From Elusimicrobiota bacterium (GTDB lineage Bacteria > Elusimicrobiota > Elusimicrobia > UBA1565), in the NCBI GenBank assembly GCA_043827405.1, contig JBDRPD010000083.1, positions 192,001 to 256,000 on the forward strand: a stretch of DNA of 64,000 nt. The letters are read 5' to 3'. The first letter of the stretch is position 1. Each line of letters begins with the position of its first letter. Positions 1 to 64,000 of the stretch are shown here, piece by piece. Made by a program: the position numbers and the translations under genes. The notes under the pieces were generated by a model. The model saw only the letters and a program-made list of their open reading frames with translations, searched no databases and was not told where the DNA came from.

Positions 1-24
1 GCGCTAGAGCCCGAACCGCGTGAG

Positions 25-63
25 GATCCCGGTCTGCTTCGCGCAGGCCGGGATCGTTTTTTT
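25..63 (+). terminator. Rho-independent terminator of an upstream transcript
   Basis: GATCCCGGTCTGC-ttcgc-GCAGGCCGGGATC stem followed by a T7 tract. Confidence 0.75.
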
Positions 64-88
64 GGTTTAATCTAAAGCAGGGAGCGAA

Positions 89-874
89 ATGGAGAAAATT
101 TGCCCACGCTGCGCGAAGGCTGTTGACGCGGGAGATTCCATCTGCGACGCCTGCGGGATGGAGCTGCTGATCCAGCATGATCCCCGGTGCCCGGGCTGCG
201 GCCAAATCGTGCGGCCGGGCCGCGACATGTGCAGCAACTGCGGCCTGGAACTCGAGATAACGCCGGACGTCCCGGCGGCCGGAGGGACCACCTACAAGAT
301 CTCGCTGAGCACGCTGCTGGTGCCGTTGGTCGCGGTCTTGGTCGTCGGCGGCATCCTGCGCGGCCGCAAGGAGCAGGCCCCGAAGGCGCCGTACCAGCCG
401 CCGGTGGCGGCCGTGACGGCCGGCGCGGGTGAGGGCCCGTACGAGGACGATCCCGCGGCGGGCAGTTCGTCCCATGTCAAGTCCGCGGCCGTCAAGATCC
501 CCGACGCCTTCCTGCTTAAGGGCTCGGTGTTCGATATCCAGACTCTTAAGCCGGTCATGCAGCCCACTCTGGTCTTCCACAATCCGAACAGCAATGAGTA
601 TTTCGGCGCCTATGCGGACGCCCAGGGCCGCTCCCAGGCCTGGCTCAAGGCCGTGACCGGCGGCTATATCGTCACGCTGCAGCATGCGAACTATCAGGAA
701 ACGTATACCGCGGACTGGGCGCCGTCGATCCGCACCCTCAGCGAGGTGCAGCGCCGTTTCGTGATCGGCGACCTGCTCGCCAATCCGCCGAAGCCGCTGC
801 ATCTATACGGCTTGCCGGACGCGAAGATTGAGAAGGACTTCGGGATGATCCCCATTCCGAAAAAGATCCCTTAA
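89..874 (+). CDS. Double zinc-ribbon membrane-anchored protein
   Basis: Four CxxC pairs at the N-terminus, one TM helix, C-terminal soluble domain; GGAG RBS. Confidence 0.75.
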   Translation: MEKICPRCAKAVDAGDSICDACGMELLIQHDPRCPGCGQIVRPGRDMCSNCGLELEITPDVPAAGGTTYKISLSTLLVPLVAVLVVGGILRGRKEQAPKAPYQPPVAAVTAGAGEGPYEDDPAAGSSSHVKSAAVKIPDAFLLKGSVFDIQTLKPVMQPTLVFHNPNSNEYFGAYADAQGRSQAWLKAVTGGYIVTLQHANYQETYTADWAPSIRTLSEVQRRFVIGDLLANPPKPLHLYGLPDAKIEKDFGMIPIPKKIP

Positions 875-889
875 CCGCCGGCCGGCGGG

Positions 890-1699
890 CTAACCGAAGG
901 CCAATAGGCTGACCGCCATGACGGCCATCCCCGCGATCAGGCCGTAGACGGCCAGGTGATGCTCGCCGTACTTGTGCGCCGCCGGCAGGAGCTCGTCGAA
1001 GGAGATGAATACCATGATGCCGCCGACCATACCGAAAAGCAGGCCGAAGGTCGCATCGTTGAGCACGGACATCAGGAAGAGGTAGCCGATCAGCGCTCCC
1101 GCCGGCTCGGCCAGGCCGGAGAGAAACGAGTAGAAGAAAGCTTTGCCGCGGCTTCCCGTGGCATAGAAGATCGGGACCGAGACACTGATCCCCTCCGGAA
1201 TATTATGGATGGCGATGGCGGCGACGATGGGGAGGCTGGCCATCGGGTTGTCGAGCGCCGCCACGAAGGTGGCCAGCCCCTCGGGAAAGTTATGGATGGC
1301 GATGGCGAGGCCCGAGAAGACGCCCATGCGCAGCAGGGCGGTCTCCTGATCCTTTTTGCGGGGCCTTTCCATCTCCTCGATCCCGCGCGACTCGTGCGGG
1401 TTCTCGAAGGACGGGACCAGCTTGTCTATTAAGGCGGTGAGCAGGATGCCGCCGAAGAATGCGCCCGCCGTCGCCCAGCCGCCGGCCGTATCACCCCAGG
1501 CCGCGCTCAGGTACTGCCGCGACTTGCTCATGATCTCGGTCATGGAGATGTAGACCATCACGCCCGCCGAGAAGCCGAGCGAGACCGCCAATAGGCGGGT
1601 GTTCGTCTTTTTGGCGAAGAAGGCTATGGCGCCGCCGATGCCGGTGCATAATCCGGCGAAGGTGGTCAGCCCGAAGGCCCAGAGAAGATTTTCGTGCAT
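890..1699 (-). CDS. zupT: ZIP-family zinc transporter ZupT
   Basis: HNFPEG and HNIPEG motifs, about 8 TM; start placed at MHENLLW. Confidence 0.92.
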   Translation of the reverse strand: MHENLLWAFGLTTFAGLCTGIGGAIAFFAKKTNTRLLAVSLGFSAGVMVYISMTEIMSKSRQYLSAAWGDTAGGWATAGAFFGGILLTALIDKLVPSFENPHESRGIEEMERPRKKDQETALLRMGVFSGLAIAIHNFPEGLATFVAALDNPMASLPIVAAIAIHNIPEGISVSVPIFYATGSRGKAFFYSFLSGLAEPAGALIGYLFLMSVLNDATFGLLFGMVGGIMVFISFDELLPAAHKYGEHHLAVYGLIAGMAVMAVSLLAFG

Positions 1700-1703
1700 G
1701 GTC

Positions 1704-2642
1704 TCAGTTAAAGAATACCGCAAATAGCGTCATCGCCGCCGGGATCGTTACCAGCGAGGCGGCGAAGCTCGCGATCAGGAACTGGTTGGCCGCGTTGCGG
1801 TTGCCGCCCATGCGCGATATCGCCACGGGTACGGCGGAGAGCGGCGGGACGGCGCTTTCCAGCATGATCAAGAGCGCCACCGGCTGCGGCGGACGGATCA
1901 GCAGCAGCAGTCCGAGCGCCGTTAGGGGGAATACGATGTTCTTGAGGAGGACAAACTTGACGCATTCGACTGTGTAGAGTTCGCCGCCGCGGCGGAAGTC
2001 CGCGTATGCGCTGCCGCCCAGGATCAGCATCAATAGCGGGATCGCGGTCGCTCCCAGCATGCTGAGGATCTGCAGGCCGAAAGCGGGGAGCAGCCAGTGC
2101 AGGCCCGAGAGCTTCAGAACGACGGCCAGCACCGTGGCGATGAGGACGATGTTGAAGATCCGGCTCAGGTCCAGTTTGCTTTTGCCCGCGCCGTAAAAGA
2201 GATGGTAGGAGCCGAAGAAGAGGCTGGGAAACAGCAAGGTGAAGAGAAACAGGTCGACCAGGCGCGGCGACTCCGCGCCGAAGAGGCCGGTGAGCACGGC
2301 GAGCGGAATAAAGATGGCGTTGGGATAGAGCAGGCTCATGGTGAACTCGCGCCGCAGATGAGGGGGCGCCAGGCGTGAGCCGAGGGCGGTCAGGACGCCG
2401 ACCATGGCCATAAAGCCGCACCACCAGAGCGGCAGGGACCACCAGCCGGGATGCGCGGCGGGATTGAAGCCCTTGAGTATGCTGACGAAGATCAGGCTGG
2501 GCAGGGCGATGTCGAGCGCGAACGGCGACAAAATGTCGAGCGCGGTTTCGGGCATGACCCGCCGGCTGATGATCCAGAAGCCGAGCAGGCCCAAGCCGAA
2601 CAGCACCGCGATCGATTCGAGGGTGGCGTACAGAATCTCCAT
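1704..2642 (-). CDS. AEC (auxin efflux carrier/malate permease) family transporter
   Basis: About 10 TM, DIALPSLIF and YPNAIFIPL segments, KNIVFP motif. Confidence 0.85.
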   Translation of the reverse strand: MEILYATLESIAVLFGLGLLGFWIISRRVMPETALDILSPFALDIALPSLIFVSILKGFNPAAHPGWWSLPLWWCGFMAMVGVLTALGSRLAPPHLRREFTMSLLYPNAIFIPLAVLTGLFGAESPRLVDLFLFTLLFPSLFFGSYHLFYGAGKSKLDLSRIFNIVLIATVLAVVLKLSGLHWLLPAFGLQILSMLGATAIPLLMLILGGSAYADFRRGGELYTVECVKFVLLKNIVFPLTALGLLLLIRPPQPVALLIMLESAVPPLSAVPVAISRMGGNRNAANQFLIASFAASLVTIPAAMTLFAVFFN

Positions 2643-2739
2643 GGCGAGGGGGGATTCTACAATACTCCGCGGGCGCGGTTTTCGAATATCCTATACCAGG
2701 CTTGGGAAAATCGCTATGATTTGACGCGGAAACAGCTTT

Positions 2740-3543
2740 ATGGTACCGGTAATCACTTTGCTTATGGTGCTGGCCCTGATGGTCCTCGTAACGAGGATCG
2801 CGGCCATCGCCTTGACCTATACCGGGATGTCGCACGAGACCGCCAGGTTCCAGGCCCTGTCGGCCTTCACCGGCGCCGGCTTCACCACTAAGGAATCGGA
2901 GCAGGTCGTCAATCATCCGGTGCGCCGCCGCATCATGCTGACCTTGCTGGTGCTGGGCAATGCCGGTATCGTCACCGCGGTGTCGTCGCTGATCCTGACC
3001 TTTATCCGCTCCGACGGCACGGGCTCCATCGCCGTCAAGATATCCTTCCTGTTCGGCGGCCTCATCGTGCTGTGGTTCGTCGCCGCCAGCCGCTGGGCCG
3101 ACCGCGTGCTCTCGAGGATCGTAGGCGGCCTCCTCAAGCGCTATACGCGGCTGGATGTGCAGGATTATTCGGCGCTGCTGCATTTGGCGGGAGAGTATCA
3201 GGTTTCCGAGCTGGTTATTGAGCCCGATGACTGGCTGGAAGGCAAGAGCGTCGTCGACTCGGACCTGCGCAAGGAGGGCCTGCTGGTCCTCGGCATCCGC
3301 CGCGGCGACGGGGTCTTTCGCGGCATCCCTGATACTGATACCCGGTTTGAGGCCGGCGACACCCTCATCATCTACGGCCGCGCGACCTCGGTGGCGCTCA
3401 TCGACGACCGCAAGAGCGGCAAGCTCGGCGATATCGAGCACTTCGACGCGGTGCTCGAAGAGAAGCGCATCGAGGAAGAAGAGAAGCAGCGCGACCCCTC
3501 CGAGACGGGTTCCCAGGACGCCCCTCCGCCCTCCGGGGCTTGA
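2740..3543 (+). CDS. TrkA-C (RCK-C) domain membrane protein
   Basis: ARFQALSAFTGAGFTTKESE pore-like segment plus C-terminal VLGIRR...GDTLIIYG RCK-C domain. Confidence 0.85.
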   Translation: MVPVITLLMVLALMVLVTRIAAIALTYTGMSHETARFQALSAFTGAGFTTKESEQVVNHPVRRRIMLTLLVLGNAGIVTAVSSLILTFIRSDGTGSIAVKISFLFGGLIVLWFVAASRWADRVLSRIVGGLLKRYTRLDVQDYSALLHLAGEYQVSELVIEPDDWLEGKSVVDSDLRKEGLLVLGIRRGDGVFRGIPDTDTRFEAGDTLIIYGRATSVALIDDRKSGKLGDIEHFDAVLEEKRIEEEEKQRDPSETGSQDAPPPSGA

Positions 3544-3601
3544 CTCAGGTCAAGGCGGCTGCGCCCGTTTCCGGCTAACCTAATCCATGAGAGGCGATAT
3601 T

Positions 3602-3940
3602 ATGAATTCAAGCGATGTCCCGGTGAAAAAGTTCGATATGCCGTGCGCGCTCGCGGAGCTGACGGCGTATCAAGAGGGCGCGGTGACCAGCCGGCAGATC
3701 GTCAAGAAAGATGCCGGCGGCGTCACCGTCTTCGCGTTCGCTAAGGGGGAGGGGCTCAGCGAACATACCGCGCCCTTCGACGCCATGGTTTACGTGGTGG
3801 ACGGGGCGGCGGAAATCAGCATCTCCGGCCGGCCGCACCTGCTCAAGACCGGCGACATGATCGTCATGCCCGCCAATGAGCCGCATGCCGTACAGGCGGT
3901 CGAGAAGTTCAAGATGCTGCTGGTCATGATCAAGAAGTGA
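3602..3940 (+). CDS. Cupin domain protein
   Basis: LSEHTAPFDA and MPANEPHAV cupin motifs. Confidence 0.88.
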   Translation: MNSSDVPVKKFDMPCALAELTAYQEGAVTSRQIVKKDAGGVTVFAFAKGEGLSEHTAPFDAMVYVVDGAAEISISGRPHLLKTGDMIVMPANEPHAVQAVEKFKMLLVMIKK

Positions 3941-3949
3941 GGAGGTTTT

Positions 3950-4489
3950 ATGGGCGCCACGAAAGAGCTGACGAGCGAGCATAAGAATATTCTGCAGGTG
4001 ATCGATGCGCTCGAACGGGAGTGCGCCGCGCTGGATAGCGGCAAGGCGGTGGATTCGGTGTTTTTCGCCAAGGCAGTCGATTTCATCCGCAGCTATGCCG
4101 ACAAGTTCCATCACGCCAAGGAGGAGGATATCCTCTTCGCCGAGCTCAGTGGGCCGGGCGTCGCGATGCATTGCGATCCCCGCGAGCAGATGCTCTATGA
4201 GCATGATGCTGGCCGCAAGTTTGTGCGGGGCTTGGAGGAGGCCGTCGCGGCCGGTGACAAAGGCCGGGTTGTCGAGAACGCCGGCGGCTATGCCCAGCTT
4301 CTGCGGCAGCATATCTACAAAGAGGACCGGATCCTCTATCCCATGGCCGAACAGGCCTTGGGCGAGGAGCGGGGCGCTAAGATGGCCGAGCGCTTTCGCG
4401 CCGTGGATGAGAAGTTCGCCGCCGCCAACGAAAAGCAGCTCGCTTTCGTGCGTGAGGCTTCCGAGAGGTATACACAAAAGGCCGCTTGA
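3950..4489 (+). CDS. Hemerythrin (HHE) domain protein
   Basis: EH, HHAKEE, EH and HIYKED iron ligands; GGAGG RBS. Confidence 0.88.
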   Translation: MGATKELTSEHKNILQVIDALERECAALDSGKAVDSVFFAKAVDFIRSYADKFHHAKEEDILFAELSGPGVAMHCDPREQMLYEHDAGRKFVRGLEEAVAAGDKGRVVENAGGYAQLLRQHIYKEDRILYPMAEQALGEERGAKMAERFRAVDEKFAAANEKQLAFVREASERYTQKAA

Positions 4490-4515
4490 CCCCATATACC
4501 CCATGGGGGTATACT
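4486..4515 (+). promoter_or_regulatory. Sigma70 promoter of csoR-copA with CsoR operator
   Basis: TTGACC (4486-4491), 18-bp spacer, TATACT (4510-4515); perfect inverted repeat TATACCCC-ATG-GGGGTATA (4495-4513) of the CsoR C/G-tract type. Confidence 0.88.
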
Positions 4516-4530
4516 ATGGGCGGAGGCTTT

Positions 4531-4803
4531 ATGGAACAAAAGCATTCCGGCCAGGTGCGGCGGCTCAACCGCATCGAGGGGCAGGTCCGGGGCATCCGGA
4601 AAATGATCGAGGACGGCCGCTACTGCGTCGACATCGCGACGCAGATCAAGGCGGTGCGCGCGGCGCTCAAGCAGGTGGAGCTCAGCGTCTTCGACTCGCA
4701 TATGCGCACCTGCGTGAAGTCCGCGTTCGAATCCAAAAACAAGAAGCGCATCGAAGCCAAGCTCGGCGAGATCCAAAAGCTGCTGCGGGCCCGGGATGGC
4801 TGA
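4531..4803 (+). CDS. csoR: Copper-sensing repressor, CsoR/RcnR family
   Basis: [14 protein letters not shown] and HMRTC (Cys-His-Cys Cu(I) ligands); GGAGG RBS. Confidence 0.9.
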
Positions 4804-7243
4804 GACCGGGCTGGAGCTGCGCATCGAGGGCATGACCTGCGCCTCCTGCGTTCGCCACGTCGAGCGGGCGCTGGCCGGGGTCGCCGGCGTGCGCACGGCC
4901 GAGGTCAACCTCGCGAGCGAGACCGCGCGCGTTACCGCCGACGGAGCGATGCCGCCGCTGGCGCTCTTCCGGGAAGCGGCGCGACGCGCGGGCTACCGTG
5001 CCGAGCTCAGCACCGGGCGGGGGGAGAATATCGCCCGCCGGGACGGCGAACGGGAGGCTCTGCGGCGCCGGCTGCTGACCGCCGCGGCCTTTACTATCCC
5101 CCTGTTTTTTCTCGCCATGACGGAGATGGCTGGTCTTCCTTTGCCGGGGGCTCTGCAGCCGGCGGCACACCCCCTGCGCTTCTCGCTGCTGCAGCTCATG
5201 CTCGTGCTGCCGGCGCTGTTTGCCGGACGGGCTTTCTACACCACGGGCTTGTCGCGTCTTTTTCGGCTCGATCCCAGCATGGATTCGCTCATCGCGGTCG
5301 GCACGGCCGCCGCCTTCATCTACAGCGCCTGGAATACCGGCTTGATCGCCGTCGGCCGTTACGAAATGGCCAGGCATCTGTACTATGAGACCGCCGGCAT
5401 GATCATCACCTTGATCCTGCTGGGCAAATACCTGGAGTCTCTCAGCAAGGGACGGGCCTCCGCCGCGGTAGCAAAGCTTATGGATATGAGCCCGCAGGCC
5501 GCGCGCATGATGCGGGACGGCGAGGAACGCGAGATTCCGCTGTCCGAGGTCGGCGTCGGCGACGAACTATTGGTGCGGCCGGGTGAACGGGTGCCCGTCG
5601 ACGGGGTGGTTCTGGAAGGCCGCACCAGCATCGACGAGTCCATGCTGACGGGTGAGCCGCTGCCGGCCGACAAGGAGCCGGGCGCCGCCGTCACCGGCGC
5701 TACCATCAACCAGCAGGGATTTTTCCGCATGCGGGCCGAGCGCGTGGGCGGCGCCACCGTGCTGGCGCAGATCGTGCGCATGGTGGAGGCCGCCCAAGGG
5801 AGCAAGGCGCCGATCGCGCGCATCGCGGATACGATATCCGGCTATTTCGTGCCGGCCGTCGTCGGCTTCGCGTTGGCCGCGGCCTTGGGCTGGTACGCCG
5901 TCGGCATGGCGGCTCCCTTCGTGCTCAAGATTTTTATCGCGGTGCTGATTATCGCCTGCCCTTGCGCGCTCGGTCTGGCCACTCCTACGGCGGTGATGGT
6001 CGGCACGGGGCGCGGGGCCTCGCTCGGGGTTTTGCTCAAGGGCGGAGAGGCTCTCGAGGCTGCCGGCCGCCTGGATACCATGGTATTCGACAAGACCGGG
6101 ACGATTACCTGCGGTCGGCCGTTGGTTACGGACGTCGTGGCGCTGGGCGCGCGTGATGAAGCGGAGCTGCTGGCGCTCGCTGCCGGCGCCGAGCGCGGTT
6201 CCGAGCATGTCTTGGGACAGGCGGTGCTTGCGGAGGCGCGGCGCCGGGGCGTCGAACCGGCCGCCGTCACGGATTTCCAGGCCTTGACCGGCTACGGAAT
6301 CGCTGCCGGAGATGTCCTGGTCGGCAGTGCTCGGCTTATGCGTGAGCGCGGAATCTTTACCGAGCCGCCGCTGGAGCATGCGCGGCTCGCCGCGGAAGGA
6401 AAGACCCCTATTTGCGTGGCGGTCGGCGGGAAGCTCGCGGGGCTGATCGCGGCGGCCGACGAGGTCAAGCCCGACAGCCGTGAAGCGGTCGCCGCGCTGC
6501 GCGCGCTGGGCATGGAAATCGTTATGCTCACCGGCGACGGCCGCAGCACCGCCGAGGCGGTCGCTAAAGAGGTCGGCATCGACCGGGTGTACGCCGAGAT
6601 ACTTCCCGGCGGCAAAGCCGATAAGGTCCGCGAGCTGCAGCGTGAGGGGCGCCGAGTCGGCATGGTCGGCGACGGCATAAACGACGCGCCGGCGCTGGCG
6701 CAGGCCGATGTGGGTATCGCCATGGGGTCGGGGACCGATATCGCCATAGAGTCGGCCGATATCGTGCTGATGCGCGAAAGCCTATGGGGCGCGGTCGACG
6801 CCGTCGCGCTGAGCCGCGCCGCGCTGCGCACGATAAAACAGAACCTGTTCTGGGCCTTGGCCTACAATGCCGTCTGTATTCCCATCGCGGCGGGCCTGCT
6901 GACCTTGTTCGGCGGTCCGGCGCTTAACCCGATGATCGCGGCGGCGGCCATGGCGCTGAGCTCGGTCTCGGTGGTGACCAACGCTTTAAGGCTGCGCGGC
7001 TTCGTGTCGTTACGACCGGCGGTCGGGAAACGGGGAGTGGATATGAAGAAACTTACCATAGACGGCATGACGTGCAAAAACTGCGTACGCCACGCTGTCG
7101 AGGCGCTGCAAGGCGTCGCGGGCGTGACCAAGGCCGAGGTCGATCTTGAAAGCAAGACCGCGACGGTCGAAGGCGATGTTCCCGAGCAGTTGCTGCGCGA
7201 GGCGGTGGAGAAAGCGGGCTACAAGGTTACCGGCGTCGAATAG
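4796..7243 (+). CDS. copA: Cu(I)-translocating P1B-type ATPase with N- and C-terminal HMA domains
   Basis: GMTCASC, TGE, CPC, DKTGT, GDGIND, YN, MALSS; C-terminal GMTCKNC. Confidence 0.95.
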
Positions 7244-7244
7244 C

Positions 7245-7823
7245 TCAGCCCAGCTGCGCCGCCGCGAATTTCCAGTTCACCAGCTTCCAGAACGCCTCAA
7301 GGTACTTGGGGCGGGCGTTGCGGTAGTCGATATAGTAGGCATGCTCCCATACGTCGCAGGTCAATAGCGGCGTTTTCCCAGCGGTCAGCGGATTGCCGGC
7401 GTTCTGGGTGCTGAGTATCTCCAGCGTCCCGTCGGCATTCTTCACCAGCCAGGCCCAGCCCGAGCCGAAAGTCGTGGCGGCTGTTTGGGTGAAGGCTTCC
7501 TGGAACTTGGCAAAGGATCCGAAGTCGTTCTCGATTGCCTCCGCCAGCGCGCCGGTCGGGGCGCCGCCGCCCTGGGGGCTGAGGCAGTTCCAGTAGAAGG
7601 TGTGGTTGTAGACCTGGGCGGCGTTGTTGAATAGGCCGCCTTTCGCTTTGCGGATGATGTCTTCGAGCGCGGCGTCGGCGAACTCGGTGCCCTCAATCAG
7701 CTTGTTGAGGTTGGCGACATAGGCGTTGTGGTGCTTGCCGTAGTGAAAATCCAGAGTCTCGGCCGAGATATACGGCGCCAAGGCGTCCTTCGCGTAGGGA
7801 AGATCGGGCAGGGTATGGGTCAT
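7245..7823 (-). CDS. sodB: Superoxide dismutase [Fe]
   Basis: [29 protein letters not shown] before MTHTLP. Confidence 0.93.
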
Positions 7824-7873
7824 GGTGCGCTCCTTTTTGGTTTCGGTTTTATGGTAGCAAAAGCCGCCGCTCC

Positions 7874-9352
7874 TCACTCCATGGCGGCGATGATTTCAGC
7901 CATGGCAATGACGGCGAATCCGGTCACGCGGTCCGATATGCCGTAGGGCAGGATCAATTGGTCGCCGTATAGCAGCGCGCCGCAGGTATAGAGGACATTG
8001 GGAACATAGCCTTTCCGTTCGGCTCCTTCGGGTGCCATCAGGGGCCGGCGCAGCCGGCCGATCACCTTGGAAGGATCGTCGCGGTCCAGCAAAAAAGCGC
8101 CGAGGCAGTACTTCCGCATGGGCCCCACCCCGTGACTCAGCACCAGCCAGCCCGCATCCGTCTCGATGGGAGACCCGCAGTTTCCCAGCTTCACGAACTC
8201 CCAGGGGTGAGCGGGCGAGATGATGCGCCGGGACTTGTTCCAAAAATGCACGTTGTCGGAGTACATCAGGGAAATGTTCTCGCCGTCCTGGCGGGAGAGC
8301 ATGGCGAATCGGCCGTTTATCCGGCGCGGGAAGAGGGCCATCCCCTTGTCCTGCACCCCGGGGCCGTTGAGCGTGGCGAACTTGAAGTGCCGGAAGTCCT
8401 TCGTCGCAAAGAGCTGCGGAAGCACGTTGCGGCCGTCGTAGGCGGTATAGGTGGCGTAATAGATCGTTTTTCCGTCGTCGTCTCGATGCGCGGTCAGACG
8501 CACGTCCTCGAGGCCGTTGCTTTGGATGGGCGTGACGGGAAAGATGATCCTTTCGGAGAGCTCCTGGCCCGCGGGAAACCGGATGTCGTAGTTGGACTGC
8601 GCCAAAAGCCACAGGCCCTTGGCGGTGTCGTTGTCCATTATTTTTTGGCCGGGGGCCGTTTCGCGCAGGATTTCGTTGAGGCGGCGCTTGAGCTCTTTGA
8701 GGGTGAAAAAGTCTCCCAGGCGGTCCAGCACTCGCTCCACCCATTCGCCGGCCAGGCCCATTTCCGCGACTTTCCGTCCGAAGAGCGCTTTGTGATAAGT
8801 CGAGTTTTCAATGACCTCGGGCGTGGTTAGATACCGCGATGCCGGGTCAACGGAAATGCTGGTGTGCGCGTCAATGACGCCGCTGCGGAAAGAGATGGAA
8901 GATATATGGCCCTCACCCGTCGACCGCAAGCTCAGCAGGAAGCGCAGGCTCCCCCGCGGCAGCTTCGATTGGTCGGGATGGGGAATGATGGACGGATTGA
9001 AGAGCGCCGCGGACTCGGCCGAGTATTCGAACATGAAGTAGGAGCCGATCAGCAGCTTGCGCGCCGGCGAAATGCCGCCGCCCGGGGGCAGATGACGCTC
9101 CAGGTGGTGAAACCTCGCCAGCAGGCGCTTGCTCAGCAGCCGGTGGCGGGAGGAAAACTCCTCGAGGACCTGATCCAGCAGGCGCTCGACGTCGTCCTCC
9201 GGCAGCGCCAGCGCGCGGCGAATTATTTTGTCGTACTCCATGTCGGAGGCGAGCCCCAGCGGCCGCAGGACCACCCGGCTTTGGTCCGGGGACAGCTGGA
9301 TATCCGTCCGGCGGACGTCGATGGGCTTGGGTTCGCGCGCGGGGCGTTTCAT
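7874..9352 (-). CDS. GH130-like glycosidase/phosphorylase (long form)
   Basis: [34 protein letters not shown]. Confidence 0.85.
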
Positions 9353-11634
9353 TTAACAGGGTGGGGGTTTTTAAAGGCGGCCAGTTCGTTGTGCGCCCGC
9401 TGCATCTCCGCCAGCGAGACAAGGAACGCCAAGGTGGATTCCGCTCCTTGGTTCTGGTTCGCGCGGTCCACATGCAGGCCGTCCCGGCAGCCGCCGGTGT
9501 TGGGATCGTAGAGAAAGAGGCCCAAATCGTTTCGTCCTAAAAACCAGTCGAAGGCGCGGCGCGCCTGGCTGAACCAATATTCATCCGCGGTGCACCGGTA
9601 AGCCTCCAGGCAGGCGGACACCATGGTCTGCGCCTCGATGGGCTGCTGGTCGAAATTCGCCCGCTCGCCGCCGCGCTCATAAAAACCGTTGGAGCCGATG
9701 GGACGGAGATAGCCCCCTTCGGCGGTCTGGATTTCGGTGAGCCAGCGCAGGCTTTTCAAGCCGACCTCGAGCACGTCGGCACGGGAGGTTTCCTTGCCGC
9801 TGATAATCAGCGCGTGGGGAAGCCCGGCGTTCATGTAGGTCACCGAGTCCTCGAACCAGGGCCACTCGGGGGTGGCGGTGCGATGGTAGAGGCCCAGCAA
9901 AAGGTCGGTGAGAGTGTCCCGCACTTGGCTTACCTGCCGGTCTCCGTTGAGACGCCGCAGGTATTCGTGGGCGCCGATCAGGGCCAGCGCCCATGCCCGG
10001 GGGGAGCTGAATTCCGTCACCGGAGTGAGCGCCCGCGGGAAAATATGTCCCGCGAGGGCTTGAAAGCCGGGATTTTTCGAGCGGCCGACGCAGGTCCCCA
10101 GGGCCATCAGCGCGCGGCCGCAGCAGTCCTCGGATACGGCTTCGTCTTCCCACGACCGGTTGAATCCCATGAAGTTCCGAAAACGCTTCAGCTTCGGGTC
10201 GAAGGCGTATTGCAGGAAGGCGGCATAGGTGGTGGCGGCGTTCAAGAGCGGGGGCGAATCTTCCCCCAGCTCATCGAGAAGAACCGATAAAATCAGGGCG
10301 CGGGCATTGTCGTCGGTGCAGTAGCCGGTGTGAAAGTTCGGTACCGCCGCGATGGCGTGCTGAAAGATGCCCGTGGAGTCGGTCATCCGGTAAAGGTGAT
10401 CGAGCTTCATTTCGGGCAGGCCCGTGAGCTGCTTGTCGAGCGTCTTCACGGTGAAAAGCTTCCGGGCCAGGCCGGCCCGTTCATTGCGGGCCTGCTCGAA
10501 AACCTGCATGTAGGCGCAGGCCGCGTTGCCCCATACCATTTCCCGTCCCATTTTGTAGGCGTTCTTGCGCATGGCGTTGCGCCGGACATCGTCGGTCAAC
10601 AGCCCCAACACCTCCCGCGCGATGGCATCCGGGTCGTTGAAGGGAACCAATACCCCGCGGTTGTCGGCCAACAGCTCCTGGGCGTGCCAGTAGGGGGTGG
10701 ACACCACCGCCTTGCCCGCGCCGAAGCAATAGGCCAGCGTCCCGGATACGATCTGGGCTTCGTTTAAATAGGGAGTGATGTAGATGTCGGCGGCGCCGAT
10801 GAACTCCTTGAGCTCGGTCAGCTCCACGAAGCGGTTGTAAAAGATCACGTTCTTCTTTACGCCGTTCTTCTCGGCCAGCAGCTCCAGGCTTAGACGGTAA
10901 GACTCACCCGCCTCCCGTCGGAGGTGCGGATGGGTGGCCCCTAAAATGATGTAAACCACGTCGGGGCGCTCCGCTACGATTTTGGGCAGGGCGTTAAGCA
11001 CGTGCTCGATGCCCTTGTTGGGAGAGAGCAGGCCGAAGGTCAGCAGCACCTGCTTGCCCTCCACGCCGAAGAGATCCTTGTAGTAGCTGGAATCCACGAA
11101 CGAGGTCTCCGGGATGCCGTGGGGAATTATGTCTATCTTGGCGGCGGGGGCCTGGTGAACATCGCGCAGGAACTCCGCCGCCTTATGGGACATCACCACC
11201 GTGCGGGTGGAGAGCTGGATCAGCTCCTGCATCACCCGCTTCTGCTCGGCGCTGGGCGTTTTAAGCACGGTATGGAGCGTGGTGACGATGGGCAGCTCCA
11301 CCTCGCGCAGCAGCGCCAGCAGGTGCCCGCCCGAAGGCCCTCCGTAAATGCCGTACTCGTGCTGGACGCAGAGCACGTCCACATTGCTGATGCCCAGGAA
11401 ATCCGCCGCCCGCCCGTACGACGCCAAATTCTGCTCCTCGATTTCAAAGCGGACCTCGTGGGGGTAGTCGTAGCCTCCCTTGACGTCGTTTATGGGCACG
11501 GCGAAGCACTGTACTTTCGGGAATTGGGCCGTGACGGAGGTGCATAGATCCGTGGTGAAGGTGGCGATGCCGCAAAGCCGCGGCAGGTAGTTGCCTAAAA
11601 AGGCGATCTTGCGGATTTCGCAGCGGGGCGTCAT
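9349..11634 (-). CDS. GT4 glycosyltransferase with C-terminal alpha-helical glycosidase-like domain
   Basis: PRLCGIATFT, QHEYGIYGG, KGIE; C-terminal GYCTDDNARAL and NQGAESTL. Confidence 0.88.
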   Translation of the reverse strand: MTPRCEIRKIAFLGNYLPRLCGIATFTTDLCTSVTAQFPKVQCFAVPINDVKGGYDYPHEVRFEIEEQNLASYGRAADFLGISNVDVLCVQHEYGIYGGPSGGHLLALLREVELPIVTTLHTVLKTPSAEQKRVMQELIQLSTRTVVMSHKAAEFLRDVHQAPAAKIDIIPHGIPETSFVDSSYYKDLFGVEGKQVLLTFGLLSPNKGIEHVLNALPKIVAERPDVVYIILGATHPHLRREAGESYRLSLELLAEKNGVKKNVIFYNRFVELTELKEFIGAADIYITPYLNEAQIVSGTLAYCFGAGKAVVSTPYWHAQELLADNRGVLVPFNDPDAIAREVLGLLTDDVRRNAMRKNAYKMGREMVWGNAACAYMQVFEQARNERAGLARKLFTVKTLDKQLTGLPEMKLDHLYRMTDSTGIFQHAIAAVPNFHTGYCTDDNARALILSVLLDELGEDSPPLLNAATTYAAFLQYAFDPKLKRFRNFMGFNRSWEDEAVSEDCCGRALMALGTCVGRSKNPGFQALAGHIFPRALTPVTEFSSPRAWALALIGAHEYLRRLNGDRQVSQVRDTLTDLLLGLYHRTATPEWPWFEDSVTYMNAGLPHALIISGKETSRADVLEVGLKSLRWLTEIQTAEGGYLRPIGSNGFYERGGERANFDQQPIEAQTMVSACLEAYRCTADEYWFSQARRAFDWFLGRNDLGLFLYDPNTGGCRDGLHVDRANQNQGAESTLAFLVSLAEMQRAHNELAAFKNPHPVK

Positions 11635-11684
11635 TGCGTGTTCTCGTGCTCGGCCATGAACTTCAAGGGGCGGGTGCTCACGGG

Positions 11685-12437
11685 CTAATTCTTGCCGTCG
11701 GCGAACTTATTAAGCACGCTTAAGAAATCCAGCGGTATGGGGAAGATCACCGTCGAGTTCTTGTCGACCGAGATCTCGGTCAGGGTCTGCAGGTAGCGCA
11801 GCTGGATGCCGGCCGGGTTCTTCGAAAGCACGGCCGCGGCCTGGGTCAGCTTCTCGGAGGCCTGCAGCTCGCCCTCGGCATGGATGATCTTGGCCCGCCG
11901 CTCGCGCTCCGCCTCGGCCTGCTTGGCCATGGAGCGCTGCATGGTTTCGGGCAGGTCCACATCCTTGACTTCGACCTTGCTGACCTTCACTCCCCATGGA
12001 TCGGTGTCCGTATCGAGGATCTTCTGCAGTTCCATGTTGATCTTGTCGCGATTGCTGAGCAGGTCGTCGAGCTCCATCTTGCCCAGCACCCCGCGCAGGG
12101 TCGTCTGCGCCAGCTGGCTGGTGGCGTAGTAGTAGTCTTCGACCTCGATGACGGCCTTTTCCGCCGCCATGACCCGGTAGTAGACCACGGCATTGACCTT
12201 CACCGTGACGTTGTCGCGCGTGATGACGTCCTGCGGCGGGACGTCGAGCACTATGGTGCGCAGGCTGATGCGGGTCATCTGCTGGATGCCGGGGATGACG
12301 ATGATCAGGCCCGGCCCCTTGACGCCTGAGTAGCGCCCCAAAGTGAAGATGACCCCGCGCTCGTACTCCTGGAGTATTTTGATCGCGCTGAAGAGCACGA
12401 CGACCAGGATGACGACAATAGGAACAAATCCAATCAT
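11685..12437 (-). CDS. Slipin/stomatin (SPFH) family protein
   Basis: [39 protein letters not shown]. Confidence 0.93.
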
Positions 12438-13045
12438 TGTTTCTCCTCCTTCCTGCGTGGCGGCAGCTTCCTTTGGTCGGCCGATATCTTAACATCCTTT
12501 TTATGCGCCTCGCGTCCGGCTCGCCCCCGCGCCGCCTCGGCGAGCACTTTGTCGATCTTTGCGGTCTCTTTAGGCAGCAGGCGCCGCGCCAGCGCGATCC
12601 ACTCCGGGACGCTATCGGCCAGCGCCCTGTCGTCGCCCCGGTTCTTGACCCCGGCGCCGTCGTGATCCGCGAGGGTGAGCTGGTATATCCTGGCGATAAG
12701 GTAGGCGTCGTCGAGGTACCTGAAGAGCCCCGAGCTGTTTGCGGGCAAAAAGTCGATGGGGTCATAGAGGTAGGCCAGGGCGAATCGCTGCATACGGATG
12801 ACGCGCGCGGGCAGGCCCGACTGGTCGCCCCAGCGGCGTACTTGGGCGATCATGGGGGGCATGGCCAGGATCATCCGGCGCAGCGGCTGGCCGTAGCGCG
12901 CCGCCTCGCGCGGCCCCGTCAGCTGCCGGATGGTCGAAGCGAAATGGTTCCTTGGGTCCGCGGCCAGCAGCTTCAGCTGCTGGCCTAGAGCTCTCAGCAT
13001 CCGGGAGCCGCGTAAACGACGTTCGCCGGGCAATTCATAACCCAT
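12434..13045 (-). CDS. YkvA/DUF1232-like protein
   Basis: [10 protein letters not shown]...YLDDA motif; start uncertain. Confidence 0.65.
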
Positions 13046-13109
13046 AGCATACACCCTATGCCGAATGTTATAAACTAGATAATTCGAAGGGATACCTTTC
13101 AGAAAACTT

Positions 13110-14015
13110 ATGATTCCACTCAACTACCACCACCTGTATTACTTCTACAGCGTCGCGCGGGCGGGCAGCATCGCGCAGGCCTGCAAGACCCTGCTCCTGT
13201 CGCAGCCGGCTATCAGTACGCAGCTCGGGCAGCTGGAACGCGCGCTGGGCACCCCGCTGTTCGAGCGCAAGCAGCGGAAGCTTTTCCTGACCGAAGAGGG
13301 CCGGTTTGTCCTCGATTACGCCGAGAGCATTTTCGAGATGGGCCAGGAGCTTCAGGACAACCTGAAGGATCATTCCCGGGTCGAAAAGGCCTCCATTCGT
13401 ATGGGCATTCTCAGCGGAACGGCGCGCGCCTTCGGCCACGCCCTGGTCGAAAATGTTCTGAACCAATTCCCATTAGCGTATGTCAGCGTGCGGGAGGGCG
13501 AGCTGGAAGTCCTTCTTTCCGAGCTGAAGGATCAGCGGGTCGACATCCTGCTGACCTCGGTGAGCGTCCACGGCCGCGGCCAAGGGAAGTTCCTCAACCG
13601 TCTGGTGGGGACGGTCCCCATCGTTTTTGCGGCCGCTCCCGCCGTCGCGCGGCGCTACCGGCGCATCCCCCGCGACCTCAACGGCGCTCCGTTCATCCTT
13701 CCGCTCAAGCCCAGCCATGTCTATTATCAGATCCTGGACCGCTTGGCGCAGTGGAAGGTCGAGCCGCATACGATCGTCGAGGTCCAGGACGCCGACCTGG
13801 CGCGCCGGCTGGCGATTTCGGGACGAGGCGTCGCCCCGCTCAACGCCTATACGGTCGCGTACAGCACGCCTTCCAAGGCGCTGACTATTTTGGGAGCCAA
13901 GAAAACGCTGGGTTTTAGCGAATCAGTCTATCTGGTGACGAGAAAGCGCAAGTGGCTCAATCCCGTGGTCGCGCACCTGCTGAAGAATTTCCGCCTGCCG
14001 AAAATGGGCCGGTAA
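13110..14015 (+). CDS. LysR-family regulator, NhaR-like
   Basis: LNYHHLYYF...SQPAISTQL HTH plus substrate-binding domain; divergent from the DUF1232-SPFH genes. Confidence 0.88.
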   Translation: MIPLNYHHLYYFYSVARAGSIAQACKTLLLSQPAISTQLGQLERALGTPLFERKQRKLFLTEEGRFVLDYAESIFEMGQELQDNLKDHSRVEKASIRMGILSGTARAFGHALVENVLNQFPLAYVSVREGELEVLLSELKDQRVDILLTSVSVHGRGQGKFLNRLVGTVPIVFAAAPAVARRYRRIPRDLNGAPFILPLKPSHVYYQILDRLAQWKVEPHTIVEVQDADLARRLAISGRGVAPLNAYTVAYSTPSKALTILGAKKTLGFSESVYLVTRKRKWLNPVVAHLLKNFRLPKMGR

Positions 14016-14024
14016 CTCCGGCCG

Positions 14025-14074
14025 AAAAAACCACTCCCCCTCAAGTCCCGAGAGCGGAACTGGAGGGGGAGTGG
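14025..14074 (-). terminator. Terminator directly after tRNA-Asp
   Basis: CCACTCCCCCTC...GAGGGGGAGTGG stem plus T6 on the minus strand; overlaps the tRNA CCA. Confidence 0.7.
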
Positions 14075-14146
14075 CGGTCCCAAGGAGAATTGAACTCCTG
14101 TTTCGGCCTTGACAGGGCCGCGTCATAACCATTAGACCATGGGACC
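14072..14146 (-). tRNA. tRNA-Asp(GTC)
   Basis: GGTCCCA acceptor stem, CGGCC-CT-GTC-AA-GGCCG anticodon arm, GTTCAATTC T-loop, encoded CCA; TGcTATAAT upstream. Confidence 0.95.
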
Positions 14147-14188
14147 AGTGCGACGAACGATTATAGCAAATGGAAAAGAGCGCTCCGT

Positions 14189-14230
14189 AAAACAAAAAGC
14201 GCCCTTGGGGGTGGACCCCCAAGGGGCGCT
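14189..14230 (-). terminator. Rho-independent terminator of the small Lys-rich gene
   Basis: AGCGCCCCTTGGGGG...CCCCCAAGGGCGCT followed by TTTTGTTTT on the minus strand. Confidence 0.8.
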
Positions 14231-14253
14231 GCAAGCCGGCGAACGGTGGACGC

Positions 14254-14412
14254 CTACTTCACCATGTCCAAGAGCGAGTTAAAATCAACCTTGCTCTCGG
14301 TGAAGAGTTGCTCGAGGACGTCCATCTCGGGATCGATCGCCCCGTTCGTCGCGGAACTCTTCTTGCCGTTCTTTGCGGGCTTCTTTTTTGCCGTCTTTTT
14401 CTTCTTCGCCAT
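14254..14412 (-). CDS. 52-aa Lys-rich small protein (not in ORF track)
   Basis: MAKKKKTAKKKPAKNGKKSSATNGAIDPEMDVLEQLFTESKVDFNSLLDMVK; GC3-rich codons; followed by a terminator. Confidence 0.7.
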   Translation of the reverse strand: MAKKKKTAKKKPAKNGKKSSATNGAIDPEMDVLEQLFTESKVDFNSLLDMVK

Positions 14413-14533
14413 CTCTCTAAAAGTATAAAGGGTTCAGGTAAATCGCGCCAGAGGGAAATTTGCCGCGCGCGAAGAATTTACTTTTGCGTCTTGACAAGGG
14501 TAGGGGAAGAGTTTTCTGGGGCGGGAAAGAGGT

Positions 14534-14605
14534 TGGGCAGTACAGGGCTCGAACCTGTGACCCCCTCCGTGTAAAGGAGGTGCTCTACCGCTGAGCTAAC
14601 TGCCC
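14534..14605 (-). tRNA. tRNA-Val(TAC)
   Basis: GGGCAGT acceptor stem, CCTCC-TT-TAC-AC-GGAGG anticodon arm, GGTTCGAGCCC T-arm; CCA not encoded. Confidence 0.95.
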
Positions 14606-14858
14606 GAAATTTTACCACTGCCCCCTCGCTGCGCTCGGGGGCGATGTGCTCGGCGACGCTGGCGCCCGGCTTCGCCGGGCTTGCTTACGCCTGCGCGCAT
14701 CGAGCTAACTGCCCGAAATTTTACTACTGCCCCCTCGCTGCGCTCGGGGGCGATGTGCTCGGCGACGCTGGCGCCCGGCTTCGCCGGGCTTGCTTACGCC
14801 TGCGCGCATCGAGCTAACTGCCCGAAATTTTACCACTGCCCCCTCGCTGCGCTCGGGG
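14593..14858. repeat. 109-bp tandem repeat (2 full copies plus a 48-bp partial) containing the first 13 nt of tRNA-Val
   Basis: Units start at 14593, 14702 and 14811; one substitution at 14725. Confidence 0.93.
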
Positions 14859-14874
14859 TTTTATTTTACCAAGA

Positions 14875-15435
14875 TTATGTCGCCGGCTTCAGCCGGCGAT
14901 AGAGGCGTTTGCCGATAAACAGAAACAGGCAGAGCACCACAACGGCGGCGATCACGGGGATGAAAATCGCCAACGCGGAAAGAATTATTGAGGCTGCCGC
15001 TTCTATGGTTGCGATGATCGGGTTCCCCAGGCCGGCGGTGGTAATGGCGGACCCCGCACGCGAGCTGGCCGTAAGAGCTTGAACGGCGGCCGCCGCTCCG
15101 CCGCCCGCGATAAGCGCCAGCGACCACTTCAGCCACGGCTGCAGATCTCCCACCGCGCCGGCGGTAACGATAGTCCCGGCCAGCACCGCGGCGGGAGAGG
15201 CTATCGTGTCGAGCAGATTATCAAGCCACGGGATGTAGAAGCTGATGATTTCCACTAGGGTCGCGGCGCCCAGGCAGATGAGCGCGGCGTCGCCGCTCAG
15301 CCACGCGAAACCGGAAGTCAGCTCCAGGGCTCCCGTGCGCGCGGCTATCCCCATAACCAGCATCGGGACAAAGACGCGAAAGCCGCATGCTGCCGCCAGC
15401 CCTATTCCGGTCAGGATTCCCAGTACCGCTTCCAT
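14875..15435 (-). CDS. DUF4126 family membrane protein
   Basis: GIGLAAACGFRVFVP, YIPWLDNLLDTIA, TAGLGNP. Confidence 0.85.
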   Translation of the reverse strand: MEAVLGILTGIGLAAACGFRVFVPMLVMGIAARTGALELTSGFAWLSGDAALICLGAATLVEIISFYIPWLDNLLDTIASPAAVLAGTIVTAGAVGDLQPWLKWSLALIAGGGAAAAVQALTASSRAGSAITTAGLGNPIIATIEAAASIILSALAIFIPVIAAVVVLCLFLFIGKRLYRRLKPAT

Positions 15436-15440
15436 CCCGC

Positions 15441-15992
15441 CTACTGTGTCGGGACCGCGAGCTTTTGCGCGGCGCCCCAGGCCCTTATGACCGGGAGCAT
15501 GGCCGCGTTGACGCGCTTGAACGTCGCGCTGCGCAGCAGTTTGGATTCGGGCGCGGACGATTGCGCGGATACCCCCAGGCGCTGCAGCATCGCATACTTG
15601 ACGCCGTCCGGGTACTCGGGGATAACGGAAGCGCCGGCGCCGGTTTGCCAATAGTGCTGGCTGCCGGCACCGGTGCCGGCTTGCCAATAGTATTGACTGC
15701 CGGGGCCGGTGCCGGTTTGCCAGTAATGCCGGCTGCCCGCGTCGGTGCCGGTCTGCCAATAATGCTGGCTGCCGGGGCCCGTGCCCGTTTGCCAATAGTG
15801 CTGGCTGCCGATGCCGGTGCCGGTTTGCCAATAATATTGACTGCCGGCATTCGTGCCCGTCTGCCAATAATGCCGGCTGCCCGTGCCGGAGCCCGTTTGC
15901 CAGTAGTGATTGCTGGCGGATGCGGCCGGCGCAAGCCCCGTCCATATAAGGGCGGCGGCCAGTAAGATAAGGGTGAAATTGAGTTTTCTCAT
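15441..15992 (-). CDS. Secreted protein with eight tandem 12-aa repeats S-x-[HY]-YWQ-[TA]-G-x-x-x-G
   Basis: Signal peptide ending ASA; 36-bp in-frame repeats at about 15627-15914. Confidence 0.85.
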   Translation of the reverse strand: MRKLNFTLILLAAALIWTGLAPAASASNHYWQTGSGTGSRHYWQTGTNAGSQYYWQTGTGIGSQHYWQTGTGPGSQHYWQTGTDAGSRHYWQTGTGPGSQYYWQAGTGAGSQHYWQTGAGASVIPEYPDGVKYAMLQRLGVSAQSSAPESKLLRSATFKRVNAAMLPVIRAWGAAQKLAVPTQ

Positions 15993-16100
15993 AGGCATGC
16001 CTCTATTATGCCTCATCGTCGCAAATCCGGCTTAGGACCATGGTCCCGTGCCGGGTCCGGTAAACGGCCCGAAGCGTAGAGACGCAAAGGCCCAGGCCTG

Positions 16101-17009
16101 TTAACGCCTGCGGTCGCGTCCGCCGCGGTCATGCCCGCGGTCTCGTCCGTCGCGGTCATGCCTCCGATCTCCTCGCTGCGGCGGCTTGGTGTGGCGCGGC
16201 GGCTTGGTATGCTGCGGCGGCTTGTTGCGGTGCGGCGGGCGGTAGATCGGCGCCGGGACATAGACCCAGCGGCCGAACTGGTAGACCCAGCAATTGTTGC
16301 GCCGGATGCCCCCGCAGACGATGCCGGGCGCGCTGCGGCGGCGCGCTTCCTCCCGCCGGCGCTCTTCTTCCCGGCGGCGTTCCAGTTCGATGAGGCGGCT
16401 GTACTCCGCGCGGGTGATCCAGCGGCCCTGGTATTTGACGTAGCCCTTGGCGCGCATCAAGGCGTCGCCCTGGAGCCACTCGCCGTTGATCATTTCAAAG
16501 CCCAGCAGCATGCGGGCGCCGGCATGATCGGGGTCCAGGCCGATGATGCGTTCGGCGGACTGGCGGGCATAGCCGCTCAGGCGCACGGATTTCGCCCATT
16601 GCGCGAGTTCCCAAATGGAGGGGATGTCGCCGGGCTCGATGGCGGCTTCACGCTCCTTGAACTCCACATGGGTGTTGCGCGCAAAGAGGAGTTCCCGGAT
16701 ATTGGAACGCGGGATGCCGACCCAGCCGCCGTTAAGCTCAATGGTAACGGTGCCGGCGTCTTCCTTAAAAAGCAGCCCTTCGGTGCGGTTGCCGTTCATG
16801 TATACGACGGTGACGCCGATAAATTGCTCGCCGGCGTATTCGCCTGGATCGGGGATGTCGCGGTTTAAATCAGCGACCGTGCCCTCCAGGGTCTTTAGGT
16901 TTAGGCCCCGGGTGAGGTCGCCCGGCAGCACCGCAACGCCGGCGGCGAGGACGTGCAGCGGCGCCAGCGCCAGCATGGAAGTCAAAACAGGGATAATGAT
17001 TTTTCTCAT
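16101..17009 (-). CDS. Secreted hypothetical protein with Arg/Pro/His-rich low-complexity tail
   Basis: GGGAGG RBS, signal peptide MRKIIIP..., LGFEMINGEW and GYVKYQGRW repeats, [RK]PPxxx x4. Confidence 0.75.
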   Translation of the reverse strand: MRKIIIPVLTSMLALAPLHVLAAGVAVLPGDLTRGLNLKTLEGTVADLNRDIPDPGEYAGEQFIGVTVVYMNGNRTEGLLFKEDAGTVTIELNGGWVGIPRSNIRELLFARNTHVEFKEREAAIEPGDIPSIWELAQWAKSVRLSGYARQSAERIIGLDPDHAGARMLLGFEMINGEWLQGDALMRAKGYVKYQGRWITRAEYSRLIELERRREEERRREEARRRSAPGIVCGGIRRNNCWVYQFGRWVYVPAPIYRPPHRNKPPQHTKPPRHTKPPQRGDRRHDRDGRDRGHDRGGRDRRR

Positions 17010-17252
17010 CTGAGAGCCTCCCGGCCGGGTTATCCCGGCGCATCTCCGAAATCCATGATATGCCCGGACGGCCCAAACGAATAGCACCCATGGGGCCATG
17101 CCGGCCTGGGCCGAAGGTCCCATCTTGTTTCAGCCCTGATTCCTCGGCGACCATGCGAAAATGATATGTTCAGGCATGCAGTTCGCTCCATTGCAGTTTC
17201 CCCTCGTCCTCTCATATCTGCTGATGTCCTCCGTCGCGCTGGTTCCCAGGCC

Positions 17253-18500
17253 ATGAGAACGACCGGCAGGAGGAGGAAATTCGAAGCCGCGCTGGTGTTT
17301 CTGGCGATCATGACCATGCTTTTGGCCATGAATCGCCATGAAAACAGAATGCTGTTCGGGCTCAGCATCTACGGTGGGATAACCATCGGCTATCTGCTGC
17401 TCAAGCTGCTGCTCTCGTCATGGTACCGGCCGTACAGGGGCAGCGGCGGCGGGACGCGCACCTACTATGCGGTCGTCATCCCGTTTTACAACGAGGAGCC
17501 CCGGGTGCTCAAGCGCTGCCTGGAAAGCGTTCTCCGCCAGACTCTTCCGGCGCAGGAGATTTATATCATCGACGACGGCAGCGCTGATGATACCTGCTAC
17601 CGTTTAGCCAAGGACCTGCTGCGGGAAAAGGACAACGCGCAGGTCCTCCGCTGCGACGTGAATAGGAACAAGCGCAATGCGCAGTCCGCCGCCTTCCGGA
17701 GCATACAGGTCCCGATCACCATCACGCTCGACAGCGACACCGTGCTCGATGAGAATGCGATCGAAGAGGGCTTGCGGCCTTTCGCGGACCCCGCAGTGCA
17801 GGCCGTCAGCGGCAACGTGCGGGCGTTGAACGCCAAGACCAATCTGCTGACCCGCCTTATCGATATGCGCTACTGCAACGCTTTTCGCTACGAGCGGGCC
17901 GCCTACAGCACGCTCGATTCGGTGCTCTGCTCCTCCGGCGTATTCAGCTTGTGGCGGACCCGCCTGATCCAGAACAATCTGCAGGATTACCTTGATCAAA
18001 AATTCTTCAGCATGCCGGTCGTCGCCGGTGACGACCGGCGGCTGAGCTACTATGCGCTGCGGGAAGGCAAGAGCGTGTTCCAGGAGACCGCCGGCTGCGC
18101 GACTGTAGTGCCGGACACTTTGGGGAAGTTCTTCAAACAGCAGGTTCGCTGGAACAAGTCCTTCTTCCGCGAAACGATTAACCTGCTGGCGCGGTTCCCG
18201 CTCACCAAGCCCGCCTGGTGGCTCGCACTATCCGAGCTATGCCTGTGGCTGCTCTTCGGTATCCTGGTTCTTCTCGTTTTTGTCATTAAGCCCATTGTGG
18301 GCGGCAGGATCCTCGGCCTCTATTACTTCGGCTATATCGCACTTATGGCTTATGTGCGCAGCGTCCGCTACATGCAGGAGAGTTTTTTTGTCTACCTGCT
18401 GTCCCCGCTGTACGCTCTTATCCACATCTTTCTGCTGCTGCCGGTACGCATTTACAGCTTATGTACGATCATGGATGATTCGTGGGGAACACGAAGTTAG
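17253..18500 (+). CDS. Processive GT2, hyaluronan synthase/NodC-like
   Basis: DDGS, DSDT, GDDRRLS, QQVRWNKSFFRE, terminal WGTR; N- and C-terminal TMs; start uncertain. Confidence 0.85.
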   Translation: MRTTGRRRKFEAALVFLAIMTMLLAMNRHENRMLFGLSIYGGITIGYLLLKLLLSSWYRPYRGSGGGTRTYYAVVIPFYNEEPRVLKRCLESVLRQTLPAQEIYIIDDGSADDTCYRLAKDLLREKDNAQVLRCDVNRNKRNAQSAAFRSIQVPITITLDSDTVLDENAIEEGLRPFADPAVQAVSGNVRALNAKTNLLTRLIDMRYCNAFRYERAAYSTLDSVLCSSGVFSLWRTRLIQNNLQDYLDQKFFSMPVVAGDDRRLSYYALREGKSVFQETAGCATVVPDTLGKFFKQQVRWNKSFFRETINLLARFPLTKPAWWLALSELCLWLLFGILVLLVFVIKPIVGGRILGLYYFGYIALMAYVRSVRYMQESFFVYLLSPLYALIHIFLLLPVRIYSLCTIMDDSWGTRS

Positions 18501-20284
18501 CGCCGCGGCGCATTATCGAAGCCGGTCTTTGGCTCGTCGCCGTCGGCGTTCCTCTTGCCTGGAGCGATAAGTTCTATGCCGAGTACGTCCTGCCGAAACT
18601 TGTCGTTCTGACCGCGGGACTGCTCATCGCCGCAGGGGGCTGCGTTTTCGCGGTATTGCGCGGCGAACGGGTCATCCGCCGAACGGGGCTGGAATGGCCG
18701 ATCCTCGTTCTGGGCGGGGCGCTCGCCCTCTCCTGCGCCCGCTCGGTCGATCCGATCTCCAGCGCGCTTGGCCACTACAATGACTATACGCACGGTTTAT
18801 GGCCGCTGCTCCTGCTGGCGGCGCTGAGCTGGCTCGCCGCCTGGGGGGGCTCCGGCGGTATGCGGCGGCGGGTTTTGACGGTATCGGTCGCCACGGCCGT
18901 TCTGGTCGCCGCTTACGCCGTCCTCCAGGCGCTCGGTGTGGAGATCTTCGCGCGCGCCGGAGATATTATCGCCGGGCGCGCGGTTTCATTTATCGGGAAC
19001 GCGGTATTTCTCGGCGCGTATCTGGCGGTTGTTTTGCCTGTGGCGCTGCATTTTGCGGTCACGGCCGATGGCAAGGCCCGTGTTTGGGCCGTTTTCGGGT
19101 TTCTGGGGATCGGCGCGGGAATCGTCGCGACAACGTCAAGAGGCGCTCTCCTGGCGGCCGTCTGCGCCGGCGCCGCTTACCTGATAATGAGCCGCCGTCT
19201 GAAAATGCCGAAGCTCAGCCGTCCGCAGCTGCTCGCCGCCGCGGCGGCGGCCTTGGTCATATCGTCTATGGCAGGTGTCCGGTTTATGTCGCGCGATACC
19301 ACGCGGGCCAATCAGGCGCGGATCGCGCTGTGGGAGATCGGCTGGAAAGCTTTTCGGGAAAAACCGCTTCTCGGATCGGGCCCCGATACCTTCGAGTGGG
19401 GTTTTCGCCGGCATCGTACGGAATCCTATATTCGTGCCCGCCGGCCGAAAGAGTATATGACCCATGCGCATAATGACTTGCTGCAGGCGCTTTCGACTTT
19501 AGGCGTTCTCGGCTTTGCGGCCTATCTCTTCGCGGTCCTTTCGCTGGCGCTGTTCGGCTGGCGGCGCTTGCGGCGTGAGGGAGGCCGGGAGGGGGCGGAC
19601 CCCGCGCTTCTCGCGGCGCTCTTGGCGCTTTTTATCGTCATGAAGTTTAATCCGCCGTATATCGCGGCCCTAACGCTGGCCGCTCTCTATTTGGGGCTCC
19701 TATGCGCGGATGAGGATGGGGAGCGTCGTCCCATCGACGCCGGCGGTATGCGCTTCGCGATCGCCGGCGCCTTCCTGCTGTTTACGGCGGGGTCGGTTTG
19801 GCTTTCCTGCCGGCTGGCCGGCGCGGACTGGTATTTCAAGCGGGCTTTGGTCAATGAGGCGCTTGATCGACCCGACTATGCGCTGGCGCACTATCGAAAA
19901 GCCGCGCGGCTTAACCGGTGCGAGCTCAGATACCGCATGAAGATGGTCAATCATCTGCTCTCGCTCGCCTCCCGCTTGCCCGCGGGGAGCCGCCGTTCGG
20001 CGCTCATCGATGAGCTCGCCGCGAGCGCGCGGGAAGCGAAGGCCTGCCGCCCGCAGAGCATGCATGCCTATCATATCGACGGCATCGTCGAGCTCGCGCA
20101 GGTGCAGTCGGGACGCGCCGAGCGTCTGACGAACGCCCAGGCCGCGCTCGACCGGGGCTTGCAGCTGGATCCGCTCAACGCGGCGCTGCTGCGCGCGCGC
20201 GGGAAGGCGGCGTATTTCGGCGGAGATATGCAGGCCGCGCAGCTCTTCGCGCGGCGTGCGCAGCGCCTCGAGACCCTGCGCTAG
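18482..20284 (+). CDS. O-antigen ligase (Wzy_C) family membrane protein with C-terminal TPR
   Basis: SRGALL, RIALW...PLLGSGPDTF, HAHND; TPR-like tail. Confidence 0.85.
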   Translation: MGNTKLAPRRIIEAGLWLVAVGVPLAWSDKFYAEYVLPKLVVLTAGLLIAAGGCVFAVLRGERVIRRTGLEWPILVLGGALALSCARSVDPISSALGHYNDYTHGLWPLLLLAALSWLAAWGGSGGMRRRVLTVSVATAVLVAAYAVLQALGVEIFARAGDIIAGRAVSFIGNAVFLGAYLAVVLPVALHFAVTADGKARVWAVFGFLGIGAGIVATTSRGALLAAVCAGAAYLIMSRRLKMPKLSRPQLLAAAAAALVISSMAGVRFMSRDTTRANQARIALWEIGWKAFREKPLLGSGPDTFEWGFRRHRTESYIRARRPKEYMTHAHNDLLQALSTLGVLGFAAYLFAVLSLALFGWRRLRREGGREGADPALLAALLALFIVMKFNPPYIAALTLAALYLGLLCADEDGERRPIDAGGMRFAIAGAFLLFTAGSVWLSCRLAGADWYFKRALVNEALDRPDYALAHYRKAARLNRCELRYRMKMVNHLLSLASRLPAGSRRSALIDELAASAREAKACRPQSMHAYHIDGIVELAQVQSGRAERLTNAQAALDRGLQLDPLNAALLRARGKAAYFGGDMQAAQLFARRAQRLETLR

Positions 20285-20580
20285 CCGAGCTTCTTTTGTA
20301 CGCTCGCGACCTTATCCTGCATGGACTGCGCGCGGTCGGTGCGGGTGCCGAATTTCAGCGTCGAAGAGATGCGCGGCGCGCCCAGCTCGTGGACCTTCTC
20401 GTGGCAGCGCTTGACCGCGGCGAAGACGGCGTCCCAGTCGCCCTCGATATTGGTGCCGTAGGAATGCAGCTGATATTTGAGCCCCGCCTCAGCGAGCACT
20501 TTCTGGCAGGCCGCGACGTATTTGGATACCGATACGCCCACGCCCATGGGGACGACGCATAGATCGGCGATAACCTTCAT
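20281..20580 (-). CDS. MTH1187/YkoF-like thiamine-binding protein
   Basis: SVSKYVA, GTNIEGDWD, CHE, GTRTD. Confidence 0.9.
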   Translation of the reverse strand: MKVIADLCVVPMGVGVSVSKYVAACQKVLAEAGLKYQLHSYGTNIEGDWDAVFAAVKRCHEKVHELGAPRISSTLKFGTRTDRAQSMQDKVASVQKKLG

Positions 20581-20660
20581 TGGAGAACCTCCACCCGCAA
20601 AGCATACGATATAAAAACCGCCCCCGCGCTGACGCGCGAGGGCAATGAAAATGCAAGCGC

Positions 20661-20689
20661 TTGACAGGGGGCGCGGTATTCTGGATAAT
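20661..20689 (+). promoter_or_regulatory. Sigma70 promoter for the lipoprotein-caspase genes
   Basis: TTGACA-17 bp-GATAAT; AGGAG RBS before 20731. Confidence 0.65.
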
Positions 20690-20730
20690 CGAATGGTCGG
20701 GTTTCCCGTTATCTCCCCTTAGGAGTTATT

Positions 20731-21084
20731 ATGATCAAAAAGAAGTTCATGCCGTTCATCGGCCTGGTAGCCGTGGCCGCGTTCCTGGCGTCCTGCACCA
20801 CCATGCCCGTATCGCTGTCGCCGTCCTCGACCTATATCGCGCCCAACGATACGGTGACCGAGGTCGGACCGGTTTCCGGCTCCGCCTTTACCGTTTTCAT
20901 CTTCGGCCTGCCGATCGGCGAGCAGGAGCAGATCGCTCCCGCGTTGAAGAGGGCGCTGAAGAGCTCCGGCTCGGATGCGATCATCGAGGTGAAGACGGAG
21001 TTCAAGACCTACAACTTCATGCTTTTCCACGTGTTCCGCACCCGGGTCTACGGTACCGGCGTAAAGATTCAGAAAGGCGGCTGA
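20731..21084 (+). CDS. Small lipoprotein, TRL/Bor-like
   Basis: Lipobox LASC; GSAFTVFIFGLP...DAIIEV...TRVYGTGVK pattern. Confidence 0.7.
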   Translation: MIKKKFMPFIGLVAVAAFLASCTTMPVSLSPSSTYIAPNDTVTEVGPVSGSAFTVFIFGLPIGEQEQIAPALKRALKSSGSDAIIEVKTEFKTYNFMLFHVFRTRVYGTGVKIQKGG

Positions 21085-21169
21085 GGCCGGTCTGAGCCGT
21101 TTCGCCGCCGCGCCCGCACAACGCGTCAGCGTTGTGCGGGCCGGTGTCGTTTAAGTGGAGGGGGGAGCC

Positions 21170-22621
21170 ATGCGTACGCACCTGCGATATATCGCCGTTC
21201 TATCCGCCGTCATGGTTTCGGCCGGCTGTACCGCGGCCCTGCGGCCGCTGATGATCGCCGAGCCCCCCGCGTCGGTTAAGCGTGTGGAGCCGCTGGACGA
21301 GAAGATTCCCCTGCCGGTGGACGTCGTGATCAAGGCGCCGGAGAGCATGCCCATCGTGGGGGGCAAGTACACCTATTCCCTCAAGCATGTGCTGGAGAAA
21401 TCCTTCAAAAACGCGGCGGGGGCGATCTTCGATGGCGCCGGCGGCACCGGAGAGTACAGCTACCGGCTCGAGGTCACCGCGCGCTCGTCGCAGCTGCAGG
21501 CGCTCGGCCTGGCCAAGGATCAGGCCGAGTTCAGCGCCGTTATCGTCAGCAAGCTGATTAACCCCGACGATAAGGTGCTGGAGAACAAGACCTATTCCGG
21601 CAGGAAGCAAAGCTCCTTCGATAAGGCCAATACTCCGGACGCCGTATGGGAAGTCTGCTATACCGCCGCCGGCGAGCTCGCCGACAGCATTCGCCAGGCC
21701 CGGTGGCTGCGCAAGGCGCGGACCCAGGTTTACGGCGCGGCGCCGACCTCGGCGGCGCAGATGCAGGCCATGATCAACGCGGCCGCAAAAAGCGCGGCGG
21801 CCAACCAGCCGGCGGCGAAAAAGAAAGAGCGCGTCTACAAGTCCGACATCGACAACCCGACATACAAGAGCGCGGAGCGCCCGGACGACTTCGCGCTGGT
21901 CATCGGCATCACCCAGTACTCCTCTATTCCCGAGGCCTCATTCGCCGAGCGCGACGCCGAGGCGATGAAGAAGCACCTGATTGCGCAGGGCTTTCCGGAG
22001 CGCAATGTGGTGCATCTGGTCGGCAGCAAGGCCACCCGGACCGGCATCAAGAAGTACCTGGAAGAGTGGCTGCCGCGCAACGTCACGGATAAGAGCCGCG
22101 TCTTCTTCTACTTCTCCGGCCACGGGGCGCCGGATACCGACAGCAAGGAAGCCTTCATGGTGCCGTGGGACGGCGACCCGAACTTCCTCAAGAGCACCGC
22201 CTACTCGATGAACGACCTCTACGCCCGGCTCTCCGAGCTCAAGGCCAAGGAGGTCGTGGTGGCGCTCGACGCCTGCTTCTCCGGGTCGGGCGGCCGCTCG
22301 GTGCTGGCCAAAGGGGCGCGGCCGCTGGTGATGAATGTGGACACGGGCAAGATCCTCGACGACAAGCTCACGGTGTTCGCGGCGGCCGGGGACACGCAGA
22401 TCACCAGCGCCCTCGACGACCAGGGCCACGGCATCTTCTCCTACTACTTCATGAAGGGGCTGGCCGGGGACGCCAAGGACTCCTCGGGGAAGGTCACGGC
22501 GCAGGGGCTCTTCGACTACCTGCAGCCGAAGGTCGCCGACGCGGCGCGCCGGCAGAACCGCGAGCAGACGCCGGCGCTGCGGGGCGGCGATAAGGGCCGC
22601 GTGCTGGGCTCTTTTAAGTAG
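21170..22621 (+). CDS. Caspase-family (peptidase C14) lipoprotein, catalytic dyad intact
   Basis: Lipobox SAGC; FYFSGHG, LDACFSG, EQTP. Confidence 0.88.
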   Translation: MRTHLRYIAVLSAVMVSAGCTAALRPLMIAEPPASVKRVEPLDEKIPLPVDVVIKAPESMPIVGGKYTYSLKHVLEKSFKNAAGAIFDGAGGTGEYSYRLEVTARSSQLQALGLAKDQAEFSAVIVSKLINPDDKVLENKTYSGRKQSSFDKANTPDAVWEVCYTAAGELADSIRQARWLRKARTQVYGAAPTSAAQMQAMINAAAKSAAANQPAAKKKERVYKSDIDNPTYKSAERPDDFALVIGITQYSSIPEASFAERDAEAMKKHLIAQGFPERNVVHLVGSKATRTGIKKYLEEWLPRNVTDKSRVFFYFSGHGAPDTDSKEAFMVPWDGDPNFLKSTAYSMNDLYARLSELKAKEVVVALDACFSGSGGRSVLAKGARPLVMNVDTGKILDDKLTVFAAAGDTQITSALDDQGHGIFSYYFMKGLAGDAKDSSGKVTAQGLFDYLQPKVADAARRQNREQTPALRGGDKGRVLGSFK

Positions 22622-23354
22622 CCGCCGGATTTTTCGTCAGGTGGGCGGCGAACAGGCGCCGCAGCTGCTTGAGCTCCCTCGACTTAAGCGCCAGCGAGGT
22701 GATGCCGGCGAAGCAGTCGAGCAGCACCATGGCGTTGAGCACCGCGTCTTTTTTGCAGACCCGCTGCAGCCGGCCGACGAAGTGCTGGTTGACGTCCCGG
22801 ATGTTCTCCATTAGGGCGGCCAGTCCGTGCATCTCCCAGTCGGGCGTCTCGCCGTCGCGCAGATGAAAATACTGCGCCAGCATATACATCGACAGCACCC
22901 GGTACATGGTCTCCTCGTGCGTGGCGAAAGGCAGGTGGGTGCGCGCCATGGGGCGCAGCTTATCGAGCACGGGGCAGCCGCTCGATACCATGTAGAGGCC
23001 GAGCAGCGCGCTGATGCCGTCGGAGACCGGCGCCCGCTTGGCGAACTTGCGGGTCGCCGTCGAGATGTTGATCTGGGCGAGAGCGGTGGACGGCACCTCC
23101 TTGAAGTAGTCGACGATGTCGACGATGCTTTCCGCTACCGGGCAGCGCGGGCGCTGGGTTTTGGTCAAGGCGCAGCTGGGGCACTGGCTGTTGTCGAGTA
23201 AAGTCCACTCGGGGTATTTTCCGCGCGGTTCGCGCAGCAGCTCCAGAGAATGCTCGTCGAGGCGGATGACGAAGTCTTTCTTTTTTCCGCCCGCGAACTT
23301 GAAGCTGTAGCGGAATTCCAGCTCGTCGATGTCCGAGATGTCGTGTTTGGGCAT
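22614..23354 (-). CDS. Conserved Cys-containing hypothetical protein (DUF6901-like)
   Basis: WT.L...QCPSC...CP, SSGCP...RPMARTHLPFA. Confidence 0.7.
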   Translation of the reverse strand: MPKHDISDIDELEFRYSFKFAGGKKKDFVIRLDEHSLELLREPRGKYPEWTLLDNSQCPSCALTKTQRPRCPVAESIVDIVDYFKEVPSTALAQINISTATRKFAKRAPVSDGISALLGLYMVSSGCPVLDKLRPMARTHLPFATHEETMYRVLSMYMLAQYFHLRDGETPDWEMHGLAALMENIRDVNQHFVGRLQRVCKKDAVLNAMVLLDCFAGITSLALKSRELKQLRRLFAAHLTKNPAAT

Positions 23355-23397
23355 GGCCCATTGTAGCTGGCAGGGGAGGGGGCTGGCAAGCGCCCCG

Positions 23398-24054
23398 TTA
23401 ACGAGCGATCGCGTCCCAGATCGGTTTGCCGAGGAACGAGGCGAGCGTTTGCGCGTCCTCGCGCAGACGCTCGCGATCACCGTGGTCGGCGACGTTGACG
23501 CGGCTCGCGTCGTCGAGAATGAGGTTCAGTTCGTAGCTGTAGTAGGAGGAATTTTTTCCGGTGCAGCGTTCGGAGATCAGCTGCAGGGCGTGGATGCGGC
23601 TCAGCTCGATATAGTCCTTCGGCGGCGCCGCGCCCGCGGCTCCGCGATAGAACAGCGAGCGCGTGCGGTCGAAGACGAGCGGTTTCGCGTTCGCATGGAG
23701 CATGCCGCCTCCGACCGCGGCAAAGACCGCGCCTACCAGGACGGGGATGAGCGCGCCCCAATCGTGGCCGGGAGCCTCCACGAAGAAGAAGAGGTTGATG
23801 CCCAGAGTGACGGCGCCCAGGCCCATGAGCAGAAAGACCATGGCGAACAGCTTCATCCCGATCGTCGGCCGGAATTCGAACCGGCCGGGCCCGGCTTCGT
23901 GCAGCTTGCTGGTGCAGAAATTGGCGCCGCCGCCCTTGGCGGGAGTCCATTGGGTCCGCTCGGCGAGCGGGTCGTTGAAGCTTTTGGGATCTACCGGCGT
24001 CGGTGTGCGGACGAGCTTTTGCAGCTGCGCCATCAGTGCTTTGAGCATATCCAC
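23398..24054 (-). CDS. Hypothetical 2-TM membrane protein
   Basis: WTPAKGGGANF, two TMs, YSYELNL...FLGKPIWD. Confidence 0.75.
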   Translation of the reverse strand: MDMLKALMAQLQKLVRTPTPVDPKSFNDPLAERTQWTPAKGGGANFCTSKLHEAGPGRFEFRPTIGMKLFAMVFLLMGLGAVTLGINLFFFVEAPGHDWGALIPVLVGAVFAAVGGGMLHANAKPLVFDRTRSLFYRGAAGAAPPKDYIELSRIHALQLISERCTGKNSSYYSYELNLILDDASRVNVADHGDRERLREDAQTLASFLGKPIWDAIAR

Positions 24055-24199
24055 AGGATGGAAGAACGGCGGTGATCCGTCAAGGGAGGGTAACTTGTCG
24101 GCAATTACAGAATTTCGATATAACCGCTGGATGCCATGTGTCGCCGCCGGATTATTGCCTTCCTAATCCGGTTAAGCGGATATTTTGCAATAATGGCTG

Positions 24200-25627
24200 A
24201 TGAAAAAGAGTCTTTCACTGCTGATCTCCGTCGTTCTCCTGCTCCCCGGCTGTGCCTCCACCCCGCTGCCGGTGGATCCTTTCGGCGGACTGGTTCCCGA
24301 TTCTCCTTACAAGGACATGACCCTCGCCCTCATGATCTCCGAGAACACCAAGCAGGCCATCGAGTACGGCCGCATGGGCCGCAAGTGGGCCCGCAGGCTG
24401 GGCGGCTTTGATTTCGATCCGGAGGGACTCGCCGAAGACATCACCGGCATGCTCCAGCGAGACTTCAAGAAGGTCATCCGGGCCGAGCAGCTGGCGGATG
24501 CTGCTCCCGCGGGAGCCGACCTGGTCGCCGTCCTCGACATCAGGGCGCCGAAGTTCAAGGCCGACCTTCGCTACGCTTGGTGGCTCGCCTTTTTTCCCGC
24601 CTTCTGCCTCATCCTCGCGATCGGTCAACCCACGAAGATAACCGTGGACAACGGGGCCGTCTTCCTCACCCCTGACGGTCGGCAGGTGGAGTCCATCCGG
24701 GTCGTTCATCTTTATCGGCGGCTCGGCAAGATGGATGTTAAGATTCATAACGCCTACCTCCAGGCGCGCTACAACCTCGAGCGTGATATGCTGGCCTCCG
24801 AGACCCTGCGGAACTACGCTAAGTCGGTCCGCGCGCAGGGAGCGGCCGCCGCGGCCGCCGGGCTATCCGCAATCCACTCCGACGTGGACCGTCCCGCCTA
24901 CCTGCACCCGGTGGACGAGAATCTCTTCGCCGTCGTTATCGGCGTGGACGCCTATGACCATGCGCCGCGGGCTGAATACGGCGAGCGCGACGCGCAAGCG
25001 GTGCGCGACCACCTTCTCGCTCTGGGTTACCCGCAGCGCAATATCGCCTTTGCCACCGGAACGCGTGCGGGTCGGGCGGCCATCGAGAAATACGTCGAGT
25101 CGTGGCTGCCCGAGCGTGCGGGAGCCGGCGCCAAGGTGCTGTTCTACTTCGCCGGCCATGGCGCCCCGGACGTCTCGACCGGGGAGGCTTACCTCCTGCC
25201 GCATGACGGCGATCCCAAATTCCTGGGAAATACCGGCTATCCGGTGAAGCGGTTGTATGAAAAGCTCTCGGCGCTGAAAGCCGGGCAGGTCGTCGTGGCC
25301 ATGGACGCGGGCTTCTCGGGAACCGGGGGGCGCTCGGTGCTCCCCCAAGGCGCTCGTCCTCTTATCACCGAAGTGCGGGACCCCGTGCCCCAGAAGCTCG
25401 CAGTGCTTGAGGCCGCGTCTTCGTCGGAGATCGCCGGAGTCGCGCAGACGCAGGGTCACGGGCTGTGGACTTATCACTTTCTCAAGGCGCTGCAGGAGAC
25501 CAAGGGGAAAGCAGGACTCGGCGACCTGCATGAGCGGGCCGCCAAGGGAATAGCCGACGCGGCCCGGCGCGAAGGCCGCGATCAGACGCCGCGCCTGCTG
25601 CGGGGCCGCGGGGCAAGGTTGAGGTGA
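24200..25627 (+). CDS. Caspase-family lipoprotein with catalytic Cys replaced by Gly
   Basis: Lipobox LPGC; FYFAGHG but MDAGFSG; DQTP. Confidence 0.85.
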   Translation: MKKSLSLLISVVLLLPGCASTPLPVDPFGGLVPDSPYKDMTLALMISENTKQAIEYGRMGRKWARRLGGFDFDPEGLAEDITGMLQRDFKKVIRAEQLADAAPAGADLVAVLDIRAPKFKADLRYAWWLAFFPAFCLILAIGQPTKITVDNGAVFLTPDGRQVESIRVVHLYRRLGKMDVKIHNAYLQARYNLERDMLASETLRNYAKSVRAQGAAAAAAGLSAIHSDVDRPAYLHPVDENLFAVVIGVDAYDHAPRAEYGERDAQAVRDHLLALGYPQRNIAFATGTRAGRAAIEKYVESWLPERAGAGAKVLFYFAGHGAPDVSTGEAYLLPHDGDPKFLGNTGYPVKRLYEKLSALKAGQVVVAMDAGFSGTGGRSVLPQGARPLITEVRDPVPQKLAVLEAASSSEIAGVAQTQGHGLWTYHFLKALQETKGKAGLGDLHERAAKGIADAARREGRDQTPRLLRGRGARLR

Positions 25628-25631
25628 GTCG

Positions 25632-26519
25632 ATGAAATACTGGATTATTCTGGCTGCCGCGGCCCTAAGCGCCTGCTTCCCGCCGCCGGCCACTCGCGAC
25701 CCGTTCGCCGGACTGGAGCTCGCCCCCGCCGCTCCCGGCGCCGCCGCTCCCAGGCGCAGCTACAGTTCGGATGCGGACGAGCCGAGCTACAAGCTTAAGG
25801 AGCAAGAGGACCGCTACGCCGTGGTAGTGGGGATCGAGGACTATGAGGGTCTGCCGAGCGCCGACTTTGCGGAGCGTGACGCGCGCTCGGTGAGGGCGCA
25901 TCTCCTCGCTCTTGGCTACCCCGAGAGGAACGTCGTCCTCCTCACCGGGCGTGCGGCCGGCCGGGCGGCGATCGAAAAATACGTGGAGTCATGGCTCCCC
26001 GACCGGGTGAATGATCGCTCGAGAGTCCTGTTCTACTTTTCGGGCCACGGCGCTCCGGACATCAAGTCGGGCTCCTCTTATCTTCTGCCCTGGGACGGCG
26101 ACCCGAAGTATCTCGGCAATACCGCCTATCCGCTCCGGCGCCTCTACAAGCAACTCGACTCCCTCCAGGCCCGGCAGGTGGTGGTGGCTCTCGACGCCTG
26201 CTTTTCGGGCGCCGGAGGCCGATCGGTCCTGCCGAAGGGAGCGCGGCCGCTGGTCATGAAAGTGGACGACGGATCGAAGGGTACCGGGCGGCTTGTCGTT
26301 CTGGCGGCTTCCCGCGGGGATGAAATCACCGGGAGCGACGAGAAGCAGGGCCACGGCCTGTTCACCTACTATCTTCTTAGCGGGCTGAACAATCGCCGGA
26401 CTTCGGTGCAGGCCCTGTACGAGTATCTGACGCCCCTCGTTCGCGACGCCGCGCGCGCCGACAACCGTGATCAGACCCCGCAGCTTCTCGGCCCGGCGCA
26501 AGGCGTCGACCTCCGGTAG
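25632..26519 (+). CDS. Caspase-family lipoprotein, minimal form, dyad intact
   Basis: Lipobox LSAC; FYFSGHG, LDACFSG, DQTP. Confidence 0.88.
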   Translation: MKYWIILAAAALSACFPPPATRDPFAGLELAPAAPGAAAPRRSYSSDADEPSYKLKEQEDRYAVVVGIEDYEGLPSADFAERDARSVRAHLLALGYPERNVVLLTGRAAGRAAIEKYVESWLPDRVNDRSRVLFYFSGHGAPDIKSGSSYLLPWDGDPKYLGNTAYPLRRLYKQLDSLQARQVVVALDACFSGAGGRSVLPKGARPLVMKVDDGSKGTGRLVVLAASRGDEITGSDEKQGHGLFTYYLLSGLNNRRTSVQALYEYLTPLVRDAARADNRDQTPQLLGPAQGVDLR

Positions 26520-26570
26520 GCCGAAGCGGCAAGTATTGCCCGGCGGCGAAAAAAACGATATATTCGCGGC

Positions 26571-27233
26571 ATGAGCGCGAGCCCGAACAAATGCCCCAAA
26601 TGCGGCGGCCTACGCGGCCAGTGGGACCGCGAGTGCCGCGCCTGCGGCTTCGTCTACGCCGAGATCGAGAAGGTGAAAGAGGTCGAGGCGCGGAAAATAC
26701 AGGAGCTGGCCGCCGGCTGTCCGGCCTGCAAGGCTCCGCGCAAGGAAGGGGATGTCGACTGCCCGCAGTGCGGCGTCGTCTACGCCAAGATCAAGGCCCG
26801 CGAGGACGCGGCGCGCAAGGCCGATGAGGAGCGGGTCGCGGCCATCCGCGGCGAGGCCGAGAATAGGAGTTCGGTGGATGTCTCCTCTACTTTGCGAGAG
26901 CTGGGCCCCGGTCCGGAGGGGCCGCAGAAGCAGCGGCCGGGCTGCCTGACGGCGATCCTTTTCATGATGATCGTCGTCAACAGCCTCGGCGGCATCGGGG
27001 CCGTCATGATGGGCAAGCCCCTCTATATCCTGTCGTCGGGGTCGCTGGTGCTCTTCGCGATCGCGGCGCTCATGTGGAAGCGCTGGGGCGTGATCGGCAT
27101 CTACTTCCTCTACGTGATCGACATGATCATGATTTTCGTGCTCGGGGTGCCCAAGTTCTTCATCGTCTGGGACATCGTCGGGCTCGCCGTTTTCATGAGC
27201 TTCGTCCGGCCCGTTCTGTATCACTTCGAATAG
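26571..27233 (+). CDS. Zinc-ribbon x2 plus 4-TM membrane protein
   Basis: CPKC/CRAC and CPAC/CPQC pairs; C-terminal hydrophobic helices after RPGCLT. Confidence 0.75.
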   Translation: MSASPNKCPKCGGLRGQWDRECRACGFVYAEIEKVKEVEARKIQELAAGCPACKAPRKEGDVDCPQCGVVYAKIKAREDAARKADEERVAAIRGEAENRSSVDVSSTLRELGPGPEGPQKQRPGCLTAILFMMIVVNSLGGIGAVMMGKPLYILSSGSLVLFAIAALMWKRWGVIGIYFLYVIDMIMIFVLGVPKFFIVWDIVGLAVFMSFVRPVLYHFE

Positions 27234-27247
27234 CGTCTTTGGGCCGC

Positions 27248-27281
27248 TTGACAGATAGGATTACATCTGTAATCCTATCTG
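27248..27281 (+). promoter_or_regulatory. lexA promoter with palindromic operator candidate
   Basis: TTGACA at 27248; CAGATAGGATTACA-TC-TGTAATCCTATCTG perfect inverted repeat at 27252-27281. Confidence 0.8.
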
Positions 27282-27285
27282 GGAT

Positions 27286-27900
27286 ATGGCCAAAGACCTG
27301 ACCGGACGCCAGCGCAGCATTCTCGACTTCATCGCCAAAAGCGTGCGCGAGGCCGGCGTGACGCCGACCTTGCGTGAGATCGCCCGGCATTTTTCGGTGA
27401 CGGCCGGCGGGGTGCAGAAACAAATCCGGGCGTTGGAGGCCAAGGGGGTCCTGCGGCGGACGCCGGGCGCGGCGCGAGGGCTGCGGGTCGCCGCGCGGCG
27501 GGAGACGGATATGCCGCCGCGCCTGCCGGTCCTCGGCTTCGTCCCGGCCGGCGTTCCGGCCGAAGCGATCGAGAACGTGGAAGGGTATCTGAGCCTCGAC
27601 TCCGCGGTGGCCAAAAACGCCGACTATCTGCTGCGCATCAAGGGCGACAGCATGGCCGACGAGTTCCTGCCCGGCGATCTGGTCTTCGTGCGCCAGACCG
27701 CGACCGCGGACAACGGCGACGCGGTCATCGCCCGCGTCGAGGGCGACGAGGCCACGGTCAAGCGCTTGCGCCGGAGCGGCCGGGAGAGTTGGCTTGAGCC
27801 GGCCAATCCCCGCTATCCGCCGCTGCGGGACAAGCCGTTTGCGATCATCGGCAAGGTCGTGGGACTGGTGCGGAGCTATGGGCGTCGAAAAGGTCGATGA
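27286..27900 (+). CDS. lexA: LexA repressor
   Basis: LTGRQ..IL..I, PTLREIA wHTH; AG cleavage site (VPAG); GDSM Ser and TVKR Lys dyad. Confidence 0.92.
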   Translation: MAKDLTGRQRSILDFIAKSVREAGVTPTLREIARHFSVTAGGVQKQIRALEAKGVLRRTPGAARGLRVAARRETDMPPRLPVLGFVPAGVPAEAIENVEGYLSLDSAVAKNADYLLRIKGDSMADEFLPGDLVFVRQTATADNGDAVIARVEGDEATVKRLRRSGRESWLEPANPRYPPLRDKPFAIIGKVVGLVRSYGRRKGR

Positions 27901-28126
27901 GCCGGTAAAGGTCGGCGCCGTCTTCAGCGGCAGCAGCATCCTGCCGAAGTGGTTCGTCTGGTCCCGCCGCAAGTACACGGTCGAGTCCGTGGATATGATG
28001 TGGAAAGGCCTGCTCGGTGATGTCCCGGTTCGCTATTTTTCCGTTTCGGACGGCGCCAATACCTATCAGCTGCGGCTCAACCAGAAGACGCTCGAATGGC
28101 GTCTCGAGCGGGTCCACTCCCGTTAG
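27878..28126 (+). CDS. Small beta-rich protein, DUF6504/ImuB-C-like
   Basis: GGAG RBS; P.WF.W..RKY.V..V...W...YF.V......YQL.......WRLER pattern. Confidence 0.7.
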   Translation: MGVEKVDEPVKVGAVFSGSSILPKWFVWSRRKYTVESVDMMWKGLLGDVPVRYFSVSDGANTYQLRLNQKTLEWRLERVHSR

Positions 28127-28137
28127 GCGGCGGATCG

Positions 28138-29355
28138 ATGCGGCCGCGCGTGATCCTGCATGCCGACATGAACGCCTACTTCGCCTCGGTGGAGCAGAAG
28201 GCGAACCCCCGGCTGCGCGGCCGGCCGATCGTCATTGTCGGCGACCTCCGGCGCCGCAGCGTGGTGCTCACCTCGAGCTATGAGGCCCGCGCCTATGGGG
28301 TGAAGACCGGGATGCTGTTCTGGGAGGCCAAGCGGCTCTGCCCGCAAGTGATCCCCGTCGTCGGCGATCCGGGCAAGTACCGCGCGCAGACCCGGGAGAT
28401 CATCGCCCTTCTCGAGCGCTACACCGACCGGCTTGAAGTGGCCTCGATCGACGAAGGCTACCTGGACGTGACGGGAAGCCTGCGGCTGTTTAAGACCGAC
28501 GGCCGGGGAATAGCGCAGCTGATTCAAACGGAGATCCGGGATAAGCTGGAGCTGCCCTGCTCGATCGGCGTGGCGCCCAACAAGCTGCTGGCGAAGCTGG
28601 GCTCGAATATGAAAAAGCCCATGGGCATCGCGGTCATCCGGGCCGAGGATGTGGCGGGCCTGATGGAGAACCTTCCGGTCGAGGAGCTGTGCGGGATCGG
28701 CCCGCGGTTTAAAGAGCGCCTAAACCGGATCGGCATCCGGACCTGCGGGCAGCTCGGCGCGGCTGCACGCTCTCTCCTGGAAGGCGAGTTCGGCTTCTGG
28801 GGCTACTGGATGGGGCGCTGGGGCCGGGGCGAAGACGACCGCCCGGTGGTGCGGGCCGACGAGGATGAAGCGGTCAAGAGCGTGGGGCACAGCACCACCC
28901 TGCCGCGCGATACCGTCGACCCCAAGATCATATACGCTTTTCTGCTGCTGCTGGCGGAGAAGGTCGGGGTTCGCCTGCGCCGCGCCGGGCTTAAGGGACG
29001 GACGGTGACGCTCACCATCCGTGACGCTGATTTCCATACCCGCTCGATGAGCCGCACGGTCGGCGAGCATCTGGCGGACGGGCCGGCGATCGCGCAGACG
29101 GCGCGCCGGACCCTGCGCGATCTTTGGGCCGGGGAGCCGCTGCGCCTGCTGGGAATCGGCGTCTCGAAGCTCATCGCCCATGCGGATCAGGCCTACCTCC
29201 TGGGGGGGCTGGAGAAAGAGCGGCGTCTGGTGCGCGCTATGGACGCGATCAACGAGAAGTACGGGCGCCGGACTTTGCGCCGCGCCGCCGTACTGGATGC
29301 CGAAGACTTCGGCGTGCTCGAGCCTCCCATCCCGCCGCAGATGCGGGCCAGTTAA
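28138..29355 (+). CDS. dinB: Y-family DNA polymerase (Pol IV/DinB-like)
   Basis: HADMNAYFASVE, SYEAR, SIDEGY, KLLAK...KP; clamp-like QAYLL; MDAINEKYG tail. Confidence 0.9.
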   Translation: MRPRVILHADMNAYFASVEQKANPRLRGRPIVIVGDLRRRSVVLTSSYEARAYGVKTGMLFWEAKRLCPQVIPVVGDPGKYRAQTREIIALLERYTDRLEVASIDEGYLDVTGSLRLFKTDGRGIAQLIQTEIRDKLELPCSIGVAPNKLLAKLGSNMKKPMGIAVIRAEDVAGLMENLPVEELCGIGPRFKERLNRIGIRTCGQLGAAARSLLEGEFGFWGYWMGRWGRGEDDRPVVRADEDEAVKSVGHSTTLPRDTVDPKIIYAFLLLLAEKVGVRLRRAGLKGRTVTLTIRDADFHTRSMSRTVGEHLADGPAIAQTARRTLRDLWAGEPLRLLGIGVSKLIAHADQAYLLGGLEKERRLVRAMDAINEKYGRRTLRRAAVLDAEDFGVLEPPIPPQMRAS

Positions 29356-29406
29356 TACTTTTGATATGGCGCGGCCCGTGCCAACCGGGTATCCTATCAG
29401 GGGAAA

Positions 29407-30639
29407 ATGGCTGGTTATCTCGCGTTTATTTCGCGCCACAGCGGCGCCATCCTCGCGGCATTGGGAGGGCTGGCGGTTCTGGGCGGCATATTGTTTTTTT
29501 ACGGCCGCCGCCGGTGGGCCCGCTACGTGGAAGAGCGGGAGACGCTCTATCAGCCTTTGCTGCTGATGGCGATCGCCAACGAAGAGGGGGGCAAGCTCGG
29601 TCCGCCTTTCGACGATGCGCGCCGGCTCGGCGACTGGACGATCGTGGAGAATGCGCTGTTCAATTGGTCGGAGAGTTTGACCGGCTTCTCGCATAAGGGC
29701 TTTCGCCGCATCTTCGATCTCAACGGCTTCGGCGAATACGAACGGGGACGTCTGGAGAGCCTGTTTCCCTCCGTTCGCGCCCAGGCCGCCCATCGGCTCG
29801 GCAAGATGATCTACTTCAAGGCCATCCCGGACCTGCTGCCCATGCTGCGCGACCGCTCGGCGGAGGTGCGGCGCCGGGTTTCCTGGTCCCTGGCCAAGAT
29901 GGGCCAGTCGGACGCGACCGGGCTGTTCGTAACCTCGTCGCGGCCCGATATCGTTGTTGAGGATGCGGGCAAGTCCACCGGCGCCATCACCGGGCGCTTT
30001 TTGTGGGAGGACGGGGAGCCGATCGTTATCGGCAATAAAGAAGAGACGGACTACCTCATCCACCGCGAGGGCGGGATGCACGGCGACGTGCGGAACATGC
30101 CGATTACGGGCTATGGGGGACGGGAGCTCAAGGGCGGCGCCTGGCAGACGTACACGAAGGAGTACCGGCTGCAGAATATCCCGCCGACCCGGCCCGCCGT
30201 CGTGAAGTCCGTCCTCAAGCAGGGGGTCGGCAAGTACTACGTCGTGCTGCACCGGCAGCGCGAGAGCATCACGGTCCGGGCGGGCAGCCTGACCCAGAAC
30301 GTCGACTTCGTCTTCCCCCGCATCAAGGACCCGGACGACCGGGCTTCGGTCGTTGGTAAGCTTATTTATTCCGGAGTGCTCAAGCCCGGCTACAGCGACG
30401 GTTCTACCGGCGGCCGGGTGAAGGCCGTGGTCTACCTGCGCGGAGAGCGCTCGGGGTTCTACTCCGGCTACCTTTCTTTCTGGGAGCTGGACAGCTATCG
30501 CCTGCACGAGGTCCCGGGAGGGCGCTACCACATAAAAGCGACCGTCGCCGCCTACGAATACACCGGGATCGTAGTCATCCCCGACGCCCAGCCGCATACG
30601 CTGGATCTGACGCTCACTCTTGCTGCACGCCCTGGATAG
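29407..30639 (+). CDS. Membrane-anchored HEAT-repeat protein
   Basis: N-terminal TM; VRAQAAHRLG and EVRRRVSWSLA repeats; beta-rich C-terminus. Confidence 0.7.
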   Translation: MAGYLAFISRHSGAILAALGGLAVLGGILFFYGRRRWARYVEERETLYQPLLLMAIANEEGGKLGPPFDDARRLGDWTIVENALFNWSESLTGFSHKGFRRIFDLNGFGEYERGRLESLFPSVRAQAAHRLGKMIYFKAIPDLLPMLRDRSAEVRRRVSWSLAKMGQSDATGLFVTSSRPDIVVEDAGKSTGAITGRFLWEDGEPIVIGNKEETDYLIHREGGMHGDVRNMPITGYGGRELKGGAWQTYTKEYRLQNIPPTRPAVVKSVLKQGVGKYYVVLHRQRESITVRAGSLTQNVDFVFPRIKDPDDRASVVGKLIYSGVLKPGYSDGSTGGRVKAVVYLRGERSGFYSGYLSFWELDSYRLHEVPGGRYHIKATVAAYEYTGIVVIPDAQPHTLDLTLTLAARPG

Positions 30640-32245
30640 CTTCCAGGTCCCGGCGGATCTCCGGATTCCTCCGGTCGAGGAGGGCGGCGTTGCGCAGGGC
30701 GTGCAGCGTTTCCCGCTTGCCCTGCATCCGGAGATACTTGCTGAGCTCCCACCACAGGACGCCGTTGAGCCGGTCGAGTTGGATCGCGGCTTCCTGGTGC
30801 TCGACCGCCTGGTCGAGCCGCCACGTGTCCCCGGCGGCCTCGAAACGCGCGTAGAGAACACGCGCTTGACCGCGCCGCGCTTCAGCCGACAGGGAATCAA
30901 TCCCCGCCGCGCCGGCATAGGCGCTTAGCGCGGCGTCCAGGTCGCCGGCGCGCAGCCTTTCTCCGGCATAGACGCAGTTGCGGCTGGCGAAGAACGGCGA
31001 CGCGATATAGGGGACGGCGCAGACCGCCGCCAAGACCGCGGCGATGATGATTGTGCGGCGCGGCTTGAAGAGCGCGGAGGCCGCGGGCGCCGCCGCCGCC
31101 GCCAGGAAGACCCAAAACGCCGCCAGGTTGACCCAATACTCGACGCTCAGGCTGATAAGGCCGAAGAGCGCGAACAGCGCCAGCCCCGTTAGGTAGGGAA
31201 GGCGCTGCTCGAGAACCTCTCGGCAGCGGATGCGGCGCAGCCATAAGAGCAGAAACGCCGACAGCCCAAGCACCCCGGCCAGCCCGCTTTCGGCGAGCAG
31301 CGTCAGCGGGAAGCTGTGGGCGAACAAGGTATGCTGGCCGCCGGCCTGGTAGGCGAGATAGGCGCTGGGAAAGTTGCCGAGCCCCACGCCCAGCCATGGA
31401 TGGTCGAAAAACATCCGCATTCCGCTCCACCACCAGCCGAGACGGCGCAGATTTTCTCCCGGCTCGAGCGGGTAGCCGCCGAGATTCAGCGTGCCGAGAA
31501 ACTTATAGCCGACGGCGGCGGCCAAGAGCAGCGGAATCGTCAGCAGGAGCGCGGTATGCCGTTTATTGCGGCGGTCGCGATAGCGGACCGCGGCGGCGGC
31601 GGCGGCGATGCCGACGCATACCAGCGCCCAGGTGCTGTAGACGAAGATCAGCGCGATCCCGGCCGCGGCGAGGCCGAGCCGCCAGACGTAGCGCAGCGGC
31701 TGCGCGCTGTTCCAGGTCGCATGCACGCGTGCGGCCAGCGGGGGGAGCCAGAGGATGAGAAAAGCCGCCGCGATATTGGAGTTTACCAAGGTCCCCGCCG
31801 GCTGCTCGCGAAAAAACGAGCCGACGCACTGCTGATACAGGATCATGGCCGCCTGCACGCACAATACGGGGACCATGCCGGCGAGAAAGATCTCCAGCGC
31901 GCGTCGGGTCCGCAGGACGTGCAGGGAAATCCAAAATAGCGCCATACAGGAAAGCCAGTCCAGCCAGCGCAGATAGGCTTCGCCCGGCCGCACCGCGTGC
32001 AGGAACGTCAGGGTCCATATGAGGGCCAGCACTCCCAGGTGGGGCGCGAAGTCGACGCGCAGGCCGCGTGAACGGGACGACCACGCGGAAACGAGCAGGA
32101 GGCCCGCCGCGAGGGCCAGCACGGCGATATAAACGATGGTCGCCGCCCATACATCATGCGCGCCGCGCGCCAGCGCGGCGCAGCTTAGCAGGAGCGCCAG
32201 CAGCAGCGCGAACATCTCATCGGCGGAGGTCTTTTCGCGGGGCAT
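30614..32245 (-). CDS. O-antigen ligase family membrane protein with TPR
   Basis: R...W...HPWLGVGLGNF, FAHS, ESGLAG; TPR tail. Confidence 0.85.
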   Translation of the reverse strand: MPREKTSADEMFALLLALLLSCAALARGAHDVWAATIVYIAVLALAAGLLLVSAWSSRSRGLRVDFAPHLGVLALIWTLTFLHAVRPGEAYLRWLDWLSCMALFWISLHVLRTRRALEIFLAGMVPVLCVQAAMILYQQCVGSFFREQPAGTLVNSNIAAAFLILWLPPLAARVHATWNSAQPLRYVWRLGLAAAGIALIFVYSTWALVCVGIAAAAAAVRYRDRRNKRHTALLLTIPLLLAAAVGYKFLGTLNLGGYPLEPGENLRRLGWWWSGMRMFFDHPWLGVGLGNFPSAYLAYQAGGQHTLFAHSFPLTLLAESGLAGVLGLSAFLLLWLRRIRCREVLEQRLPYLTGLALFALFGLISLSVEYWVNLAAFWVFLAAAAAPAASALFKPRRTIIIAAVLAAVCAVPYIASPFFASRNCVYAGERLRAGDLDAALSAYAGAAGIDSLSAEARRGQARVLYARFEAAGDTWRLDQAVEHQEAAIQLDRLNGVLWWELSKYLRMQGKRETLHALRNAALLDRRNPEIRRDLEAIQGVQQE

Positions 32246-32266
32246 GTTCGCCCCAGAGGATACTAC

Positions 32267-32911
32267 TTACAGCTCGGCCGGATCGACAGAAAGCAGGCCC
32301 TGTTCGCGGCGCTGCCGGCGGTAGTCCCATGGGGGAACGGGATTGGGATCGGCCCACAGGCCCAGTCCCGCCGCACGCGCCGCACGCTCCAGTTCGCCGA
32401 GGCTCTCGTCGTCCGAGAAGTAGCGGTACCACCAGGCGAGCCCGGCTTTGAGCAGTTCGCGGTTCAGCGTGCGGCCGTCAGCGAAGCGGACGACGGAGAC
32501 CCGGCGGCCGTAGGCGTCGATCGTGCGGACCTCGACGGTTACCGTCTTGCCGACCGCGAGCCGGCGCGTAAAAGCCCGTGCGGCGTCGCCGTAGGGTTGA
32601 GCCTTCTCCGGCGTGTCGACCTCGGCCAGGCGAATCTCCATAAAATCGCCGCCGTTGTCGATTACCAGGGAATCCCCGTCCTTGGCCTGTATGACCTTGC
32701 CGGTGAATTTCTGTCCTTCGCCGGCCGGGGTGATGCGTGCCGCCGCCGGCAGTACCGCGCCGGAACCGGCGATTGCGGGGACTTCGATTACGGAAACGTG
32801 GGGGAGAGCCAGGGGGCTGGCGTAAAGGGATGCGAAATCCGCGCCATGACAGATCGCGGCGCCAAGAAAGGCGGTGCAGAAGGAGAGAAAGTACGTTCGG
32901 CGCTTCAGCAC
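32267..32911 (-). CDS. Secreted thermonuclease (SNase family)
   Basis: DGDS, IRLAEVDTPE, DAYGR, GLAW, GLWA...PWDYR; GTG start inferred. Confidence 0.88.
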   Translation of the reverse strand: MLKRRTYFLSFCTAFLGAAICHGADFASLYASPLALPHVSVIEVPAIAGSGAVLPAAARITPAGEGQKFTGKVIQAKDGDSLVIDNGGDFMEIRLAEVDTPEKAQPYGDAARAFTRRLAVGKTVTVEVRTIDAYGRRVSVVRFADGRTLNRELLKAGLAWWYRYFSDDESLGELERAARAAGLGLWADPNPVPPWDYRRQRREQGLLSVDPAEL

Positions 32912-32999
32912 GAACCACCCACCCCTGGGTTGCGGCGTTCCGGGCCGACGGACTTCGTGGGCCCTTAGGCCTACATCATAGCTGGCGGCGGCTGTAAAG

Positions 33000-33302
33000 T
33001 CAAGCCGAATCGGCGGGGGGAGGATCCTGCGGGGGGGCGGTCGGCGCCGCCGCCGAGGCTTGCTCAAGCTTCTTCAGCCTGCTCCTCAGCTCGACGATTT
33101 CGAGCTTCCCTCCTATCATGGTGGGAAGGCTTGCGAGCAGCGCGGTTACCGCGCCGATAGCGAACGAGGACAGCAGGATCAGCGCATGGGATGCTTCGTA
33201 CTTGTAGGTCAGAAAAGTTACCGTTACCGGACTGGCGTTCTGCAGGGCGAACACGCAGGCAAGGACCGCGATGACCAGGGCGACGGCAAGCAAAGCCAGC
33301 AT
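33000..33302 (-). CDS. LapA-family membrane protein
   Basis: FALQNASPVTVTFL, two TMs, coiled tail. Confidence 0.82.
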   Translation of the reverse strand: MLALLAVALVIAVLACVFALQNASPVTVTFLTYKYEASHALILLSSFAIGAVTALLASLPTMIGGKLEIVELRSRLKKLEQASAAAPTAPPQDPPPADSA

Positions 33303-33390
33303 GCCTGTATTCTATAAATAAAATAGGGCTTGCGGCCGGACATCTTGACGCCGGGCGGTTTCGCGTCTATAGTTGTGGGGATTAGAGTAT

Positions 33391-33723
33391 ATGGCCAAAC
33401 GCAAGACTCCCAAGAAAGCCCAAGCCCCCAAGACGGCGGCGCCGCCCGCGCCGCTGGACGCGCCGCCGGAAGACGAAGCCGATGTGGTGGACCTGCGGAA
33501 GATATTCGATGACGCCGCCAAGCTGGAAGAGGGCGGGTGGGGGCTGAAGACCGCGGATGTCGAATGCCCGCACTGCGGTGAAGAGTTCGAGCTCTCCTTC
33601 GAGCCGCAGGACGAAGGCCAAGAGCTGATTCAGGACTGTCAGGTCTGCTGCCGGCCGATCACCTTCGCGGTCGACGTCGACGTCGACGACGGCGAGGTCT
33701 CGATCTCCGCCTACCGCGATTAA
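33391..33723 (+). CDS. CPXCG-motif cysteine-rich protein
   Basis: CPHCGE...QDCQVCCRP. Confidence 0.85.
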   Translation: MAKRKTPKKAQAPKTAAPPAPLDAPPEDEADVVDLRKIFDDAAKLEEGGWGLKTADVECPHCGEEFELSFEPQDEGQELIQDCQVCCRPITFAVDVDVDDGEVSISAYRD

Positions 33724-33734
33724 GCGCGGCCGCC

Positions 33735-34244
33735 TTATTTCACTCTTTGAATCTGCGACAGGGTGAAGTGCGTGTTGAGCCGGGCTTTACGGCCGGCCCG
33801 GCGGACGGCGCGCAGCACGCTCTTGAAGTTCAGCAGGTGCCGGGGCCTGTTCTTGAGCTTGACGACCGCGAAGCGCAGGACGCCGTCCTCGAAGTCGAAG
33901 GAGGCGGAAGGGATATCCTTAAACCTTTTGAGTTCCAGGACCACCGCCTCCGTGCACGAATTGTCGAGTATGCCGATAATTTTCGCTTCGTAGTTCCCCG
34001 GCACGAGATATTGGAGTTCCTCCAGAGGCGAGCGCTGCTTCCGGTACTCAGGAGTGTCGTCCTCGGCCTGGCCCCGGATGTAGGTTCGCGCCCCGGGGAG
34101 GACCTGGCGCGCTTCCCGGTCGCGTTCGCTGTTGCTGATTGTGTCGTCGACGAAATAGAACGGATCCGCATCTTCCGCGGCCGCGGGAGCACCGCTGCAG
34201 TACAGGGCAAAAGATATGAGAACACCGAGTTTCGCTGTGGTCAT
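33735..34244 (-). CDS. Secreted hypothetical protein
   Basis: Signal-like N-terminus (MTTAKLG...AAA); coding-like codon usage. Confidence 0.6.
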   Translation of the reverse strand: MTTAKLGVLISFALYCSGAPAAAEDADPFYFVDDTISNSERDREARQVLPGARTYIRGQAEDDTPEYRKQRSPLEELQYLVPGNYEAKIIGILDNSCTEAVVLELKRFKDIPSASFDFEDGVLRFAVVKLKNRPRHLLNFKSVLRAVRRAGRKARLNTHFTLSQIQRVK

Positions 34245-34330
34245 CGACGAAAAGCTAGCAAAATAGCCGTCCCATGAAAAGAGTATAAGGTATATGTTAA
34301 ATATTTGCTGGCCCATGCCCAATATCACCA

Positions 34331-34359
34331 TTGACAGGCTCATTATGTTGCAGTACACT
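34331..34359 (+). promoter_or_regulatory. Sigma70 promoter of the kinase-phosphatase-FHA operon
   Basis: TTGACA-17 bp-TACACT in an AT-rich intergenic region. Confidence 0.7.
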
Positions 34360-34402
34360 TGGCTCTGAACGTTTCTTTTTATTGTTTGTTTAGCGGACGA
34401 AA

Positions 34403-37400
34403 ATGAAATCACGACTGGTTGATGCATTCTTGGGGCTGATCCTGACTTTGGCCGTGGCGGCGTCCTATGTGACCCTGCGCGGCATCGAGAGTCTGGAGCT
34501 CAAGGTCTACGACCTGCGTGCCCAGATGAACGGCGATGTCGCGGTTCCGGATGACATCGTCATCATTGAGATCGACAATGATTCCATCGAGCGTCTCGGC
34601 CGCTGGCCGTGGCCGCGGACCCTTATCGCCCGGATGCTGGAGAAGCTCGACAAGGCGGGTCCCCGGGTTATCGGCCTCGATGTTCTATTCACCGAGCCGG
34701 CCAAGAACCCGGCGTTCAAGGAGCTCGACGACCTCGAGAAAAAATATACCGATTTGGTCGCCGCGCGCCGCATTATTCAGCGGGGCGTGCAATTCGAGAC
34801 GGAGTTCTCCTCGGCGGCCCATCGCCTCGACACCGACGCCCACCTGCTGGCCGCGCTGACTACGACGTATAATGTCGTGCTGCCGATGATGTTCAAGACC
34901 GCGGGCGCGACCGGCGGCCGGCCGGCCCCGGTGCCGGAAACGATGGCCAAGTCGGCGCTGTCGGTGCGGATAAAAAGCCTGCCGGAGGGGACGGTACCCC
35001 CGCTGGAGGCTTCCGGCGTCCTGTATCCCCTGGAGCCCTTCATGCGGGCCAGTACGGGCACCGGGCATATCAGCATTATCCCGGACCCGGACGGGATTGT
35101 GCGGCGCGAGATGCCGGTTATTAAATACGGTACGGACTACTACCCGTCCTTTTCGCTGCAGCTGGTCGCCAAATCGATGCGGCTGGCATCTGATGAGATC
35201 GAGGTGACGCCTGGCGAGTCCATTACCGTGGGCAATATGCAAATCCCGCTGGATGAGACGCAGTCGATGCTCATTACCTACAACGGCGATGTGCGGACTT
35301 TCCGCTACTTCAAGTTCTACGAAGTCATGAAAGACGACTTCTCCATGGAGGTGTTCAAGGACAAGATCGTCATTATTGGGCCTTCCGCCTCCGGCATCGC
35401 GACGCTGTCGGTCACGCCGCTCTCGCGCGGGCTGCCTCCGGTCGAATATATCGCCAACGTCACCGAAAACTTTATCAACAGCAAGTACGTCAACCGTCCC
35501 GATTGGGCGCTGCAGGCGGAGCTCGGCGCGATCGCCTTCATCGGCCTCTTCGTCATGATCGTCCTGCCGCGGCTGGGCGTCGTCAGCGGGCTGTTTTTGA
35601 CCTTGCTGTTTATGTCCGGTATTCTGGGCTCGGGCTTCTACCTGTTCAAGAAGGACGCGATATGGCTGAAGGTCACCTACCCCGCCTTCCTGCTGGCCGT
35701 GGGCTACGTCGTCATCATGGTGAAGAATTTCTTCACCACCGAACAGGATAAGGAGCGCGTCGAGGGCACTCAGGCCGACACCAACAAGCAGCTGGGCCTC
35801 CAATTCCAGAGCCAGGGCATGCTCGACATGGCCTTCGAGAAGCTGCGCACCTGTCCGGTCGACGATAACATGAAGGAGACCCTTTACGGCCTCGCTCTTG
35901 ATTTCGAGCGCAAGCGCCAGTACTCCAAGGCCGTCTCGGTTTACCAGTACATCGAGAAGGAACAGGGGGATTACAAGGATATTCAGACGAAGATGAAGGC
36001 GCTGCAGGCCGCCGCCGAGGGCGCGGTGTTCGGCGGTATCGGCGGCGGACCATCCAAGGAAGGGACGATCTTCGCCGGCGGCGGGGCATCCAAGCCGACG
36101 CTGGGCCGTTACGAGATCGAGAAAGAGCTCGGCCGCGGCGCCATGGGCATCGTCTATCTCGGCAAGGACCCCAAGATCAACCGCATGGTGGCCATCAAGA
36201 CCTTGATGATGGAGGGGGAGGACGATCCCAAGGAGACCAAGGAGGTCAAGGAGCGCTTCTTCCGCGAGGCCGAGTCGGCCGGGACCCTCAACCATCCCAA
36301 TATCGTTCGCATTTTCGATGCCGGCGAGGACAATGATCTGTGCTGGATCGCGATGGAGCTTCTGGACGGCCACGATTTCGTCGGCTACACCAAAAAGGAC
36401 AAGCTGCTGCCGCCGGAGAAGGCCATGGCGTACGTGGCCAATGTGGCCGAAGCGCTCGACTATGCCCATTCCCAGGGCATCGTCCACCGCGATATCAAGC
36501 CGGCCAATATCATGCTGCTCAAAGACGGCAGCGCGCGCGTTACGGATTTCGGCATCGCCCGCATTACCGCGTCCTCGAAGACGGCGACCGGAACCGTTAT
36601 GGGGACGCCGTCTTACATGAGCCCGGATCAGGTCGCCGGCAAGAAGGTCGACGGCCGCTCCGATCTGTTCAGCCTGGGCGTCACGCTCTATGAGCTGCTG
36701 TGCGGCGAGAAGCCGTTTAAGGGCGGCGAGGGCATCGGCACCTTGCTGTTCCAGATCGCCAACGATCCCGAGCCGGACATCCTGACGATTAATCCCAATT
36801 TGCCGTCCGCCGTTAAGTCCGTTATCACCCGCGCGCTGATGAAGAACGCGGACGAGCGGTATCAGAACGGCGCGCAGATGGCCAAGGATATCAAGGCCTG
36901 CATCGAGGAAATAAAGGGCGGCGCCAAGGCGGAGGTGACGGGCGCTTCCGAGGCCGCGATCGCCGCGGGGCTGACTATTGAGGCGGCGGCGGCCCCCGCG
37001 GAAGAGGAGAAGGCCCCGCCCGTCGAAGGCGGGGCGGATCTGGCCGTCGATTTCGCGTCCGGGATGCCGCCGGTAGCGACGGGCGGAGCCGAAAGCGAAA
37101 CGTCGCCCCCGAGCGAGGCTGAGCCGGCGGAAGAAGTCATCGTCGAAGCGGCAGCGCCCGCCAGCATCGATCTCTCTATCGATTTTGCGTCCGGCCCGCC
37201 GCCGGCCGCTGAACCAGCGCTCGAGCCTGCGCCCGAGCCGACGCCGGAGCCCGTGCTCGAGCCTGCGCCCGAGCCGCAGGACGACTTGCGTGCGCAGATG
37301 GAAGCGACGCTTGGCGCGCCGGCGGTTGAGCCGGAGCCCGCGCCGGCCGAGGAAAAGCCCGTCGAGATCGATCTCGAAAGCACGGGAAGCTTCTCGAAAG

Positions 37401-38194
37401 AGCTGTCAGCGATCGCGGGGGCCAGCCCGGACTTGGAGGAGACGGCGGAGAACACTCTGCCCCCGGGGAAAATCGCACCGGTTTCTGATGAGGCCGATTC
37501 CGCCGCCGAGGATATCGCGGGGTCTCTGATCATGCCTTCCGCGCCCGCGCCCGAAGCGGCGCCGGCCGCTATGGATGAAACCATCGTTCTGTCGCCCAGG
37601 GATAACTTGGGCGGCGCGGATATCCCGGTGGCGGATATCGAAGGGTCGAGCTCGGCCTCTTCGTTGTTGGGGGAGAAGATAGAGCTGGCCGCGGAGGATA
37701 CCGCGGTAGACCATCATAGCCAGCCCTTGGAAATTTCCATAGACGCCGCCCCGGAGCCTGCTCCGGAGCCTGCGGGCGCCGATGAAACCGTCGTGCTGTC
37801 GGCGGCGGATGTGCTGAAGGTCGCGCCGGTCGCGAAGCCGGCGCCGTCTCCCATGCTGGAGCTGCCGCCGGAAGAGTTCAACGCCGATGAGACTTTGGTT
37901 ATTTCGCCGCTCCGGGGCGGCTTCACTCCCGAGCAGATCGCGCAGTCACTGCCGACGGTGGAAGAGCCGGCGCCTGAACCCGAACCCGCGCCGGAACCCG
38001 TCGCGCCTCCTCCCGCCGTCGGGGATGATGAGAAGACCATCAAGATTGACGATATCAGCGCGTTTTTCCCGCAAGGCGTCTCCGGCGCAGCGCCGCCGGC
38101 CGACAGCACCGCCAGCCTCGATGATGAGATCAGGAAGGCCGAGGCGCAGCTGTCCGACGGCATTCAACTGTCTGACCCGGATAAACCATCATGA
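34403..38194 (+). CDS. CHASE2-domain Ser/Thr protein kinase with long acidic disordered tail
   Basis: LGRWPWPR and DPDGIVRR CHASE2, 3 TM, GRGAMG/VAIK/HRDIKPAN/DFG kinase. Confidence 0.92.
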   Translation: MKSRLVDAFLGLILTLAVAASYVTLRGIESLELKVYDLRAQMNGDVAVPDDIVIIEIDNDSIERLGRWPWPRTLIARMLEKLDKAGPRVIGLDVLFTEPAKNPAFKELDDLEKKYTDLVAARRIIQRGVQFETEFSSAAHRLDTDAHLLAALTTTYNVVLPMMFKTAGATGGRPAPVPETMAKSALSVRIKSLPEGTVPPLEASGVLYPLEPFMRASTGTGHISIIPDPDGIVRREMPVIKYGTDYYPSFSLQLVAKSMRLASDEIEVTPGESITVGNMQIPLDETQSMLITYNGDVRTFRYFKFYEVMKDDFSMEVFKDKIVIIGPSASGIATLSVTPLSRGLPPVEYIANVTENFINSKYVNRPDWALQAELGAIAFIGLFVMIVLPRLGVVSGLFLTLLFMSGILGSGFYLFKKDAIWLKVTYPAFLLAVGYVVIMVKNFFTTEQDKERVEGTQADTNKQLGLQFQSQGMLDMAFEKLRTCPVDDNMKETLYGLALDFERKRQYSKAVSVYQYIEKEQGDYKDIQTKMKALQAAAEGAVFGGIGGGPSKEGTIFAGGGASKPTLGRYEIEKELGRGAMGIVYLGKDPKINRMVAIKTLMMEGEDDPKETKEVKERFFREAESAGTLNHPNIVRIFDAGEDNDLCWIAMELLDGHDFVGYTKKDKLLPPEKAMAYVANVAEALDYAHSQGIVHRDIKPANIMLLKDGSARVTDFGIARITASSKTATGTVMGTPSYMSPDQVAGKKVDGRSDLFSLGVTLYELLCGEKPFKGGEGIGTLLFQIANDPEPDILTINPNLPSAVKSVITRALMKNADERYQNGAQMAKDIKACIEEIKGGAKAEVTGASEAAIAAGLTIEAAAAPAEEEKAPPVEGGADLAVDFASGMPPVATGGAESETSPPSEAEPAEEVIVEAAAPASIDLSIDFASGPPPAAEPALEPAPEPTPEPVLEPAPEPQDDLRAQMEATLGAPAVEPEPAPAEEKPVEIDLESTGSFSKELSAIAGASPDLEETAENTLPPGKIAPVSDEADSAAEDIAGSLIMPSAPAPEAAPAAMDETIVLSPRDNLGGADIPVADIEGSSSASSLLGEKIELAAEDTAVDHHSQPLEISIDAAPEPAPEPAGADETVVLSAADVLKVAPVAKPAPSPMLELPPEEFNADETLVISPLRGGFTPEQIAQSLPTVEEPAPEPEPAPEPVAPPPAVGDDEKTIKIDDISAFFPQGVSGAAPPADSTASLDDEIRKAEAQLSDGIQLSDPDKPS

Positions 38195-39012
38195 GCATAC
38201 GGCTGCTGGATGTTGCAGGAAAGACGGATCCCGGCAAGGTGCGCGAGCGCAATGAGGACAGCATCGCTCTCGATCCCGAGCTCGGCCTTTATATCGTCGC
38301 CGACGGGATGGGCGGACACAACTCCGGCGAAGTCGCCAGCGGCTTGGCTACCGATACGATCCTGAAGTTCGGCCGGGAGATGCTGAGCAAGAGCCGGGAA
38401 TTCGTGCCGCCCGAAACAGATGAGACCTTGTCGGTGCGCGCGCGGCAGATCGTCTATCTCATCCAGAGCGCAAATACCATGATTTACGAGAAGTCCAAAG
38501 CGTTCGCCAAGAACCAAGGTATGGGGACGACGGTCGTCGTGGTGATCGGGGACACGAAGTCCATCACCGTCGGCCATGTCGGCGACAGCCGACTGTACCG
38601 CCTGCGCGGATCGAATTTTGAACAGCTGACCGAGGACCACTCTCTGGTGCAGGACCAGGTCAGGCACGGGTTGATCACCAAAGAGCAGGCGGATAAGTCG
38701 AACCTGCAGAATATCCTCACCCGCGCGCTCGGTACGGAGCCGAACGTCCTGGTTGATACTCAGGATATCGAGGTGCAGCCCGGCGACGCCTTCCTTATCT
38801 GCTCCGACGGTATGACCAAGATGGTGACCGACGACGAAGCGGGCAAGGTGATGTCCAATATGAAGGAACCGCTCGACGCGGTCGACAAGCTCATCGACAT
38901 GTCCAATGCCGCCGGAGGCGTCGACAATGTCACCATAATCGTCGCCGCCGCGCCGGGCGGCAAGCCCCAGGACAAGGGCTTATTCGCAAGACTTAAAGAA
39001 GCGCTCGAGTAA
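38191..39012 (+). CDS. PP2C-family (Stp1/PrpC) Ser/Thr phosphatase
   Basis: R..NED, VADGMGGH, GTT, HVGDSR, CSDG, GGVDNVT. Confidence 0.93.
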   Translation: MSIRLLDVAGKTDPGKVRERNEDSIALDPELGLYIVADGMGGHNSGEVASGLATDTILKFGREMLSKSREFVPPETDETLSVRARQIVYLIQSANTMIYEKSKAFAKNQGMGTTVVVVIGDTKSITVGHVGDSRLYRLRGSNFEQLTEDHSLVQDQVRHGLITKEQADKSNLQNILTRALGTEPNVLVDTQDIEVQPGDAFLICSDGMTKMVTDDEAGKVMSNMKEPLDAVDKLIDMSNAAGGVDNVTIIVAAAPGGKPQDKGLFARLKEALE

Positions 39013-39015
39013 ATT

Positions 39016-39738
39016 ATGGCAAAGCTCCTGCTTAAGCTGGATGATGCGGTGATTCGCGAGTTTACGCTCAAGGGCGAGACCGCGAAGATCGGGCGCAAAT
39101 CCGAAAACGAAATCGTCATTAATAATCCCGCGGTGTCGGGGTGCCATGCCGTGATCGAGGAGAAGGACGGCATATATACGATCGAGGACCTCGACTCCAC
39201 CAACGGCACTTCCGTAAACGACGAGCGGATCAAGAAGCGCGAGCTGAAGAATAATGACGTCATCGGCATCGCCAAGCATCGGTTGGTCTTTTTGGCGGAT
39301 GACTCGGCCGCCGCCGTCGCCGCCCATACCTCGGCCAAGATCAAGGAGAAGAAGGAGGAGGCCAGCGACGCCCATCTGGAGATGACGCCGGTCGCGGATG
39401 CGACGTCCGGACCGCATAAAGCGGACGACGGCGCGTCGGTCGGTGTGCTGACGGTGCTTAAGGGCGGCGAGGTTGGTAAAAAATTCGACATTAAGGGCAC
39501 CTCCGTCTATATCGGCAAATCCGACCGCGCGCAGGTTCCGATTCAGGGCGGCGGGCTGTTCGGAGGCGCCCCGGACATGGCCGCTTCGGTGCGCCGCAAG
39601 CCGGAGGGCTTCTTCCTGACCGCGGTTGAGGACGGCTACCCGGTGGTTTCCGGCAATAAGGTCAGCGGCAGCGTGCGGCTCAATAACGGCGACATCATCG
39701 AGCTCGGCAGCACCACGCTGCAGTTCTCGATCAAGTAG
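39016..39738 (+). CDS. Tandem FHA-domain protein
   Basis: First FHA with GR, SGCHA, DLDSTNGT; degenerate second FHA ending GDIIELG. Confidence 0.88.
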   Translation: MAKLLLKLDDAVIREFTLKGETAKIGRKSENEIVINNPAVSGCHAVIEEKDGIYTIEDLDSTNGTSVNDERIKKRELKNNDVIGIAKHRLVFLADDSAAAVAAHTSAKIKEKKEEASDAHLEMTPVADATSGPHKADDGASVGVLTVLKGGEVGKKFDIKGTSVYIGKSDRAQVPIQGGGLFGGAPDMAASVRRKPEGFFLTAVEDGYPVVSGNKVSGSVRLNNGDIIELGSTTLQFSIK

Positions 39739-39741
39739 CCG

Positions 39742-41643
39742 CTACTTTATCTCGCCTTTCGGAAAGCCCAGCTTCCACCATACGGGGACGGTCGCCGTGC
39801 CCGCGGCGAGCAGCAGCAGTATCCACACCGCCCGCCAGGGGAACCAGGTCGGCGGGGCGCTGGCGCAAAGCCAGGAGCCGATTCCGGTGAGCAAACAGAA
39901 AAGCGAGAACCCCGCGACCAGGACGGCCCCCAGGCCCTTCCCCAGCCGGCGGACGCTCTCCTCTCCGTCCTGGCCGAGTTCGGCGGCCACCGGCCGCCAG
40001 AAGCCCATGGGCTTTACCTGGTCGTAGAACTTCTTAAGCCGCTCCATCTCCTCCGGCCCGGTGACCAAAGAGACGACGATGCCCGCCGCCGTTGCGCCCG
40101 CGGCCATGAGGATCAGGCGCAGCGCCTCGCCCTCGATGTAGGCCAGCAGGATGGGCGCGAGGATCATGGAGGCGGCGATGGTCGCGATCTCGCCCCAGGC
40201 GTTGATCCGCCACCACAGCCAGCGCAGGACCAGAACGACCCCGAGCCCGGCGCCCAGCAGCAGGCTCGCCTGCCAGGCGGTCTGGATCGAGGAGAGCCGG
40301 GTCATGATGCCCAGGCCGATGAGCAGGATCAGGATATTCGATCCGCGCGCGACCCAGACCAGCGACCGCGGATCGGGATCTTTCTTGAGCCAGGACCGGC
40401 AAATGAAGCGCTTGTAGATGTCGTTGGTCCAGTAGGAAGATCCCCAGTTGAGGTGTGTGTCGACGGTGGAGGCCAGGGCCGCCAGCATGCCGGTCAGCAT
40501 CAGGCCCTTCGCTCCGACCGGCAGCAGTTCGGCGATGCCGCGCACGAAGGTCGCTTCGCGTTCGGCCATGGCGAGTTCAACCGGGATCGAGAGATCGGGG
40601 GGAAATAGGACGAGCAGCCCCAGGCCGATGGGCAGCCACAGCAGGCTGCGCAGCAATATCTGCGCGATCGTGAATACCACCGCCGCCAAGCGGGCATCCT
40701 CATCGGTCCGGCAGGCCATGGAGCGCTGGGCCAGATACCCGGTCCCATCGGCGTTCATTTGCGCTATCCATTGGATGGCGAAGACGGCGAGGACGGCCAA
40801 GCCGGCGTCTTTGGCGCGCGACGGCGTGAAGGCCGTGATCTGCTCGGGTAGAATGCCGCCCGGGCCGCCGTCGGCGAACAGGGTCGTTATCTTGCCCGAC
40901 AACGCGTCGAATCCGCCGACGGCATGGATCACAATTCCGGCGTAGAACGCCGTCGCGGCCATGGCGATGCCGAACTGGACGACGTCGGTCTCCACCACGC
41001 TGCGCAGGCCGCCGGTCGTCGAGTAGAATGTGGTCACCAGCACGATGGCGCCGATGGATATCAGGTTGTTGGCGGAGAGCACCCAAACCTGGGGGCTGTT
41101 GATATCGACGGTCAGCGGGGTGCCGATGAACTTGACCAGGCCGATAAAGGGGTCGAAGATCGCGGCCGGCAGCCAGGCGTTCCACAGCAGAAAGGGCTCG
41201 GCGATGCGGGTGGCCGCGAGCAGCACCATGGCCAGCACCGTGCAGTTGAATACCGTGCCGAGATAGATGGCTTTGACTCCGCGCAAAACAGCCGCCGGCG
41301 CATGGCCGTAGCGGAACTCGGTCAGCTCGGCGTCGGTGAGCACTCCGGCGCGCCGCCAGCTCGCCGCGAGCACGAAGCCCATCAGCAGGAAGGCCAAGGC
41401 GTATATCCATAGCCGCCAGAGGGAGAAGATGCCCGCCGTGGCGATCAGGCCGGTGACCAAGAGCGGCGTATCGGCGGCGAACTGGGTCGCGGCCATGCTG
41501 ATTCCGGCTTTCCATCCGGGCAGGCTGCGGCCGGCGAGGAAATATTCTTCGAGGTTCTGCGATGCCTTGTCCTTGGCGCTAAAGCCGGAGTATATCGCGT
41601 AGACGATGAAGGCGAAGATGATCAGGATATCGATAATGGACAT
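39742..41643 (-). CDS. Sodium:solute symporter family protein
   Basis: EYFLAGRSL, ATQFAADTPL, GGLRSVVETD, AALAST. Confidence 0.92.
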   Translation of the reverse strand: MSIIDILIIFAFIVYAIYSGFSAKDKASQNLEEYFLAGRSLPGWKAGISMAATQFAADTPLLVTGLIATAGIFSLWRLWIYALAFLLMGFVLAASWRRAGVLTDAELTEFRYGHAPAAVLRGVKAIYLGTVFNCTVLAMVLLAATRIAEPFLLWNAWLPAAIFDPFIGLVKFIGTPLTVDINSPQVWVLSANNLISIGAIVLVTTFYSTTGGLRSVVETDVVQFGIAMAATAFYAGIVIHAVGGFDALSGKITTLFADGGPGGILPEQITAFTPSRAKDAGLAVLAVFAIQWIAQMNADGTGYLAQRSMACRTDEDARLAAVVFTIAQILLRSLLWLPIGLGLLVLFPPDLSIPVELAMAEREATFVRGIAELLPVGAKGLMLTGMLAALASTVDTHLNWGSSYWTNDIYKRFICRSWLKKDPDPRSLVWVARGSNILILLIGLGIMTRLSSIQTAWQASLLLGAGLGVVLVLRWLWWRINAWGEIATIAASMILAPILLAYIEGEALRLILMAAGATAAGIVVSLVTGPEEMERLKKFYDQVKPMGFWRPVAAELGQDGEESVRRLGKGLGAVLVAGFSLFCLLTGIGSWLCASAPPTWFPWRAVWILLLLAAGTATVPVWWKLGFPKGEIK

Positions 41644-41812
41644 GAAGGCCTCCCTGCGTTACGAGCGTCATTATATACAGATATTCTTTATCTTTGCATG
41701 CTTATTTAATCATCATGAGCGCCGTTTCGATTGACGGGCGTTCTGGCGCGATCGTTGCTAATTATTGTATACCCTAGGTACTTGCGAAAACTCTTCATAG
41801 CACGGGAAACCT

Positions 41813-42391
41813 ATGCTGGAAATTAGATTCCATGGACGCGGCGGGCAGGGGACGGTACTGGCGGCAAAGATGCTGGCGGATATCGTTTTGCGCTCCGGAA
41901 AGGGCGAATGCATGGCCATTCCGGAATTCGGCGTAGAACGCCGGGGCGCCCCGGTTCTGGCCTATGCCCGGATATCTAAGGAACCGATACTCATACGGAC
42001 CCGAATCTACGAACCCAACGTCGTGGTTGTGCTCGATACCAATGCTGCGCCCGGCGATACCATGGTCAAGGGGCTGAAAAAGGGCGGTGTCCTCCTTATT
42101 AATACCGAACATTCCCAGGAGGAGCTCGAAAAGCGTTGGCCTGACTTCAATACCGCCGCCATACCGGCCAAGAAGATCGCCCTCAAGCATAAGCTGGGAA
42201 CCGCTGCCAGCCCGGTGCTCAATACCGCCATTATCGGCGCCATGTGTGCGCAGCTGGACCTGGTAGCCCTGGGTGAACTCGAGGCTGCGATCCGTGACGC
42301 GGTGCCGGTCAAGCTGGACGAGAACGTCGCCGCCGCCAAGGAGGCGTACGAATATATTTGCGCAAGGAGGAATGCCAATGCCGCGGCTTAA
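41813..42391 (+). CDS. porC: 2-oxoacid:ferredoxin oxidoreductase gamma subunit
   Basis: EIRFHGRGGQG, FGVERRGAP. Confidence 0.88.
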   Translation: MLEIRFHGRGGQGTVLAAKMLADIVLRSGKGECMAIPEFGVERRGAPVLAYARISKEPILIRTRIYEPNVVVVLDTNAAPGDTMVKGLKKGGVLLINTEHSQEELEKRWPDFNTAAIPAKKIALKHKLGTAASPVLNTAIIGAMCAQLDLVALGELEAAIRDAVPVKLDENVAAAKEAYEYICARRNANAAA

Positions 42392-42665
42392 GATCGATCC
42401 CGAGACCGAACCGGCGCTCCTCATTTCCGGCGAGTCCATCTCCGTCAATAAGACCGGGACTTGGCGCAATATCCGCCCCAAGGTCGATATGGAGAAATGC
42501 ACCAAGTGCATGATCTGCTGGAAGTTCTGTCCCGAATCGTGTGTTACCATTGATTCCGGGGCGCCGGTCATCGAAATGGATTACTGCAAGGGCTGCTCGA
42601 TCTGCGCCGATGTCTGCCCGGTGGGCTGCGTGGAGATGGTCGACGAGGAAGAGGGGGGGAAATGA
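42378..42665 (+). CDS. porD: 2-oxoacid:ferredoxin oxidoreductase delta subunit (2x4Fe-4S)
   Basis: KTGTWR..RP, two CxxCxxCxxxCP; AAGGAGG RBS. Confidence 0.88.
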   Translation: MPRLKIDPETEPALLISGESISVNKTGTWRNIRPKVDMEKCTKCMICWKFCPESCVTIDSGAPVIEMDYCKGCSICADVCPVGCVEMVDEEEGGK

Positions 42666-43816
42666 GAAAGGTGCTGATGGGCAATCATGCCGCCTCGATC
42701 GCCGTGGGGCTGGCACGCGCCGACGTCGTCTCCGCCTACCCGATCACCCCGCAGACTCAGGTGATCGAGCTTCTTGACGAGCTGCAGACCACCGGGAAAT
42801 GGAAGGGCACCTTTATCCGGGTAGAGTCCGAGCATTCCGCCATGGCCGCCTGTCTCGGCGCCGCGACCACGGGGGCTCGGACCTTTACCGCCTCCTCATC
42901 GCAGGGCCTGGCCTATATGCACGAGATGCTGCACTGGGTCGCCGGCGGCCGGCTGCCGATCGTCATGGCGGATGTCAATCGGGCTTTGGGCGCGCCGTGG
43001 ATACTCTGGACCGACCAGACCGATTCCCTGTCCCAGCGCGATACCGGCTGGATGCAGTTCTACTGCTCGAGCAATCAGGAAATCCTCGACAGCATTCTTA
43101 TGGCTTACCGCGTGGCTGAAGCGGTTATGATTCCCGCCATGGTCGCCTATGACGGCTTCACCCTGTCGCATACCTACGAGCCGGTGGATGTGCCGGATCA
43201 GAAGCTGGTGGACAAGTTCCTGCCCCCCATTAAGTACCCGTATGCCTTGGACGTCAAGAAGGCGACGGCGTTCTCCTCGCTGGCGCTGCCCAAACCCTAC
43301 ATGCGGATGCGGGCGCGTATGGACGCCGATATGCACCGCGCCCTCGATGTCTTCAAGGAAGCGGCCAAGGAGTTCGAGAGCATCTTCGGCCGGCGCTATC
43401 GTCTTATTGAGCCGGATCGCTGCGACGACGCGGAGACCATCCTGGTCACCTCGGGCGCGGTAGCCTCGACCGCTCAGGCGGCGATCAATGAGCTGCGCGA
43501 GGAGGGGCATAAGGCCGGCAATCTTAAGATGCGGGCGTTCCGGCCCTTCCCGTCGGATGAGCTGCGCAAGACGCTCAAGCCGAAACAAAAGGTCGCGGTA
43601 GTCGACCGCAATTACTCGCAGGGACATCACGGCATCTTTTGCGAGGAGATAAAATCCGCGCTTTATCCGCTCAAGGATCGTCCCGAAATCTACGGCTTCA
43701 TCGCCGGCCTCGGCGGCGGCGATATCACGGTGGAGCTCCTCAAGGAGATTTGGCACGAGACGCATGCGGGCCGCGCCGACGCGATCAACCCCGTCTGGAT
43801 GGAGGACGCTCGATGA
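42662..43816 (+). CDS. porA: 2-oxoacid:ferredoxin oxidoreductase alpha subunit
   Basis: YPITPQT, ESEHSA, SSQGL. Confidence 0.9.
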   Translation: MRKVLMGNHAASIAVGLARADVVSAYPITPQTQVIELLDELQTTGKWKGTFIRVESEHSAMAACLGAATTGARTFTASSSQGLAYMHEMLHWVAGGRLPIVMADVNRALGAPWILWTDQTDSLSQRDTGWMQFYCSSNQEILDSILMAYRVAEAVMIPAMVAYDGFTLSHTYEPVDVPDQKLVDKFLPPIKYPYALDVKKATAFSSLALPKPYMRMRARMDADMHRALDVFKEAAKEFESIFGRRYRLIEPDRCDDAETILVTSGAVASTAQAAINELREEGHKAGNLKMRAFRPFPSDELRKTLKPKQKVAVVDRNYSQGHHGIFCEEIKSALYPLKDRPEIYGFIAGLGGGDITVELLKEIWHETHAGRADAINPVWMEDAR

Positions 43817-44700
43817 CGCCCACGAAAGACAAGCCGGTCAAGACGTCGATCCCCCGGGAAGAGGGGCTGCGTTCGGGCCACCTGGCATGTCAGGGCTGCG
43901 GCGCGATGCTGGCCATGCGCTACGCGCAGAAAGGCCTGGGCCGGAAGACGGTGTTCGTGACCCCGGCCTGCTGCTGGACCATATTGGCCGGCCCGGCGCC
44001 CAAGCTGGCCATCGAGACCCCGATCATTCACTGTCCTTTCGCCACCGCCGCGGCCACCGCCAGCGGCGTCAAGGCGGGCTTGATTGAGCGCGGCGACACC
44101 GAGACCCAGGTCTGCGTGTGGGCCGGCGACGGGGGGACCTACGACATCGGCCTGCAGGCGCTTTCCGGCGCCGCCGACCGCAACGAAGACATCATCTACG
44201 TCTGCTACGACAACGAAGCCTACATGAACACCGGCATTCAGCGCAGCGGCGGTACCCCGGCGATGGCCTGGACCATGACCACCCAGGGCGGCAGCCGGCG
44301 TCCCAAGAAGGATCTCGACAAGATCATGGAAGCGCACAGCATCCCTTATCAGGCGACCGTGACCCCGGGCTTTCCCGAGGATATGGTCAAGAAGTTCCAG
44401 AAGGTCCGGGGCATCAAGGGCTTCCGCTTTATTCGCGTGCTCTCGCCCTGCCCGCCGGGCTGGAAGCATGACTCGGCCGACACCGTGGCTCTTTCCAAGC
44501 TCGCGGTGCAGACCGGAGCGTTTCCGCTCTACGAGATCGAAAACGGCGTCTTCAAGCTCAATATGAAGGTGGCCAAGCGCAAGCCGATCGCGGATTACCT
44601 AAAGAGACAGGGCCGCTTTCGCAAGCTCAAGGATGAGAATATCCAGGCGATGCAGGCTTCCGTCGACGCGGCGTGGGAAAACTTCACCAATCGCAAGTAA
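43813..44700 (+). CDS. porB: 2-oxoacid:ferredoxin oxidoreductase beta (TPP-binding) subunit
   Basis: GHLACQGCG, GDG...DNEAYMNTG, SPCP. Confidence 0.9.
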   Translation: MTPTKDKPVKTSIPREEGLRSGHLACQGCGAMLAMRYAQKGLGRKTVFVTPACCWTILAGPAPKLAIETPIIHCPFATAAATASGVKAGLIERGDTETQVCVWAGDGGTYDIGLQALSGAADRNEDIIYVCYDNEAYMNTGIQRSGGTPAMAWTMTTQGGSRRPKKDLDKIMEAHSIPYQATVTPGFPEDMVKKFQKVRGIKGFRFIRVLSPCPPGWKHDSADTVALSKLAVQTGAFPLYEIENGVFKLNMKVAKRKPIADYLKRQGRFRKLKDENIQAMQASVDAAWENFTNRK

Positions 44701-44759
44701 ACTGTAACCGCCGGCCGCCGGCGTATAGTTAAGCTCTCCACTCTGAGGGGTTTTTAGGC

Positions 44760-47255
44760 ATGAAAAAGAAAGGAACGATGTTTTTGACCGACGCGCAGCT
44801 TAAGGAAGAGATCGCCAAGTGCGAGTACTGCGCCGAGAAACCGTGCAAGGAGGCCTGCCCGGTCGACTGTTCGCCCGCGGACTTTATTATGGCCGCCAAA
44901 GGGGGGCGCAAGTCCGACTACAAGCGAGCCGCGGCCGTTATTATGGGCTCCAACCCGCTCGGCGGGGTATGCGGCGCGGTATGCCCGGACTGGCATTGCA
45001 TGAAGGCCTGCGTACACAAGAAGTTCAACGGCGCGGTGAATATCCCGCCGGTACAGGCGACCATCGTCCAGAAGGCCAAGGATCTGAAAGTCATGCCCAA
45101 GTTCCGCCGGGCCAAGCCCAACGGTAAAAGGGTGGCCGTCGTCGGCGGCGGAGCGGCGGGCTGCGGCGCCGCCGGCGTGCTGGCGCAGAAGGGTTACCGG
45201 GTCGACATCTACGACGCCGGCAAGAAGCCCGGCGGCATGATCGGCCTTATCCCGCCCGACCGTCTGGACCCGCAGGTGTTCAAGACCGATCTGGATTTCA
45301 TGCAGACGCTGGGCGCGATCTCTCTTAAGTCCGGCAAGAAGGTCGCGGCTCCGGAAAAGCTGCTGCGCCAAGGCTATAAAGCGGTTGTCGTCTCCACCGG
45401 GCTCGACGTCGCCTATCAGCTCGGCATCCCGGGAGAGGAAGCCGCGATCAGCTGGATCGACTACCTGAAGACTCCAGCGCGCTTTAAGCTTAAGGGCAAG
45501 CGCGTGGCCGTGATCGGCGGCGGCGCGGTGGCGGCGGACTGCGCCGAGACCGCGGCGCACGGCGGGGCGGCGCATGTGGAGATGTTCGCTCTCGAGAAAC
45601 TCAGCGAGATGCCGCTCACCGCCAAGGAGCTCGCGGGCATTATGGACGCCGGCGTGCATGTCTCGGGTCGCGTGTCGGTGCTTAAGCTCAAGCATAAGGG
45701 CGGCAAGGTCTACTGCGTGCGTACGCAGCGCATGGAGCTGCCCAAGGGCAAGAAGTTCCATCCCCGGTCGATCAAGCCGGTCGAAGGTTCGGAGCTCTGC
45801 CGCCGGGACCTGGAGGTCGTGATCATCGCCATCGGCAGCCGGCCCGGGCTCAAGATCCCCGGCTGCCGGGGCGTATTCGCCGCCGGCGACGTCGCCAACG
45901 GACCCACGACCGTCGTTGAGGCCGTGGCCGCGGGCAAGAACGCCGCGCTCGAGGTCGACGCCTACAACTACGGCCGCCGCAAGCCGTCGATCCCCAAGAA
46001 GGTCAAGAGCCGCAGCCCGCTGGACGGCCGCGTGCTCGAGCCGGTATCCCTGGAGACCGACTTCTTCGGCAAGAAGATCCGCTCGCCTTTCCTGCTCTCG
46101 GCGGCGCCGCCTTCGGACGGCTACGCCCAGATGAAGCTGGCCTATGAGGCCGGCTGGGCCGGCGGCGTCATGAAGACGGCCTTCGACAATGTGCCGATTC
46201 ATATCCCGGGCGAGTACATGTTCGCCTTCAACCAGGACACCTACGCCAACTGCGATAATGTTTCCGGACATCCGCTGCGGCGCGTCTGCCGCGAGATCAA
46301 GAAGCTTATCAAGGAGTATCCGGACCGTCTGACCATGGCCTCCACCGGCGGCCCGGTCACCGGAGACGACGAGAACGACCGCAAGGGCTGGCAGCATAAT
46401 ACCCGGCTGCTGGAAGCCGCCGGCGTTCACGGCATCGAGTACAGCCTTTCCTGCCCCCAGGGCGGCGACGGTACCAAGGGCGATATTGTGTCCCAGGATC
46501 CGGAGCTTACCGCCAAGATTGTAGGCTGGATCATGGAAGCGGGTGATCCCGATATCCCGAAGCTGTTCAAGCTCACGGGCGCAGTGACCGCGATCTATCC
46601 GATCATGGCGGCGATCAAGGAGGTTCTGGACCAGTACCCGAAGAAGAAGGCCGGGGTGACACTGGCCAATACCTTCCCGACGCTGGCCTTCCGCGCCGGC
46701 GGGAAGAAGTCTTGGGAAGACGGCATTGTCGTCGGCATGAGCGGCGACGGCGTGGCGCCGATCAGCAACTTGACCTTGGCCAACGCCGCCCGGCTCGACA
46801 TGCACGTATCCGGCAACGGCGGCCCCATGGACTACAAGGCGGCGGCCGACTTCCTGGCTTTGGGCACCAAGACCGTGCAGTTCTGCACCATCGTCATGAA
46901 GTACGGCTACGGCATTATCGACGACCTGCACGCGGGGGTGAGCCATCTTATGGAGGAGCGCGGCTATCGCTCGATGCGCGAGCTCATCGGCTGCGCCCTG
47001 CCCAATCCCATCCGGGGCTTTATGGACCTCACGCCGGTCAAGAAAATATCGGCCGTGCGTCCGGAGCTGTGCGAGCACTGCGGCAACTGCACGCGGTGCC
47101 CGTACCTGGCCATTCGGCTGGACAAGAACGGAATACCGGCTACCGATCCGTCCCGCTGCATCGGCTGCTCCATCTGCGTTCAAAAGTGCTTCGCCGGCGC
47201 TCTGTACATGCGGCAGCGCTCCAAGCGCGAGCTCGCGGTGCTTAAGGAAGACTGA
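44760..47255 (+). CDS. Single-chain dihydropyrimidine dehydrogenase-like (PreT-PreA fusion) flavo-Fe-S oxidoreductase
   Basis: N-terminal Fe-S Cys clusters, two Rossmann motifs, FMN barrel (LSCP, LANT), C-terminal 2x4Fe-4S. Confidence 0.85.
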   Translation: MKKKGTMFLTDAQLKEEIAKCEYCAEKPCKEACPVDCSPADFIMAAKGGRKSDYKRAAAVIMGSNPLGGVCGAVCPDWHCMKACVHKKFNGAVNIPPVQATIVQKAKDLKVMPKFRRAKPNGKRVAVVGGGAAGCGAAGVLAQKGYRVDIYDAGKKPGGMIGLIPPDRLDPQVFKTDLDFMQTLGAISLKSGKKVAAPEKLLRQGYKAVVVSTGLDVAYQLGIPGEEAAISWIDYLKTPARFKLKGKRVAVIGGGAVAADCAETAAHGGAAHVEMFALEKLSEMPLTAKELAGIMDAGVHVSGRVSVLKLKHKGGKVYCVRTQRMELPKGKKFHPRSIKPVEGSELCRRDLEVVIIAIGSRPGLKIPGCRGVFAAGDVANGPTTVVEAVAAGKNAALEVDAYNYGRRKPSIPKKVKSRSPLDGRVLEPVSLETDFFGKKIRSPFLLSAAPPSDGYAQMKLAYEAGWAGGVMKTAFDNVPIHIPGEYMFAFNQDTYANCDNVSGHPLRRVCREIKKLIKEYPDRLTMASTGGPVTGDDENDRKGWQHNTRLLEAAGVHGIEYSLSCPQGGDGTKGDIVSQDPELTAKIVGWIMEAGDPDIPKLFKLTGAVTAIYPIMAAIKEVLDQYPKKKAGVTLANTFPTLAFRAGGKKSWEDGIVVGMSGDGVAPISNLTLANAARLDMHVSGNGGPMDYKAAADFLALGTKTVQFCTIVMKYGYGIIDDLHAGVSHLMEERGYRSMRELIGCALPNPIRGFMDLTPVKKISAVRPELCEHCGNCTRCPYLAIRLDKNGIPATDPSRCIGCSICVQKCFAGALYMRQRSKRELAVLKED

Positions 47256-47269
47256 TCCAGGAGAACAAT

Positions 47270-48601
47270 ATGGCTGAAACGCTGCTTATTAAGAACGGCA
47301 TCATCGTAACCTTGGGGGACGATAATAAGGTCCTTTACGGCCACAACGTGCTGTGCGAAGGCGGCCGCATCAAAAAGATCGCCCCGGCCTCCGAGCTCGA
47401 CGGCAAGTACAACGAGGTCATCGACGCGCACGGCAAGGTCGTGATGCCGGGCTTCATCAACGCGCATATGCATTTCTACAGCACCATGGTGCGCGGCCTG
47501 GGCAAGGCGAAGCCGTCGAAGAACTTCAAGGAAGTGCTCGACAACCTGTGGTGGCGGCTCGACAAGAAGCTTAAGCTCGACGACTGCTACTACAGCGCGC
47601 TCCTGCCCCTAGTCGACGCGGTCAAGCGCGGAACGACCACTCTGATCGACCATCATGCCAGCCCGTTCGCGGCGCGGGGCTCGCTTAACCGCATCGCTGA
47701 GGCGGTCAAGGAGGTCGGCCTGCGGGCTTCGCTGTGCTACGAGCTCTCGGACCGTGACGGCAAGAAGATCGCGCAGGAAGGCATCGACGAGAACGTGGAC
47801 TTCATCAAGCGCTGCGACAAGAAAAAAGACGGCCAGCTTAAGGCGCTCTTCGGCCTGCATGCTTCCTTTACCATCGGGGAGAAGACCATGGCGAAGGCCG
47901 CCGAGGCCGGCAATGAGCTGGGCGCGGGCTTTCACGTCCATACGGCGGAGGCGCAGTCGGACCAGGACTACAATGAGAAGCACTTCGGCCTGCGCGTCGT
48001 CGAGCGCCTGCACCGCTTCGGCATCCTCGGCCCCAAGACCATCGCCGCGCACTGCGTGCACGTCAACGACAAGGAGATCGAGCTCCTCAAAGAGACCGCT
48101 ACCGCGGTGGTGCATAACCCGCAGTCCAATATGAACAATGCGGTGGGCGTGGCGGATATTATTAAAATGGCGGAAGCCGGCGTGCTCGTGGGCCTGGGCA
48201 CCGACGCCATGACCGTCAATATGCTCGAGGAGGTCCGCGTCGCCCAGTGGGCCCAGCACCTGTCGCACGACAATCCCAGCTGCGGCTTCATGGAGTCGGT
48301 GACGCCGCTGGTGTTCAACAACGCCAAGATCGCCGGCCGCTACTGGGACTGCGGTTTGGGCGTCCTGGCGGAAGGCAACGCCGCCGATATCATTCTCATG
48401 GACTACTACCCGCCGACGCCGTTTGACGGGAATACCTTCCTCGGACATTTGGTCTTCGGGCTGTCGCAGTCCTTTGTCGACACCACGATCGCCGGCGGCA
48501 AGGTTCTCATGCAGAACAAGCAGCTGAAGATCGACGTTGACGAGGAGGAGATCGCCGCCAAGTCCCTGGAGCTCTCGACCAAGCTCTGGGATCGGTTCTA
48601 G
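47270..48601 (+). CDS. ssnA: Putative aminohydrolase SsnA (amidohydrolase superfamily)
   Basis: PGFINAHMHFYS, WWRLDK, IDHHAS, GLHASFT, HNPQSNMNNAVG, GTD. Confidence 0.88.
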   Translation: MAETLLIKNGIIVTLGDDNKVLYGHNVLCEGGRIKKIAPASELDGKYNEVIDAHGKVVMPGFINAHMHFYSTMVRGLGKAKPSKNFKEVLDNLWWRLDKKLKLDDCYYSALLPLVDAVKRGTTTLIDHHASPFAARGSLNRIAEAVKEVGLRASLCYELSDRDGKKIAQEGIDENVDFIKRCDKKKDGQLKALFGLHASFTIGEKTMAKAAEAGNELGAGFHVHTAEAQSDQDYNEKHFGLRVVERLHRFGILGPKTIAAHCVHVNDKEIELLKETATAVVHNPQSNMNNAVGVADIIKMAEAGVLVGLGTDAMTVNMLEEVRVAQWAQHLSHDNPSCGFMESVTPLVFNNAKIAGRYWDCGLGVLAEGNAADIILMDYYPPTPFDGNTFLGHLVFGLSQSFVDTTIAGGKVLMQNKQLKIDVDEEEIAAKSLELSTKLWDRF

Positions 48602-48610
48602 GCGGCGAGG

Positions 48611-49990
48611 ATGCAGCGGACAATCTCGCCGATTGACGGCAAGGTCTGCGTCGAGCGCCCGCAGGCCTCGGCGCCGGAGATCGCGGCCGCCGTCGCTGCC
48701 GCCGAGGCGGCGCGCCCGGCCTGGCGCAGGGTTCCCATCGCTGAGAAGCAGGAGCAGCTCCGCGCCTTTGTCGGCGAGGTGCTCAAGCGCAAGGACGCCG
48801 TCGCCGAGGAGCTTACCCGGCAAATGGGCCGCCCGATCCGCTACTCTCCCAAAGAGCTCGACGGCTTCGCCGACCGCGCCCGCCATATGATCGACATCGC
48901 GCCGCGGGCGCTGGCCGATATCCAGCTCGAAGAGAAAGCGGGCTTTACCCGCTTTATCCGCCGCGAGCCGCTGGGTACGGTGTTCGTCATCGCGCCCTGG
49001 AATTATCCGTTTCTCTGCTCGGTCAACTCGGTGGTGCCGGCGCTGATGGCCGGCAGTCCGGTGCTGCTCAAGCTCTCATCCCAGACCCCGCTGGTCGCCG
49101 AACGCTACAGCGAAGCCGCCGCAGCGGCTGGGCTGCCCAAGGGCGTGCTGCAGCACCTGCATTTAGGCCACGAGGACGTTTCGCGCCTGATCCAGGATCC
49201 CGCCGTCGGCTATGTGGCCTTCACCGGTTCGGTGGAAGGCGGGCGCTCGGTGCACCGCGCCGCCGCCGAGCGCTTTATCGCCGCCGGGCTGGAGCTGGGC
49301 GGCAAGGACCCGGCCTATGTGCGGCCGGACGCCGATCTCGACCTCGCGGTGGAGACTTTGGTCGACGGCGCCTACTTCAACTCCGGACAGTCATGCTGCG
49401 GCATCGAGCGCATCTACGCGCACCGGGACGTCTATGACCGCTTTATCGACGGCTTCGTCGCGCTGACCAAGAAGTACGTGCTCGACGATCCCTTAAAACC
49501 CGAAGTCACGCTGGGGCCCATGGTGCGCGCCTCCGCCGCCAAGTTCGTGCGCGGGCAGGTGCGCGACGCGCTCGCCGCCGGCGCCAAGGCGCTCATCGAC
49601 GAGAAGACTTTCCCCCGCAGCGAGGAAGGAACCGCCTATCTGGCGCCGCAGGTCCTGACCGGCGTCGACCATTCGATGGCGGTTATGTCGGAAGAGACCT
49701 TTGGACCGGTGGTCGGCATTATGCCGGTCGACTCGGATGAGGAAGCGGTGCGTCTGATGAACGACAGCCGGTACGGGCTGACCGCGGCGATCTTCACGCG
49801 CGACCAGGACAAGGCGGTCGAGATCGGCGACCAGGTCGAGACCGGCACCTGGTTTATGAACCGCTGCGATTACCTGGACCCGGCTTTGGCCTGGACCGGA
49901 GTCAAGGATTCCGGGCGGGGCTGCACCCTGTCGGCGGTCGGCTACGAACACCTGACGCGCCCCAAATCCTTCCACCTGAAGCGCGCCTAA
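48611..49990 (+). CDS. Aldehyde dehydrogenase family protein
   Basis: PWNYP, FTGS, LELGGKD, NSGQSCC, EETFGP. Confidence 0.93.
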   Translation: MQRTISPIDGKVCVERPQASAPEIAAAVAAAEAARPAWRRVPIAEKQEQLRAFVGEVLKRKDAVAEELTRQMGRPIRYSPKELDGFADRARHMIDIAPRALADIQLEEKAGFTRFIRREPLGTVFVIAPWNYPFLCSVNSVVPALMAGSPVLLKLSSQTPLVAERYSEAAAAAGLPKGVLQHLHLGHEDVSRLIQDPAVGYVAFTGSVEGGRSVHRAAAERFIAAGLELGGKDPAYVRPDADLDLAVETLVDGAYFNSGQSCCGIERIYAHRDVYDRFIDGFVALTKKYVLDDPLKPEVTLGPMVRASAAKFVRGQVRDALAAGAKALIDEKTFPRSEEGTAYLAPQVLTGVDHSMAVMSEETFGPVVGIMPVDSDEEAVRLMNDSRYGLTAAIFTRDQDKAVEIGDQVETGTWFMNRCDYLDPALAWTGVKDSGRGCTLSAVGYEHLTRPKSFHLKRA

Positions 49991-50002
49991 GTCCCTCTAG
50001 TA

Positions 50003-50072
50003 AAGGTGCCAGGCAGGTTTACTAAAGCTGACGCAACCAGGCCGTTTGTTTAGTAAACCTGCCTGGCACCTT
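50003..50072. repeat. Perfect 24-bp inverted repeat with 22-nt loop (REP/MITE-like) between convergent genes
   Basis: AAGGTGCCAGGCAGGTTTACTAAA (50003-50026) and its reverse complement (50049-50072). Confidence 0.9.
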
Positions 50073-50081
50073 ATCTGAAGG

Positions 50082-51263
50082 TTATTCGTTGCTCATGTCG
50101 GCGCCCAGGTCTTCGAGCAGGTTGTTGACGTTGGCGCGCGGCTTGAAGGCTCCCTGCGAAAACTCTTCCAGCGCCTGCTGCGCCGTTTTCCGCACTCGCT
50201 GGTCTTTTTCATTTTTAAGCAGCTTCTCTATTTCCGCTTTGGCGTTGTGGTCGCCTATCGCGCCCAGCGCCTGCGCCGATACCGCGCGCACCAGCGGTTC
50301 TTTGTCGGTCAATAGGACGATCAGCGGTTCGACCGCGTCGGTGATGCCGAGGCGGCCCAGCGAGTGGGCGGCCGTGGCCCGCACCTTGGGGGCCGGGTCT
50401 TTGAGCGCCCGGAGAAGGTAGGGGATGCTGGCGCGGTTAAAATCATCGCCCAGCTTGCGGGCGGCGAGGACCCGCTCTTCGGTGTCCTTGGACTTAAGCT
50501 GGAGCAGCCATTTGCGCGTATGTTTCGGGTGCTGCCTTTTGGGCGGCGTCGGTGCGTCGTCGCGGACGCGGTGTACCGGCATCGATTTGCAGGGTTCGGC
50601 GTTCTCGGGCCGCCGGAGCGCATTGCTGAAGAAGACGTCGAAAACGGAGAACTCCCGCATGACCTCCCGTCCGATATCCGTTTCGTATGCCTTGGGCCGC
50701 GAGCCGAGCATGGAAACGCTGTGGCTCAGCGACGCGCGCCAGACGGGCTTGCCGGTGTCGCTGGCGAACATTTGGGCTTCGGCGCTGCGCGCGAATTTTC
50801 CTTCCGTCGGCCAATAGCCGGAGATGATCAGAGGGTCGCGCGACTTGAGCATCTGCGCTTCCATCTCTTTGCTGGCTTTGTGCAGGCGCTGATAGGTTCC
50901 TGTCCAGCCGGTCACCCCGTAAACCAGGATGCCCAGCCGCGCTTGAGGTTTGGGCAGGTTCTCCAGCAGCCTTGTTATGCCGCGGCCGTCAGGGTAAACA
51001 ATGCCGGAAGTGATGGTCTTGAGAGCCTGGTTGTGGCCCATTATCTCCCAGCAGCGGTAGTTCTGCCAGTTCTTTTCAAGCTCTTTAAGCAGCAGTTCCT
51101 GCTCCGTGGGGAAATCCGTGGGCGCGGCGATGATCATAATATGCGTTATCTTGGAGAAGGCGTTGTTGTCGAGTATTTTGCCCGGGATTTCCTCGATGTT
51201 CTTGCGGGCCGAAGCGGGGGCGGGGAGGGACAGCAGTAAAATTATTAGCCATGAGGACAGCAT
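50082..51263 (-). CDS. Secreted protein with C-terminal HEAT repeats
   Basis: Signal peptide MLSSWLII...ASA; VRATAAHSLG and VRAVSAQALG repeats. Confidence 0.8.
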   Translation of the reverse strand: MLSSWLIILLLSLPAPASARKNIEEIPGKILDNNAFSKITHIMIIAAPTDFPTEQELLLKELEKNWQNYRCWEIMGHNQALKTITSGIVYPDGRGITRLLENLPKPQARLGILVYGVTGWTGTYQRLHKASKEMEAQMLKSRDPLIISGYWPTEGKFARSAEAQMFASDTGKPVWRASLSHSVSMLGSRPKAYETDIGREVMREFSVFDVFFSNALRRPENAEPCKSMPVHRVRDDAPTPPKRQHPKHTRKWLLQLKSKDTEERVLAARKLGDDFNRASIPYLLRALKDPAPKVRATAAHSLGRLGITDAVEPLIVLLTDKEPLVRAVSAQALGAIGDHNAKAEIEKLLKNEKDQRVRKTAQQALEEFSQGAFKPRANVNNLLEDLGADMSNE

Positions 51264-51339
51264 AGGGGACAGTCTAGATAATTTGCGCGGCTGATAATTA
51301 GCTAGCCTATACCCGCGGCGCAGAACCGAGGTGATGACT

Positions 51340-52122
51340 ATGAGCTGTGAGACGATCCGCGTGGAACAGGACGGCAGGACGGCTGTGGTCTGGCTCAACC
51401 GGCCCAAGGTCCACAACGCTTTTAACGATGTCATGATCCGCGAGCTGCGGGAGGCCTTTATCGGCTTCGCCGCCGACGCGAGCGTCCGTTCGGTTTTGCT
51501 TACCGGCGAGGGCAAGTCCTTTTGCGCGGGGGTGGACCTCAAGTGGCTCGGCGGCGGCCGGGAAGCTCCGTTCGAGAAGCATTTCGCAGAAACCTTGGAC
51601 CTCTCGCGTATGTTTCGGGCCATCTATGATCTCGACAAGCCGGTTATCGCGGCCGTCAACGGTACGGCTCTGGGCGGCGGGGTGGGATTTCTCGGGGTTG
51701 CGGACATCGTTTACGCCGCCGAGGACGCCATGCTCGGCCTCAGCGAGGTGAAGATCGGCGTGGTCCCCGCCTGCATCTCGCCCTACCTCTTTATTAAAAG
51801 CTCACAGCGCTCGCGGCTCAAGGAGCATTTTATCAGCGGCCGGCGCTTCTCCGCCGCTGAAGGGGAGCGGGCCGGCCTAATCGACTACGTGGTCGCGCGG
51901 GACCGCCTGTTGGAATCGGCGCTGGAGAAGGCGGCGGCCTTGCGCAACGCCGCGCCCTTGGCGCAGGGAATGTGCAAGCAGCTGTTTCGTGATGTCCCCG
52001 GCATGAGCCTCGATGAAGCCATGCGCCATACCGCCGAGGTGCTCGCCAGGCTGCGGACCGGGGATGAGGCGCGCCAAGGGATCGATGCCTTCTTCGCCAA
52101 GCGGGAGATCGACTGGCGTTAA
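51340..52122 (+). CDS. Enoyl-CoA hydratase family (methylglutaconyl-CoA hydratase-like)
   Basis: NRPKVHNAF, FCAGVDL, ALGGG, SEVKIG..PACISPY. Confidence 0.9.
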   Translation: MSCETIRVEQDGRTAVVWLNRPKVHNAFNDVMIRELREAFIGFAADASVRSVLLTGEGKSFCAGVDLKWLGGGREAPFEKHFAETLDLSRMFRAIYDLDKPVIAAVNGTALGGGVGFLGVADIVYAAEDAMLGLSEVKIGVVPACISPYLFIKSSQRSRLKEHFISGRRFSAAEGERAGLIDYVVARDRLLESALEKAAALRNAAPLAQGMCKQLFRDVPGMSLDEAMRHTAEVLARLRTGDEARQGIDAFFAKREIDWR

Positions 52123-52127
52123 CTGGG

Positions 52128-54308
52128 ATGCGCACGAGAGAAGAGTTCGGGCCCAAACTGCTGCTGGCGCATGCCGCCATCTGCTGTCTGCTGGGGCTGG
52201 CGGCGATCGCGGCGGTCAATGTGAATCCGCCGCGGGTCCCGGCGCGCCATGAGGCGCCGGAGCATCCGCTGGCCAAGCGCCTGGTGATCGTGCACCTCGA
52301 CGCCCTGCGGCCGGACTTTGCCGGCGACCCCGCACTCATGCCCGTATTCAACCGGCTGGCCCGTGAAGGGGTGACGGGCATCACGCTGGCGCCGGCGGGG
52401 ACCACAACCGGGCCCTCGATGCAAAGCATCATGACCGGCGAGCCGATGGCGCCGCCGGAGCTGATCTGGAACTTCTATGCGCCGGTGCGCTCGCCGTCGC
52501 ACCTGCTGCCGATAGCGCACCAAGCGGGACGAAAAATCCATGCGGTAGGACCGCTGGTTAGCGCCAGCTTCCGATCGTATAGCTCCGGCGACGATGGCAC
52601 TTGGCCGCACCGCATCTATCCGGGCAGCATGGACAGCGACCGCAAGACGCTGGCGACGGATCTTGAAATACTGAGAAAAGGGGAGTACTCGCTGCTCGTC
52701 ACTCTGCTCGACTCCGCCGATCACAGCGGGCATATCTACTCCCCCGCTTCCGAGCAGTACGCGGCGGATGTCCGCTACTACGATCAGGCGCTGGGCGAGA
52801 TCGCCAAGCTCATCGATCCCAAGGACACGGCGCTGTTTGTCTACGGCGATCACGGGATGGACGATGGCGGTCAGCACACGACTCGTCTGCCGGAGGTGGC
52901 CGAGCCGCGCTACCTGCTATGGGGTAAAGGTATTCGTAAAGGCGTCCGCCACGACCTGCGGCAGAAAGATCTGGCCGTCACCTTCGCCGAGATGCTCGGC
53001 CTGTCCGCGCCCTACGCCTCGCGCGGGCGGCTGGCGGTCGAGGCCTTCGACGTCAAGCCGGCGGACCGCGCCGACATGATGATCCGCAGCATGCGCCAGC
53101 GCACCTGGGTGCTGGCGGGCGACGCCGCCGGGCGGGGCTTGGTTAATACTCTTTCCACCGGGGAGTGGCATCGCCTGCACGGCGACGAGGAGAAAGTGCG
53201 CACGATCTTCCGGGACTTCGACGCCCAGTTCGCCGCCGCCGAAGACAAGATTTTTCTATCCCGCGCGCTCTTTCGCCGGGGCGCGATCGCGCTGCTGACG
53301 GTCTGCGCGCTCGGCATACTGGCGCTCGCTCTGCGCGGTCGGCGCGGCCTGCTGCCGCTGCTGGGCGCGGCTGCGGTTCTGCCCTGGCTGGCCCCGCTGC
53401 ATCAAGCCTGCGATGGGGCGGCCTCCTTGGCCCGCGGCATCGCATGGCATCCGATCGCTGCGGCGGGGGGGGGCGCTGTTTTGTTTATTCCTTTGCTTTA
53501 TTATTGGCTGCAGCCGGCGGCGGACCGGCCGGTGAGGAACCCGTATGCCTGGTTGGGCGTCGGCATCGTGTCGCTGACCTTGGTCAGTCGTATCTGTGTC
53601 GGGGTCGTTCCATGGCAGGCGTTCTTTCTCGGCTCCACGGTGTTTACTATTGCCGGTTTGGCCGCCGCGCTCCGAATCCGTTCACCCGGGCTGCATGACA
53701 AGACCGCTTTGATCGCAAGCGTTCTGGTTTCCAACCTGGTCTATTTTAATTTCCGGGCTGAGATATTCACCGGCCTGTTCTTCTGTCTGCTTGTTCTGCT
53801 GCTGCGCGGCACGCTTCGCCGGTCCGGCGAGCCGCGCATGGGGGCTGTCGTCGCGGTCTATCTGGGAATGCGCCTTATGATCTATCTTGGACTAGGCAAC
53901 GACTTTTCCGGCCGGCTGCATGATCTGACCAGCTGTTTTCTGCTTTACGGCGATGGAGCCTACGACGTTCACAGCATGTTCCTTTCTGTATCCTCGCGGC
54001 TTTCTTTCCCGGATATTCTGCTGGTGACCATGCTGGCCTCCGTCATGCTGGAGCGAGCGTCCGCCAAAGAGCGTTTCGGGGACCTCGTCTGGCGTATTAT
54101 GGCGTTCTTTGCGACCGCAACCGCGGCGGCGTTGCTGCGCCTAGAGTTCAGCCGTACCCAGCTCGACATGCCGTGGAGCGACAGCTATTTCGCCGCGACC
54201 ATGCTCGGCTTCACCTGTCTGTTCTTCTGGTCGGAGCTGACGGCCTACTTGGCCTTTCGGCCCTTCCGCGTCACGGCCTCCACGTCTTCCGGCCCGCGGA
54301 TAAAGTAG
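52128..54308 (+). CDS. Alkaline-phosphatase-superfamily domain plus multi-TM protein (GPI ethanolamine-phosphate transferase-like)
   Basis: LDALRPD, TTTGP, DHSGH, GDHGM, QKDLAVT; one N-terminal TM and about 10 C-terminal TMs. Confidence 0.75.
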   Translation: MRTREEFGPKLLLAHAAICCLLGLAAIAAVNVNPPRVPARHEAPEHPLAKRLVIVHLDALRPDFAGDPALMPVFNRLAREGVTGITLAPAGTTTGPSMQSIMTGEPMAPPELIWNFYAPVRSPSHLLPIAHQAGRKIHAVGPLVSASFRSYSSGDDGTWPHRIYPGSMDSDRKTLATDLEILRKGEYSLLVTLLDSADHSGHIYSPASEQYAADVRYYDQALGEIAKLIDPKDTALFVYGDHGMDDGGQHTTRLPEVAEPRYLLWGKGIRKGVRHDLRQKDLAVTFAEMLGLSAPYASRGRLAVEAFDVKPADRADMMIRSMRQRTWVLAGDAAGRGLVNTLSTGEWHRLHGDEEKVRTIFRDFDAQFAAAEDKIFLSRALFRRGAIALLTVCALGILALALRGRRGLLPLLGAAAVLPWLAPLHQACDGAASLARGIAWHPIAAAGGGAVLFIPLLYYWLQPAADRPVRNPYAWLGVGIVSLTLVSRICVGVVPWQAFFLGSTVFTIAGLAAALRIRSPGLHDKTALIASVLVSNLVYFNFRAEIFTGLFFCLLVLLLRGTLRRSGEPRMGAVVAVYLGMRLMIYLGLGNDFSGRLHDLTSCFLLYGDGAYDVHSMFLSVSSRLSFPDILLVTMLASVMLERASAKERFGDLVWRIMAFFATATAAALLRLEFSRTQLDMPWSDSYFAATMLGFTCLFFWSELTAYLAFRPFRVTASTSSGPRIK

Positions 54309-55438
54309 CGGTAGGGGCCCCAGTCCACCCGGCGCCGGCCCAGCGAGGCGACGAAATTTACCAGGAAAAGCAGCTGTAATAACGGCGCGACTGCCGCCGC
54401 GGCCAGCGGCAGCGGCCGGAGGCCGGGATGCAGGTCGGTGAAGCGGTCCGGCAGGCGGTCCTCCAGCAGAGCGAAGATGACCAGCAGCGCGGCGGCGTCC
54501 ATGGCGAAAAGCAGGAGCAGCAGCGGGACCGCCCGGTGAACCAAGCCCCAAACCAGGACGTAGGCCTTGAAGCCGGTTACGATCCAGCCCAGTATCCAGG
54601 AGGCCGCGCCGTAGACGCGGCAGCTTAGGATCCACTTGTTGAACACCTGCACGGTCTCGCGCCAGGAGCTGTCGTCGGGGGCGATGGGGATCGCGTCGGC
54701 CACGAAGCGCACGCTCTTGCTCCAGCCCCGCACGTGCCGGGCCAAGGCGAGGTCTTCCAGGAAGCAGCGCGACCACAGGCCGGCGACGTCCAAGGCGTCG
54801 AAGTCTTCTTTGCGCATTGCCAGAGTCTGTCCGGTGACCCCGCTGACCAGTTCAAAAAACGGCATGCAGAAGCCCATGAAGGTCATGCGCAGCAGCGGCG
54901 GCAGGCGCAGGCTGGTCGGCACGTAGAGCATCAGCGCCGTGGCCACGCCGACCCGCGGATCGGCCAGGGCGCCGACCAGCGCCCCCAGCCAGCCTCGCCG
55001 GACCCGGACATCGGCATCGGCGAAGACCAGCACCTCGACACCCGCGGGCAGGCGCTCAAGCGCGTGGAGGACGTCGATATTCTTGCCGGTGGTGCGCCGC
55101 GGGATCGCGCCGGAGGCCAGCAGGGTCGTACGACGCGGCGACCGCGCCAACAGCCCCAGCAGCTCGTCGTAGGCGGGATCGCTTTCCCGGGGCGTCACGA
55201 AGAGATAGTCCGTCTCGCCGCGGTAATCCTGGTTCAAGATTGAGCCGATATTTTCAGCGAAACCGGGCGCCAGCCCGGCGCAGGGGATGATTACCGCCGC
55301 GTGCGGGCGGTAGTCCGGTGGCGGCGGGATCTCGCCTCGCCGGCGGATGCGGAGCCAGAACCTGAAAATAAAAAACAGCTGCAGGCCGGCCATGATCAGG
55401 CAGCCGAGCGTCAGGTCGAATTGATTGGGCAGCGGCAT
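54245..55438 (-). CDS. GT2/GT21 ceramide-glucosyltransferase-like membrane glycosyltransferase
   Basis: N-terminal TM, IIPC.G, GK, ADAD, EDL; C-terminal TMs and RRVDWG..Y. Confidence 0.8.
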   Translation of the reverse strand: MPLPNQFDLTLGCLIMAGLQLFFIFRFWLRIRRRGEIPPPPDYRPHAAVIIPCAGLAPGFAENIGSILNQDYRGETDYLFVTPRESDPAYDELLGLLARSPRRTTLLASGAIPRRTTGKNIDVLHALERLPAGVEVLVFADADVRVRRGWLGALVGALADPRVGVATALMLYVPTSLRLPPLLRMTFMGFCMPFFELVSGVTGQTLAMRKEDFDALDVAGLWSRCFLEDLALARHVRGWSKSVRFVADAIPIAPDDSSWRETVQVFNKWILSCRVYGAASWILGWIVTGFKAYVLVWGLVHRAVPLLLLLFAMDAAALLVIFALLEDRLPDRFTDLHPGLRPLPLAAAAVAPLLQLLFLVNFVASLGRRRVDWGPYRYFIRGPEDVEAVTRKGRKAK

Positions 55439-55493
55439 CGGTTGTTTAGGGAAGTCCCTTGAAAAATATAGCAATACCTGTAAACTATTTCCG

Positions 55494-57554
55494 ATGCCCC
55501 TCTATCGCGCCTTGCTGCTTCTATGCCTGGTGCCGGCGCTTGTTTTCGGCGCCGAGCCCCCGGCTGAGCAGCTCAAGAAGAGCGCCGATCTTTTCGCGCC
55601 GGCCACTACCGAAAGCTTCCAGGATTTTTCCGCCTATCGCGACAGTTTCCGCCTGCTCGGCTATGCGGTCGACCCGGAATCGAAGCGCCTGCTGACGCCT
55701 GACGGCAAGGAGCTTACGGTCGGCAAGCTGCAGTCCTTCTTTCAGCCGTTTAGCATTAGCGAGGAAGGCTTCGACTCTTTGCAGCGTAATCAACTCTACG
55801 GTGCCGGCTACCGTATAGACGATGCCGCCGGGGTGGTGCTGTCCCCGCAGACCAAGAAACCTGTCACGCGCTTTGAGATGATGCTGCTGCGCCGGCAGAT
55901 CCAGCTGGCGGTTAAGCACGCCGCTCTGGAGCGGCTGAATCATCTGCTGGCGGGTCAGGATCCGGACAAGCCATTGTCCAAGGACGCTATGTCGCAGGTC
56001 CGGCAATTGATCGCCGGCCGCGAAAAGGATTTGCCCAAGGCGTTGCTCGATGCGCTGCAGGGCGCGCGAACGCTCAAAGCCGCCGCCGTGCAGCAGGCGG
56101 CGGAGAGCGCCTATACCGATTCCACCCGCTTCTTCGACGGCTTCACCAGCTTGACCAAGCAGGCCGGTGCGGCGCTGCCGGTTATGGGCGAATGGAATGC
56201 GCCGCAGAAGGTGCCGGGCTACTTCGATTCGGAGGAAGCCAAGCTCGGGCGCGCTTTCGGCAAGGATTTCAGCAAACTGCTCGACGGTAATTCTTTCGGC
56301 CGGGAGCTCTATCGCGGGCTGCGGGGCAATGAGGGCAAAACCAGGTTCCCCGGTTTTATAATCATCAATTCCAATGCCGGGGATGATTCGGGCTATGGCG
56401 GCGCCTATGCCACCTATAATCCGAGCAACGACAAAATCCAGTTTGAGCTGATGGTCCTGCGCAGCAAGCTGCTGCAGCTGACTCCGGAGAAGGATCATGC
56501 GAAGCTCGCCAAGCAGCTCGCGGGACCGCGCCGGATGATGCGCTATCTCAACAACAACCCCCAGGTGCGCCGGGACCTCGCCGACGCGCTGATTGTTCCC
56601 ACGGTGCATGAGCTGACCCATGCCCTGCAGCAGCGCCGTGACGCGCTGAGCGTGGAGATAAACCGCGGCAATGCCGCGGGCGCCATTCCCATTGAATGGG
56701 AGCATGAGGCGAACCTTTCCGAGGTGCGGTTCATGCACGCCGAGCTGCTGCGCAACCCCGGTGCCGCGGTCCGGCGCGAGGAGTTTTACGAGTACCTATC
56801 CACTCTCACCGATTTTGACGCCTATCGCGACGGCATCACGCGTACCTATCTGACCCAGTTCCCGCAGTTCGCCGCGACCTTGCCGACTATGAAGAAGCTG
56901 CAGCAGCAGCGCCTGAGCGTCGCCGAACGGCTGATGGGGGAGGGGGCGTATCAGTATGTGGCGCAGACCCTCAAGCGCTGGGGGCTGGGGCGCGGGAGCG
57001 CCGCGGTGGAAGAGCAGAAGACGGCGCATGCCCGGCGCATGGAGAAATTCACCGACGAGGAGTACCCGCGGATGCGCCAGGACGGCTACGGCTCGCTGGC
57101 GGAGCATTACCGCAAGCAGGGGCGTCCCGACAAGGAAATGAAGATCCTGCACGGCTGGAGCGCGGCGCTGGGCGCCGGGGCGCCCCCGGATACGCCGCAG
57201 CGCATAGCCAGCGCCGCCAAGAGCACCGTGGGCTGGCTGACCTCCCGGCGGACCCAGGATGAGGTTTCCGGCGCGGACCGCGCCTGGGCCGTACAGAACC
57301 TCAATGCGCATTATGGGGGAAGTATCCCGTGGCCCGAGGGCGTCGACCAGAATGCCGTTTACAGCGATATCTATGGGGACGCCGCCGAGGAGTTTCTCGC
57401 CAAGGCGCGCACCGCGGTCAATGAGCTGTGGCGCCGGCACTATTTAGAGTCCGTTGAAGCGTATCTTAAAGGCGTCGGCGACATGCCGCGCGCCATGCAG
57501 ATCAAAAAAGAGATCGCGGCCCTGCGCGGGGTCAAGGCGGGGGCCGCCAAGTGA
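55494..57554 (+). CDS. Large secreted protein with HEXXH metallopeptidase motif
   Basis: Signal peptide; VHELTHALQ...EWEHEA. Confidence 0.72.
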   Translation: MPLYRALLLLCLVPALVFGAEPPAEQLKKSADLFAPATTESFQDFSAYRDSFRLLGYAVDPESKRLLTPDGKELTVGKLQSFFQPFSISEEGFDSLQRNQLYGAGYRIDDAAGVVLSPQTKKPVTRFEMMLLRRQIQLAVKHAALERLNHLLAGQDPDKPLSKDAMSQVRQLIAGREKDLPKALLDALQGARTLKAAAVQQAAESAYTDSTRFFDGFTSLTKQAGAALPVMGEWNAPQKVPGYFDSEEAKLGRAFGKDFSKLLDGNSFGRELYRGLRGNEGKTRFPGFIIINSNAGDDSGYGGAYATYNPSNDKIQFELMVLRSKLLQLTPEKDHAKLAKQLAGPRRMMRYLNNNPQVRRDLADALIVPTVHELTHALQQRRDALSVEINRGNAAGAIPIEWEHEANLSEVRFMHAELLRNPGAAVRREEFYEYLSTLTDFDAYRDGITRTYLTQFPQFAATLPTMKKLQQQRLSVAERLMGEGAYQYVAQTLKRWGLGRGSAAVEEQKTAHARRMEKFTDEEYPRMRQDGYGSLAEHYRKQGRPDKEMKILHGWSAALGAGAPPDTPQRIASAAKSTVGWLTSRRTQDEVSGADRAWAVQNLNAHYGGSIPWPEGVDQNAVYSDIYGDAAEEFLAKARTAVNELWRRHYLESVEAYLKGVGDMPRAMQIKKEIAALRGVKAGAAK

Positions 57555-58075
57555 GGCGCGTTATTCCGCTGCTGCTCGTCTTGGCATTCTGCGCCTGCGC
57601 CAAAGGCGGCGACGATGCGGCGTTATACCGCGATCCCGCGGGGGGATTCGCCTTGCGCGGACCGGATTCCTGGCGCGTGCTGGAAAACCAGGGCGGCGCC
57701 CAGCGCGTTTCATTTTTTGGCCCGGCCGGCGGGCAGCAGCCTTTCGCGGCCATGATTTCGGTTTACTATTACGCTAAAGAGGGGAAGGGCTATGCCCGCC
57801 CGCAGAATTTCGCCGCCGCCAAACAGGTCCTGGCTTTGGAGTCGACGCCGCTGCGCAAGATCAAGGTCAACGGCGCCGAGGCGCTGGAGTTCACCGTCAA
57901 GCGTCTTGGTGCGGCCGGTCATGGGCGCCTGCCCATCCCTCTGGACGAGCGTTCGGCGCTGGTCCCGACGGACCAAGGCTTTTTCGCTATCGTTTACTCC
58001 GCTCCCAGCGTGGTATCCGCCGAGAGCCTGCCGGCATTCGAGCAGGTCCTGCGCAGCTTCGAAGTCCTCGAGTAG
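57551..58075 (+). CDS. Lipoprotein, PsbP/DcrB-like fold
   Basis: Lipobox-like CAC; YRDP..GF...P..W and FEQVLRSF termini. Confidence 0.7.
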   Translation: MRRVIPLLLVLAFCACAKGGDDAALYRDPAGGFALRGPDSWRVLENQGGAQRVSFFGPAGGQQPFAAMISVYYYAKEGKGYARPQNFAAAKQVLALESTPLRKIKVNGAEALEFTVKRLGAAGHGRLPIPLDERSALVPTDQGFFAIVYSAPSVVSAESLPAFEQVLRSFEVLE

Positions 58076-58078
58076 GCG

Positions 58079-58984
58079 GTGAAGACTCTAGCGGCTCTCG
58101 CCCTTCTGTGCCTCCTCGCCGGGAGAGCGGCGGCGGGCTACGAGGAAGGCTGGCCGATGCGAACCTCCATGCATTATAGCGTCCGGCATGAGGCCGCGCC
58201 GCCGGCGGGATTTACGGGAAAGATTGAGCGCATCCACCGCTCCCTGCGCAGGGAGTTTTGGTCCCTGAGCCGGTGGATGGACACCGAGAAGATCCATATC
58301 TACCTCTACCGCGATCTCAAGAGCTACCGTGCCGGATCATTCAGCCCGCCGTCCTGGTCCAACGGCCAGGCGCGCTATTCCTCGGCGCCCAATTCACCCA
58401 AGCAGCTGCTCATCCCGTCCGACGCCAGCGCCGACGTCATCGCCCATGAAACGGCGCATCTGCTTTTGGGCAGCTACTTCATGGAAACCAAGGCGGTGCC
58501 GCCCAACTGGCTCAACGAAGGTTTGGCCGTCATGATGGGCCGGGACGTGGAGAACCCGAAGAAAAAAGATTACCGCGGCCCGAAGCTGGCGTCGTATATT
58601 CCCCTGCGCCAGTTCTTTTCCACCAAGCCCGGGCGCGACGCGCATCAGGAGGGCGTCAATGCCTGGTATGGGCAGGCGGAATCTCTGGTGCGCTTCCTGA
58701 AGGCCACGCGGCCGCCCTTTAACTTCACCCGGCTATGCAAGCTGCTGCGCGAGGGAAGCTCCAGCGAGCGAGCCTTGTTTCAGGCCTATTCCTTTCGCAG
58801 CGTGGAGGAGATGCAGAAGGAGTGGCTGAAGTGGGCGGCGGAGGGCAGGGAAAAGCGGGTGCGTATTGAGTCCAGGCCGGAGCCGTCCAAGGCGCAGCCG
58901 CCCTCCGCGCGCCCTTCTTCAGGTGAAGAAGATGGGGGAGTTAATATCAGAGACGGCGAGGGCGGCGTCCCGCTTTTGCGATAA
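58079..58984 (+). CDS. Secreted gluzincin (peptidase MA-like)
   Basis: AHETAH...PNWLNEGLA...YGQAESLVRFL. Confidence 0.8.
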   Translation: MKTLAALALLCLLAGRAAAGYEEGWPMRTSMHYSVRHEAAPPAGFTGKIERIHRSLRREFWSLSRWMDTEKIHIYLYRDLKSYRAGSFSPPSWSNGQARYSSAPNSPKQLLIPSDASADVIAHETAHLLLGSYFMETKAVPPNWLNEGLAVMMGRDVENPKKKDYRGPKLASYIPLRQFFSTKPGRDAHQEGVNAWYGQAESLVRFLKATRPPFNFTRLCKLLREGSSSERALFQAYSFRSVEEMQKEWLKWAAEGREKRVRIESRPEPSKAQPPSARPSSGEEDGGVNIRDGEGGVPLLR

Positions 58985-58996
58985 TGGGACCTCTAT

Positions 58997-59650
58997 ATGA
59001 AAGGCAGTATTAAATTTGAGGAGATCTGGAGCTCGGGGCTCTCGGCCCTGGGGGCATTGCTCGCCGTGCCGGCGACCTTCTTCCTGCTGGTGCCGTCTCT
59101 GCAGGCGGGCAAGGCCTGGCATGTCGCGGGCTTTATGATCTACGGGATCGGTCTATTCGTTATGTTTACGGCCAGCACCCTCTATCACGGCTATGAGGGT
59201 TCGGAGGCGGTAAAGCGCTTCCTGCACCGTCTCGACTACTGCGCGGTGGCGACGGCGATCTCCTCGGGCTTCACGCCCTTCTGCCTGATTCTGGAGCGTA
59301 CCTACTACGGCTATATGGTGCTGACTTTGATCTGGTTTTCGGCGCTGTCGGCGGTATACGTCAAGCTCACGCGGCCGCGCGCACCGAAATGGGTTTTCGT
59401 TCTCTTCTACCTGGGCATGGGCTGGGCGGGCCTGTTTTTGGTGCCGTCCCTGATCCGTCTGGGCTGGGGTCCGGTGCTGCTGATGTCGGGCGGGGGGCTG
59501 TCCTATTCGATCGGGGCGGTGTTCTTCAACTGGGGCTCGCATCCGACGCGGCGCTTTCGCTTCGGCAAGCATGAGATCTGGCATTTGTTCATCCTGGCCG
59601 GGGCGACGGCGCACTTTCTCGCCATCTTCCTCTACCTCCTGCCGTATTAG
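58997..59650 (+). CDS. Hemolysin III/PAQR family membrane protein
   Basis: STLYH, RLDY, YLGMGW, HEIWHLF. Confidence 0.9.
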   Translation: MKGSIKFEEIWSSGLSALGALLAVPATFFLLVPSLQAGKAWHVAGFMIYGIGLFVMFTASTLYHGYEGSEAVKRFLHRLDYCAVATAISSGFTPFCLILERTYYGYMVLTLIWFSALSAVYVKLTRPRAPKWVFVLFYLGMGWAGLFLVPSLIRLGWGPVLLMSGGGLSYSIGAVFFNWGSHPTRRFRFGKHEIWHLFILAGATAHFLAIFLYLLPY

Positions 59651-59666
59651 CCGGCGGGGACCCGGG

Positions 59667-60056
59667 CTACTGCTCGTCGTCCTGAGGAGCGGCTTGCGGC
59701 TTCTTTTTACCGCCCTTCTTGCGGGGCTTCTTCGCCGGCATCACCCGGATATGCACCGTCAGCGCGGCCGCGCCGACGTACTCGACGCGGGCCTTGTCGC
59801 CCGGCTTCACATCCGGCGGTCCGATCTTCTTGCGGTCGCCGCCTTTGGTGAACGCCGTTTCCTGCGTCAGCTTGAACTCCCGAGGGGCGCCCTTTCTCCC
59901 TTTGAGAACAAGCGTCCCGGCCTCGGCATCAATGCTTTGGATGCGGCCCGTAAAGCGCTTGGGTTTGTTCTTTGCCGCTCCGGCCGGCGCTGCCGCCAGC
60001 CAAAAAAGGACGCAGGCCGCGGCGCCGAATACGAGCGCGTATTTTCTATTGACCAT
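59667..60056 (-). CDS. Small secreted OB-fold-like basic protein
   Basis: Signal peptide; GRIQSID...TLVL...DVKPGDKARVEY. Confidence 0.7.
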   Translation of the reverse strand: MVNRKYALVFGAAACVLFWLAAAPAGAAKNKPKRFTGRIQSIDAEAGTLVLKGRKGAPREFKLTQETAFTKGGDRKKIGPPDVKPGDKARVEYVGAAALTVHIRVMPAKKPRKKGGKKKPQAAPQDDEQ

Positions 60057-60192
60057 GAATGATACCGTTCCTCGCGGGATCCCGCCCCATGGACGTCCGG
60101 AGCGGTCACTAGTATTACGCGGCGGCGCGGAAAAAGTTCCCACGCGGAACTTAACGGGCGGCCGTGCGTAGTCATTACGCCATGCCTCAGCC

Positions 60193-61520
60193 ATGAATAA
60201 ACCGCAGCCGGCCGACGGGGGGCGCTCACGAGCGCCAAGGGACTGGTAAAATCCAGCCTTCGCGCCTCCATCGTCGACGGACTGTTCTGGTCCGTCATGA
60301 CGGGGTTCGTCGAGGGCTATATCGTCCCGTTCGCTCTGCTGCTGCGGGCCGGCGGCATGGAGATCGGGCTGCTGCGCTCGCTGCCCGCCCTGGTCGGCGC
60401 GCTCACGCAGGTTCGCGCCGCCGATATCGTAAATTTCGTCGGCAGCCGGAAGGCCGTCGTCACCGCTTGCGCTTTGGTCCAAGTCGTCTGCCTGCTGCTG
60501 ATGGCGGGCTGCGTCTTCCTGGAGCGGGACGCGGCGCTGTGGACGTTTGTTTTACTGGTCGTTCTGTTCACCACGGCCGGCACGCTGTCCGGTCCGCCGT
60601 GGACCAGCATGATGGGAGAATATCTCCCGCCGTCCAAGCGGGGGGAATTCCTGGGGTGGCGCAGCCGGCTTGTCGGCATCTCCCTGACGGGCTTCAGTCT
60701 GCTCGGCGGCTTCATCCTGGCATTCAGCGGCGACGGGCGGGGGCGGGGCTTCGCCCTGCTCTTTCTCGCCGCGGCCGGAGCCCGCCTCGCCTCGTGGATG
60801 CAGCTGCGCCGGATGCATGAGCCGTCCCGTTCCGCGTCGCCGCAGGAGGGTTTTTCCTTCTACCGCTTCCTGCGCAAGACGCCGAGCAGCAACTTCGCTC
60901 GCTTCACTCTCACCTGCGCGCTGCTGATGTTCGGGACGCACCTTTCCAGCCCGTTCTTCGCCCCCTATATGATCGAACAGCTGGGCCTGGGCTACATAAA
61001 GTATACCGTGGTGATCTCGGCGGGCACGTTCGCGCTTTACACGTCGATGAGCCGCTGGGGGCGATGGGCCGACTATTTGGGGGGGATCAGCGTGGTGCGT
61101 TCAGGGATGGTGATGATCCCCCTCATTCCTCTGCTCTGGTGCGCGACGGCGAATCCGATATGGCTGGCGTTCTTCGAAGTGTTTTCCGGCTTCGCCTGGG
61201 CCGCCTACGGCATGGGGACCGGCACCTTCCTGTACGACGCCGTATCCCCGGAGAAGCGTACGCGCTGCGCCGCCTACTTCGCCGCGACTATCGGGCTGGC
61301 GCAATGCCTCGGCGCGGTGACCGGCGGCTGGCTCTACGAGAACCTTCCCGCCGTCGGCGGCAGCTCGTTCTATCCGCTGCTCGTGCTCTCGGCCGCGGGC
61401 CGGCTGGCGGCGGCGCTGGTCTTTATCTACAGCGTCAGCGAGGTGCGGCCGGTTCCGCGGCCGCGGCGGCGGCACCTGATGCTGGCGATCATCGGCTTCC
61501 GGCCGCTGTTCTACCGCTAG
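60193..61520 (+). CDS. MFS transporter; main ORF 60297-61520, probable true start 60193 separated by a frameshift
   Basis: About 11-12 TM; in-frame SLRASIVDGLFWS upstream of the first ATG; G6 tract at 60217-60222. Confidence 0.75.
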
Positions 61521-61559
61521 ACGCCGGCTCCCGCCGGGCGTGCAGCGTCGGCGATTTCT

Positions 61560-62000
61560 TCACGGAATCAGCTCTTTGATTTTCTCAACGACGTCTTTCT
61601 CGGCGATGATGCGCTTGGTGTTGGTGTCCTGCCAGTCGAGGACATAGGCGCGGCGCGGTCCGAGCTGGCTTTCCTTGAGGTTGAGGAAGAGGACGAACTC
61701 TTTGCCTTTTTCGAGGGTTAGGGGGCCGACTTCGAACTCGATTTCTTCCGGGAACTGGAATTTAATGATCTTCCCTATTTTCGCGCGTACTTGGCTGCGG
61801 GACTGCAGCCATTCGCCGTTTTCGCCGCGGCGGGGCTCGGCGATTTGGCGGTTGTGGGTGATCTCGCCGGTGGCGATGAAGGCGGCGTTGTGTATCATGT
61901 GGGCCAGGGGAACGGTGGGTTTGGCGGCGGCGGCGCGGCCGGCGATGAAGGCGGCGCTCATAAGGGCGATTATGAATATGAGGTGTTTGGGCTTGGTCAT
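61560..62000 (-). CDS. Secreted hypothetical protein
   Basis: Signal peptide; KGKEFVLFL TIMP/OB-like pattern. Confidence 0.65.
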   Translation of the reverse strand: MTKPKHLIFIIALMSAAFIAGRAAAAKPTVPLAHMIHNAAFIATGEITHNRQIAEPRRGENGEWLQSRSQVRAKIGKIIKFQFPEEIEFEVGPLTLEKGKEFVLFLNLKESQLGPRRAYVLDWQDTNTKRIIAEKDVVEKIKELIP

Positions 62001-62114
62001 GGGGCCATGGTAGCTAATATGAGGAAGGACCCGAAATCTCTACCTAAGCGGCTTTCGCGGAGTTCTCCTAATTTGCTATTGAATGAAATCTAACGCCAAT
62101 AGGAGTGGCCAATA

Positions 62115-62777
62115 ATGTTCGGCGATAAGCTGGTTTGGGATAGTCATAGCACGCGATACGCGGAGAAGATCTTCCGTGAGATGCCGGAAGATCTGTTCCT
62201 GAAGAAAACCATAATTTCCGTCGGCGGCATTTCGGGAACAAGGAAGTCGGAAACGGCTTTTTGCCTGGCGGATTTGCTGATCAAGCGGGGCAAGGAAGCG
62301 CATATCATCTCGAGCGACGATTACTACAAAACGCGCTGGAACGATAGAAGCGCGGTCAGGATAAAGACGAATCTCAAGGATGTGGGACCGGAGGAGCTCG
62401 ACTGGCAAAGACTTTTATGGACTTTTGAGACGTTTAAAAACCCCTTGTATCAGCAGATGCATTTTTTCCAGATGTCCAAGTACTCCACCGCCATCATCCA
62501 GGCGTTTATCGACAAGGCGCGCTGCGACATCCTGATCTTTGAAGGCCTCTATGCCTGCGATCCGAGAATAGACGCCGATCTGAAGGTGCATCTCGGCCCC
62601 TGCGATCCGCAGGAGACCTTCGACTTCAGGCAGCAGCGCGGCAAGGAAAATGAGGTCAGCGATCTCCGCAGGCAGATAGTGGAAAAGGAATGTGCCGCCG
62701 TGAAGCGGCTGAAAAAGCACGCGGATCTCGTCCTGCTCCCCGAGAAGCCGGAGAGCGGAGAGCCGCCGGCGGACTAA
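62115..62777 (+). CDS. Uridine-kinase-like P-loop protein with variant Walker A
   Basis: GGISGTRKSET, SSDDYY, ILIFEGLYA; AGGAG RBS. Confidence 0.72.
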   Translation: MFGDKLVWDSHSTRYAEKIFREMPEDLFLKKTIISVGGISGTRKSETAFCLADLLIKRGKEAHIISSDDYYKTRWNDRSAVRIKTNLKDVGPEELDWQRLLWTFETFKNPLYQQMHFFQMSKYSTAIIQAFIDKARCDILIFEGLYACDPRIDADLKVHLGPCDPQETFDFRQQRGKENEVSDLRRQIVEKECAAVKRLKKHADLVLLPEKPESGEPPAD

Positions 62778-62817
62778 ACGCAGGCACCGGACGAATTCGA
62801 ACCGGGGAGAGGATAAG

Positions 62818-63396
62818 ATGGCCGAAAGCATCAAAGGCACGCAAACGGAAAAAAACCTGCTGCTGGCGTTCGCGGGCGAATCGCAGGCGAGAAATAGATA
62901 CACCTATTTCGCTGGTGCCGCCAGAAAGGAAGGCCTGATGCAGATGGCCGATATATTCGAAGAAACGGCGAACCAGGAAAAAGAGCATGCCAAGAGATTC
63001 TTCACGTTTCTCGAAGGGGGCGACGTTGAAATAACGGGAGCATTCCCCGCCGGGAAAGTCGGGACAACACTGGAGAATTTGCGTGCCGCCGCCGCCGGCG
63101 AGGAGCACGAATGGACGGAAATGTATCCCGCCTTCGCCGAGGTCGCCAGGAAGGAGGGTTTTAGCCAGGTCGCGGCGGCATTTAAGACGATCGCGATCGC
63201 TGAAAAGCAGCACGGCAAGCGCTACCAAGAGCTCGCGGACAACCTCGCGGCGGGAAAAGTCTTCAAAAGAAACGGAAAGGTTGTTTGGCGATGCCGGAAT
63301 TGCGGCTATCTGCACGAGTCGGAAGAGGCGCCCAAGGCATGTCCCGCATGCCTGCACCCGCAAGCCTATTTCGAGCTGCTGGGCGAAAATTGGTGA
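62818..63396 (+). CDS. rbr: Rubrerythrin
   Basis: FAGESQARNRY, EKEHA, GEEHE, EKQH, CRNC/CPAC. Confidence 0.95.
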   Translation: MAESIKGTQTEKNLLLAFAGESQARNRYTYFAGAARKEGLMQMADIFEETANQEKEHAKRFFTFLEGGDVEITGAFPAGKVGTTLENLRAAAAGEEHEWTEMYPAFAEVARKEGFSQVAAAFKTIAIAEKQHGKRYQELADNLAAGKVFKRNGKVVWRCRNCGYLHESEEAPKACPACLHPQAYFELLGENW

Positions 63397-63484
63397 TCGC
63401 CGCCCGGGCGCGAATTACGGCGGTTGAATAGGCCCGGACGTGGTGTACAATGAGGGGGATGAGTTTCGCCGCCTGGAGCGCGCC

Positions 63485-64000
63485 ATGAAAAAACTGCTTT
63501 TTCTCTGCCTCGCGTCATCTCTCTTCCTTGGTGTGCCGAGCCCCGGTTCGGCAGTCACGAACGCCGTCCCCGATATCGGCGCGGGAAACGCGGTCGAACC
63601 GGAAGGATATGAGGAAAACGACCTAAGCCAAAGCCTGTTCTCGGCCTGCGGACCCATGGGCGTGCTCTGCCCCACCCGCCGCACCGGCACATTAAACGTT
63701 CTGCCGGAAGGCGCCCCCGCCATCAACGGCTTCAGCGATCTCGGACCGGCCGGCGTCAAGGGCGATATCGACGGCCCGATGTCGCGGGGCAACGGCGGCT
63801 ATCAGGTGCGCAAGAACGAGGACTATTTACTGTCGGTCGCGCTCAAGACCGGCTATATGGATTTCGTCTTCACCCTCAAGCGCGTCCGCGAGACCGGCGC
63901 CGATACGGTCAATATCGTCGGCCGGATGTGGAAGCAGGACAAGTGGATAGACGTCGACGGCACAAACGACGTCACCGTGGCCTACGATGTAAAAAAGGAC
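63485..64000 (+). CDS. Secreted hypothetical protein, truncated by the window end
   Basis: GGAG RBS, MKKLLFL signal peptide, open frame to the end of the window. Confidence 0.7.
   Translation, partial: MKKLLFLCLASSLFLGVPSPGSAVTNAVPDIGAGNAVEPEGYEENDLSQSLFSACGPMGVLCPTRRTGTLNVLPEGAPAINGFSDLGPAGVKGDIDGPMSRGNGGYQVRKNEDYLLSVALKTGYMDFVFTLKRVRETGADTVNIVGRMWKQDKWIDVDGTNDVTVAYDVKKD

Follow-up and report, generated by a model that had tools for sequence, protein, structure and literature searches.

A pseudo-caspase encoded next to a headless caspase homolog in a predicted lipoprotein family of Elusimicrobiota

Three genes for caspase homologs (peptidase family C14; paralogs A, B and C) lie close together in the window, the 64,000-nucleotide stretch of Elusimicrobiota DNA that was analysed. 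B is a pseudo-caspase, having lost the catalytic residue while its fold is intact and the gene is under purifying selection. It is followed directly by the gene for C, a catalytically intact homolog that lacks an N-terminal head, and complex modelling predicts that B and C form a heterodimer. Judged from the domain sequences and their tree, such pairing of a dead with a live copy arose several times in the order.

The pairing of a dead with a live caspase is characteristic of death signalling in animals, and the bacterial caspases that have been studied are mostly cytoplasmic defence enzymes. The genes described here point to a branch of bacterial caspases that is exported and has yet to be characterised. 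A compact dead-live pair in bacteria, evolved several times with the same substitutions, would offer a simple model of pseudo-protease origin and partner regulation, and the B-C pair would also show another manner in which the caspase fold can dimerise.

Gene units and export signals

The features of the locus are as follows (positions are those of the window).

20661..20689, + strand: sigma-70-like promoter match, TTGACA-17-GATAAT (11/12 consensus positions; by consensus match alone)
20731..21084, + strand: small lipoprotein of 117 aa; hydrophobic stretch, K-G-G tail at the C-terminus
21170..22621, + strand: paralog A, lipoprotein, 483 aa; Cys20, TolB_N/ABC-aux-like head, intact C14 domain
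22614..23354, - strand: DUF6901 gene (E 4e-77) between A and B-C, outside the modules
23398..24054, - strand: gene with a hydrophobic segment, without a confident family, outside the modules
24200..25627, + strand: paralog B, pseudo-caspase lipoprotein, 475 aa; Cys18, atypical lipobox, B-type head, dead C14 domain
24563..24622, + strand: hydrophobic helical hairpin in the B head (modelled helices, mature residues 105-124)
25310..25312, + strand: GGC (Gly) codon replacing the catalytic Cys codon of B (by sequence comparison)
25632..26519, + strand: paralog C, headless lipoprotein, 295 aa; Cys15, intact C14 domain
25695..25724, + strand: N-terminal arm of C, R-D-P-F-A-G-L-E-L-A, predicted to dock on the B head

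The original prediction described a self-contained cluster of three exported proteases. Its three C14 genes, export signals and swapped N-terminal domains stand; the single three-gene system does not, A, B and C being members of a set of 16 paralogs in this genome. Nor does the claim stand that all three are proteases: B has no catalytic Cys. A three-gene operon was rejected because two opposite-strand genes part A from B-C and the promoter-like site precedes the small lipoprotein gene, upstream of the unit formed by that gene and A. C starts 4 bp past the stop codon of B.

A belongs to a module of its own together with the small lipoprotein, its likely cofactor or substrate. The three close orthologs of the small lipoprotein (48-60% identity) each stand directly upstream of an A ortholog, giving a link in 4/4 cases overall, and the K-G-G tail is missing from the unlinked homologs seen. 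The earlier label of this protein as TRL-like is not backed by a family match: there was no TRL match at E 0.1, and DUF6567 (E 0.027) and LIC20211 (E 0.021) gave matches below cut-off.

Judged by sequence pattern, all three paralogs are predicted to be exported and lipid-anchored outside the cytoplasm. The lipobox claimed for each reads as canonical in A (VSAG-C20) and C (LSA-C15); that of B (L-P-G-C18) is atypical at -2, and its three closest orthologs have LSGC, VTGC and LSGC. The strict lipobox pattern is satisfied by 74/120 homologs, and the genome encodes Lgt (3 matches), LspA and LolA. The export signals agree with the proposal of an envelope-located system; that the system is undescribed holds less well, exported bacterial caspase homologs being already known as a class. 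In the available part of one survey (PMC3501461), 46 single-domain sequences have likely signal peptides, and prokaryotic metacaspases with an N-terminal hydrophobic segment followed by C14, the arrangement found here, are proposed to be extracellular. That part reports none in the Elusimicrobia sequenced by then and does not mention dead-live pairs or the present expansion. Searches of the open-access literature found no paper on this exported C14 family, nor on dead-live pairs of caspases in bacteria.

Catalytic domains and N-terminal heads

A, B and C all match Peptidase_C14 above the Pfam cut-off and are 46-55% identical to one another in this domain, which starts at SDIDNP, SDVDRP and SDADEP, respectively, in accord with the similarity first noticed from SD[IVA]D.P onwards. 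The catalytic dyad is intact in A (His318 at 22121, Cys369 at 22274) and in C (His139 at 26046, Cys190 at 26199). The S1 residues of A are Asp262 and Asp367; in an alignment with TbMCA2 the S1 Asp falls on its N-D Asp, and each of the two is present in 286/287 family domains. An acidic S1 pocket of two Asp, and with it an Arg/Lys-directed site, is predicted, in agreement with the Arg-type specificity expected earlier; the role of the S1 Asp in metacaspases and orthocaspases is described in the available part of PMC6426788.

The solved-structure search with a single sequence gave no match and the profile search weak metacaspase matches. The modelled fold is the caspase-hemoglobinase fold of clan CD and aligns with metacaspase 4 (Z 22.8, rmsd 2.4, 213 residues) and MALT1 (Z 22.1), and the range for AtMC4, AtMC9 and GSU0716 is Z 21.7-22.8, at less than 21% identity to any structure among the matches listed. 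The family resembles metacaspases and the orthocaspase MaOC1 (MEROPS C14B) in its His-Cys dyad, S1 Asp pair and fold, and differs from them in having a signal peptide and lipobox. Unlike orthocaspases, which have p20 only and C-terminal extras, it has a p10-like part: the model contains strands 207-211 and 270-272 as well as helices 229-262, and the metacaspase alignment extends to residue 281. C14 similarity is also shared with PCaspase/SAVED-CHAT, EACC1-associated and PADLOC caspases (PDLC02987, E 1e-16 to 1e-21); scores to the EACC1-associated caspase NF047832 are 53-78 bits against a cut-off of 140. Neither CRISPR nor EACC1 nor any other defence partner was recognised near the C14 genes, and the export signals set the family apart from defence caspases.

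The loop noted originally after the catalytic position, GGRSVL..GARPL, is common to all three paralogs, with the proviso that in B the catalytic Cys itself is gone. The loop Arg lies at Cys+7 in 278/287 domains (His in 8) and is present in 16/17 dead copies, and the second Arg is followed by an invariant Pro. The loop, the putative autoprocessing site of the original prediction, is modelled at pLDDT<50.

In B, Cys371 is replaced by Gly (DAGFSG) and Ser318 by Ala, with His320 and the S1 Asp kept. The ortholog L021, 71% identical to B, has the same Gly and Ala, and a contig from another study spans the Gly codon without variant letters; an assembly error was rejected on both counts. B was also rejected as a pseudogene, since its frame is open and dN/dS against L021 is 0.16 in the dead domain (0.33 in the head). 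The B-C gene order and 4-bp gap are kept across genomes at dS 1.3-1.4. B resembles the bacterial pseudo-orthocaspases of PMC6426788 in that its C14 domain is dead and retains the acidic S1 Asp. In the part of that paper available, those proteins mostly have both dyad residues replaced (YS, YA, FS, YN) and carry extra domains at the C-terminus, and those of the Synechococcus/Synechocystis set have no second copy beside them in the genome; here the His is usually kept, the Cys becomes Gly or Ser, any extra domain is at the N-terminus and a live copy adjoins.

The heads of A and B are unlike in sequence and share the same predicted TolB_N/ABC-aux/Lipoprotein_16-like fold. The B head alone gave no solved-structure match, the matches listed being of caspase fold only. 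Its hydrophobic hairpin recurs in B orthologs and in other dead copies. Across the family, heads of at least 100 aa fall into 33 sequence clusters, ankyrin and WD40 heads occur, and the tree of catalytic domains forces at least six changes between ankyrin and B-type heads, which bears out the proposal that the N-terminal domains are variable and swapped. The D-P-[FL] of the C arm is found in 11/13 short proteins, and the two that miss it have no N-terminal signal.

Distribution of dead and live copies

The suggested genome-wide count of paralogs gave 16 in this genome and 528 occurrences of the family motif in 84/101 genomes of the order, at 0 to 29 copies per genome. The motif lacks Cys in 12/528 cases, with Gly in 10 and Ser in 2, and dead copies occur in only 9/84 motif-bearing genomes, so that most live members would function without a dead partner. 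One further motif match, in G278, was discarded as unrelated sequence, and a pattern scan of metagenomes gave three more dead copies, all at contig edges, where they say nothing about pairing. A phage or plasmid origin of the family was rejected, relatives there (3 viral loci, 4 plasmids) being only 24-32% identical.

Cys-less copies stand next to a live paralog on the same contig in 10/12 cases and in one more across a contig break (11/12); the lone exception is G263:C27. Among the 146 live copies of the 21/84 genomes fully listed, 19 adjoin a live paralog. Six dead-live pairs have a 4-nt stop/start overlap and two a 4-bp gap. A dead copy beside a live one is expected from tandem duplication alone, and adjacency is therefore no proof of partnership. 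The second change seen in B, Ser to Ala, is found in 16/17 dead domains and 7/270 live ones.

A tree was made from 53/287 domains, comprising 16 dead copies and chosen neighbours, with one very divergent dead copy excluded and three trait columns masked. A single origin of the dead copies was rejected (p-AU 1.26e-5; at least five changes are forced on the tree). In three groups the dead copies cluster with their own neighbours; in B's own clade, the B and C domains are not grouped with support. Gene conversion could make a dead copy cluster with its neighbour.

The B-C complex and its possible roles

The pair modelling that had been proposed as a check gave a pass for B and C, with a complex score of 0.62 and 0.00 for the best of three controls. 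The pass mark is met by 116/157 solved and 2/215 mismatched pairs, figures that are rough for alignments of our own. Model runs have at least 47% of contacts in common, with partner pLDDT of at least 79. Confident contacts lie on C residues 93-107 and 139-150 and none on strand 270-272; residues not named are uncertain. The predicted interface is helical, formed by helix alpha2 (GRAAIEKYVESW) and the PWDGDP helix, with the arm of C docked on the B head and the loop and active site outside it. It is symmetric and its residues (W107, P139, D141, T150) are family-wide, with conservation of 0.66 against a domain average of 0.69, i.e., no higher; the pass may reflect only family-wide dimerisation.

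The reading preferred here, with tentative confidence, is that B and C, from back-to-back genes, would pair as an envelope-anchored heterodimer. B, unable to cut, would likely contribute a recognition head to the headless C, and would likely switch on or aim the predicted Arg/Lys-directed site of C. Dimerisation might order the GGRSV..GARP loop beside the catalytic Cys, in which case B would act on C as cFLIP-L does on caspase-8, toward which it plays an activating role. A would do the same chemistry in its own module with the small lipoprotein.

A possible but clearly less probable alternative is that B binds C and restrains it in the envelope of the producing cell, as a dominant-negative decoy or for self-immunity, with the S1 pocket of B perhaps trapping the Arg loop of C. 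The dead copies retain both S1 Asp and the entire loop, the tight stop/start coupling suggests matched amounts, the complex pass fits equally well, and CFLAR heterodimers inhibit caspase-8 (PMC11994107, in the part available). Against this, most live paralogs have no dead neighbour, the loop and active site lie outside the modelled interface, and the docking of headless C on the B head by its arm is a better fit to complementation than to blocking. It is unlikely that B is a tandem duplicate turned independent binding or scaffold lipoprotein, its adjacency to C a by-product in a family that merely homodimerises. Live-live tandems do occur (19/146, with four in a row in L068), dead copies cluster with their neighbours on the tree and the interface is family-generic; yet the B-C order and gap have been kept at the dS given above, separate groups show the same pair of substitutions, and the C arm touches the B head in the model.

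Two further explanations concern the family as a whole. The paralogs could be housekeeping maturases or transpeptidases like legumain and PIG-K that cut or anchor exported proteins of the cell itself, with each head picking a client and the small K-G-G-tailed lipoprotein as that of A. Weak Peptidase_C13 matches, the similarity to legumain and PIG-K structures (Z 17.9-20.1), the 4/4 link of A with the small lipoprotein, the tail missing from unlinked homologs and the lack of close relatives on the viral contigs and plasmids all agree with this. It is nevertheless improbable: the C13 matches are below cut-off, C14 structures rank higher, and a copy number of 0 to 29 within one order is unlike housekeeping. 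Least probable is a role in offence, in which the proteins would act from the surface or from vesicles on prey, competitors or eukaryotic grazers and ankyrin, WD40 or Sel1 heads would choose the targets. A C-terminal protease with a variable N-terminus, including ankyrin and WD40 heads, and a large lineage-specific expansion would suit such a role, and Sec-exported C-terminal caspase toxin domains are known (PMC3482391). The constant catalytic end and variable head are, however, the reverse of polymorphic toxins, and a lipid anchor would tether the enzyme to its producer. Inspection by eye of the surroundings of the 13 other paralogs, with genes called by a program of our own, showed no recurring immunity-like, substrate or partner gene. 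The attack role first suggested for the locus was not upheld, the repeat-domain heads being its sole support.

Together, the 16 paralogs would likely make up a set of envelope proteases targeted by their heads. A wider proposal, which is doubtful, is that this order has a combinatorial caspase network in the cell envelope, of up to about 29 lipid-anchored, head-swapped paralogs sharing a non-canonical dimer interface. Dead cFLIP-like subunits (Cys to Gly or Ser plus Ser to Ala), many of them bearing a membrane hairpin, would have evolved repeatedly and convergently and would serve the headless live subunits as receptors.

The likeness of B-C to caspase-8/cFLIP-L lies in neighbouring paralogs, one of them without the catalytic Cys, and in the heterodimer predicted here. 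B-C differs in being bacterial, in its predicted export as lipoproteins, in its acidic S1 pocket and in its repeated origin. The predicted interface is also unlike that of caspase dimers, being helical and without the last strand that those use, as described in the available part of PMC5756287. In the structure comparison, c-FLIPL aligns with the model at Z 16.7.

Three C14 genes and their surroundings

The three ORFs lie where the original prediction placed them (coordinates in the window):

20731–21084 (+), small lipoprotein, 117 aa
21170–22621 (+), A, intact C14 protein with an N-terminal domain (head), 483 aa
24200–25627 (+), B, pseudo-caspase with a head (Cys371 to Gly, Ser318 to Ala), 475 aa
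25632–26519 (+), C, headless intact paralog, 295 aa

As claimed, all three products carry a Peptidase_C14 domain (pairwise identity 46–55%) and the loop GGRSVL..GARPL. Domain alignment shows a point that the original prediction missed: A and C read DACFSG and FSGHG, whereas B reads DAGFSG and FAGHG. The proposed lipoboxes are canonical in A and C, whereas B has L-P-G-C, atypical by the lipobox consensus; the lipobox is canonical in B's three closest orthologs. Lgt, LspA and LolA are encoded in the same genome, with three Lgt matches above the cut-off (contigs C62, C56 and C52), perhaps linked to a large lipoprotein load. The genes do not form one cluster, as two opposite-strand genes lie between A and B–C.

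A promoter-like site is found upstream of the small lipoprotein gene, which precedes the A ortholog in 4/4 cases (three close orthologs and this genome), all four products ending in a K-G-G tail. None of seven inspected distant matches (of nine) lies upstream of an A ortholog, and the tail is absent from the four distant matches visible to the gene caller.

Other genes noted in the window are:

15441–16016 (−), protein predicted to be secreted, carrying roughly eight copies of a tandem 12-residue repeat (..HYWQTGTG..) and lacking a Pfam match
17166–20284, family 2 glycosyltransferase adjoining an O-antigen-ligase (Wzy_C) protein
27286–29355, SOS mutagenesis-type cassette just 3′ of the caspase genes: LexA, 82-aa ORF, DinB/UmuC-family polymerase
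30614–32245, second Wzy_C protein
34430–39735, operon of CHASE2 Ser/Thr kinase, PP2C phosphatase and FHA protein

Family, heads and predicted chemistry

Searching the genome with a profile of the A, B and C domains gave 18 ORFs, of which two are distant and 16 are close paralogs. Judged by eye, an N-terminal signal is present in all 15 close paralogs that are complete, and is of lipobox type in 11; heads include ankyrin repeats (three) and WD40/CARDB (one). Most named homologs come from Elusimicrobiota and are called 'caspase family' or ankyrin proteins; 74 of 120 homologs match a strict lipobox pattern, and 99 have a hydrophobic N-terminus. In a phylum sample at E 1e-20, the family was matched in 38 of 301 genomes, including 26/27 in one family of this order and 0/88 and 0/89 in two other large families. 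A family DNA motif, which overlooks divergent copies, occurs 529 times (one a chance match) in 84 of the 101 genomes of the order, with up to 29 per genome, and a bare caspase cluster is ordinary for this order. Heads of at least 100 aa form 33 sequence clusters. Ankyrin and B-type heads require 13 changes (at least six forced) on the catalytic-domain tree, so the heads have been swapped, as was proposed. In predicted models, the heads of A and B alike resemble the TolB_N/ABC-auxiliary/Lipoprotein_16 fold. One locus (L068, G310:C107, 3402–8849) holds a tandem of four intact paralogs with differing N-terminal regions.

The model of C (pLDDT 88.8) is closest to metacaspase 4 (Z 22.8), MALT1 (22.1) and GSU0716 (21.7), and the N-D Asp of TbMCA2 aligns with the Asp of ERD. 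Both S1 Asp residues are retained in 286 of 287 non-redundant domains; by the rule in PMC5756287 and PMC6426788, the family is therefore predicted to cut after Arg/Lys. The loop following the Cys is modelled at pLDDT below 50, yet is near-invariant in sequence; dimerisation might order it. Its first Arg is His in eight domains and is retained in 16 of 17 domains lacking the Cys, and its second directly precedes an invariant Pro, so autoprocessing at this loop may or may not occur. In one clade of paired genes (L040, L041, L047, L048 and L012), intact partners have GGHS in place of GGRS, and their Cys-less neighbours retain Arg.

Cys-less copies and the B–C pair

The likeliest reading, a tentative one, is that B is a head-bearing, non-cutting subunit: it would supply the head, and aim or activate the headless C in the envelope. 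cFLIP-L, for comparison, has an activating role. The same pair occurs in another Elusimicrobiota genome with both substitutions and the 4-bp gap identical, and B's Gly codon is unchanged on a contig of a separate study. For the dead (Cys-less) domain of B, dN/dS is 0.16; the value is 0.33 in B's head, and C has 0.11.

Across the order, 12 of 528 family motifs lack the Cys (10 Gly, 2 Ser). Ten of the 12 dead copies adjoin a live (intact) same-strand paralog on the same contig, one stands alone, and one further copy appears, from both contig ends, to adjoin a live paralog over a contig break; among live copies, 19 of 146 adjoin a live paralog (21 fully listed genomes). Counted by kin group, since individual kin copies are non-independent, four of five are paired (p about 0.001). 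Stop and start overlap by 4 nt in six pairs, a tightness that live–live tandems can match. The Ser to Ala change is present in 16/17 Cys-less against 7/270 live domains, a set enriched for dead copies by the searches used. Strong hydrophobic head segments occur in 7/12 scorable dead and 3/180 live copies, a count in which the lipobox filter missed B itself and four of the seven come from one clade. A single clade of dead copies was rejected (p-AU 1.26e-5), the tree requiring seven changes, at least five forced. In three starred tree groups, dead copies join their own neighbours, though B's group is not among these.

The modelled complex of mature B and C passed, with a score of 0.62 (runs 0.59, 0.67 and 0.62; best control 0.00). 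The pass mark was reached by 116/157 solved and 2/215 mismatched pairs, counts that are rough with custom alignments. Contact overlap between runs is at least 47%, and partner pLDDT at least 79. The confident contacts are predicted to be symmetric, through helix alpha2 and the PWDGDP segment, whereas caspase dimers use the last strand. An arm of C (Pro10–Ala17) is placed on B's head; its D-P-[FL] is retained in 11/13 short and 8/111 long proteins from the A search. Because the domain interface is built from family-wide residues whose conservation does not exceed the average, the score may mean family dimerisation, not a specific pair.

That B instead inhibits C is a less probable reading of the same pairing and model. 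Independence of B after tandem duplication is unlikely. Two further readings concern the whole family. A housekeeping role in maturation is improbable, and a role in attack slightly more so. The feature that merits testing is the convergent dead–live pairing with the predicted non-canonical dimer.

Bacterial caspase homologs with probable export signals have already been published (PMC3501461), and so have pseudo-orthocaspases from bacteria (PMC6426788); PMC3482391, bioRxiv 10.1101/2023.06.23.546230 and PMC11994107 were also drawn on. Our search of the open-access literature found nothing on this exported C14 family or on bacterial dead–live caspase pairs.

At L040 (G264:C6, 2118–5209), a second, divergent pair adjoins a live–dead pair; one copy has the Cys and Ser to Ala, the next lacks His and Cys, and these are possibly stages of the same transition. 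Directly 3′ of another live–dead pair (L041, 5726–6483) are two small proteins, one weakly Lsa14-like (E 1.9e-6, below the cut-off).
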